A model generated the notes under the pieces. That model was given only the letters and a program-made list of their open reading frames with translations, was not told the DNA's origin and searched no databases. From Phoronis australis (taxonomy: Eukaryota > Animalia > Phoronida), in the NCBI GenBank assembly GCA_002633005.1, contig NMRA01000538.1, positions 124,001 through 188,000 of the forward strand: a stretch of DNA of 64,000 nucleotides. The letters run 5' to 3'. Each line of letters starts with the position of its first letter. The stretch's first letter is position 1. This document shows positions 1 to 64,000 of this stretch, in pieces. Made by a program: the position numbers and the translations under genes.

Positions 1-391
1 ATCATCTGTTACAAGGTTTCAGCAATTGAAAGTAAAATTTGTTTTTGGACAGCTTTTATTCAATATCATGAATTTTCTTGTATAATAGACTTCTACTTTC
101 TTAAAATATTAACTGTGCCTGGAATAACCTTGAGTTAACTTTTTAAAAAAATATTGCTGCATTGACAAATAGCATCACAATTATGTCTTTTGACAAAAAT
201 TACTGATTCCTTACCCGAGCACATACTTCAGCAGTCTTCTCATTCCAAATGTTTTTATCATATAGAGTAGTATAACACTATCCCTCATTTGTGTTAACTG
301 AACTGATTAAAGTTCTTAATTCTTAGACTACCAATATACAAATTACCAAAGAGTGACCATGAACTCAGCATTGTCTAACACAACATCATAC

Positions 392-516
392 CTCGTCTAT
401 GTCATTTGAAGCCACGGCCTCCACTAGCGAGGACCATTGGTGCCACACCCGCAGACAGATGGTGCCACTGGGAACAATGTCATTGTGCTTGATGTCAGTG
501 GAGTCAATTAGCTCAC
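392..516 (-). CDS. ANKRD60: ANKRD60-like gene, second coding exon; gene continues beyond window start
   Basis: Boundaries ttctag|GT GAG...GAC GAG|gtatga; 125 nt, phase 1 to 0. Encodes (G)ELIDSTDIKHNDIVPSGTICLRVWHQWSSLVEAVASNDIDE, continuing the similarity ([23 protein letters not shown]...W..LV.A). Ankyrin repeats are not in this window. Confidence 0.8.
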
Positions 517-927
517 CTAGAAGCAAGAGTATGCTCTCATTGCAACCTTCAGCATTTCATAATTAGCAAACAGAACAAACAACACATTTGCCAGGTTAAA
601 AGTATTACCTGTTTAGGAATCACAAATGTATGAATTCAATAAAATATCAAGCACTATACAACATTACAGTCATACAAACGCCTGGGGAAGAATTTTTCTG
701 AGTAGGCTAAAAACCTCAAATGCTCAAGGAATTACAGATTCATAGACTTTTATCAGTTTTAAATAATTGCTCAGTGACTGGTACGTTAGTAGATACCAAT
801 TCCAGTTCCATACACAGTAAAATTTGAAGTCAGTTTCTAGTTCTTACAATTTCCAAATAATATTTGCTAACTTTTGAGTTAACTAGTGTCAGCAAATGAA
901 ACTCATTGGTTGAAGTGCAAATGATAC

Positions 928-1153
928 CTTCATCCAAATAGGTCAATCGCTGCAGATGCGTAGGTATTCCAGCTGCAAATTCGATATGGTCTTTCAGTTT
1001 TCTAATTGTCATATCTTGAGTGATGTTTTTCAAGGTGTATTTCTCCTTAGTGTCCAACAGTTTCACATATATCTTGAAATGATTAGCATTCTTCCCCATG
1101 GTAGCCATGCGGCTAAATGTCCGACTGTTGCTTGTCACAGGCAATATATCCAT
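928..1153 (-). CDS. ANKRD60: ANKRD60-like gene, first coding exon (ubiquitin-like domain, N-terminal part)
   Basis: ATG at 1153 follows an in-frame TGA at 1166-1168. Translation FKIYVKLLDTKEKYTLKNITQDMTIRKLKDHIEFAAGIPTHLQRLTYLDEG resembles, from memory, the ANKRD60 Ubl region ([30 protein letters not shown]). Phase-1 GT donor at 927; acceptor atttcag ending at 1220. Confidence 0.8.
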
Positions 1154-3268
1154 ACCACGTGGTGTTCAGTTCATCATTGATTTTTCATCATGCTTCCAGT
1201 GGTTGTTTTCATGGCATAGCTGAAATAATGGATTAACATGTATCATTATGTACTGGAAACTCTATGACTTAGTTTTCTAGTAGAATTTTGCTATTTCTAA
1301 AATTACCGACTAAGTCCGCCAAGCGCAAACCGCAAAGCTGATAATTCCATGTAAAAACCCGTCATTGTGGACTCAGTGTTTGGAGTTAAAATCTCGAAAC
1401 AAATAAACAAACTAAAACATCAGATAGACAATTTGATATATACTGGTTACGACAAATTATCCTTTTCTTTTAACATTACAGAAATCAAATCTAATCTTAT
1501 TATGTGTGCAATTTGTTAGTTAGGCTATATGCATAACGTCCAGAGTGGGCCGCAGGCACATTAGAAACAGGACCAGTGTCATGATACCTTGTACTTTATA
1601 ACAGATGTACAAGCAAGAACCACTAGGATCAATCCCCATGAAATTATCATGACTGTTTCGATGTAATTCATTTAGTGTGAAGCAGAGCAATATAATCACT
1701 GCAACAATGACTTCTACAATAATTCTATGGAGTGTGGTAGATAATTGGCCTGTGCATCATGTGATCCTTAAACAAAAGACTGCCGAGGATGCTTAACAAT
1801 AGATCAGGTTAATATCCAATTTGAAAACTGTTAGTTCCCTGAGGAGTAGAAAGTGATGCTTGGTTCTCAAAATCAAAGACCACCAAAAAGTACTATTGCT
1901 ATTATTGAACACTTTGTTATAAATAGCTATCAGAAAAATTGGTCACCTGTTATTTCAGATGCAGTCTCTATTGCGAGCAAATGATAGCAATATACAAAAG
2001 AAATATTAACGGTTGTAAGTAAATACATGGGGCTGTAGCCCCCACCCCTCACTTTTTAGTGCTGTGCCGGCCATGAAATAGAACTACAGGGAGCTATCCA
2101 TAATGAAAAATATATGTGACTGTATATAAAACAATTAAGGTAGAATAGACCTACTACCCTTATAGGTTTAACAGAATGTTCTCATGGGCACAGCCAGTGA
2201 ATAGCACACACCATCTAATGTGAGGGCAATGCATCAGGCGAATGAGTATTGTCAAATGACCACCTGTCATCATACTCTAATTCATACTCCATTCCATTTA
2301 TCCACAGAATAAAATGTCTTGGGGGAAGGGAGGGGGGGGGGGNNNNNNNNNNGGGGGGGGGTAAAGTCATTAAACACATAACATCAGTCCCCATCTCCTA
2401 CAATGCTCTGCTCTCAGACAACTGCCCTACGAGGAACGCAGGGCAAACTCCATAACCTCATGAGACCTAAATCGGAAAAATGAGTTACATGTATCTATCT
2501 GTAGTTATTTAACGTAGTCCACCATGTACAAAATCGCTTCTGACTCAGTCTTATCACCCACTGCATGCATTCATTGAGCCACCAACAAAATAACCCTCAG
2601 TTGTAGTTGCATATGAACAGGACATTTAAAAAACTTGTAATTGTTCCCTGTTATTTTCTTATATGTTTTGGTTAGATATACAGTATTTACCGTGTCTTCT
2701 GCATCTGCGGAAGAATCTTAAAAACAACGAAGATTGACCTACTTGAATAGTGAGGTCAGATTGAGCTTGTTACTACAAGGAAAATGTTAATTGTGGATAG
2801 ATTTTGTTTTGTTTAAAGACCATTCTTAACAGACTTTTTATGCTACTGCTAGTAAGGAATCTGACAATATCTTCTAACACAAAACCGCTTCTTGTATTGT
2901 TTACCATCAACGGTCACAGGCAAGTTAGATCTTATCAATATTTTGGTTTGCAAGCCGTGGTACATTTAGGTGGAATGTTTATGAAAGTAACAAAATGACA
3001 AATCGATGTTCTTACAACTGCGTCAACAGAGGTCAAACCCCACTCCCTCCGTAACAATGTTGCAAGCGAGGATGCACGGTTATGGAACTTCGATGACAAT
3101 GTATGTGTCTCCAGGTTCCCTACACATCATATGGGCTAAATTCCATTCACCACTCAAAGGTATCTCTCTTACAAAAATAAACTTCCTCTGAGTCTGACTC
3201 CGTCTGTTCCTGGAAGTGAGATGTTGTCAAAATCTTGTCAAAATCTTGATACCTTTACAAATGCCTTA

Positions 3269-3680
3269 ACTTACTTTTTATACCTAGGTTGTGAATTGCA
3301 ACAAACATCTAAACAGAAGCAGCCGCCTATATTGAATTTAAATAAGTTCTAATGTCACTTAAAGGAGACCGTTTTAATACAAACTTCTTCCGTCGACCCA
3401 TTCGAGCCTCCATGTTGTTTATCTCGCATCTCGTAGCTACCGGTACGATCCACATTATTTTTTAAAATGCATTTTATCACAATAAAAAATCTGAATATTT
3501 TTACTGACAAGATTCAAGAGACACACTATACAAAACCTATCCTTTATCTGTCTTTTTGTTATTGAAAATGATTTTTTGTTTTATTCTCATAAAGATTTGT
3601 GGGCCTTCATTTCACAAAATATCCCGGATGTAGCTGCAGTTGTGGATTACCTAAGTGGGTGATTTAAAGTTGTTCCAAAC
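3269..3680. promoter_or_regulatory. Probable divergent promoter region between ANKRD60-like and NDUFV2
   Basis: Genes are head-to-head. A minus-strand GTAAGT donor at 3269-3274 suggests a non-coding first exon of ANKRD60-like. ETS-like CCGGATGT at 3624-3631 lies about 50 bp upstream of the NDUFV2 ATG. No TSS can be determined from sequence. Confidence 0.4.
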
Positions 3681-11353
<7,673 letters not shown>

Positions 11354-12426
11354 CCTTACAGTGTGTAATGTGTTTAATTATTATTAGGACTGGATAAACA
11401 CTGGGTGGCATCCTGCAACTGCTTGGTGAAATACTCTGTGATTGGCTTGGTGTGTTTGTGCATGCAGTATGAACGATTAAGGATTTTGCCAGAACCCTTC
11501 CTCTGCTGGGCAAATATCTCATTTTCGTGTAGAGTCTGCGCTGCATTTGACTAAGTTTTGACTGAAGTATTAACCTTCATGCTCTCAGGCACGTATCGCA
11601 TTCATCAACAGCGTGAAATGTACATTCTTCCTTTGATAAGATTTCATGTTAAATCCATAATCCTGCTGGCAACTGATGTATTGGAGACTTGATATTCACT
11701 AGACAGTCTAATCCAGAAATGACTTAGTTAGACTCCTAATGACAACAGAAAGGTGTTCAAGTGCATGCGGGCATTTGTGAGATTAGAGTCCTTTGGAACT
11801 ACTTGGATGTGCGTATTTGCACGGGTAGGACTGGTGTTTTACTAGCGCCACCTTGTGAACTTGGACCTAGTTGAATTAGCCATTGATTGACTTGCTGGTA
11901 AGAAAATGGCTCACAGAATGTGTACCAGGTGAAAGGAACTTGTGCGAGGTCAAAGTACGAGTCTGTGATGCTTAGTAGTTTTGTCATTCGAGTTCAGTAA
12001 AATTACGGATGCATATTTGTGTGTTAAAAGGGAATAGAGTTACACCTTGAAAAGATATATCAAGCAGTCAGTCAGAGCACATTTGATGTGGTTGACATAT
12101 GGTCATAAAATTGCCTTCCTGTTGATGTAGTTCGGAACAATAATGGAGAAATTCTCGTCTGCAGCCTAGAACTCCCTCAGTCAGGCGACAGCTGTTATAG
12201 TTAAGTCATGATGGTCATGTAGCATTTTTTATTTGATCGCAAGTTGTTTTTCTTGACTTATGTGGCCCAGTGCCAAATGCTTAGAGTAAGTTAACACTGG
12301 TGAGGTTTAAGATGAGAACAATGTGCCTGTATGTGCAGTGTAAGTAAAGGACTTTAGAATAATTGTAATACTGTGTTCAAATTCATTAGTATGGCATATA
12401 TTGTTCTGTTCACTACTTCCGTGAGA

Positions 12427-12482
12427 AATAAACAGTGTCTAGTTCTGTTACAGTGACAACTTGTTCATGAAAAAGAAATAAA
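12427..12482 (+). terminator. Candidate NDUFV2 polyadenylation signals
   Basis: AATAAA at 12427-12432 and 12477-12482, about 1.1 kb after the stop; the first is followed by a GT-rich tract. Confidence 0.45.
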
Positions 12483-12973
12483 TCACAACTGTACAAAGAA
12501 TATATTTGTAGCACTTAAAGTTCTAGAAGTAACGAACAACAAACACCACCATTTAACAAATTTTTGAAGTCCCATCCAGTGTCACCTTTGAAAACCAGTG
12601 TTTAGGTACATGTTCAAATTAGGCTGAATGAAGTTTATTAATTGCTTCCACAGGAAGACTCACTGCTGCTAAGTTGATTTACCGGGTATTTCAGTTTCAT
12701 TTTGAGACTTCAGCTTGACTTTATGAGCACTACATGGGACTTTGACATTTAAGGATTGCCACAATACACAATGCCATGCTTGGCACACCGAGATATCAAG
12801 GTCACAGCTACTTAATGATAAGTACAAAGCATTAGAAGGTGCTAGGCCCTTGCTTTTTATGATTGGTTTGAATATTTGGAGTTTAAACTAGACAAGACTT
12901 TACAAGATTTTGCAAAATGTAGAATTTTTTTCCACAAATGTGTTGAGGTAATTGGCATTTCATTACTTGGGGA

Positions 12974-14215
12974 TTTATTACTCTGCGCGTGTAAGCGCAG
13001 AGTACTGTTGTTCCTGGGTTTTCTTCAATTTTATTCTTCTTATTCTTATTCTTCTTCCGACCAACTTTGAGGCTTAATAACTCCAAATTGGTTGCAGGTA
13101 CGGTCTTTAAATTCAGCATATGACTTTTGACAGTATATAAATTTTGATTGGTTATATAATCATATTCCATATTGCACCGGAAGAGGTTGTTTGGTGAAAA
13201 GGTCATATAATTTTCAAAATGCTACTCCTTCAGTTTTAAAACTATCTTTTTCAAATTCGGTGCACAGGTATAAGTTAACATGACAATTTTAAAAATTACT
13301 TTTCTAAGTAATCGGGTCATCCAATCAGGTGAAATAGGTCATTAGGTGCAAACTAAAATTTTGAGCTAGACACTTCAAATTGACAGGTCTGATTGCCACA
13401 GGTAAATCAAATCGGAATCCAAAGTTTCAGGTCATTTAGTGCAAACATGGGGTCATTAGGTGCATTTTTCTTCTGAAAATTTGACCTTTTCAATCAGCAA
13501 GTATTCTGATGTGTCAACCGTTAGACAACTGTGATTCTCAGCGTTAAACACATTTTCCATGGGCTTTGCAATAATTCTCCTAAAGATGCTTAAAATGCAC
13601 CGGATAAGGTCAATTAGTGCAAAGGTCATGTAACGTTCAAAATGTTATATCTCTTACGTTTTTCAAGGAATTCTTTTCAATTTCAGCACACTGGTGTAAG
13701 TCAACATGCCAATTGAATACCCTACTTTACTTCGCAATAGGCCTAACCAATCAGAAAAAATAGGTCAAAGGTCATTGAGTGCAAACTAAAATTTTGAGCT
13801 AGAGACTTCAGAATTACGTATCTGTTTACTAAGTGCGATTGAGTTTGAATTCTAAATTTTCAGGTCATTTGGTGCACCCATGGGGTCATTAGGTGCATTT
13901 TTCTTCTGAAAGTTTGACCACTTCATTCATCTTGTATTCTGAAGTGCTTAAAGTAAAACATCTGTGATTATTAGCATTAGCCACAGTTTTAATCGAGTTA
14001 ACAATTACTCCCTCATCGGGGCTCATAATGCACCGGAAGAGGTCAATTAGTGGAAAGGTCATCAAAACAATAATATGTAATTTCTCCTACAATTTTAAAG
14101 AATTCCTTTTCATATTGGTAAACGGGTTTTGCTGTCAGTAACTTCCCATAATAATTCCAGTAATACACACGTGCAGAGTCCGTTATTGTCACGCCGTGAC
14201 AATAATCTTTCTAGT
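12974..14215 (+). mobile_element. Non-autonomous Helentron/DINE-1-like (HINE) element, apparently complete
   Basis: 5' inverted repeat tactctgcgc/gcgcagagta (12979-13004); TTC/TTA microsatellite; internal ~430-bp tandem units (tgcaccgga at ~13174, ~13597, ~14029); 3' subterminal IR cacgtgcagagt (14168-14179); hairpin ttattgtcacg-c-cgtgacaataa (14183-14205); CTAGT end (14211-14215). Confidence 0.75.
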
Positions 14216-15545
14216 TTGTATCCAGATTAATGATCATGATTCGTTTCGATGTAGAACATACAAAAAATTCTTGTTTAATTTGAGTGTAAACTTTCTTATG
14301 CGTCAAACTCGGGACCCCGCAACTTTAAAAGACGCAGTGCTAAAATGCCAAGGATGAAGACAAATATAATATAATAAAAAGTAAAATTTGCACAAGCTGG
14401 ATCCAACTGAATCAGGAGATTGTATCAGAGTAAGGCAAAATTCGACTTGCGAGAAGGGCCATGTGACTGAACCAGAGGAACCACATTCCAGAAATGTTAG
14501 TTGACCGAAGAACCGACTTGGTCAAGTCTACTCTACTTCAATTTTTAACTCTGCTTGTCAAGAGATTTGCAAACTTTGAACAAACCTTGTCTAGTCAGGC
14601 AACTTCATGAGATGAGCCTCCTATTCAATACAGATTCATACTTTTTAACACGTTTCTGCTGAAACGCAGTGTAGAAACAGGTAGGAGATCAGACCAGTAA
14701 CTATGTCGAGTCAGATTATTTAGTGTTCCAGCCACTACGCAGTGCTGACACAAGTTGGGTGTCTGATCAACATAGAGTCATTCATGATACAAGGCAAGAA
14801 ATTTTGGCTTGTACGATATAAAGAACGGCAGTTTTAATTTGTGTACTTAAATACAATTTTCTCCTACAAATCATTCTGGGAAGGCCGTGCTGTTAGCAAA
14901 GTTCTTTTTTTCAAAAGCTATGCAAACATATCTACTGGCAGAGAAAATCTTTTATAAATTATTGGTTTGGTAACTTGGTGGCAATCACCTATTTTTGATG
15001 TTAATTGATTTAGAAAACAGGTTTCCAAGGTAAATGATGGGCTTTTGAGTCTTGCATCCATTCCTAAAAAACAGTCCAGAACAAACTGTGATATTTTTGG
15101 CTTAATGCAAAGGCAGATCGATTCCATGAGTACCTGGACAGACACCATAATTCACTCTTAATAAAACTGCTACTAAAAATCCTCAATTATAAGACCTTTC
15201 ATCACACCTTATAGGCAATATCAAAGCTCTTATGATGAACATGTCACTTTTATTAACTCGAAGTGAGTTTTCACATGTATAACTCGGGCTCTCAACAACT
15301 GTGTTGTGGCATTAATTTACATACTTTAATGGGTAGTCTTGTTTTGATTTTGTTTGTCAGATTTAAGTTATCTATAACATTTTAAGTTTCAAAATAAAGG
15401 GAGTTAACACTGACCTAGTTTTCCAAGATTGCTAAGTTTGGGGAGAGAGGGGGGGCATGGGTGGAAGTATCATCTCAACCTTTATCTTTGTGTCCATATA
15501 TATATAAAGTTTCGTGATACTACAATCATACAATCTCAATGTAAT

Positions 15546-16081
15546 CTACACAAAACTTTCTTCATTGTGCCCTTGTGGTGACACACTGGGCTCTCTGTGG
15601 ACCTCAACACTGCACAGAATCTTGTTATCCATTGGAATATCGTTTCTGTCCATGTTAACACCATCCCAGGTACAGTGTAGTGGACTGAAGTGCTCTACCT
15701 TGTTTCTTTTACTGAAATCAATCACCGACTTTGAGCGCTGGGTCTGTGGTTTACCCGGACTGCGTAAAATATCGGCAATGTCCGTATCCATGGGACAGAT
15801 AACATTCCTTTTCGTAAATGGACTACTGCAGATGGCGGAGTTCAGTGACGATTTTGACTGCCGACCTGTTCTTCCCGAGCTAGGCTTATCGCTATTCAGT
15901 GATGCTTTTGATTTGTTTTCACAGCTTCGACTTTCTACTGAATTTTGCTCATTAGGAGGTGGAGTTACGTGGGATGCCGCCGGCGACTGCACACGCTTAG
16001 GGGTTGAACAGGATGACATGATGCGATCTATCTCCTCCTGGCATTCTTTGTCATTCATCTCATCAATATCCTGCATTTTGC
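15546..16081 (-). CDS. CNGB1: CNGB terminal exon (Ser/Pro-rich tail)
   Basis: ctgtcag|(G)[23 protein letters not shown]...GHNEESFV*; phase-1 acceptor; minus-strand AATAAA at 15248-15253. Confidence 0.7.
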
Positions 16082-19000
16082 CTGACAGTAGAAATATCAA
16101 GGAAGTATAAGTTATTGCCTAGCAGAGAATATTGGCTCGTTGAAAAATGAATGTGTACTGATGTTTCATGAGACACTTTCTGCTTGTGGAAGTACACAGA
16201 TAAACCAATTTGTAGAAATAGTAACTTAAACACATGATTATAAAAAGAGCCATATGATACAAGATTAAGCAATGCTTTAATTACGCCCCTAATGTACAAT
16301 AACATAAATTTATCTTTAAACGCAGCGTGTCACCACTCATGTATTACCCATCAGAGCAGCTTACTAGCATTCATCACATTTCTCAAGTATCGAACACTGT
16401 GTTTTGTATCAACAGAGTTTGAAAATAGACTTCACAGCTCATAAAATCTTAAAAAGTAGCTGTCGACACAACATTTGTATGTATCCCATTGAGTTGAAGG
16501 ATCGATTACTGTTGGTTTAATTACTGAATTTTGGGATAGCTAATATTGCTTATTTCTTAAATCTAAAATAAAATAATAAATTTTTCAATGACCCAAACCA
16601 AAGAATTTTTACCGTTCTTCCACTAACTTAATTTAAAAGATGGTGCTGTTCCTTTATTACAAAGTAGTTAAATTAGTAACCAACCATCATCATCATTGTT
16701 GGGGTCAGTAGGAACATCCATCTCCGTCTGTTCAACTATCAGTACTTCATCCTCATCATCAGAAAGGCTTTCCAGGTTCTTAAATGAAAGTCGACAAATA
16801 TGTATTTTTAATGATGAATGTTATTAAATGAATACTGAATTTCGCTGCAACCACCCGAGAACACTATCAAAATCAACTGTCATTTGCAAAGGCATTTATT
16901 TTCCCAAATATTCCTTTTACAATACGAATATGAGTGTTATGAAATAACAACCATGAAAATAACAATAACAATTATAACAATACTAATAATAATAAAACTA
17001 ACAACAGAAATAATTATAGTAATAACAAAAATTACGGTAATTTTCCACTTATTTCGCACAAAACGTTTTGCCAAAATTGTCATTTTCCATTTCAAGGGCT
17101 GCTTTAACTTTGCTACAATAGTGTAAACTTTATAATTGTGACGCTATCGTCATCAAAGTAATCGTGATTGCAGTGACCCTTGCTGGTGACTTCAATGAGA
17201 CCAAAGTTGACTGTTATTTTGACCTCATCAAAGCGTTGACGCTCCACCATTAAATCCACATTTTAACTTCGAAGATAACTGGCGATGTTAACTTCGATCC
17301 TAGACCAAAATTAACTGCATACTGACTGCAACTCTCTAGAACATCGACACGACAACATAATTTAGTGTGAAAGGGTCTACAGCGACACAGTAAACCTACC
17401 TCAGAATAGGTAGGCAACCCATCATCACCACTCTCCATTTCAGTTTGTTTAGACAGTGAACTGTTCTTGGCTTTTAGCCTGTTGTTGCTCTTTCCTTTGA
17501 TCCATGTTGAGGATTTGCCCTTTGACCTCAGCCACTTCATCACCTTGGACTCTGGATCTATCACCTACAACAACAACAATGTTCAAAGATAGAGAAAGAA
17601 TAATTACGCAGTGTTCTTATTTCATTTGAGTCCCAAAATTTATGTGGCGCTTTTTTTAATCGCCTATCTTTCCGGAGATTGATGTCATTTTGTTCATCAT
17701 AGTTTATTATGTTTCATTCTCTTACTTTGTAAAAATATAAATGACCTACAGTATATTTCACTAAAAATGGTCTCTTTTTTGTCTCTGGAAACTGCTTGTA
17801 GTGACACAGATTTATTTATGGTCAGGATATATGCCAATCATAAACAATGCAAAACGTGCCGACAACTGCACCAGACAAAATGTATCTAGGGGTGTTAATC
17901 AGTATCATAAAATTTGGCGACCATATGGCACAGAATACGTCAAACCTGGAAAATTGGACGGCTTCATCACCTCTGTAATAGAAAACTATTTGTCACATTT
18001 CATGAAAATCCATCAAGGAACTAAAAACGCAGAGACAAATGTAAAAACTTGCATTCCACAAGGAGGCAGATAGGGAATTAATTGTGGGAATATAATTTCA
18101 CAAAAGTCCTGTATCAGGCTCAGAGGAGATAGCCACTCTAGATGCAAAAATGTCACTTCAGCACTTAGACCTATCCGTCAATCATACAATTGCCAAATTT
18201 CACGAAAAACTGTCATGAAACTCTGATGATTAAAAAGCAAATGCAAAATCTAAAATTGCCACTAGAGGGTACAGCGGTAGTCGAATCCATCGAAAAATTG
18301 TGGTCAGCTGTTGTCACATTAATAGGAAACACTTGTGGCGATTTCACAAAAAAGCTGCAAAAAATTAAGGAGATAGAGTGGCGCAGGCAAAATTGCCACT
18401 GGGAGGTGCCACAGCCATCAAAACTATCCAAAAATCAACGTGAGCCACAGTTTTATCAGAATCAACATGTGTGCCCATTTTCATAACAATGTTCTTGAAT
18501 GTCAAGCAGATGAAGAGGCGAATGTCAAAAAAACGAACTTGAAAATAAAACGTGGACATTAGGCTGTGCAAAATACTTCAAACCTGTCTGAAAATGAATA
18601 GAAACCTGTTTGACGAACTTCATGAAAATCGATTGATGAACTCCGAATATAACAAGGCAAACACTAGGGGGGGGCACAGCGGTATTGCAATCAATGCGAA
18701 ACTCGTTACCATGTCGTCAGCTCTATAGGAGCACATCTGTCAAATTTCACAATGCTCCTTCAAAGACTTTGTTACAGAGACTTGGCCACAAATCAATATC
18801 AATTGTGGTTTCCTCATCACCAACAAATGTGCAACTTTCATAATGATCTTTTGTTTGGTTTGGCAGCGAAAACAGCTCATAAAAAACAAAATGGCTACAA
18901 GGCGATGTAAAATACGTTAAAACCATATGAGAATGGAATGTCATCGTCTTCTTTTTAATAAAACTTTATTAAGGAACTCCGAAAGCATTTGCGGCTTGGC

Positions 19001-22000
19001 TACTCAAAACCCTTAGAGGGTAATAAAGCAATTATCCTATCAGCCAGGACCATAAACTCTTTGTTAAACTGTGTTTACTTACACAGACCAACTGGGCAGT
19101 TGTAGGACTAAAAGCAGCCGAGGATCCACAAAGAACTACTTTCACTGATTTTGCATGTCAATTTCAAAAAGCTCGGTTATTGTGTGCTCATTTTGTAATT
19201 TGTTGATTGATGGCACTATATAATACAAAGAGTGCTGATGATGTTCTTGTCAATAAATTGCATATTAGACTGACTGACTGTGCTCCCAACATTAGTTTTC
19301 TAAATTGAAGAAGCCTTCAATCACTGAACATTCTGGAAAAAAATCACAACAAAGTTATTCAAGTAGAACAAAATTTCACCAGTTTTGAATAAAACGACTA
19401 CCAAAATTGACCTTTTTCATTTTTCAGGGCTTCCAACATTTGTGTGAATGCCAACAATCTTTCAAAATATTTATCCGACAGTTGCCACTTAATAGTCCTA
19501 ATTTTCATGCAACATGTATTTCTAGAGAGAAGAGATAAAATAAAATTTTACATGTCTGCTATGTCCTAAATTGGCAAGACTTTACAATAACAGAACTTTT
19601 GTTGATCTTCCTAAAAAGACATCTGTATTACGGTAAACTAGACCTTAAGTAAACCAGACTTCCAGCACAATGTGTGTAAACTTGCAGTAAAACTTCATCA
19701 ATTACATGCTATAAGATTTACTTAATAGAACAGTGCATACAATGTCAATGGTCTGCCATGTTGTCTTCTCAGTACAGAATTTTGACAGCAAACGTTTAAT
19801 TTACAATTAGAAACTGTAAAGAATTTCAGTTCTATGTTGTCTTCTAAAAGAAGAATAATTACCTTCTCAGGCATATCATCCTCTTAAGGAAGAAGGATCA
19901 ATTACAAACTGTTTAATTCAAACCATTAGAATTTCACTTGTTTACCATTTTGTCTTCTAAAAGAAGAAGTACTACAGGATACTCAACAATTTATCTACAC
20001 AATTCTGATGAGGAAAGTGACACACCTTAACGACAGTCTTGAGTAGTTTAGGCGTTGACGATGACACAGAAGTGTGATTAATGACTTCCTCCGACACCAT
20101 CTCCTGCTTGTCTTGTTTCATTGTCTTGGCATTAATTGCCAGCAACTTTCTACAATAAGCGAGGTAACAACAGTTGGGAAATCACAATACAAAGATATTA
20201 GTAGTTACACTTTTAGGAAACTTTTAAACTATAAATGTATATATTTTCTGAAAATTGTACTTTTGCGCATTGTAAAATCACAGTTAAAGTTGATAATATT
20301 AAGCAAACATGCTATAAATGGTTCATTGAACACTCAAAGAATGCAAGTTGACAGTATTACAATAAGCACGCTGCCAAAATTGTCAAGAATCGATCACTTT
20401 TAATGTCACATGAAGTAATATCATGCCACTATTCAGTTAGACATATTTCATTTAAAAAATGCCAGACTTTGAAAATTTTACACAGTCAATGATATTACTT
20501 CACTCATTTCATTTTAACAGTTCATATAAAATTTGATTAAAAATTGCGAAAACTTTGATATCATCCATTTCACGTACTTAGCACGTTTCTTCAACAAAGC
20601 CTGAGCATCTGGGTAGTCTCTCATGGCTCGTTCAAAATCACTCTTACATAACTTGAACACATTTGAGAAGCCTTTTGATTGGACGGTGGCTGTTCTACGG
20701 TTGCCACCAGCTAAAGCTAACAGACTGAAATACAATACATTATGAACATGCCAGGTTAGTTTCTACAGACAAAACCAATCGTATACACTAGACACAGATC
20801 AAACTGGAACTGGGTTTGCATGGGAGACCCTGACTAGCACCTCATTGTCCTCATCAAACACTATATATGTTGACCTAGCTATGTTCCCATTTATTATAAC
20901 TCCCATGCTGGGTTCACAAAAATACATTTAGTATTTACAGTCATGAAATCCATTCCTTTTTCTCAAGATGGTGAGCGTAGCAAGACTCCAACTTGAATTA
21001 GACAAATCCAAATTAATGGCTTGATTTTCCAATCTCCGCACAGAAACAAAGAAGAAAAAAATCAACTGGATTTCCATACATTCTGTACAACCCAAAGTTG
21101 ATGAGAGTGACACAATATTAGTATTCAAGGTGTCAGGGGCCCATCCTCAGCCCATTCCATTTCGCATCTGAGTATATAATGTTCACATCAGTTGAGATGA
21201 CTGGCTTGCTGTCCATGCACTTGTTATTCAGTAATTACCTGTTTATGCTTATGTGGTACCTTACCCACAAGTCTGCGGATCAAGCCAAATGTCTGAGAAA
21301 CTGCAGAGTTGAAGTCGGTCTATAGCTCATGCAATTAGACTTTTGACTTAACCAATATGCTATTAATTTTATAATGTGACCATGTCTTTTTAGTAGTTTA
21401 CCAAAATGAAGGTACATTGATAGCAAAACAATTGTCAGTATAAATAACACAGCCAACATTATATTTGATGTACGGTAAATGTTCAGGATGAAATCTTAAA
21501 AATTCTGTTACAGTCATCTAAATCATCGTTGATTTCATTTTTGTTTTCTGCAACTCAAATTTTGATTTTTCATGAAAATCATGTCCTATTTTTAATTGCC
21601 CCTCATGCAAACTGTAGCATTTTAAAAATAATTCCAAACAGGTTCATGGAGAACAGTATAATAAGCACTTGAAAAGTTGAAATGAATATAATCAGCCATT
21701 TCTGAGCTATGATTTTCCAAAGTTAGCCAAATTTGAATATTTTTCCAGTGTCATACATAACTTTAATAACATTTTGTTCAGCAAAGTTCAAGCTGAAGTA
21801 AAATCTCATTGCCTTATAAATGACAATTGGAATTTTTGCATTGCATGGATTTGTCATTTACCCCAACTTCTAGAGCTTTTAATGTACAGGCGAGGTCCAG
21901 ATGACCGGTCCACTATTATGCACAACGCTATGCTAGAGTGGTACAGGCGAGGTCCAGATGACCGGGCCACTATTATGCACAACGCTATGCTAGAGCAGTG

Positions 22001-25000
22001 CAAGCAGTGTCAATAAATGTAATAAACAACTCTGCTTTTTGAAAAATTACACAATTTCAAGATTCAATGATTCCAATATGTAACATAGAAAAGGAAACAA
22101 AATTGGTATTCGAGTCATGTTGGACTTCTGCAATAAGCAACATAAAAATATGGAAATGAGTTGTCTAGACTTGGCTGGATAATCAGTCTATCCTGAAAGC
22201 GGGTATCAAAAATTACATTGATTAATGCATGTCATGGTTCACATTTTCCACTGATTGATTCCAAAATAATCCTATACCAATTCCAAGTCATTTATGCCAT
22301 TGCTACAACATCCCATACAATATATTTATAAATTACAAAACTAAATAAGGGCATGCATTCGGAACAACTGAAAGCCGGTGAAAAATAAAAATACAGTTTT
22401 GGCAGGTATTTTTTGCAAGAATTGATGACATTTTATCATACAAAGTTAAATGTTTCCTGAAGCTCAACAGAGATCTTCCTTGTCAAGAACGTTTATAGTA
22501 GGAACAGCAAACCAGTCAATGAAAACACAAGACAATTAAAATAATAGAGGAAATTAAAACCATTAAATGAAACAATGACATAACATGATAAAAAATCTCC
22601 AGTTTGGGCCAGTCTCTAAAATTTGTAACAATGACATTCAAGGTGAAATTGAATTTTCGTGATTCTGAAGATGGGACACGGTCGGTTTTGACATTCATCG
22701 TATTTATCAAATTTCTGACATTGCAGTTTTGTATCAAGTGAACAGAGCTGGAAAATAGATTTGGCAGTTCATAAAATTGTCATAAATATCTGCCACTACG
22801 CAACATTTTCATGAGTTTGTAAGTTTGAGTGGAATGATTATTTGTCATTGATTGTAATTCCATTTTTAAAATTTGACACGTGACCTTGAGCAATATAAAT
22901 TAATTTTTTATTGTCCCAAGCTGGAGAATTTTTACCATAAATCTGCTAATCAAGCTGTCACTTGCATAAGGTTTAAATTTAAGTTATTATATTCTCATTA
23001 GGCAACTCGTATGCTAACACTATTTCACTAACAATATTGCATTAACACTATTGCACTAACACTATTTACACACAAGTGGATGAGAATGCGTGCGTCCTCA
23101 CCCCAGTATCTGGCGAATGTCTCGGCACATCAAAAACTTCATGGCGCCATCACACATCAAAGTGAACTAACTTACTATTATTCATGGGCTTGGCCCAATG
23201 TTTTGGATGAGATAATAGCGAACTAATGCGCCTGTATAGCGTCTTAGTTTCAAAGTCAAAAAATGAACAATGAGTAAGGCAAACAACCAAAACAAACTGT
23301 TTTCAAAATTGAAAAGTGGATATTAGCTGTCATCGAATTTTTAAAATCGATGCATTATCAAAGAAATTTCTTCAGCAGCACGACTGAGCCATGAGCATTA
23401 GTTAACTTTGAAAGGGCAGGTTAGTCACAATCTGCCTTAGGCAAGCTTATAGGATTGGAGTGACAAAAAGTCAAATGTTAGTGTACAAATTGCCTCATGT
23501 TAATTCTTTAACTCAAGTCACAAATTTTACCTAAAACTTCATGGTTATAACTTCATTAGAACATTATACAGGTATTTTGATATCAAAGTTCTTTGGTAAA
23601 ATCAAGTTCATATCAGATTTTGATCCATGGATATATATAACATTATACATAACATGCCCATTTTTAAAAAAGAATTATTCTGCAGTCATGAAAATTTTTG
23701 TGACCTTTGCCTACAGCAACATAAGATAATCACTTGCCAGAGACGGCCGGAGTAGTCACATACCTCCTGTGTTCAGTGAAAGCCTGGAAACTCCTCACTC
23801 ATTGATAGAGACCTGGCGGACCAGGATGAAACATCTGCGACCAATCTACACCATCTCTAAGTAAGTGATTATCTTATACCGCAATACCTCTGGAGACCAA
23901 TGACCAACCTATTCTCCAGAATTTGCCTACAGGTATGCCATATTTAGAACATGGATATTCTAAACTAAAATCTAAACAAGATGAATCTGAAACCAAAACC
24001 TGCCTAGCAGTAAATCAAATTTATGGCAACTAGTACTTAACCATGCTGATTAACAAAATTTAACATTTGCGCTAACTGAAGCTAGTGCCTAACACCCTAC
24101 TGTGCTTTGGCCTTCAACAACTTTTCAGCGATTGGGTAATCCTGCATGGCTCTCTTAAAGTCGCTTTGAATGAGCACAAAAAGGTTTGAAAATCCTTTTG
24201 ACCTGACTGTAGCTGTACGTCGGTTACAGCCCGCCACGGCCAGTAAACTGAAAACAAGCATTGGGTTCACACGTTAGGCAGAAGTGGAGGCCTACTAAGT
24301 GTAAAGTGTGCCAGAACTTGTTAAAAATTATAATCCCAACATTACAATGATAACAATTAAAAGTATATCAGTTACGATTACTATTACCTTATTGCAATTA
24401 TTTTCTACTTAGGCGATATTTTTTCGGCTTAATAAACAACTTCATTCTTATGAATATGACAATCTTAAATGCCACGTGGAAGAAATACGTTGCAAACATT
24501 TTAAGGCAACCGATTTAAAACTGTTTGCAACTTCATTCTTTTTATTCTAATATCAATCGAAGTTGGCCATTTTCGACTCGCTGATGAAGCTTGACCGTTC
24601 AATGTAGCTTTTATGCTGTTTTTTCCTAATCTTCTTCACCGAAAGCTATGTACATAACTGTGAAAAATGTTGAAAATCCCTGCCTACAAATTAATTTGTC
24701 ATTCGGGGTATTGTCTGAGAATGTTTCATCGAATATGAGTTGAAAATAATGTTAAATACTGTTTAGAACACTGTGGTTGGAAATGTTCTAGAACAAGGAC
24801 CATATTATAACAATATCCTTTCCCTTCAGCCTAAATTTTACACCCATCACTGATCAAAACTGGCCACGGTGATATATTTTAAAGCATAATAAGTTATTAT
24901 CAAGCATGAATTCTTATTTTTAGTTTCATGCCAGCTTATGGCACCAAATGGTAAAATGTGAGCTGTTATCTTTTTTGAGCTGAGATGTGTGGTAAACACC

Positions 25001-28000
25001 CACTGTAAACAATATATCACATGGTGTCCAAAGTCACCAGAACCTGACCTTTGACCTAGATAAAAAGATCAGGGCAGCTGTGGTGTCTGGGCATTGAATA
25101 CACGAAGCCTGAGGATGAAATAAACTTTATAGAGTAATACAGGTGAGTCAATGAGAGTACACCAAGGTTCCTATTAATAAGAACTTCATTTTGTGAACAC
25201 AAGAGCAGTAGCTCAGTCTCCTGACATGGCAGTTCTAAGTTGGCATGATCAAGTCCTTGATCTGTATCATGAGACCATTAATTGTACTCAAAACAAGGAA
25301 GTGACATTCAGTTTTCAGTTAAGATTGCATCTATTGATATTGTTGCTTATCCTACTAAGACAATTCAATTACAAGGCTATTTATTAAATGACAATAACAA
25401 ACATCCAGATTAGTGAACTGTCTTGATATCTACTAATAAAGTAGTAGAAATGAAACAGAAAGCTGTATGTTCAAGTGGCATGAAAGATAGGTAATAGGAT
25501 GGTTGGGCTTGCCAACCAGGTGAATGTATGCATGAAATTACGTACATACAATGTCTGGTAAGATTGTGGTCAACATATGCGACCCAGTGAACTTTGAGTT
25601 TCTCATTCTATGACATAATTATAACACTTTAAAATATGAGATTTCGTCAAAGCAGTGTGCTTGACAAGATGCAAATTAATTAGCTCACATAAAAATCATC
25701 CATGTAAATGAACACAAAGGAAGACAATTAAGAAACAAAGAATTTAAGCCCACATCCTTCTTGCTCACAGGTATAAACTGGAAATCTATGCTATGCCAAT
25801 TTAAAGCTAGCCAAACTGGATTTAACCATTTCCTTGCCAAGGTTACAGTTTCAACATTTAGTAAATTGTACTTCGAGATAATAGTAACCTGCACAAAGGA
25901 ACTCAAATTTACTTTGGTGTTGCAAGTAAGCAAGGGTCCTTCCCACAGAAATGCCTGTATTCATTTACAGCACAAGACAAAAGTAACCAGACATCGGCAG
26001 CAAAAATTACTGGTATTTTTACTACTAGGTTGGCAAAATACTAATTGCAGAATGGCTTAATAACCCCCTTGCTAATTTTCATCTTTGGTCATGACAGATA
26101 GGCTACTCTGTTGATGGGCTATTCTGATGACAGGAATTTCGCTTCACTGAATACTTTTGGCTTAATTGTACTGTAAATCGTACGGGTCCCTAATTATCAC
26201 ATGAAGGTTTCGTGCTATGAATTGCTATTTAATTATAGTAATACCCGATGATATCAAGCAATCACGTTATAGAAGGGCTCTAGCCAGTCCTATATGATTA
26301 GCTAAGTGTTTTATGGAACCTTAAATACTCCGGATTTCTTTGAGGAAAACACACGGAAAGGAAATTTTGGAAAGACTGTGGGAAGTTGCCAAGTAGTTAT
26401 TTCTGTACCCAGTCAAACAGAAGTACTCAAGATAATTAACGCTGAGTACTGAATAAAATAAGATGAACGAAAATTTTAACGATAACGTAGGAAGCAGGAA
26501 AAGGGGGTGCAGGTGGAGGTAAAAGGCGTGTTAACTGGAAAGGAAGGGAGTAAAACTGCATGGTATCAATCTGGTGAAGACAAAACTGCAGTCAACTGGG
26601 AGCCACTAACATTCGTCTGACATCCCACTTAAAACAAAACTTCTTGTGCTTGAGTGTAATAAAAAATACTGTTTCAACCACCGTTCTTTCTCAAATGGTG
26701 CAACCTGTAAATACTTAATTACAGACGGATTACATATCTAGGTGCAACAGACTGCAGGATGAGGTTAAATGAACGTACATTAAAGACGACTGTAGTCCGC
26801 TTCATCATTTGAAGAAAAAAAGTGTTCAAATTGTTGAGTTTTAACTACAACTTTAAATCCCATCTCTGACTTCTTATATTCTATAAAATAATTTTACGTA
26901 GTTTACCTTCAGAAATCTTTCTTCATTTCTAAGATCATGCTAAATGCAATAACAAATAACTGTTAATTTTGGGATGTCTGTTTCAACACTCATTCCGTGG
27001 TACTGTACTTCTACTTTTCTATAAGTCCAGGATATAACTCGCAATAACAAATTCTGAGGCAATTATGAAATATTTTAAGGAAGGTAGTTATTTATAATTA
27101 GCATTGTTATTTTTCAAGAGATGTCCGCAAGCGAACACGACAGCCCCTTCTTGTCCTGCCAGATATGTTTTGAAGTTTACGACAGCGAATGTCACCAGCC
27201 TAAGCTCCTCCCATGTCACCATGGTTACTGCAAACAATGTATTGCTGAACTTGTGAGTCATCATAAACACTTTCAGTGCCCGACATGCCGCCGAAAAATT
27301 GAACTTCCACGTGGTGGTGTGGATGATTTGCAAACAAACTTCTATGTAGAGGATATTGGTAAAATCTTAGACAGTGTTTCTCCGGAAACCTGTAAGACTC
27401 ACCCAGGACAGGCTTTGGTTAGTTTCTGTGCATCCTGCCAGGTGGCACTCTGTTATGAGTGCACTCGAACGGAACACAAAGAAAGTAAACAACACGTTCA
27501 TAGAAGCATAAATGACGTGCGTGTGGACCTCGAGCAAAAAATCCGCGAGAAACTTGTGACCATCTCAGAGGAAGCTAAAAACACCCATCAGGGCTTAACG
27601 CACTTGGCCAAATGCAAAGAGCAATTGCTGCATGACAAACTACGAGCTGAACAAGAAATTGACCTCAGATATCGTGAAGCTGCGAAGGAGATCTTGGCAG
27701 CCATCAAAGCAAGATGGCTGGCAGTTAAAAAAGAAAATGAAGAATTGTATCAGTCGAAAATCATTGAACTGACTACCCAAATTAAAAACTGTGAAGAAAA
27801 ACTGCTATCTTTGGAAAACATCACCGAGGCATTCAATTCAGCAGTAAGAGACAGAAAACACAGCTCTGTGCTAAATATAGCCTCCAAACATGGAGCGCTG
27901 TATTCAGTGGACAATCTTTTGAAGAAAGAAACTTTCAGCAAGACAGTGCCAAAATTGAGATTCAATGAAGGTATATGGCTATATGCAGCTAAACAATTGT

Positions 28001-31000
28001 TACGTAGTGCTGGTCAAATGCTGAAAGAGAACCAATTAGGCGTTGTGGTACCTCCTGAGAAAATGGACATAACAACGCATCCTAAACCTGGTCTGGTTTG
28101 CTCCGTGAATTTTCATCTCTCAAAAAAAGCCGATGTCAGCATCTTTATTGAGGACTCGGTTGACGATCCAATAGATTATTCACTCGATCAACAAGGCAAA
28201 TTTTTTGGAGTTCAGTTCATACCACAAATGGCTGGTGCACATCATATGGTGATCAAACATGGCGGATCAGTTATCCAAGGTGGGGACATTACAATTAATG
28301 TGGAAAGTAACGATCCTTTATTAATTGTAAACAGTACCCTCAACGTAGCTGCATCCTTTCACAGGCCTCGATGTGTAGCTTTAGATGGTCAGATGAATGT
28401 ATATGTGGCAGACATGGGAAACAACTGTGTTAAAAAAGTCAACATTAATGCTGGCTACTCCTCAATTAACTTCTGCAATACACCTAGTTTTGATATTGCT
28501 ATCGATTGTTTAGCTAATGAACTTTTGTGTACCAAAGTGAGAACAGACCAGAGTCAAACAGGATGGAGTAATGCAGTTGAAATTTACAGTCTTGACGGAA
28601 CTCTTCAAAGCATTATTGAGAACCAGCTAGCCAGCCGTTCATTATGGGTAGCTGTCAACAGTCAACATCACATTCTTACCTCCGACAGCAATGAACATGT
28701 GATATTTGTTCATAATAGACAGGGCAAATTGTTGAAGACCATTGGTAGACAAGGTTCAAAGGTCGGTAAGTTCTCAGGGCCAGCGGGAATATGCATTGGA
28801 CCCAATGACGATATAATTATCGCAGACAGGGGAAATAAGCGAGTTCAGATACTGGATTCCGAAGGACAGTTCAAAACACAAATAGGATGTGCAGGGACAG
28901 GTAAAGGGGAATTCCTATGTCCTATCAGTGTTGCTGTAGACAGACAAAATATGATTATAGTCAGTGACTGGAAATGTAATAAGATACAGATATTCAAATA
29001 TGACGGCACATTTGTAGCATGCATCGACAGTTCAGGAGACATACTCAACGGCCCAACGGGCATGGCACTGACCAATGATGGTGAAGTGTTTGTGGCTGAC
29101 TGCAAGAACCACTGTGTGAAGAAATACAGATATCAGGATTCACCTGGCAAGTCGCTGATACCTGACCAATGTTGTGTAAGTTAGAAGCAGGTGTCTACTA
29201 ATAAAATCAATGTTAGAGGAAGTAATCATCATGTGAGCTCTGTGATATTACAAAGTGATTACTGCAATACTCAGTGAGTCAGAAACAATATCAAGCTGAA
29301 ACTACAATGTCATTACAAACTGATGAATGTGTGAGTAATTAATCAGGTAAGTGCTCAGTGATAATAGTGATTGATGCAAGGTATTCTAGAAACAAGTGAC
29401 TGCTCTGTGATAGCGCCAACTGACTCAGTTGCACACTTGCATATGAATGTATTAAAAAGTTCTATAGACCACAGATTACATTACTACCCAGTTGCTGAAT
29501 GATTCACAATCACGTGACTTCTGTTTCAATTGCCTGGTGCCAACATATGACAATACGAAAATTTATGACAGTTTAAACTGGAAATTTTGTGAACATATAA
29601 AACCTGTTTTAAACAACGCCAACTTAAGTGAGAGGGTGAGCAACTCAGACCTCATTACCAGAGTACAAATTGATCAAATTTCTACTGTTACACTATCCAA
29701 CCATGCAATTCTTCAGTTCACTTGCAGTACCTGACTTCATTCTTGTCTCCATGTCACATAATAGGAGATCAAGTGACAAATTTTCAGCGCATTTTAGAAT
29801 TTCACAATAATTCATACCTTAATTAGAATTAACTTCAACATTTTGTAACATCAACTTATGGAACTGAGGAGCGTGCAAGAAGTGGTTTATAAACTCATGA
29901 ATAGCAACCAATTGTCCTGTAATGTCCAAACTGCTACACTAAGCATAGATCCTGAAACACATTAATGCATGAAAAGACAATTACTGAGAAAGCATCTTCC
30001 ATAAAAAATAAGTTGCAATTTTCCTTGCATGGTTTCACACTTAGACACTGCAATTCAGATGGGATTTTACCAAGCATATAATTACCTTGAAATTTTACAG
30101 TAAAATGAATTGAACGTGGAAGAGAGGAAGTATAAGAAACTATGATGCAACACCGCAGAATGGAAAAGTAAACAACCTGATTTGTAATGTCGCAAGAAGG
30201 GTACATATCGTCTTCAAAGCCCATTTATTGAATGACGCTACCTCTGCACAGTTGACCCTTTATCCAAACCTGTACAACCCTTGCAAAGCAGCAGTAGCTA
30301 CAGCTCACCTGATCTCACCAAACACACTACCCTTGCCAAGTGTTGCCAGCACCTGGCCCGTTGGTGCCACTACCTCCACCAGTCCGTGCACCACAATGTA
30401 CATCTCAGTGCCAACTTCACCCTGGCCAAAATTGAAGCACAAGTCAAGAAAGGAATGCTATGACACGCCCACATCTTGAGTAGAGCTGCCAACAGAAAAT
30501 ATTTTTGAAACATTGTGGGCACTCTAAACAAAGTTAGAAACCCTTGAAAAATGAAAAAAGTGCAGTCTTGGCGATTATTTTTGTCTGAAGTTGGTGAAAC
30601 TTTACCATACCAACAAACTGTCAGTTCTGCCCAAGCTCAAAATTCAAGTCTGATCTCAGCAAGGAGCATCTCCGAGACCAATTTAATTTAACAATGAAAA
30701 GTTGTCTAAATCAGAAGTTTGGTTTCTATTGGAAGGCGATTTGAATCACCCACAATACCAAAATTTATAGCTGAGAAAAAAGTCCCCGTTGAACAATTTC
30801 TCGGCAAGACCTTTACACCGTCGATAGGTCACTGAGTCACACCAATGGGCTTTCTATTATTGCACTAAACCACATAACGCTTAATCTTCGTGAGAGACCG
30901 TCCGGAGTTGGTATATGGTGCAACTCGGGACGGTCTGGGGTCTACAGAAAACCACAGTTCAACTGTGAGTCTACACTAATGTGATAAACGAGAGTAAGTT

Positions 31001-34000
31001 CTACTTGCTGCGTCAGCTGCTAGTATGCTTATCTCTTTTATGACACACAATGTGTGACTGGGCAAAGCGTTTTCAAAATAATGTGGATAAATCAGTGGAG
31101 TGTGAGACCCCTGAGGTCCCTGTCAAGTCTTCACGGCAATTTTACGTTATGAAAATCAAATTAATGTAGACGGTCGGAGATTTCTGACGCTAAACAGGTA
31201 AATTTTAAAACAGATTTCTATATATGGAAGTTGCGAAATTTCACCGGCATTTCAGACAAAAATAATTGCCAAAAATACCTTCCTTTATTTTTCAAGGGCT
31301 TATAACATTCATGAATTGCCCTCAAATTTTCAAAACCTGGTTGCTGAGGTACAAAATCTGAACATGGAAAAGCATTTAATTTCATGAACTGCAGATTTTT
31401 CATCAAAATATCACTAGTCGGCCATATTGTTTCCTCCCTTGGTGAAAATTTACCGTAGCCTATTCTCATGTCAGTTCTGCCTACCTTGGTGATAATGTTG
31501 TCTCCAGGGAGATACAGCACAGGGCGGAGTTTAGACACAAGATCAAAGAGAAGGTTCTTATCACAATCCTGGAACAACTGCACTTGACTAAGAGTGTCAA
31601 AGTGAACACTTATAGCAATATCAGTGACCAGCTTCTGCGGTAACACCTGCAGCAATGAGTTCTCATCTGCAAGGAAAAGAGTGTGTATCACAAAACCAAC
31701 ACCGCAATGATTAGACTACTCTTACGCTAACAGGATTTTCAAGCAAGTGGGCGAGAAAACATGCACTGTTCACCTCAGAGTATCTAGCGAATTCCTCGAC
31801 ACATCAAAGGCTTAATGGCACCATCACAGATTGAAGTGAGCTAGTCAGTATTAATGAGCTTAGCCAAATGTGTATTGAAAGAGGTAATTGCCATGGTAAC
31901 CAATGTGCCTGCTTAGCTATTAGTTTCAGAGTTATGACAACAAGCAGGCCACTTATCTAGCAGGCTTATTACAGACCACCTGTGAACACAGTCAAACTCA
32001 GAGTGAATTGGTGTATTCGGAAAGAATAGATTGTCGTAACTTCGGTTGCAGTTGGACAGTTTTGGTGATTCTAAAACTAAACATGATCAACATTTGACGA
32101 AAATTTCAGAAATGCTATTGGTTTATATTCAAATATGTTATAACTTAACTTTTATTTTTAACAGCACAGCCCAGTCAGGTTAGATTCTATCTTATTGGAG
32201 GTTAGAGCAATCACTGAACAAAAGAGAGCTGGTCCTCCAGCCCAAAAATGCCAGTATGGAGTTAATCAGTCATGTAAGATATTGGCTACTGGGGTAAACT
32301 TCCCAACTCGTTGTTGGGCTATAGAATCGAACAAGTTGGGAGCAACGGGAAAACGCCGTAATGAACTATAACACTCACTGAACGGCCCAGTCTTTTAATG
32401 TTGGATCAACATTTGAAACAATGTGCTTACTAAAAAAATACAATTTCACAACAACATCTCGGAGTTTAGATACTGATCACTCAACAAAGTATCAACGCAT
32501 AGATAATTGTTGAGACAAATATGAACTGAGATCTGATCTCCGAGTTTAGCTGGTGAAATAGTAGTTAGTTTGTTCCCATCTGGATGCTACTGCATGAAGA
32601 TAACCGCTGTTCACAAGACAAACTGATCTACCTTCTGATTTGTATTTTCTGTCTTAGGGGAAGAAAGGCACAATTTTCATATTTCTATCATTGCTCTTCA
32701 TATGTGGAGGTAGAAAAACACCTTACTTAATCTAGTTTTTAAAATGTAGGGTCGCTAACACACTTCTGAATCCAGTCAAACAAATGTGAAAAACGCTTCA
32801 TAGAGCCTCTCTGAAGCTGTTAAATTCTTTATGCCTGTATTACATGTCACTGGGAACCAACTAAATATTATTTACATCAGAATGACAAATAGCAAATTAA
32901 TTTCAATCTCAAATAGTGATTAGCTTGGCGTCAATGTGCAGCCATGGGGTAAATATAGCAGTGTTGCCGGAAGAGACTGTTGAGACAACATAGACCTACC
33001 AAGAGTTTTCTGTGTACTCCATGTGTAGTTGAACCAAGTCCTGACCTTGTTCTGCAGCTCTTTGGGTACATTTAGATTCTGCATGTGGTGAAGAGTGGCA
33101 TCCATGTTCTTACGAAAAGACACGCGGTTAGCGCTCGCCGCAGTGTAGATATCTCTTATCTGAAAAAGTTGTGACAAAAAATTGACTCGTGTTTGAGAAA
33201 TATGACTATTGCACCAAATGAAATAGCATAGCTGGNGCTAGTCAGTATTAATGAGCTTAGCCAAATGTGTATTGAAAGAGGTAATTGCCATGGTAACCAA
33301 TGTACCTGCTTAGCTACTAGTTTCAGAGTTATGACATTAGCAGGCCACTTATCTAGCAGGCTTATTACAGACCACCTGTGAACACAGTCAAACTCAGAGT
33401 GAATTAGTGTATTCGGAAAGAATAGATTGTCGTAACTTCGGTTGCAGTTGGGCGGTTTTGGCGATTCTAAAACTAAACATGATCAACATTTGACGAAAAT
33501 TTCAGAAATGCTATTGGTTTATATTCAAATATGTTATAACTTAACTTTTATTTTTAACAGCACAGCCCAGTCAGGTTAGATTCTATCTTATTGGAGGTTA
33601 GAGCAATTACTGAACAAAAGAGAGCTGGTCCTCCAGCCCAAAAATGCCAGTATGGAGTTAATCAGCCATGTAAGATATTGGCTACTGGGGTAAACTTCCC
33701 AACTCGTTGTTGGGCTAAAGAATCGAACAAGTTGGGAGCAACGGGAAAACGCCGTAATGAACTATAACACTCACTGAACGGCCCAGTCTTTTAATGTTGG
33801 ATCAACATTTGAAACAATGTGCTTACTGAAAAAATAACATTACATAACAACATCTCGGAGTTTAGATACTGATCACTCAACAAAGTATCAATGCATGGAT
33901 AATTGTTGAGACAAATATGAACTGAGATCTGATCTCCGAGTTTAGCTGGTGAAATAGTAGTTAGTTTGTTCCCATCTGGATGCTACTGCATGAAGATAAC

Positions 34001-37000
34001 CGCTGTTCACAAGACAAACTGCTCTACCTTCTGATTTGTATTTTCTGTCTAAGGGGAAGAAAGGCACAATTTTCATATTTCTATCATTGCTCTTCATATG
34101 TGGAGGTAGAAAAACACCTTACTTAATCTAGTTTTTAAAATGTAGGGTCGCTAACACACTTCTGAATCCAGTCAAACAAATGCGAAAAACGCTTCATAGA
34201 GCCTCTCTGAAGCTGTTAAATTCTTTATGCCTGTATTACATGTCACTGGGAACCAACTAAATATTATTTACATCAGAATGACAAATAGCAAATTAATTTC
34301 AATCTCAAATAGTGATTAGCTTGGCGTCACTGTGCAGCCATGGGGTAAATATAGCAGTGTTGCCGGAAGAGACTGTTGAGACAACATAGACCTACCAAGA
34401 GTTTTCTGTGTACTCCATGTGTAGTTGAACCAAGTCCTGACCTTGTTCTGCAGCTCTTTGGGTACATTTAGATTCTGCATGTGGTGAAGAGTGGCATCCA
34501 TGTTCTTACGAAAAGACACGCGGTTAGCGCTCGCCGCAGTGTAGATATCTCTTATCTGAAAAAGTTGTGACAAAAAATTGACTCGTGTTTGAGAAATATG
34601 ACTATTGCACCAAATGAAATAGCATAGCTGGTTTTGATTTTTTTTTTTGAAAATTGATGCTGCTACTGATGAAGCCTTTTTTGTTGTCCATATTTTCAAA
34701 AGGTCTCCTGATTCCAACCAAAATAGGCAGGTGCAAATTTTTTTCCCAGAATCACCTGATTCCAGCAAAAATGGAACAAGATCCTTCTTTTTTTAAGAGT
34801 GAGATACTGTTTTCAAAATAAGTTGGGTGAAGACCAGAAACAATTATGCTATTTGTGGCTTTATTTTGCGACAACTTACTTCACAGAGTGGCCAGTGTCA
34901 AATGTTTTGATTTAAATTCCTGATGACCCAGAAAATGAAGTCATAAAATAAGACGAGTCAAAACTTCTTGTTTTCTACAGCAATTGATAGTGATGATGGA
35001 ATACAGGTCAGACATGACGCAAATTTCACTGCATTCTTTGGGTGTAGGATCACTTTGATAAGCCGGGTGTGCACAAGTCAAGTCACTCCATTGTGTTGCT
35101 CAGGCAAGCAACACAATAGATGTTTGGACATATCAACAAGGGAATAGCACTTTGCAGTGCACGTTATTTCTCTTTTCTTCCATTGTCAAGTTAACCAGTT
35201 TTGCTGATAAAATGAAAGAGTTCAACTTTTAGTGACGGCTTTAGTTTTTCATAGTCCACAGAGTCTAAAATGGACAACAGGAAATGGTGGTTATGACCAA
35301 CACCCATCTGTGTTTCCTATCCCCAAAAGAAGCCATGCAATGTGGAGGTGCTGTAGTAACTGCCTATTGCAATCCCTAATCATGGTAAGAATTAATTCAT
35401 AGTTGCCGGTAATTGGAATTACGATCTAGCACCTATGTAGGCGTTGGCTATTTTTGTTCCACCATAATTTAAACCATAATTGACACTAACCTGGAGTAAT
35501 CATTAGTAAATTCATACGATGAATCATAACGCCTAACAGAAAAAAAAAATTATAATTAAGTAAAAAATAAATTGTTTCACAGACACTGAGCTCAATTTTT
35601 TCACAAACAAAGGGACAAATGAAATAAGATTTCCTGTCTCTTTATAGTTACATTAGAACCATATTACATGAGAGCTGGAAACCTTACCTGACCAATAAGC
35701 AAAGCGAATACAAACACCCCAGACAGCCAATAGAGTGTCATGAACATCCATTCCAGCTCATTGGTTGGTTTGGGATTGTTGCCAATGGAGGTCGCTGTTT
35801 TGGTAGCCAGATAAAAGCACCGGATGTACCTGTGATAGAAAATGTGATTGCCTTGAAGTTGAATAAAACATTAAAATGAAAATATATTTCCTGTTACCCT
35901 GAAGTTAGTAAGATACAAGTACACAGCTCTGGCAAATCATAATCCAAGGGACTCTGCTGGCAAATTTGTATTCAGAATTGAAATGGTGTGTTCAGGAAGT
36001 TTTCCAAAACAATTTAATGGGAATGAATAGAAATTTAGTTCAATTTAAGCTTTATTTCTGCACGTTACTTGGTAAAGTGTCGTAGATGGTTTATTTTTAA
36101 AAAGGTAGTGCTAATCTTACAAGCAACTGTCATCATGGCACACCATTTGTTCTTACACGGATGGAAATGGAATTTGCAACCTAATTGCATTTCTTTTACT
36201 ATAACATATTTGAAATTATACCATTGGCCAATCGCAAAGATACATTCCAGATATACGTAACTATGTGCAGCCCAGGCATCACCTCAAAGAACGTCCGTTC
36301 TGTTCTTTAATTAAGTACCTCTGGGTTACTACAGCTGTGGCAACCAAAAGCTTCAATTCCTAATTTTTTCTATTGAAAGCAAAATTGACAACTGCATTTT
36401 TATCCGAAAAATCAAATCCATGTGACTCTGGTCCACTCACGCGTTGCCTTTTCCATTGTACACCCATCTAGTGCTGTTGATTCCTTCATAGACAGAGACA
36501 CTATAGTACCCACACGTCTCCAAGTGAATAAGGTATATCATGTACGTCACAGTTCTCATCACACTAGTGGAGGAAAATAACACCATCACTTTAATTTGGC
36601 AGCAGAAACGTGTCTTAAATCGAATTCACACAAGCATAAATTTGAATGTTGAGCGTTCTAGCTAAAACCTATTAGCGTTTCATACATTCTTGGAATTCAT
36701 AAATATTGCTAATTAAAAACATTTTAGTAGGGTTGACGGCAGTTGTGTGCATTTGCACGTTATGATTAAAAAATGGGCATGTATACACAAGCGCTCTTTG
36801 TTGCATAAAATGAAAAATGAAAATATATTAAACTGTAACAGCAGTCTTGAAAATTTCATGACATTTAGTCATGTTGTGGACACCGCTGTTTTGCAATGAA
36901 TGTACCTTTCTTTTTCACTAAATTTTACTAAAAAAGACATGGTCACGTTACCCAATTAATGTCAGATTGGTTTAAAGTCAAACCAGAAATTCTACAAGCT

Positions 37001-40000
37001 TTCTACTTTCAGAAAAAAATTCACCGAGGTTAAAAGCTTCCATACTTTTGTACAAATTTGGCAGACTTGTCGATAAGGTCCTACATAACATGAACTTGGG
37101 TACACACAAATTATGTTTTTCAAAGGTTTGCTACATTTTTGCAAATGTTCAAAATGGTACCAAATGTTGTTTGATGAGGACTGTACTGCTCAAACTGTGG
37201 CAACCAAGTAAAATTTTGTTAAAAGGAAATTTCACAGAATAAAGTCCAAATTGTCACATTTTGTCCTCAACTGAAAATTTTTTAACCATTATATTTCACC
37301 AGTAGTGTGATGCGTACAGTTAGCTTTAACAAAGCTGGTAAACTTTCCTGTTATCTAGTAGCAAGGAAATAAGCCATTGAAAAATAGAATTTGCATAAAA
37401 CAAAATGTTGTTTTAGTCAACTATAAGAACAATTAATGTTATGCAGGACCTGATGGTTCAATAACAACTGGCCAAATTTCATTTGATATGAGCATTGAAG
37501 ATGACATCTCAAAACAGTTGGTACAGTTTTCAAAAATTATTTCATTCTTGTTTAGTGCAACTGTTGAGTTTTTTTGTCTGAAGAATCATACAAGTTTATA
37601 TTTTTTGATAGCTTCTCACGTAAAAGGAACATTGAGCAACAATTCCAAACAAGTTGGAGAACATTTCAGTAAAGCATAGTGTATGAAAGATTCATAAGAA
37701 TCGCATCAGTTTTTTGGATACGGTTTTTAGGTCCTAAAACCAGTGAATTTGACGCATTCCCACCAAAATAGTGAATTAATGACCCGTTCCGACCAAGTTA
37801 AATATGTATGGTACTAGCACAGTATTGACATATACTGTGAAATTGACTTCAATGTTCCCATTAGACGCGGTAGTTAGCAGACATCTGACAGAGTAATCGC
37901 AAGGTGAAGTAATCACCACTGTCACAACAGTCAAACTGTCAACTGAGCATTGTCACTGTTGCAAATCGTTGACCATTGTTAAATCCACCTGTTTACCAAG
38001 ACCCCGAATTTAAGAGTTCACACTGACTGACGTTCCCCTAAACACTGGAGGAAGCATTGATGTTTGTGGTAAAGGCCTCCAGATGGAACCCTCATGAGAC
38101 AGGAAGAGGGTGGGCTAGATGAACAATGAAACTTAAATGATATCAACACATATTTCAAAGCCCATGCTGAATGATGGGCCATCAGTTCAGCTGAAACGGT
38201 CACCATAACAGAATATTGCCATATTATGTATATTGGACCAAGCAAAGTATTTATTACATATTGCTTTTGTGAATAAACTCATGTTGAATAACTACTTTAT
38301 GATCATTCAGTGACAATCCCAATGAACGTGAATCTGTCAGTCAGCCTATAAGAGAAATGAGACAGTCCCACGCAGATATTGCGTGCAACAAGCTTATTTG
38401 TTTTCCAAATTCATACCATTCGAAAGATATACCAGTCAATCTGGCAAACAAAAGCAAAAACTATAAACACTCACCGCACAATATGTCCATTCTTTGCCAC
38501 ATGGTCACAGCGATCGTAGAACTCCCAGAAGGTCTTGAGCTTAAGAAACCTTGGTAATCGTAAGAGTGGATTGACTCCAACGAGAAAGTAGAAGAAATCG
38601 AAAGGGAGAAGGGACAGGATGTCAAGCTGGAATGGAATAATCGAAATCACCAATGACACAATAATTGTTGTATTCCAACTGATGAAGTCATCGATCACGT
38701 GACCTACCACATAAGGCCAGTAAACGCAATGGAGGGCTAACCACTCCCTTACGAAAACGAAAGTGAGAATCTCACTGGATTCCAGTTAGATTCTCACTAA
38801 ATCACCAATTATACTTAGAAATGCCAGTAAGAAACCAGTGGGAATTGAAAAACAGGGGCAGTCAGTGAGAATGAGTGAGAAATGGTATTTCACTCGTTAA
38901 ATATATTTATGTGAGCATAATGAACCCAGCTTACTCCTTTTCCCCCTCATCTTGGTCCATTCCATTATTCCTTTGTGTAGGACTACACGTCGTTTTTCCA
39001 ACCTTCGCATTGGTCTGCTGTTATCACGTGCCTCGAGTTTGGTCAGCTCTTGGCTCTTATAGACTAGGCTGGTGATTGTCACGTGTCTTTAGGGGCATTT
39101 TTCTTTGTAATTGTAACCTCGCTTTCAGTTCACTTTGTTCCGGCCACATTGTTGTACGTCAAAAACTCATTCAATTTTGGTAACGAGCTTGCAAAGCACG
39201 TATCATTTATCTATTATTCGGGACATATGTCGATCATAAAATGTTATGTAACAGTGAGAATCCAGTGAGAATTTCAGACTTAGAAAAAATCTGAGTGAGA
39301 ATCAGTGAGAATTTCAGACTTAGAAAAAATGTGAGTAAGACTTGCGTGAGAATTTAAGATAAACAAACACCCTGATAGGCTGTAACTGTGGAAATTTCAG
39401 TTGAACCAGATTTCTGAATTCAAACTAAAATGGCGCCACTGGAATGAGCAGTTGGAGAAATAGCTTGAAGATTAATGATGATTTTCTCACAAGTATTGTG
39501 AAATTACTGAACAGTTTGTCTGCAAGTCAACCAGATGGGACCCTGGACTGATTTTGTGTGTTAATAAGCTTAATGTTAGTACATTTCATACATCTAGTAC
39601 TATAGTGCATGAAGCACGAGTATTAGACTGATGTCTTCATTCTGTTTTGACAGCTGAGTTTTCAGCATTTTGCTGATTCACCAAAGGCATAGTTGTTAGT
39701 TTATACACAGTTTGCAATTAAATTGTATCCTTAGTCAAATTTCAAGATAAACTCACAAAAATAAGCAGTGTTTTGGTTACCAAAAAACTTTGATCTCTCA
39801 TCTATTCAGTCAGTGTGTGCATAAAAGGCACACACAAAATTTTCTAAGTTCACAATTCTCACCCAGTGAGATTTTCACTCAGTGAGAATTTCAATAACAC
39901 AAATTCTCACTAATTTGCATAACATTCCTACTGAGTGAGAATTTCAGTAAGACAAATTCTCACTGAGTGGGAATGCTATGCAAATTACTTAGATTCTCAC

Positions 40001-43000
40001 TGAATTCTAACTGGAATATCGATCTCTGTCTTCTCACTAGAGTGAGAATTTTTTCTCACTAATTTAAACGGCATCTTAATTAGTTAGATTTTCACTTGAA
40101 TCTAACTGGAATCCAGTGATATTCTCAGTAATTGGTACGTTAGGAGAGAATAGATTGTCGTAACTTTGGCTGCAGTTGGGCGATTTTGGCAATTCAAAAA
40201 CTATAAACATGATCAGCACTTGACGAGGAATTCAGAAATGCTATTGGTTTTGTGTTCAAATATGTTATAACTTAACCTTATTTTTAACAGCATGGAGCCT
40301 AGTCAGGCTAGAAGCAATATTATTGAACATAAATGCCACTGCATGATGGAGTTGTGTAAGATATTAGCTACAAGGGTAATTTTCCCAGCTAATTGTTGCA
40401 GGCGGCTATAGAATCGAACAAGTTGGGAAAATGCCGTAATGTGTAAAAAAGCAACAATTATAAGTAGCAACAAGACAAAACACTGTTCTATACAGCAGAA
40501 ATAATACTGTTATTATGCTATAATTCATAACGCAAAATAGCGTAATGGCATCGAACTCGCGGGAAGGACTACAATCAACACGGTACTATATTAAGACATT
40601 ACCAGGTAAAGTACGTCTTCCTCATTATCAACAACTACAGTTCTCAACATGTTAGTAGTATGCCCACGTAATGTTCTGGCAATTAAAGCTGCATTTCTGA
40701 GTTTCTTACCTAGAAACGAAAATGAATTACAGGTAGACATTTAAATCTTAAAAAATCGGTCTCATGTTATCCTTTAACTTTGATAGGATTTTATTTCCAT
40801 TACCATCTCAAGTCACGGACAATGTGTACATGCAGCATTTCCGAATTCACAATTTTAAGGATGGTTAACCCAAATAAACAGAAGACACTGTTCCCTTCAC
40901 TGACGATTTCGATGTTTTTGGCCAACCCATATAAACTCTGAAGTGTTTTCTTGAGTCACAATGCGTACGTGCGCCATTTTCAAATATGCACTTTTATCTT
41001 GAGTTGCTGACGATTTCGATGTTTCTATATGGCAAGGCAAAAAAGTAATTGGTTCTGACCTTTACCTGAGCGTTCAATCAACAATTCCAGGTAGCACCTA
41101 TTCATGGATCCATAGGGTGTAATCAAACAAGTATCTTTTCAGCCAGGACCATAAGCCATATGTTAAGGTGTTTAGTTACACAGTCCAACTGGGACAGTTG
41201 CATACTAAGAGCAAGTTTCACCAACTGCTTTCAATGAACTTGCATATCAATTTCAAAAGGCCCATTTTATGTGAGCAACACCCACGATTAACATAATTCT
41301 AAGGCAACATGCAAACTGAGTCTTGTGTTTTACTTGTAAGCAAGTGTAAAGAAGCATAAGACAACGCCACGACTCCCCAATTAAGCTCTGAGTAACTTTT
41401 AACCCTGCATCATTTTTACTTGTCTTTGCTGGATTTTCTTTCCTTAAAATTAGGCCACTAAAAGAAATACTGCACCACTGACCTAATTTCTAAAAACCAT
41501 CAACCAAACTATAGATTGCTTTGTTTGGCCTAACAGAAATTGAATTTAACTTGTGAATGCATTTATTGTCATTATTTTGCCATTTGTCACAGTAAGTTAT
41601 TTTGATATCGACTCTTAGGGTTTATTTTTCATTACTCATCCCTATTTATGGCCTCAAGGGTCTGCTTTTGTATTCATACATTCTCTACGCAACACCTGAT
41701 ATGTCATCCATATTTCCTTTGTTAGGTTCAACGTGGTCTAGCTCATTCAGCCACCTACCTCGTCGTGCACAAGACCTACGTTCATTCTCTGCATTTTTCC
41801 CACGTTTTTTTCTTTTTCGTATATCCGTTACCTGTTAGGTATTTTCAAGTTTTGTGCTTATATTCTGTACTTTTTCTTTAGGTCCTCCTTGAGGCAAAAA
41901 TCTTTTGTTTTTGTTCCATCTCTCAGGGCTTTTCATTGTACACGCTGGTGGCGTTTTTTCCATGCCCATCTTGCAGAGTTTTGTAGTTCTTTCTATTTAC
42001 GTCATAATAAATAACATTATTCGCAATCCTCATCATTCTTGTTTTACTGACTGCAACATAGCTCGTTGCTTACCCAGAGCAAAATAGATTATGATAAATA
42101 AAATCTTATCACAGTAAAGAATATAACAAAACCAGTTTTATAAGAGACAAAACTACCTGGCGTGCGTTCAGTAGACGCTAGGACCTACGCTAGGACCTAG
42201 CTAAAACCTAGTCAAAGTCACGTGCTCTCATTTAAAATGCACGGCAATATCTCACGTAATCCCGCGAAGTCTTGCTTTTTAGCTAGGTCCTAGCGTTACT
42301 GAACGGGAGACTGGTTTGATTTTCATTTTTCAACCAGCTAAACAGGATGAAATGCAGCTTAAATAAACATGACATTAACATCTGAAACTAATTTTGTGAA
42401 TAAGTGACAGGTAAGTCCATTGCAATTTGAATGCATTCAAGATTTTGACCAGTCTCCAGTAAGTGTACTGGCTATAGTTGACAATTAAGGTCTGTCACGA
42501 TATTGCATTACGTTTAGCATGATTTCATAAATCTTTGACTACACACATAAGTTGATCCATCAGTCAAGAATCCATGACATTCTCAAGGGTAACCAAGGAT
42601 AATATTGCAGTGCTTTAGACTGATTAAACTGACAGCCAAACAGCAAAATGAAACCTTTCTGGCACGATTAATATGTATGCCTGTTGACAGCTGCTTCAAT
42701 GGTTTGATGGCCAAGAGACATTACCACATCTCTACACTGATAAGTTTAATTTCAAACCACTTATTCAATAACTAAACCTCGGTATGATCTTTGCGCAGAG
42801 GGACTGGTCAACTCTCCAAGCAATTACTGAGACTCTTATCACCAGAAAGTTCTTTTTTTGAAATGGAGAAAAAAGCATAAATGGTTGCTTTTTAGAAACA
42901 AGAAGCAATTGGTCATGTTCCCAATGCATTCCTCCAAAAATGTTTTTCATTGCATTTCTTTAATTTTGTGCATAAGTTGTCTATTTTGGATTTATGTTTA

Positions 43001-46000
43001 ACGGCACCCAAACAATCAATACAAGAGCAAAGCAGAGCGTTGAAATGCACCCACAATAGCACCGTATACGGTATCCTTCTAGGGTTGTTTATTGGTACCA
43101 TAAAGTGGCCAGAAGAGGGCATATATGTAGTATGTTGTACTTTGCAAAATGGAAAGGCATGGTCATTGTCTCCTCAATAGGCTAGGGGCAAAATGTGAGT
43201 GATCTTCATAATACAAGCACATCCTATACACCAGTTGCTTAAAGCACCACAGAAACATAGAATTAAAAACAAATTTACCAACATACGAGATTAGCACAGC
43301 ATTAGAATGCCAGAAACAAATTTCTACTTGGAACTTTTCCTTCATAGTCACGAAGTAACAAAAAGTATACACGTGAAGACTTATGAAAATACAGAGGTCA
43401 ATGTAAAATACTAAAATTGCCACTAGAGGCAAACCGGTAGTCAGAATCATCCTAAAGTCGTTATCGTCCGTTGTCAACATCACATAAATACACTTGCTAA
43501 ATTTAGTAAAGATCCTGCAAACGGTTTGGGAGATACAGCCATGGGCGCAAAAAAAAAGAATGCCACTAGGAGGCGCCACAGTAATCAAAGTCATGGTAAA
43601 TTCAGCATCAACCGTCCTCTTCATAGTAAGAACATACATGCCAATTTTCACAATCATACTTATAGCGGTTTGGTTGATAGAGGGGTGGACGCCAAAAAAC
43701 AGACTAAAAAACAGTAAAAATGGCCACTGGGTGTCGCAAACTATGTCGAATCCATCCGAAAACGGGAGGATAGCGTCACCGCACTAATAGGTGCCTACAT
43801 ACCAAATTTCATGAAAATCCGTTAAGGACTTGTGAAACTGAGGTAAACGTGAAAAAATAAAATTGCCACTAGGGGGCACACTGGTAGGTGGATCCGTCCA
43901 AAAGTCGTCATCGTCTGTTGTTAACATCATATAAATACACTTATTAAATTTCGTAAAGATCCTGCGAACCGTTTAGGAGATACAGCCATAGGCGCAAAAA
44001 AAACAATACTGCCACTAGGAGGCGCCACAGTAGTCAAAATTGTCGGAAAATCATTGTCAACCATCCTCTACATAGTAAGCATATACATGTCAATTTTCAC
44101 AATCATCCTTTGAGCGGTTTGGTTGATAGAGGGGTGGACACACAAAAACAGACTAAAAAACACTAAAAATGGCCACTAGGTGGCGCAAACTATGTCGAAT
44201 CCATCCGAAAATACCAAATTTCATGAAAATCCGTTCAGGACTTTTGAAGATACAAAGGTAAGCGTAAAAAACTAAAATTGCCACTATGGGGCACACCGGT
44301 AGTCGGATCCGTCCGAAAGTATGCACAATGTGCCGTCCCATTCATGAATGGAACATATGTGCCAAATTTCATGAACGTACGTCAAAGGGTTTTGGAGATA
44401 GAGCAGCGGACGCCGGACGCCGGATGCCGCCCGGATGGACGGACGGAGATGACGGCATAATGCGTCCACATAATATTATAAATATGTGGGCACATAAAAA
44501 TTTAATAAAATTGTGTAAGTATTTCCCAAAATTATTACTACGGGGCACTGTGTTAGTCAGATCTATCCAAAGTAAAAATACACTCGCCAAGTTTCACAAT
44601 TAATAATCCTCCAAGGTATTTAGTAGATACACTTGCGGACGCTAGTGCATAAAAATGTATTTAAACCAAAAGAAAATGATTTTGTTATAATACAGACCGT
44701 ATATGACATGTGAGTATGAACAAAATGATGCCAACAACGATGTTCACGAATCAATACATTACGTGCCTGTCTGCCACACTTAACATCTGAACAAAGAACA
44801 CTTTCCAGAAATAGACCTTATAAAAGAACCAACTATGTAACAAGTGATCTCAAAAATTTTTGCTGTTACCATAACAAAAAAGACACACCTTACGGACCAT
44901 TCCCTTAGACCAAGAAATTTCCAACATCACAGTCTGATCTAGAATCAGGTTTGATTAAACTTGACAAACATGCCTATTGTGTTGTTACACAATGCAGTGG
45001 TACATAGCTTACAGACAAACAAAGCAATCAGTGGTTTAAAGTTAAGTCTAACTTCTCTGAAAGACAAATGTTTTTTTCCATTCGAAGTTTTTTGGTAATA
45101 GTATTTCATAAAAAACACATTCTCGGCATCTGTTGCGGATTGGGCACAAGCTGTCTTACAACATCTCTTGTGGCGCTTTTTTATTGCCCATCTTACCAGA
45201 GATTACCAATTATACGTTATTTACCTGCATTCATTATATTGTAACTGTACTAGTCATAATAAATGACCTTACATCGCCTACCTCCGTCTCCTTTTCATCT
45301 CTGGTAACGAGCTTGCGACGCACGTATCATTTATCTATTATTCGGGACATATGTCGATCATAAATACTATATGTTTTAAATATCGGTTAGCGTGAGGCGT
45401 GCTGTTATATAATTGCTGGATTACGTGAACTTATCAGATGAACGCAAACAATGAGAGCTGGACTATGTAAACACTTGTTTGCCAACTTTCTCCCCTTGTT
45501 ATTGCTGTCAATCTGATACCAACATAACGACAGGACTGCAATTTGGGAAACAGGGCGGGAGCGTAACGTGAGACAACAAGACTTAAAAATGGAAGGTGTA
45601 GTTTATAACATATCAACAGCTTTTGTGCACTGCAGTATATTGAAACTGAAGTTTTTAGAAGTTCCAGTGTTCTGCCTTCACTTGGTCTATTTATGATCGA
45701 CATATGTCCCGGATAATAGATAAATGATACGTGCGTCGCAAGCTCGTTACCAGAGATGAAAAGGAGACTGATGTAGGCGATATAAGGTCATTTATTATGA
45801 CTAGTACAATTACAATAAAATGAATACAGGTAAATAACGTATAATAGGTAATGAGAGGAAGAGGGTGGGAAAATTGAATGAGTTTTTGACATACGACAAT
45901 GTGGCCGGAACAAAGTGAATCGAAAGCGAGGTTACAATAACAAAGAAAAACGCCCCTAAAGACACGTGACAATCATCAGCCTATGAGAGCCAAGAGCTGA

Positions 46001-49000
46001 CGTGATAACAACAGACCAATACGAAGGCTGGAAAAACGACGTGTAGTCCTACACAAGGGAATAATGGAATAGACCAAGATGAGGGGGAAAAGGAGTAAGG
46101 CGGGTCCATATGCTCACATAAATATATTTAACGAGTGAAATACCATACATCATAACTTCTGGACCTACAGAGCCATGCACCTGGTAAACCTAAACAGCTG
46201 CTCAGGATGTGCATGGCTCAGCCCCACAGGGCAAATGCCTGTGGTTCAACCTGTGCAGTGTTTAATCACTTTTAATGGCTTTAATGACATGCCTTTCATC
46301 TGACTGGGGAAACAGTGGACGTGAGAGTACTGCATAGTTCTCGGTATGAGTGAGATGCTGGGAGGCAGCATTGGTTAAAAACAAGAACACTCTTTGAATA
46401 GACACCAATCCCCAGTAGAAAAAGCCAGGTGGCTCCGCAACACTGACAAATTTATTTTAAAAAAAGTCCCAGAAGTTGTAATTAATAATTTTTTTGCATC
46501 TAGTTATTCGCGTGGATGAATAATAATGTCCGTCGTCTAACTACATTTACATAATATTTTCACCTGCTGATCATGCCACTATCACTTTCCAGCAAAAGAA
46601 TATAAACAATGCAACCATTTGTTTTGCAAAGCAGTGACAGCTCATATTTTTCAAACAAAGCTCAAGGTTTTGGCTCAGAGCTTTTCAAACATGGCTCAAC
46701 ATTTCAAATATGGCTCAGTTTTATATACATGGCTCAATATTTCCAAACATAGCTCAGTACTTGTTGCAGCACCAGTTGCGAATACATACGTAAGCAAAAC
46801 ACTGATTTTTACAAAAGTCTAAAAAAATCCAGTTTCAGATATGTTTCAGGTACGTGTTATTTTTTGCAAAATGGCCTCTGCATTCATATCGTGTTGTTAA
46901 GTTCAAGATATAACATTGATGACCCTTAAAAAATGCAGACAAATTGCTAACAACTAATGTAAAAGTTTGGATAAGATAGATCACGCTTTCAATTACAAAA
47001 CACAAGCCTGGAGCTAAGATGAATACTAACTACACATCTTATGTTGCTGTACAGCAAGCAAACACGGAAAAGCAGATGCCTCTAGAGATGTCAAAATAAG
47101 ACTTACAGATTAGAACAATTCTACGTCAATAACTTTCAACACAGAAATCAATTAAACAGTGATCTGGAATGGACTACAAAGTGTATCCACAATTTCTACA
47201 TGTGTTAACATGCAGAAACCATGAAGCTTATGTCTCTAAAGTGGCTGCTGATAATTGAAATTAGACGCAGACCACTTAGACATAGCTTCTAGTGAAGATA
47301 ATTTCCTGTCATTTGTTTAGTTTACTTACCTTGAAGTCAATTTTTCTCAGATAATGATGGCGGGCTTCCTTTGGATCTTCCTAAAAATACGGATATTTGA
47401 GCAATTCATAAATGCACAGAAATTCTATGGATTGACCGACTTTTAAACTAGAGAAAAATGCTAAATTTAACTGTCAGACCTGCACATTTCTCATCAATTT
47501 CTCAACCACTGAATGTCTAACTTTTCATACATAAAGCATTTTTTACTTTGTTAATTACTAGTACCAAATGAAGGCACATAACAGATTTAGAAAAAACAAG
47601 ATTGTTACACACAAAAAAGATTGCTCTGTAAATTTCATTTGAGAAAAGTTTTTGTAGATGTCACTTGTGTGAGCTTGTCATACATAAATGCCATCCAGTG
47701 TAGGAGGTACCCTAGAACAAGTTACTCTTGGAACCAGTTGTCACCAGGTTTATTAGTGGATGCTACTGTTGCACTGGGAGAACTATAGGCACATGTTTGA
47801 AAACCCCACAATTACTAATGTAGGATAACTTGTTCTAAAGCAACTTGCCCATGCTGTAGTGTGGATGCAAACCTACAGACAATGCAGAAGTAATTACCAG
47901 CTGTGCACTTGCTCAGTTAGACAAAGGGGTGTCTTACTCTTTGTGGATAGTGCACAGTGCGTAGTGTAGATGCCAGACTGTCACCAGGGGCACGGTGCTC
48001 TAAGGGCAAGTTGTTCTAGGGTAACTTTATAGTGTGGATACGACTTTGGTCTTAACCTGCACCAAACTGAGGCAAATTATGAGAAAATTTGTGGGTGCAT
48101 ATCTTGTACTAGTAAACAGATTACTGTGAACGCAGGCATCCTTTTATGTTAATGGTACCATCAATTTNNNNNNNNNNNNNNNNNNNNNNNNNNNNNNNNN
48201 NNNNNNNNNNNNNNNNNNNNNNNNNNNNNNNNNNNNNNNNNNNNNNNNNNNNNNNNNNNNNNNNNNNNNNNNNNNNNNNNNNNCGTGTTATTTTTTGCAA
48301 AATGGCCTCTGCATTCATATCGTGTTGTTTAGTTCAAGATATAACATTGATGACCCTTAAAAAATGCAGACAAATTGCTAACAACTAATGTAAAAGTTTG
48401 GATAAGATAGATCACGCTTTCAATTACAAAACACAAGCCTGGAGCTAAGATGAATACTAACTACACATCTTATGTTGCTGTACAGCAAGCAAACACGGAA
48501 AAGCAGATGCCTCTAGAGATGTCAAAATGAGACTTACAGATTAGAACAATTCTACGTCAATAACTTTCAACACAGAAATCAATTAAACAGTGATCTGGAA
48601 TGGACTACAAAGTGTATCCACAATTTCTACATGTGTTAACATGCAGAAACCATGAAGCTTATGTCTCTAAAGTGGCTGCTGATAATTAAAATTAGACGCA
48701 GACCACTTAGACATAGCTTCTAGTGAAGATAATTTCCTGTCATTTGTTTAGTTTACTTACCTTGAAGTCAATTTTTCTCAGATAATGATGGCGGGCTTCC
48801 TTTGGATCTTCCTAAAAATACGGATATTTGAGCAATTCATAAATGCACAGAAATTCTATGGATTGACCGACTTTTAAACTAGAGAAAAATGCTAAATTTA
48901 ACTGTCAGACCTGCACATTTCTCATCAATTTCTCAACCACTGAATGTCTAACTTTTCATACATAAAGCATTTTTTACTTTGTTAATTACTAGTACCAAAT

Positions 49001-52000
49001 GAAGGCACATAACAGATTTAGAAAAAACAAGATTGTTACACACAAAAAAGATTGCTCTGTAAATTTCATTTGAGAAAAGTTTTTGTAGATGTCACTTGTG
49101 TGAGCTTGTCATACATAAATGCCATCCAGTGTAGGAGGTACCCTAGAACAAGTTACTCTTGGAACCAGTTGTCACCAGGTTTATTAATGGATGCTACTGT
49201 TGCACTGGGAGAACTATAGGCACATGTTTGAAAACCCCACAATTACTAATGTAGGATAACTTGTTCTAAAGCAACTTGCCCATGCTGTAGTGTGGATGCA
49301 AACCTACAGACAATGCAGAAGTAATTACCAGCTGTGCACTTGCTCAGTTAGACAAAGGGGTGTCTTACTCTTTGTGGATAGTGCACAGTGCGTAGTGTAG
49401 ATGCCAGACTGTCACCAGGGGCACGGTGCTCTAAGGGCAAGTTGTTCTAGGGTAACTTTATAGTGTGGATACGACTTTGGTCTTAACCTGCACCAAACTG
49501 AGGCAAATTATGAGAAAATTTGTGGGTGCATATCTTGTACTAGTAAACAGATTACTGTGAACGCAGGCATCCTTTTATGTTAATGGTACCATCAATTTGA
49601 ATCATAGCACTTCAACACATTTTACAGTAACAATGGCATATGGGTAATACAACTTATTGGCTGCAAAATGGCAAAACAGGAACGCTGCCTGTGGAATCAG
49701 AACTATCCAATTAACAGTGGCATCCAAATGAAGAATTGAACACTCATGATATTGACCATCATTTCCCCATAACAGACTGGCTGCAAGGCATCTCTGTGAC
49801 ATTTAACAAAACAAACTGTGCAAAACATTGAAACAATTATGACTAGTTTTTAAACTTCAGTTTTTGGAAAACTGCTAATTTTGTTGCCTTTTTCTGATAA
49901 GTAATGCCATTCCAATACGTGAGTAATGGCATAGATTTGTAAACATCATGAAGAGAGTCAATGAACTACAAAACATGTCCATGTTAATTATTTTTGACTG
50001 AAAAATATGAAAATAATTTGACTCAAAAGTAGGCAACATTTGGACTGTAGTGAACATTAAAACCACTATAGATAAGTGAGAATCTGTTCAAAAGACACAC
50101 TAAATTTGTGTTTCTAAGCAGATATGAATGAAACAACTATTGGGTTTGAATTCAGTCATATACGCAAACTGCGAATGATAATGGCAGAGTGCGAGCAAGA
50201 TCATTATCTTGCTTGATCTCTGAAAAACAACATAATGACTTCAATGCCAGAGGGTCATACACTGTAGGTGGGCAGTTTCCTCTGACGTGTGACTTAAATA
50301 CGAAAGCAATGAAATACTATGTTTTCTAATTGTTTCTTGACAAGCAAACTGACCTCAAAATTTCTTTGCCATTACAGAAATTAGTTTATACCATCAAAAA
50401 TAATGAAGAGATTACCTGCCATCGATATAAAGCATGTCAATGGTAGGTGACCCTCTTGAATTGGCACAATTTTTGAAAGGTTGCTTTATCTCGTCAAACC
50501 TGGTGTTTTTTGTCAGTCTTGTTTATTTGTTGATTCCCCTAATGTTCTATTCCAGCTAAGGAAATGTACAATACATGTTTGATGTGGTTGAAAACCCTGG
50601 TTTATCATTTGCATTTTCGACACTGAGTAACGAGGTTAACTTCACATTAATAACAGATTATCGGATTCATCATTATGTTAACTCACCTCAATGAGTCCAT
50701 TCTTCACAAACTTGAGTCTGATTTTCACTACAAAGATGTCAACTAGGTAGATGACGTCTGCCGTGTAATCACAGACCAACCAGTAGATCAGGTTGTCATC
50801 AGTCTGGTAGGGGAACGAAGACCTCAATGCAATCACTGTCACGTTGTACATGTATGCCAGTGTAACCAGGAACAGCCAGAATAAGTATGCGTAACCTGTT
50901 AAAGGAGTTGTCGGCAGCAATTGAAAAAAGGATCTTACAAATGGAACTTAGTGAGGCACTGTGACCGCATGGTCACAATATCCACAACACTTACTGACAC
51001 CTTCCTGCATTAGTGAAAGAACTTTCATTTCTCAGCATGCATACAGTTAACGATTAAAGCAATCAAACAAAATACCATTCCCCGCCACGACGACTAATTC
51101 TGTTAATAGCAAAAATGACTGGTAAAAACTACCAGGTTGCAAAATTTTAATTACAGAATGGCTTAGTCTGACCTTACTGACTAATTCAACTTCATTCTCG
51201 GTCATCAGGTAAGACTACTCTGATGTTTGGCTCGGTTTCCGACCAGTCATCATGACGGGGAATTCTGGGTCATTTCATCTGAATACATTTGGATTGTACT
51301 GTGTGTAGCCAACTTAAGGTAAATACTGTCTTGTAACTCCATGAAAAGGCCCAGGCCCGAGGGTTTTGCCAAAGGAGGGTTATAATTAGTAATGTCTCAC
51401 TTAAACTTTTTTGTCACTCGATTTGACGCTTGTGTAGGATATCTTCAAAAATTACCTTTTGATGTGAAAACGGTTTTCATTAATCTTGACATTTTGCACG
51501 AGAATAAATTGTCACCATGTTACGAAGAGATCAATAGAGTTCAGGCTCCATATGACAAGTTGACATTAACACATGAAAGAGTACCTTCTTCAAATCAAAA
51601 GGTAAGAATTGTTGTCTGGATGAATACTTTTGGCAGACCTTTTTTGACCAAAACCCCAACTGAATAGAAAACTAATAATGTCATTCCTATTCACATTAAT
51701 CGCAAAATATTCGCCCAAGCTCATTTTCCCACATTTTCTGTTAAAGTCATGTAGGACCCTAGAAAAATGTTCAAATTTGGCCAACTTCGGAACATCACGC
51801 GTCTCAGAAATGAACGCCGAATTCATAGTTTACGTCAAGCATCCACATACTACTGGTATGCCTTATGCAATGTTCTCTGAACCACAGTCCTGAATTGTTT
51901 TTAAAATGTTCCAACGGGACTATCAAAAATACGATTTCTACGATTTTCATGAAAAAACTTACATGCAAAAAAAACTAAATGATATTTAAAAAAACGTAAC

Positions 52001-55000
52001 CGCATTTTTGAGTTGTCATTTTGAACATTTACATGTGACTATATAACAAGAAAAATTTTGTTATTGATATCATTTTTGCCATTAACGTACTCAGATTGAT
52101 TAAAAAAGAAAACAAGAAAAATGCAGAGCATCGAAATGCCCTCACGAATGCACCGCAAACGATGTGCTTCTAGGGGTGTTTATTTGGAACATAAAAATGG
52201 CCACTAGAAGGCGCAAAATACGTCAAATCCATCTGAAAACTGGTATGTGTCATCAAGGCTGTATACCAAATTTCAGAACTTCTGGGAAACCGAGGAAACC
52301 AAAAAAAAATGAAATTGCTACTAGGAGGCTATAGACGCAAAAAACATAACTGCCACTAAGAAGCACCACGGTAGATGAAGTCATCGGAAAATCATCGTCA
52401 GACTTCCTCTTTACATTAGGAACATTCATGCCAATTTCCACAACCATCCTCAGAGTGGTTTGGGTGACAGAGGGGCAGACGCCAAATAACAGGACTCGAA
52501 AACAGTAAAAATGGCCACTAGGTAGTGCAAAATACCACAAATCAAACCAAAAACCAATGAATAGCATCAGCTCACTAATAGATGCCTATCTGCCAAATTT
52601 TATGAAAATCCGTTGAGGACCTTGAAAGATACAGAGGTAAAATTAAAAACTAAAAAAGCCACTATGAGGACACAGGTAGTCCCATTCATCTGAAAGACGT
52701 GGTCGTTTGTCAAGTTCATATAAATACACTTGCTTAATTTATAAAGATTCTGCAGAGNGCACCACAGTAGATGAAGTCATCGGAAAATCGTCAGACTTCC
52801 TCTTTACATTAGGAACATACATGCCAATTTCCACAACCATCCTCAGAGTGGTTTGGGTGACAGAGGGGCAGACGCCAAATAACAGGACTCGAAAACAGTA
52901 AAAATGGCCACCAGGTAGTGCAAAATACCACAAATCAAACCAAAAACCAATGAATAGCATCAGCTCACTAATAGATGCCTATCTGCCAAATTTTATGAAA
53001 ATCCGTTGAGGACCTTGAAAGATACAGAGGTAAAATTAAAAACTAAAAAAGCCACTATGAGGACACCGGTAGTCCCATTCATCTGAAAGACGTGGTCGTT
53101 TGTCAAGTTCATATAAATACACTTGCTTAATTTATAAAGATTCTGCAGAGGGTTTCGGAGATACAGCCATGGGCGTAAAAAGCTGCCACTAGGAGACGTC
53201 ACAGTTGTCAAGGTTGTTGGAAAATCATCGTCAGCCCTCCTCTTCACATTAGGAACATACATGCCAATTTTCACAATCATCCTTAGAGTGGTTTGGTTTA
53301 CAGAGGGGCAGATGCCAAAAAACAGACTCGAAAACAGTCAAAATGGCCACTAGGTGGCGCAAAATGTCTCGAATTCAACTGAAAACGGGACGATAGTGTC
53401 TCCTCACTAATAGATTCCAATTTTCTGAAAATCCGGTGACGACCTTTGAAGATACAGAGGTAAACGTAAAAAACTAAAATTGATACTAGGGGATACACCA
53501 GCAAAATTCAATAAAGATCCTGTTGAGCGTTTAGGAGATAAAGCCATGGGCCCAAAAACAAAACAGCCACTAGGAGGCGCCACAGTATTTGAAGTCTTCG
53601 GAAAATCATCGTCAGCTGTTTTCTTCACAGTAAGAACATATATGCCAATTTTCAAAATCATCCCTAGAGCAGTTTGACTGTTAGAAGGGCGGACGTCAAA
53701 AAACAGCCACTGGGTGGTGCAAAGTACATCGAATCTGTCCGAATACGTGAGGATGGCATCATCTCACTCATAGATGACTAAATGCCAAATTTTATGAAAA
53801 TCTGTTGAGGACCTCCGAAGATACAGAGGTAAGCGTAAAAAACTAAAATTGCCACTAGGGGGCACACCAGTAGTCAAAGAGGTCCGAAATTCATTGTCTT
53901 CTGCCGTCAGCTTTATAAGAACACATCTGCCAAATCTCATTAAGATCCTGTGAAGGGTTTAGGAGATAAAGCTGTGGGCGCATAAAAATCAAATTCTACA
54001 AGCTTTCCACTTTCAGAAATATCTGTACTTTTACTGAGTTAAAGGAGAATGCCACCCGATTTAATTAGTCTTCTTTACCATCTTAATTGGAATCCACATC
54101 ACCTCTAATACGATCGACCTCACCTTGCCGAGAGGTGTCGCGTTTACCTGTGAAGAAGGTGAGAAACAACGCAGCAACGTAAGTGGTTCGTCTGCAGAGT
54201 GAATGCCACTATATTGCGGTGCATCGTTCCCGCTTGTCCGAACTATAAAGCTGCGAAGAAAGACTGAGGGTATACCGTTTTTTCGATTTCCTCGAGAGCC
54301 CGAAATGCTTAGAAGTGGCTCGCTGTAGTGAAGAATGAAAGGTACGCTGTTATTATAGCAAGCAAGAGGCCGTGAAACATCTCCGTGTCTGTGGCTGGCA
54401 TTTCGTCAACAGTGATTTCTCTGATGAATTCCGGCTTACCAAAGAACTTAATCCATACATTCCGTTGCCTGTGCATGTTCACGGCGCTTCTCTAGTATTT
54501 CTTGATCAGTGTATTCAGGTTCCAACTGCTGTCTAAATCGATGCATTATAAAAGAAATTAGCCAATAGATTTTCTTCATCAGTATTTAAACTAAGCCACA
54601 AGCATTAATTTGTAAATTGATCAGTCACTTTATGGCTTAGGCGTTGGGTTAACAAAACCCCTGTTAGCGTAGAATTTGTTTCATGAATGTATCTACTAAT
54701 GGGCATACTTCCGGCTCAATACTGCTTTGCAGCCATTTCAAACAATACTTAGTGCATTCTCATTTCTTAAAATCTGCAGCTCTTACTGCGTATAGTTCAG
54801 AATGTGACGAACTCATCAAGATATTAACAGCCTAGTCCAATTACTTACGATCACATTTAGTAATTAATTTCTAACCCAGCAAACCAAATCCTTGACCATC
54901 TTGCACAAAAATAATGTTTATAGTCGTGTGACTTAGTGTTTTGTTCTAAAATTGAAATTTTTATGGGGATCGCCACAACTTCTACAAACGGGAAACTCTT

Positions 55001-56963
55001 TAAGTGAAATTTCCAGATTCTGTTTCTTTATTTCACTTGTTTCACAAAAGCATGTCTGGAACTTTCTGAGTTATCAATTTTGACACAGCTTTTTAATTTA
55101 AATGGCCTCATCAGAAAATCTCAGACATACTTTTGAAACTATTGGCAAAGCAAAGCAGACTTTGGAAGTAGTGATAATCCAAGTCAACATGATTTCATGA
55201 AAAAACAGACTGTAGGATGCAAGAAAAATGTCCAGTTTGGTTAACATCATAACATATCTCATAAATGACTGATCGTATACATAACAAAACTTTTAGATAT
55301 TGTACATCGTGCACTATTTTCCTAAACGGTATTAAGAATTGTTCTAAAATGTTCTTCTTTTGCATGATCAAATATATAGGACTTATGATGCAATTTTCAT
55401 GAACACTAACGTAATCACAGGCTGCATAATACGAAAACAAACTGACATTTCAGAAAACTGTTTAACAGCAGTTTTGAGAACTCGCATTGAATAATTATAT
55501 AAAATAAAATGTGATTTATTTTTATACTATCATTTTGGTACCGGTACCGAATCTGTTTTTCTTTTTTGGTAAATTTTACTAAAACGTCACCAGGTCATGT
55601 GACCCAATTAATGGCAGATTGGTTAAAAGTAAAAATCAAACTCTACAGACTTTCTGCTTTTGCCGAGTTAAAATAAATAATTTAGTTTGTAGATGTTGCG
55701 CTAAATGTGCAAACTCAGACCAAAAAGGTCCTACATAACCTTTTAAACTCTTTCAACCAAAACAATAATGCTGAATTACTACATTCAACCCCTTAGAGCA
55801 TATTCTATGGGCAAGACAAAAATCAGTGCAGAGTCCTGGATTCCCGTGCTATATAAAAATACAAGACCACCTTTTATAAACGAGGACTTTGTATTTGCTG
55901 GATATTTCGATCTCCGGGGAGGAACTAATTATGAAATTAAAAGATGACAAAACCAGCTCTCTGTGAACAGACCAAGACAGCATTTTCTATTACAATTCCA
56001 ATCCTTTTAGCATAGAATCAATTATCAGATTAACGTGCATTTTGAGAAAGCAGCGCGGCCTAGTGGGATAAGTGTCTGCTAGCTTCCTTTACTGAAGGTC
56101 GTGGGTTCAAGTCCCACTTGGGCACACTGCTAAACCCTTGACGACTCAGGTATATAACTTCTCAGCTTTGTTTTAACTATATATAAACAAAGCGTAAAAA
56201 TGGTTCCAGGAGATCAGTGCAATGGGCCCACATGAGCGGCATGTCCACATCTGGTGCAATGTGTACCAGGCCTCCAGCAATTCTTTTTTGCACGTCCATT
56301 TTAAAAATTATTTTCAAATCATGTCTACTCAGTTTGGAGAATTTCAAATATTTGTATAACTATTTGATCAAATCAAAGAGTCTACTGGAACTACAGTACA
56401 AATTCTCCAATTTGAGACAGTCTCTAAAATTTGGGATACCGAAATTCAAGAATTTCCTCGATTCTGAAGATTGGAAAATGGTGTATTTTGGCATTCATCG
56501 TATTTAGCAATTACGCGACAGTTTTGTAATGAACATACTATACGAATTGGCTTAGCAATTAATAAAATAGTCGAAAAAGCCACCAATTTAACATGTTTAT
56601 ACATCCTTATAGTGTGTTGATAGCTTGTTTTGATCATAATTCTTGAATTTTGGACAGTCAACGTTGTATATTTCAAGAATTTGGTAAAATGTCCAACGTC
56701 AAGCAAAATTAATTATCACTGTCTCAAAACTAGAGAATTTTAGCATTCTGTGTGACAATAAACAACCAATAAAAACATGCCATACTTACCATTCGGATCA
56801 AAAGTCTTGGGGATCTTAAACTTTGTGAAGAAGGCAGGCACCCTGCATTTCAGCCTTCCACAGGAACAATAATTCTCCACTTTACAATCATTTCTGCTGC
56901 CCATTCTAGACTCCATGTGTACGTAGGAGTCTAACCGGTGTCTTTGAACAGCTGGAGGCTCGG
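15546..56963 (-). CDS. CNGB1: Cyclic nucleotide-gated cation channel beta subunit (CNGB1/CNGB3/TAX-2 family); 5' end unresolved
   Basis: Phase-consistent exons, 5' to 3': 56963-56790, 50895-50687, 48811-48761, 38626-38475, 36563-36441, 35829-35688, 34555-34396, 31666-31485, 30421-30309, [24247-24101 or 20724-20578], 20149-20026, 17564-17400, 16778-16685, 16081-15546. Contains S1-S6, pore [11 protein letters not shown] without the alpha-subunit Glu, C-linker [16 protein letters not shown], and CNBD FGEISLL...NRRTA. The symbol marks the family, not 1:1 orthology. Confidence 0.93.
16685..16778 (-). CDS. CNGB1: CNGB acidic tail exon
   Basis: tttaag|[31 protein letters not shown](G)|gttggt; phase 0-1 bridges the neighbouring exons; splice sites are weaker. 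Confidence 0.65.
16950..17035. repeat. Degenerate (AAT/AAC)n microsatellite
   Basis: aataacaataacaattataacaatactaataataataaaactaacaacag...; accounts for the spurious Ile/Thr-rich ORF. Confidence 0.8.
17400..17564 (-). CDS. CNGB1: CNGB C-terminal tail exon
   Basis: ttgtag|[17 protein letters not shown]...[10 protein letters not shown]|gtaggt; 165 nt, phase 0-0. Confidence 0.75.
17840..18760 (-). mobile_element. Old, degraded copy of the GCCACTAG-motif repeat family (HINE-like)
   Basis: Shares tctaggggtgtt, aaaattgccactag and tttcatgaaaatc motifs with 43021-44499 and 52110-53985; boundaries approximate. Confidence 0.55.
20026..20149 (-). CDS. CNGB1: CNGB exon, end of C-helix and post-CNBD
   Basis: ttgtag|[41 protein letters not shown]|gtgtgt; phase 2-0; TPKL motif as recalled from CNGB tails. 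Confidence 0.85.
20578..20724 (-). CDS. CNGB1: CNGB alternative CNBD exon B (phosphate-binding cassette, B- and C-helix)
   Basis: tatttcag|[48 protein letters not shown](K)|gtacgt; 147 nt, phase 2-2. Confidence 0.92.
21884..21995. repeat. 57-bp tandem duplication
   Basis: gtacaggcgaggtccagatgaccgg(t/g)ccactattatgcacaacgctatgctagag at 21884 and 21941. Confidence 0.92.
22593..22730. repeat. Dispersed repeat fragment, second copy at ~56400-56525
   Basis: Shared cagtctctaaaatttg...gattctgaagat...cattcatcgtattt. Other old dispersed pairs seen: ~19015-19175/41113-41265, ~23072-23255/31743-31930, ~32024-32362/40148-40441, ~36920-37035/55570-55672. Confidence 0.7.
24101..24247 (-). CDS. CNGB1: CNGB alternative CNBD exon A (phosphate-binding cassette, B- and C-helix)
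   Basis: gttttcag|[48 protein letters not shown](Q)|gtaggg; 147 nt, phase 2-2, no stops; absent from the ORF track. Confidence 0.88.
27121..29184 (+). CDS. TRIM-NHL E3 ubiquitin ligase (TRIM2/3/71-like architecture), uninterrupted ORF nested antisense in a CNGB intron
   Basis: 687 aa: C3HC4 RING (CQIC...[11 protein letters not shown]...CPTCR), B-box (CKTH...[18 protein letters not shown]), coiled coil, degenerate filamin repeat ([14 protein letters not shown]), NHL repeats ([40 protein letters not shown]). Acceptor-like tttttcaag just before the ATG; AATAAA at 29200-29205. Confidence 0.93.
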   Translation: MSASEHDSPFLSCQICFEVYDSECHQPKLLPCHHGYCKQCIAELVSHHKHFQCPTCRRKIELPRGGVDDLQTNFYVEDIGKILDSVSPETCKTHPGQALVSFCASCQVALCYECTRTEHKESKQHVHRSINDVRVDLEQKIREKLVTISEEAKNTHQGLTHLAKCKEQLLHDKLRAEQEIDLRYREAAKEILAAIKARWLAVKKENEELYQSKIIELTTQIKNCEEKLLSLENITEAFNSAVRDRKHSSVLNIASKHGALYSVDNLLKKETFSKTVPKLRFNEGIWLYAAKQLLRSAGQMLKENQLGVVVPPEKMDITTHPKPGLVCSVNFHLSKKADVSIFIEDSVDDPIDYSLDQQGKFFGVQFIPQMAGAHHMVIKHGGSVIQGGDITINVESNDPLLIVNSTLNVAASFHRPRCVALDGQMNVYVADMGNNCVKKVNINAGYSSINFCNTPSFDIAIDCLANELLCTKVRTDQSQTGWSNAVEIYSLDGTLQSIIENQLASRSLWVAVNSQHHILTSDSNEHVIFVHNRQGKLLKTIGRQGSKVGKFSGPAGICIGPNDDIIIADRGNKRVQILDSEGQFKTQIGCAGTGKGEFLCPISVAVDRQNMIIVSDWKCNKIQIFKYDGTFVACIDSSGDILNGPTGMALTNDGEVFVADCKNHCVKKYRYQDSPGKSLIPDQCCVS
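30309..30421 (-). CDS. CNGB1: CNGB exon, CNBD beta-roll
   Basis: ggccag|[37 protein letters not shown](S)|gtgagc; ends in phase 2. Confidence 0.95.
31485..31666 (-). CDS. CNGB1: CNGB exon, C-linker to start of CNBD
   Basis: ttgcag|[60 protein letters not shown]|gtaggc. Confidence 0.96.
31840..34631. repeat. ~1.4-kb near-identical tandem duplication joined at a single N (probable uncollapsed haplotypes)
   Basis: 31840-33235 vs 33237-34631, N at 33236; scattered intronic substitutions and a small indel; exon copies identical. Confidence 0.9.
34396..34555 (-). CDS. CNGB1: CNGB exon, C-linker (identical second copy at 33000-33159)
   Basis: tttcag|[53 protein letters not shown](D)|gtaggt; 160 nt. 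Confidence 0.93.
35688..35829 (-). CDS. CNGB1: CNGB exon, pore and S6
   Basis: tcacag|[47 protein letters not shown]|gtaagg; absent from the ORF track. Confidence 0.95.
36441..36563 (-). CDS. CNGB1: CNGB exon, S5
   Basis: cactag|[40 protein letters not shown](A)|gtgagt; absent from the ORF track. Confidence 0.93.
38475..38626 (-). CDS. CNGB1: CNGB exon, S3-S4
   Basis: ttccag|[50 protein letters not shown](R)|gtgagt. Confidence 0.95.
38746..40145. mobile_element. Non-autonomous TIR element rich in GTGAGAAT/ATTCTCAC subterminal repeats, with nested insertion
   Basis: Perfect 22-bp inverted repeat tcactggattccagttagattc (38772-38793) / gaatctaactggaatccagtga (40098-40119); segment ~38883-39242 is an inverted copy of ~45690-46146. 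Confidence 0.7.
42165..42305. mobile_element. Small MITE-like palindromic element
   Basis: cgttcagtagacgctaggaccta...gctaaaa pairs with ttttagctaggtcctagcgttactgaacg; left arm has a duplicated cgctaggaccta. Confidence 0.65.
43021..44499 (-). mobile_element. HINE/DINE-1-like element with internal ~450-bp higher-order tandem repeat
   Basis: On the minus strand it starts tttttatgtgcccacatat...tatgtggacgcat (inverted repeat) followed by a (GTCC)-type microsatellite at 44405-44450, and ends gtgggtgcat...CTTGT at ~43021; internal ~150-bp monomers each contain GCCACTAG. Confidence 0.7.
45209..46146. mobile_element. Dispersed repeat forming a ~160-bp inverted repeat
   Basis: 45209-45366 is the reverse complement of 45688-45845 with few mismatches; the right arm extends to ~46146 and recurs inverted at ~38883-39242. 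Confidence 0.75.
46853..49598. repeat. ~1.3-kb near-identical duplication flanking an N gap (probable assembly artefact)
   Basis: 46853-48167 equals 48284-49598 (offset 1431) with only a few substitutions; gap at 48168-48283. Confidence 0.92.
48761..48811 (-). CDS. CNGB1: CNGB exon, S2-S3 loop (identical second copy at 47330-47380)
   Basis: ttttag|[17 protein letters not shown]|gtaagt; 51 nt, phase 0-0. Confidence 0.9.
50687..50895 (-). CDS. CNGB1: CNGB exon, S1-S2
   Basis: [69 protein letters not shown]|gtgagt. Confidence 0.95.
51080..51305. repeat. Short dispersed MITE-like family
   Basis: Imperfect IR cccgccacgacgac/gtcatcatgacggg; related pieces (gcaaaaatgactgg; ggaatt...ctgaatac) at ~6429, ~9360-9680 and ~25995-26175. 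Confidence 0.55.
52110..53985 (-). mobile_element. Second copy of the HINE-like GCCACTAG repeat family
   Basis: Same aacaag...gcagagc...gaaatgc end and ~150-bp monomers as 43021-44499; contains an N-junction duplication (52363-52757 / 52759-53150). Confidence 0.7.
54039..54480 (+). mobile_element. Decayed THAP-domain transposon fragment (Kolobok-like)
   Basis: Frameshifted THAP motifs CIVPACPN (54220), [28 protein letters not shown] (C at 54390, H at 54399); TTAA+AGG at 54039. Confidence 0.65.
56050..56160 (+). mobile_element. tRNA-derived SINE head / tRNA pseudogene
   Basis: A-box-like GGCCTAGTGG (56057-56066), B-box GGTTCAAGTCC within a perfect T-arm gtggg-TTCAAGT-cccac (56101-56117); no pairable acceptor or anticodon stems. 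Confidence 0.65.
56790..56963 (-). CDS. CNGB1: CNGB exon, pre-S1 region
   Basis: Polypyrimidine tract + gcag|[12 protein letters not shown]...[10 protein letters not shown](G)|gtaagt; 174 nt, phase 1-1; P..xDP motif precedes S1 in CNG channels. Confidence 0.85.
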
Positions 56964-59900
56964 CTGCGATGCACAAAACAAAAAAAAAGTTTAAATGATT
57001 GGATGGGAGGGTTCATTCAGATCTAGCTTCTCTTTTAAGTGATGCATATAATTAGCTGAGAATGCTTCTATTTACAACATAGAGAATCCTACAGGAGTCT
57101 CAAAATCCTACACAAGTGTCGCGATTTTGATGAAATTTCCAAGAAGTTTTGCCCATGTCATAAATTTGAGTCGAGTGTAGGATTCGTTTTCTCACATGAA
57201 CTGTAAAATTGATCTTTTCTGCTGAAAAACTCAACATGTTTAAAACTTTCAACCACACAATGTAGCTTTTGTAAAAACACACTTGCGCATTATAAAGTAA
57301 TTCAATTACTTCTTTTTATAGTTTTGTTTTACGCTTAACAATTGTAAATTGCATTCAGCTTTCATAGCAAATATTCAAGTTAGAATCCAATTGTCTTTGA
57401 AGTTGTAATTTTAAAATTTTAAAAATGTTAAAAATAACAGTCAGCAAGGCTACCTTGCGTGAGCACTGAATTGACCTTGAGACAGCAGATCTAAACTGAG
57501 TCTCGCCGCGTTTCTTGAGTTGGGGCTCGTCTCCGAACGTGGATATGGAATTCAACGCGGCCAAAGATGGGCCCATATAAGAAGTTGTTTGCATGTCCTT
57601 CTGACTGGGAGTACGTACAGTTGCGACACACGATTTGTCAATCACAAGCTTGTCATGTTCTCGGAATTCCAGCATTGTTTATTTGGCGCGCATTTGGTTG
57701 TTTTAGTGTTCTGCAGACGATAAAATGTAAGGCGTATGGATTTCTACTTTGCACTACATTGTGATTCGCCTATGTAATATACAAAATTATGTACTCAGTG
57801 TTATTAACCAGTCATGTCGTAACACATTCCAGGTCATGTGAGAACACCTCATAAGAAACAGTAATTACCCTCACTACTGACCTAGCGAATCCTAGCTTCT
57901 TTGATGAGCCCCCTAATGAGAATAAAATGAGGACAGAACCCTGCTTGGGCTGACCACCTGGCTGCAGAAATTCAAAAGATTTCAAAGATTTCTCCAAAGC
58001 AATTCTTATTTCATTTAAAGGAAATGTTTACGGCATGTTGGCTACACTGTACCTGCAAGAGATTAAAAGGGAAAGCAAATTAAATGTTCTTGGCATTGCC
58101 TTCACCAAAATTGCAGATCCCTGGTTGTTCAGATATTCATCATGCAAATTTACTGTTCCCTGATGTGTATATATTGTCCATGTGCCATCTTGGTTCAGTG
58201 CATCAAACCTATTGAGCAAACGTGAATGACCTGTACTTTTGAGCGAGCAGGACCGTCGTTTTCAACAGGGAAAAGAATTCAGAAGCAAGAGATGGACCTC
58301 TTCCAGAGGGCCTTAACTTCCCTTTCTATTATTCATGCCAAGTAGACAGTAATGAACACAGAATATTGAACCTTCAAGATAAAAAGAGACCAATGTTGTT
58401 ACTTGTGCAACCTTTTTACCTTTAAATTTTTTCACATAAGTCCGTTGTTTGCTTTAAATGTTTGATATTTTAAGGAAAATGTACATCACAAAACTCGACC
58501 GGTAACATCTCTTAAATTATCAGTCTCAAATATCACCTTTGTGAACCCATGACATATCAAACTGAGTAGCCATAATAAGGCTATATTATACAATGTCCCT
58601 GTGTTTTTGTAAATTTGAATACACGCAGCTTAAGGAAAGTTGTAACTTGTTATAGGTATGGGTTGTTGTCTAAAAAGCATTCAGTCAATTTTAAGACAAT
58701 TTTAGACACTTTACTCACAGCACCACCTTCAGAAAAATTAACAACTACATCAACATGTCCATTGCAAAATGGCGTCGATCGACTTATGATATGTAATTGG
58801 TCAAGGGCAACAAATTTGATGGATAACATTTGTCGTTTTTTGATAATTAAGAACTATATTACAATTATCATATGGTATCTACTAGTGAAACGCCTGAATT
58901 TCATTTGAGTTCTCCAAGTACATGTAAAGAATCCTACACAGACTACCTCATTGGTCAGGTTTGGACAACTGACCCGCTAACCTTAAGCTCTGCAGTTATC
59001 TTCAAAGGAACTATCCAGCTTCAGTTGATGTCATCCTTCTCTGGAGATTATTAATCAGGCACGAAAATTGTTCATCATAAACATGGTTGTAAATACTGGG
59101 GGGAAGAATAATATTGTTTAAATTTTCATTTTGAAAATTTTTAAAAACATATATGAAAAGTTTGTGAAAAGTAGACATAGTTTGGTTTTTGAATTCTGAA
59201 AACAGACGAGAAATGTGGCTTTTATAAGATAAAACCAAGAAGAATCAACAGCCAATATTCTGCTTCATTGATTCTCTGTGCAGGCAACTTGTTTGTAACA
59301 TTATGTGCCAATTACCATGGGTCATAAACCAGCAGATAGAAATTGAGGAAAGCCTAATGTCATCTTACAATTATGGGCATGTGAAAAAAGTCCGATTCCA
59401 TGAATTCCTTTTTCCGTTATCGTAGAAAATCAGAGTCTCTATGAATGCAAGTTGACGTAAATTGAGACAGCAAAGTGAAGAGTCCACACAGTGCAACCAC
59501 TAACATTATCCTCTGTATCTCAGTCCCTAAACATAAGAACCTGGTCATAAAAGTAAACAAACTATGGCTTAAGCTGCTCATACCACAGAATTAGCTTTGC
59601 AAATGGATTGCAACAGGATATGACTGACAATGGCATAAAAACAGAATGTAGATAAAAATGGCTTTAGGTTAATGAAAAATCTATCCCAATCCAATTACAC
59701 TGAACATCCGTTTATTTATCTCTAACATAGAGACAAAGCAAACTTTAACAGGAAATGTCAAGAAAGTTGTCAACAAGCAATCATTAAGCAATTAGAAAAC
59801 TGCTTAAGCACAGAAGTGGAGATAATGCCATCTCAATGAAAAAGATTAGTCAATCATAATCAAAAAACAAAACCAGCTGACATGTACACTCATATTACAA

Positions 59901-61574
59901 TCTGTCAAACTTATCACTTGCAATGAAATCAGCAGTTCAGTAAAAAGACTTTCACAGTATTGTGCATTCTGTGGAACTTGTCCAGTGGCTGTAACTATTC
60001 AAGATTCATTAACCAAAATACGGTAGTATTTGGCAGAGTTACGCCCCCACTGATGACCCCCAACTGTAAGTATACATGTTCAAGCTTTTGCAGTTATTTT
60101 TCTGATATGAAAAGTAAACGTGGGATGAAAATGTACAAAAAATCATCTTTAATTGGGTGATAATTATCAACTTCCAAACATCCTTCCTTTCTGTTACCAA
60201 AGAAACTTTTTTCTAGTTTTTCTTCTGTGAATATGGTTTTGTTTTTGATTAAAATGATGATTGAACAATATATGCGTGTCATTTTTCTTAATTACCGTTT
60301 CTAAACCTTATACTCTAGGCACTGCAAATTGTCCTCTTTGTTACTGTCGACAGTTAACTGATGATTGACAGCTAAGCACAATATCCTGAATAACATTCAC
60401 CTTTTGAGATAAATGAGTTACGTAACCACTTAATAGTCCCATTGTTGAGTTTTGTGCACTTTGTTAAGGTGTTCTCACATTAGTTAGTTTTCAGTCCAGA
60501 ACATAATTAAGACCATCACGACAATCCATTGTATCAAATCATCATCTTTCTCACTAGATCGCTTCATCGTACTCGAGATGTCGCTACGCTGTATCGCAAT
60601 ACAGACGGACAACAAATGACACTTCTATTCTTATTTTGAGACATGCTTAACTTTAACCATAAGGTGTTATGGGCGTGATAGACTGGCCAGAAAATGCTCC
60701 CCTCATTTTTGGGTCGGTCAAAATTCCTGAGTAAACCACATGCCAGGTTTGGCAGGTAACATGCCATTTCACACTAATACACATTAGCTGATGGCATTAA
60801 GACAAGAGTTGCCTAACGGAACAACACGTCTGTTTTCACTTTTTCGCTCTTCTGGCGATTTAAACTAATAGAAGATTCGAAATTTTCATAAAATTTTACC
60901 CTCTACATGTCACTTCATAAATATCGGTGAAGTTTTAGCTGAGGTCTCTTCAGTCAGATCAGCTGAGTTTAAAGTAATTTTTAGTGTTACTACGTGACAA
61001 AGCGGTTTCCTTTGTTTTGAATTTTATATCCATTAAGAATTTAATTTACACTTATAATTTCAAAGTAAATAAACAGAAATTAGTATGGAATATCAGTAAA
61101 CCTGAGTTACAATTCCTGAGTTAAAATTCCTGAGAAAGTAACAAATTTCACAAATTTATGAATCTGCAACGGTCTAATTTTCGCAGTGCCACAGTATTCT
61201 AAGTAATTCGTTTTCGTGGGAGTCGTGAGCACATGTGTGAGCTGTAAAGTTTTGTCGTTTTTTGCCGTTTCAAAATGAGAGCGACGGGTGACCGTGTTCA
61301 AGCACGTACATTTTTGTCGTAAAGCAAAAATCCCGATGGAATGACACTGAAAATGTTGAAAATTTACCAAAAGTTTTTGCTTCAAAATTTCATCTAAATT
61401 ACACGAGAATTACTGAAAAAAGGTTTTTTATGGTCTTGGTGAAGGAAATGTTTGTAAGTAAAATCAACTTACTCAGAAACCAGAGGTTTAAGAGTTTGAA
61501 TGTTTTGAACTGTGTTCTACAGTTCTTTATCAACAAATGGTGCGGGGCGTCTTGGTTTCCGGTCATTCTGTTCT

Positions 61575-61700
61575 CCGGAAGTAGTATGGCATCATAGATG
61601 AGCGGAAGTTGCAAACCTTGATCACTATTCATGGAGGACTTGTTGGTTTTGATGTATATGGATTCTTTGATCTTTCCAGAGAACCAGTTTCCACTTTGGC
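61575..61700 (-). mobile_element. Penelope-like retroelement relic (C-terminus of GIY-YIG region)
   Basis: Frame reads NWFSGKIKESIYIKTNKSSMNSDQGLQLPLIYDAIL, fitting the recalled Penelope C-terminal pattern W..R.IKEaIyI...slNrd.G..Lp..Y...L. Confidence 0.6.
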
Positions 61701-64000
61701 CAAATTGTCAAAAAAGTGCTGTACTGTGTAAACTTAATGTTGGCAGTGTTACTGGTAAATTTTGCCGCTGAAAAGTGAATATTGTGTTGAAGTTCAAGGC
61801 ATCTCACCATTCACTTAAAAGTAATTCCATTGCCAGACCAGGCATAATTAACATGTTTATTGCCCCCCACAGCCGCACGGGGAATGAACTATTGAAATCG
61901 CTGATAAAAGTGTGTCAAGTTCATAGTCCCTGTAACCCCTTAGATTCTGTCACGATCATTTCGCGTTATGCTGCGTGTAAAAGAGTATAAAAAGATATTG
62001 CATTTTGATTTCAGATTTCCTATTAAAAATTAATATTTCATTTTATAAGTCAGATTGCCCGCACAGTTTTTGTTCTTTGTAGATTAATAGGCAATGTCAT
62101 GGTTCAGAAGTTTAACTTTTAAAATACATCAACTTAAACTTCAGGTTAAACTGTTATGGTATATTGTTGTTTCACTCTTTAGAATATTTGCAAGTACAAT
62201 TTGCCATTGCGTGGTTTCTAGAACTATTCTAACACACTATAAAGTCAGTTGAATGTGTCATATGAGTTAAAAGTAGTCACAAACGTTGTCAGGAAAAGAC
62301 TGGGAATAGTTCAATGTTAATAAATTTCAAGGGGTTGCCAACAATGTGGCACAAAGCTCAATATCATGCATCATGTCAAAAGCCATGAGCACCAATGCTC
62401 ACTGGCCATAAGGCAGCTTAAGCAGATGATGACAGAATGAATCCCACTGGATTTTCCAAGTGGCAGTCTCTACATATCCCATGTTCCATCGGTTTTTTAC
62501 TCCTGTGAACAAGACCTTTGCAGACATAGTTTTATCAACATAACACATGCATTTTTATTGGCTTAGAAAACATTAACGCCCATGCCCCTATAAGCACCCC
62601 CCACGCGTTTTCAGACTTCGCTAAAATAAGCGCCCACCCCATGAATGTGTGCACGCAAAAAATACCTTCCCTATAGTTTTGAAATTCTACAGTAACGTCT
62701 TCAATTTATCAATATGATTCGACTGTGACTATACACATCAATCTTCCGCCACGCCTCAAAAAGAATGCACAAGTTTTGCTGATCTTGCGAGAAACATGTC
62801 CCATTATGGTCTGGTTTTTCAGAACAGCTGCAGCGTAGTTGTCAAAGGGATTGTATTGTATCTTCTCTCTCAACAGGAATACAAATTACTTTGTACACGT
62901 GAAAGCTGTGAATCGAAAACTAATAAAAACTTGACCGATGATAAAAACATGTGACGAGGAAGCGCGCGCTACATACCTGTCATCAAAGACATTAGTCATC
63001 AGAAACTATCCACTGATCAAAAGGGTAGCATAGCATCGACAATGAATAAATAAATATTGGCACTAATTTCTGAAAGTTTCTAATATCGTAAAAACGTTTG
63101 CATTATTTTCATGAGGAATTATTTAATTAATCATAATCATGATAGTCAGCACGTCCGCACCCTTCACCCCAGAACCTCCTCAAAAATAACTTTTAGACTG
63201 TCACGCATCCAGTCACCCGGCGACTCACCGAGACAATTCTCGAACGTTTTTCACAGATGACATCAACAAGTGCTGAATAAGACACGTTCTGCTTTACTGC
63301 TTGCATTAATTTCTTAAGCTACAATGCACACCTAGATTGTTACATTGCCTTTACTCTGGCAAATGAAATCTGATGACACGCACGCCCTCGCTCACTCACA
63401 CACATGCAGACGAACTTCAAAACAAACGTCACATGACAACAACGTGTGTTCGTTCAATACAGTAGAATTCGATGAACAAATTTTACAGACTATCAGCCGA
63501 AAACACATTGGCTACTTTTTGGAAACTAAATACACCTAGTATACCAAAATATAACAACAAAGAAGCAGAAAATGGGATGAGTTTCCTCAGAAATAGGGAC
63601 ATTTTGAACAGCCAATTGTAATTCAATAAGTTTTAATTACTCAAACCTCCCTATAGCCTTTGTGAACTTACTTATGGATGTAACATTACATCCTTCATCC
63701 ATGCTGCTCGTCGAGTGTTGAACATAGAGAAAACTTTTCTTGCGTTCAGCAGTACACCAAGCACTGCAGGACATGTCCGACTTGCAACACACTACGTGCA
63801 AAGTTAAACAGTCATGTATCTTTCCTCCTTAACAATCAAACGTATTCAATAGCAGTCACCATTTACAGCAAAACGAACAGCACACTGATAACTGCTTCAG
63901 AAAAGTTCAGTGGAATGCATAGTGATATTTTGCTGGATTTCAAATGAGTATGGCGTCCATAACACCACATGTTGTTGAATACCTTCTGTTCCTCGCTTAG

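What the first reader, a model, noticed from the sequence alone, without database searches (positions are those of the whole stretch)
20578..24247. Two diverged, interchangeable ligand-binding exons in the CNG channel beta subunit (candidate mutually exclusive splicing)
Seen: exons 24247-24101 and 20724-20578 are both 147 nt, phase 2-2, stop-free, with canonical AG/GT sites, and encode the same CNBD segment. They read [49 protein letters not shown] vs [49 protein letters not shown] (35/49 identical by hand count). Many synonymous codons differ, the flanking introns show no evident similarity and there is no N junction, so this is an old retained duplication unlike the artefactual ones. Established: this segment forms the phosphate-binding cassette (RRTA), beta-8, B-helix and start of the C-helix. 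Both keep the Arg-Thr, and the C-helix Asn selectivity position lies in the shared next exon. Inference: one gene makes two beta subunits differing in ligand affinity or gating efficacy (e.g. GGN vs GCN in the cassette). I do not know of such a CNBD exon switch in CNGB/TAX-2 genes but cannot verify novelty.
Basis: partly seen in the sequence, partly recalled or inferred. Interest (0 to 1): 0.85.

Follow-up and report, generated by a model that had tools for sequence, protein, structure and literature searches.

The report
CNG channel with swappable gating exon
An invertebrate gene for the beta subunit of a cyclic-nucleotide-gated sensory channel carries two old, intact tandem versions of one exon of its nucleotide-binding domain, which are likely spliced in one at a time and predicted to tune how readily the channel opens; exon swaps of this kind are well known in other ion channels, and use of the first version is still unshown.

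Summary
Exons A (24247-24101) and B (20724-20578) are 147 nt, AG/GT, open, 34/48 identical in whole codons and 89/147 in DNA, within one complete CNGB-type gene of a likely spiralian animal. Synonymous sites are saturated (pS 0.95, pN 0.22), and a model with A neutral since the duplication fits far worse (2dlnL 30.6). Both exons keep a CTAAC branch point although their introns no longer align. So this is an old duplication kept by selection, not an assembly artefact. Exclusive splicing is not shown: RNA depth was 1-3x, one read is inferred to join B to the next exon, and none lay on A. A, B, A+B and skipping are all in frame. A evolves faster and has the gene's weakest donor, so recent decay is not excluded. 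The ligand-contacting RTA is unchanged; 10 of 15 differences lie in the beta8/B-helix hinge and the B and C helices, pointing to gating efficacy rather than cAMP/cGMP choice. GCN is a natural state in cockroach, termite and spider CNGB. No relative examined shows a diverged second copy and no paper was found. Verdict: a new member of a known class.

The parts
24101..24247 (-). Exon A: upstream copy of the CNBD exon (PBC loop, beta7, beta8, B-helix, first half of C-helix); faster-evolving; weak donor ACA|GTAGGG
   Evidence: no RNA read
20578..20724 (-). Exon B: downstream copy, closer to orthologues (39/48 to Owenia against 34/48 for A); donor TAA|GTACGT
   Evidence: one read inferred to join it to 20149
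24273..24277 (-). CTAAC branch-point match, branch A about 27 nt before the exon A acceptor
   Evidence: 26 of 1188 YAG sites have one
20755..20759 (-). CTAAC branch-point match, branch A about 32 nt before the exon B acceptor
20747..20751 (-). GCATG (RBFOX core motif) between the branch point and acceptor of exon B; candidate silencer, untested
24042..24046 (-). GCATG 55 nt downstream of the exon A donor; candidate enhancer, untested
30309..30421 (-). Shared upstream exon (beta-roll up to FGEI, split Ser codon)
20026..20149 (-). Shared downstream exon (distal C-helix with the Asn)
   Evidence: about 2x depth in X2
20725..24100 (-). 3376-nt intervening intron between A and B; too long for steric exclusion; no docking/selector signal found
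15546..50895 (-). Modelled span of the CNGB-type gene from S1 to the stop codon (13 exons per isoform, 731 aa open); further 5' exons lie upstream (weak hit near 56.9 kb) and were not modelled

Best explanation
Exons A and B are an old tandem duplicate of the CNBD exon of one CNGB-type gene, both shaped by purifying selection, and they are likely spliced in one at a time (B as the usual form, A as a minor or cell-type-specific form), giving two beta subunits predicted to differ in how ligand binding is coupled to opening rather than in which nucleotide they bind. Shown: two intact homologous exons in the same slot, saturated synonymous sites with low protein change, kept splice signals, and each alone giving an open 731-aa model. 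Inferred from one read: B is spliced to the next exon. Inferred only: inclusion of A; exclusivity; the functional difference. The enforcement is not frame-based decay, steric hindrance or U2/U12 mismatch (all excluded by the anatomy), so the likeliest control is by splicing factors; an RBFOX-type switch through GCAUG sites is the leading candidate (about 0.25 on its own).
For: pS 0.95 against pN 0.22, bootstrap pN/pS 0.13-0.37. Codon model: omega=1 rejected (2dlnL 49.6) and 'A neutral since duplication' fits worse than the free model by 30.6. Neutral simulations at 0.2 substitutions per site or more left an open, AG/GT-flanked exon scoring as well as A in 0 of 4000 runs per distance. A keeps 12 of 13 near-invariant columns, as does B. 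Both acceptors have CTAAC at branch distance, against 26 of 1188 YAG sites in the gene, and none of the other 12 modelled exons has CTAAC within 60 nt. X2 depth: about 62 bases on exon B, about 15 bases on 20135-20149, none in between. Differences map to PBC loop (2), beta7 (1), beta8 (3), B-helix (3) and C-helix (6) on a Lingula model; the B and C helices move on cGMP binding (PMC10761061). A beta-subunit CNBD change can shift heteromer sensitivity: CNGB3 L595F, which is position 1 of this exon, moved K1/2 from 15 to 5.7 uM (PMC4460308). GCATG occurs 5 times in the four 300-nt flanks against 1.09 expected (p 0.002-0.005, top of 1024 pentamers).
Against: No read on exon A in 4 of 4 runs or in the finer lay of 2 runs; one informative read cannot tell. 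No joint was listed by the tool. A has a long branch (0.47 against 0.22 for B), scores at the low end of orthologues (6 of 154 below it, 28 below B), and has Ile26, Gln27 and Lys31, seen in 0 of 154 gap-free segments; Gln27 does occur in scallop segments and Leu26 in two bivalve segments that the length filter dropped. A's donor matches U1 consensus at 4 of 9 places, the lowest of 13 donors. A short recent neutral phase (0.05-0.1 per site) survives in 42%-5% of simulations. No second copy in 24 of 24 related loci and no diverged second copy in 330 matched proteins. None of the five GCATG is the preferred TGCATG (read), two lie downstream of B where they would favour B, the motif was noticed before it was tested, and it does not survive correction for 1024 pentamers.
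Confidence: 0.63

Rival explanations
1. Exon A was once a used alternative but has recently lost its function and is now a decaying pseudo-exon; only B is used.
For: Zero reads on A; weakest donor of the gene; long branch; loss of Lys27, invariant in 154 of 154 gap-free segments; short neutral phases are not excluded.
Against: No stop, no indel, AG/GT and CTAAC intact; several A residues have precedent in working orthologues (Cys7 in 12, Val4 in 42, Ala46 in 15, Glu41 in 5 of 154); B also has residues rare or unseen in orthologues (Lys24 in 0 of 154); coverage is too low for absence to count.
Confidence: 0.2
2. Exon A is an alternative last exon: its weak donor is read through to Gln-stop and the transcript ends in the A-B intron, giving a beta subunit cut in the C-helix that would act as a ligand-insensitive or damping subunit.
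For: Read-through of A's donor gives Gln then TAG at once; five AATAAA/ATTAAA sites lie in the intron; donor is weak.
Against: Any phase-2 donor beginning GTAG or GTAA gives this stop by itself; such hexamers are common in AT-rich DNA; no unique read depth directly after A; the product would lose the distal C-helix and tail.
Confidence: 0.07
3. A and B are independent cassette exons, so A+B and neither forms are also made.
For: Both forms keep the frame (780 and 682 aa); in C. elegans 8 of 41 putative clusters proved to be tandem cassettes, mostly 3n long (PMC4165533).
Against: A+B would repeat beta7 to C-helix inside the domain and skipping would remove the RTA motif; the 3n homologous pairs in that table (e.g. 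akt-1, unc-32 7a/7b, mrp-1) were exclusive.
Confidence: 0.07
4. The pair is an assembly artefact (two haplotypes) or belongs to a second, interleaved CNG gene.
For: The window has two artefact-like exon duplicates at N junctions.
Against: 61% DNA identity, unalignable flanks and no N; no other exon has a diverged copy.
Confidence: 0.02

Closest known systems
Homologous mutually exclusive exons from tandem exon duplication in ion-channel genes (CACNA1C/D, cacophony, SCN exon 5, KCNMA1/slo, GLRA2/GluClalpha; PMC9741552, PMC8373072, PMC7954323)
   Same: Equal-length homologous exons in one slot, core residues kept, variable residues near a functional site; ion channels are enriched for such events and gained them repeatedly.
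   Different: Here the swap is in a cyclic-nucleotide-binding domain of a CNG beta subunit; 'cng' has 0 occurrences in the text of PMC9741552 and in the held supplements of both catalogues. Exclusive use is verified there, not here.
Vertebrate CNGB1/CNGB3 (PDB 7rh9, 9upf, 8etp) and protostome CNGB
   Same: Gap-free alignment over all 48 residues, same GEISLL...NRRTA motif; the same 147-nt exon with AG/GT ends in 24 of 24 related loci.
   Different: Relatives examined have one copy; annotated isoform clusters of Lineus, Haliotis, Patella, Periplaneta, Zootermopsis, Cryptotermes, Macrobrachium and Argiope all carry one version of this segment. Vertebrate CNGB splicing is N-terminal (recalled).
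C. elegans homologous ME pairs under RBFOX/CELF/STAR control (egl-15, unc-32, let-2, slo-1; PMC4165533)
   Same: Weak splice sites, long flanking introns, GCAUG-type motifs nearby.
   Different: Those carry UGCAUG and were tested with reporters; here only the GCAUG core is present and nothing is tested.

Membership tests
Homologous mutually exclusive exons | Tandem homologous exons in the same coding slot, same phase and length | tested here: met
Homologous mutually exclusive exons | Both copies under purifying selection since duplication | tested here: met
   a recent loss of constraint on A is not excluded
Homologous mutually exclusive exons | Each exon is included in mRNA | tested here: inconclusive
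   B: one read inferred from depth bins; A: none; gene depth 1-3x
Homologous mutually exclusive exons | Double inclusion and double skipping are rare | tested here: inconclusive
   no joint listed at this depth; both forms are in frame
Homologous mutually exclusive exons | Pair conserved in related species | tested here: inconclusive
   single copy in 24 of 24 loci, but only L001 shows both flanking exons and none is a close relative; no diverged pair in 330 matched proteins
Docking-site/selector RNA pairing | One intronic element pairs competitively with a selector beside each exon | tested here: not met
   three candidate regions; shuffles as good in 7 of 30, 26 of 30 and 10 of 12; long-range sites elsewhere and conservation untested
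Steric, U2/U12 or NMD-enforced exclusion | Very short intervening intron, mixed intron types, or frameshift on double inclusion | tested here: not met
   3376-nt GT-AG intron, 147 = 3n
RBFOX-regulated exon pair | (U)GCAUG sites placed to repress one exon and activate the other, conserved and bound | tested here: inconclusive
   5 GCATG against 1.09 expected, mixed positions, none TGCATG; at most one per 600 nt around the single-copy exon in 24 loci; binding not testable
CNG channel beta subunit (CNGB) | Six-TM channel with CNBD grouping with CNGB proteins | tested here: met
   best PDB hits CNGB1; 69% to Owenia over 426 core residues and placed among spiralian CNGB in a tree that held CNGB-type rows only
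CNG channel beta subunit (CNGB) | Functions only as a heteromer with CNGA | not testable with these tools
   property taken from PMC10761061

The most novel reading that the evidence does not exclude
A spiralian lineage has evolved a neuron-type-specific, RBFOX-driven exon switch that swaps the hinge and C-helix of the CNG beta subunit, so that one gene supplies two sensory channels with different cyclic-nucleotide efficacy, doing by splicing what vertebrates do with the paralogues CNGB1 and CNGB3; exon A, with Ile at the position of CNGB3 Asp633 and a rebuilt beta8/B-helix hinge, would be a natural gating variant under positive selection.
Probability: 0.22. Interest if true: 0.62.

Novelty: new member of a known kind. 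Interest (0 to 1): 0.4.

Why it matters
If both exons are used, this would add CNG channels to the ion-channel families that gained swappable duplicated exons, and it would be a natural two-allele experiment on how the beta subunit's hinge and C-helix set ligand efficacy in a heteromeric channel, testable by patch clamp. The class itself is common, and earlier notes list several other such exon sets in this genome, so a specialist would find it neat, not surprising.

Tried and rejected
No genome is held for the window, so paralogues elsewhere could not be searched. The run search listed no RNA holder; only same-label runs were added. Docking/selector scan: no signal; the shared upstream 10-mer is at chance level and has no exact complement in 20150-30308. 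Exon tree: A+B as sisters neither shown nor rejected (p-AU 0.33), A with the arthropod GCN forms also not rejected (0.31), so the age of the duplication is open; both fall on the spiralian side of a 95/86 branch. P0206, the only protein with two matches, is an identical repeat in an ostracod CNGA-like model; the extra segment in Haliotis rubra P0104 repeats the upstream exon, not this one. A short-protein search with exon A gave 1 candidate, a spider-like segment. Folding P0001 alone failed (pLDDT 36). The Atlas did not hold the nested TRIM protein. The primary paper on CNGB3 D633G was not held and searches for it found no passage. Earlier-findings look-ups by sequence and by words gave nothing.
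Full report
Observation. They share 34 of 48 whole codons at protein level and 89 of 147 bases. The split last codon gives Gln with A and Lys with B, so 15 of 50 codons differ. The flanks do not align and there is no N nearby, unlike two 98-99.7% identical exon duplicates at N junctions elsewhere in the gene.

The gene. tblastn of 8 homologues lays out one CNGB-type gene on the minus strand. With splice sites fixed by eye, models with A or with B each give 731 open residues to the stop; A+B gives 780 and skipping 682, also open. Best solved-structure hits are CNGB1, then CNGA and CNGB3. The core is 69% identical to Owenia over 426 residues and falls with annelid and nemertean rows (support 0.92; 42 rows, Lingula left out as partial), so the animal is likely a spiralian; its exact place is unresolved. 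Of 14 exons searched back against the window, only this one has a diverged copy.

Selection. Nei-Gojobori counts give 32.5 synonymous differences over 34.2 sites and 24.5 non-synonymous over 109.7 (Fisher p 2e-14); 8 of 15 fourfold sites differ. A codon model finds dS unbounded and dN 0.22; omega=1 is rejected (2dlnL 49.6), and a model with B constrained and A neutral since the split is worse than the free model by 30.6 (the models are not nested and two-step Leu/Arg changes inflate dS, so read this as strong, not exact). Neutral simulation without indels kept an open, spliceable exon scoring as well as A in 42% of runs at 0.05, 5% at 0.1, 0.45% at 0.15 and 0 of 4000 at 0.2 substitutions per site. 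So A was constrained for most of its history; a recent release cannot be excluded. Against A: branch 0.47 against 0.22 for B; 6 of 154 orthologous segments score below A and 28 below B; Ile26, Gln27 and Lys31 are absent from those 154. That set kept only unique, gap-free 48-residue segments from 330 matched of 343 proteins; among the dropped 49-residue bivalve rows, four scallop rows have Gln27 and two rows Leu26. With 10 spiralian outgroups, 6 differences polarise to A, 1 to B and 7 are ambiguous.

Splice signals. Both acceptors have CTAAC at branch distance (27 and 32 nt), found before 26 of 1188 YAG sites in the gene and before none of the other 12 modelled exons. A's donor matches the U1 consensus (recalled) at 4 of 9 places, the lowest of 13; B's at 6. 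The intervening intron is 3376 nt and GT-AG, and the exons are 3n, so steric, U2/U12 and decay-based exclusion (as listed in PMC4165533) do not apply. A scan for shared docking sites found nothing beyond shuffles. GCATG occurs at A +55 and at B -184, -27, +152 and +266: 5 against 1.09 expected, p 0.002-0.005, first of 1024 pentamers but not significant after that correction; around the single-copy exon in 24 related loci there is at most one per 600 nt. RBFOX usually activates from downstream and represses from upstream and prefers UGCAUG (PMC11874969); the sites at A +55 and B -27 fit a switch to A, the two downstream of B do not, and none is TGCATG. This is a lead only.

RNA. Three raw-read runs and one contig set of the same species label were laid (about 18-19% of each raw run read). 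The gene's 3' part reaches 1-3x in X1 and X2; the bin holding exon A has depth 0 in 4 of 4. A finer lay of X1 and X2 shows, in X2 only, about 62 bases on exon B, about 15 bases on 20135-20149, and nothing in 20280-20569, on the strand expected for this gene. That fits one read spliced from B to the next exon; the tool listed no joint, as it needs three reads. One against zero says nothing about A.

Relatives. Among 330 matched proteins only P0206 has two matches, an identical repeat. Annotated isoform clusters of eight genera (Lineus, Haliotis, Patella, Periplaneta, Zootermopsis, Cryptotermes, Macrobrachium, Argiope) carry one version each. All 24 metagenome loci have the same 147-nt AG/GT exon once; L001 shows it alone between both flanking exons, the others hold 0.2-7 kb downstream. 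None is a close relative. A and B share Thr13 and Arg32, rare in outgroups, which hints at a lineage-specific origin, but the 48-column tree cannot show it. Cys7 is the sole annotated state in Blattodea, spiders, a scorpion and horseshoe crabs, so GCN is tolerated in presumably working channels.

Function. On an AlphaFold model of Lingula CNGB (pLDDT about 90 over this segment except the PBC loop), exon positions 13-16 are beta7, 20-26 beta8, 27-35 the B-helix and 38 onward the C-helix. Differences: 4 and 7 (PBC loop), 15, 22, 24, 26, 27, 31, 35, 39, 41, 42, 46, 47, 49. Arg10-Thr11-Ala12 are unchanged. Ten of 15 thus sit from the hinge onward, in parts that move on cGMP binding (PMC10761061). 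Position 39 (Asp in B, Ile in A) aligns to CNGB3 Asp633; that D633G raises apparent cGMP affinity is recalled from Bright et al. 2005, whose title alone I saw. CNGB3 L595F, position 1 of this exon, raises cGMP sensitivity and cAMP efficacy of the heteromer (PMC4460308), and the B1b site takes part in cooperative binding (PMC8325370 abstract). Hence the inference: the isoforms would differ in efficacy, with a modest effect as one subunit of four.

Prior knowledge. Tandem-duplicated exon substitution is enriched and convergent in ion channels (PMC9741552) and tends to alter surface residues near functional sites (PMC7954323). No CNG case was found: searches (23, 0, 105 and 0 papers; no listed title or abstract start on this), 0 'cng' hits in the held supplements of PMC9741552 (15,271 characters only, so lists may be missing) and PMC8373072 (positive control), and in the text of PMC4165533 and PMC7954323. 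Subscription papers and bioRxiv supplements were not searchable. What I saw: passages of PMC10761061, PMC9741552, PMC4460308, PMC3692405, PMC7954323 and PMC11874969; passages and section 4 part 1 of PMC4165533; abstract and outline of PMC8325370; listing and supplement hits of PMC8373072; Copley 2004 only as cited in PMC9741552. Earlier AI notes on this genome list several other duplicated-exon sets (14 notes fit, 8 shown), unchecked here.

Verdict. A real, old, selected exon pair; likely mutually exclusive (0.63), with recent decay of A the main rival (0.20). New member of a known kind; interest 0.40.

Noticed in passing
window 27088-29184 (+), with a 5' exon ending at 25142: A RING/B-box/NHL (TRIM-type) gene with a single coding exon is nested antisense in the intron just upstream of exon A (Pfam). 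It is transcribed at 2-5x, and 4 reads in X3 join its 5' exon to the coding exon. Its start likely lies under 1 kb from exon A's acceptor, so head-on transcription could bear on exon choice; untested.
   Followed up: partly
window 31840-33235 / 33237-34631 and 46853-48167 / 48284-49598: Near-identical (98.4%, 99.7%) tandem copies, each with one CNGB exon and split by an N run; likely assembly artefacts.
   Followed up: partly
window 30421-30309 (-): The shared upstream exon is two codons shorter in the beta4-beta5 loop than in the orthologues aligned.
   Followed up: no
window about 21880-21995: A two-copy tandem repeat of about 59 nt inside the A-B intron.
   Followed up: no
window 21005-21294 (-): About 250 bases of sense-strand intronic read depth in X2 upstream of exon B; pre-mRNA or an unannotated piece.
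   Followed up: no
window 830-1165 (-): An exon with a ubiquitin-like domain of a neighbouring gene.
   Followed up: no
window 43374-44413 and 52188-53988: Arrays of a diverged repeat of several hundred bases in two CNGB introns.
   Followed up: no
proteins P0011-P0015, P0029-P0046, P0152: Gly-to-Cys before NRRTA recurs in Blattodea and chelicerate CNGB and in exon A, probably by convergence.
   Followed up: partly
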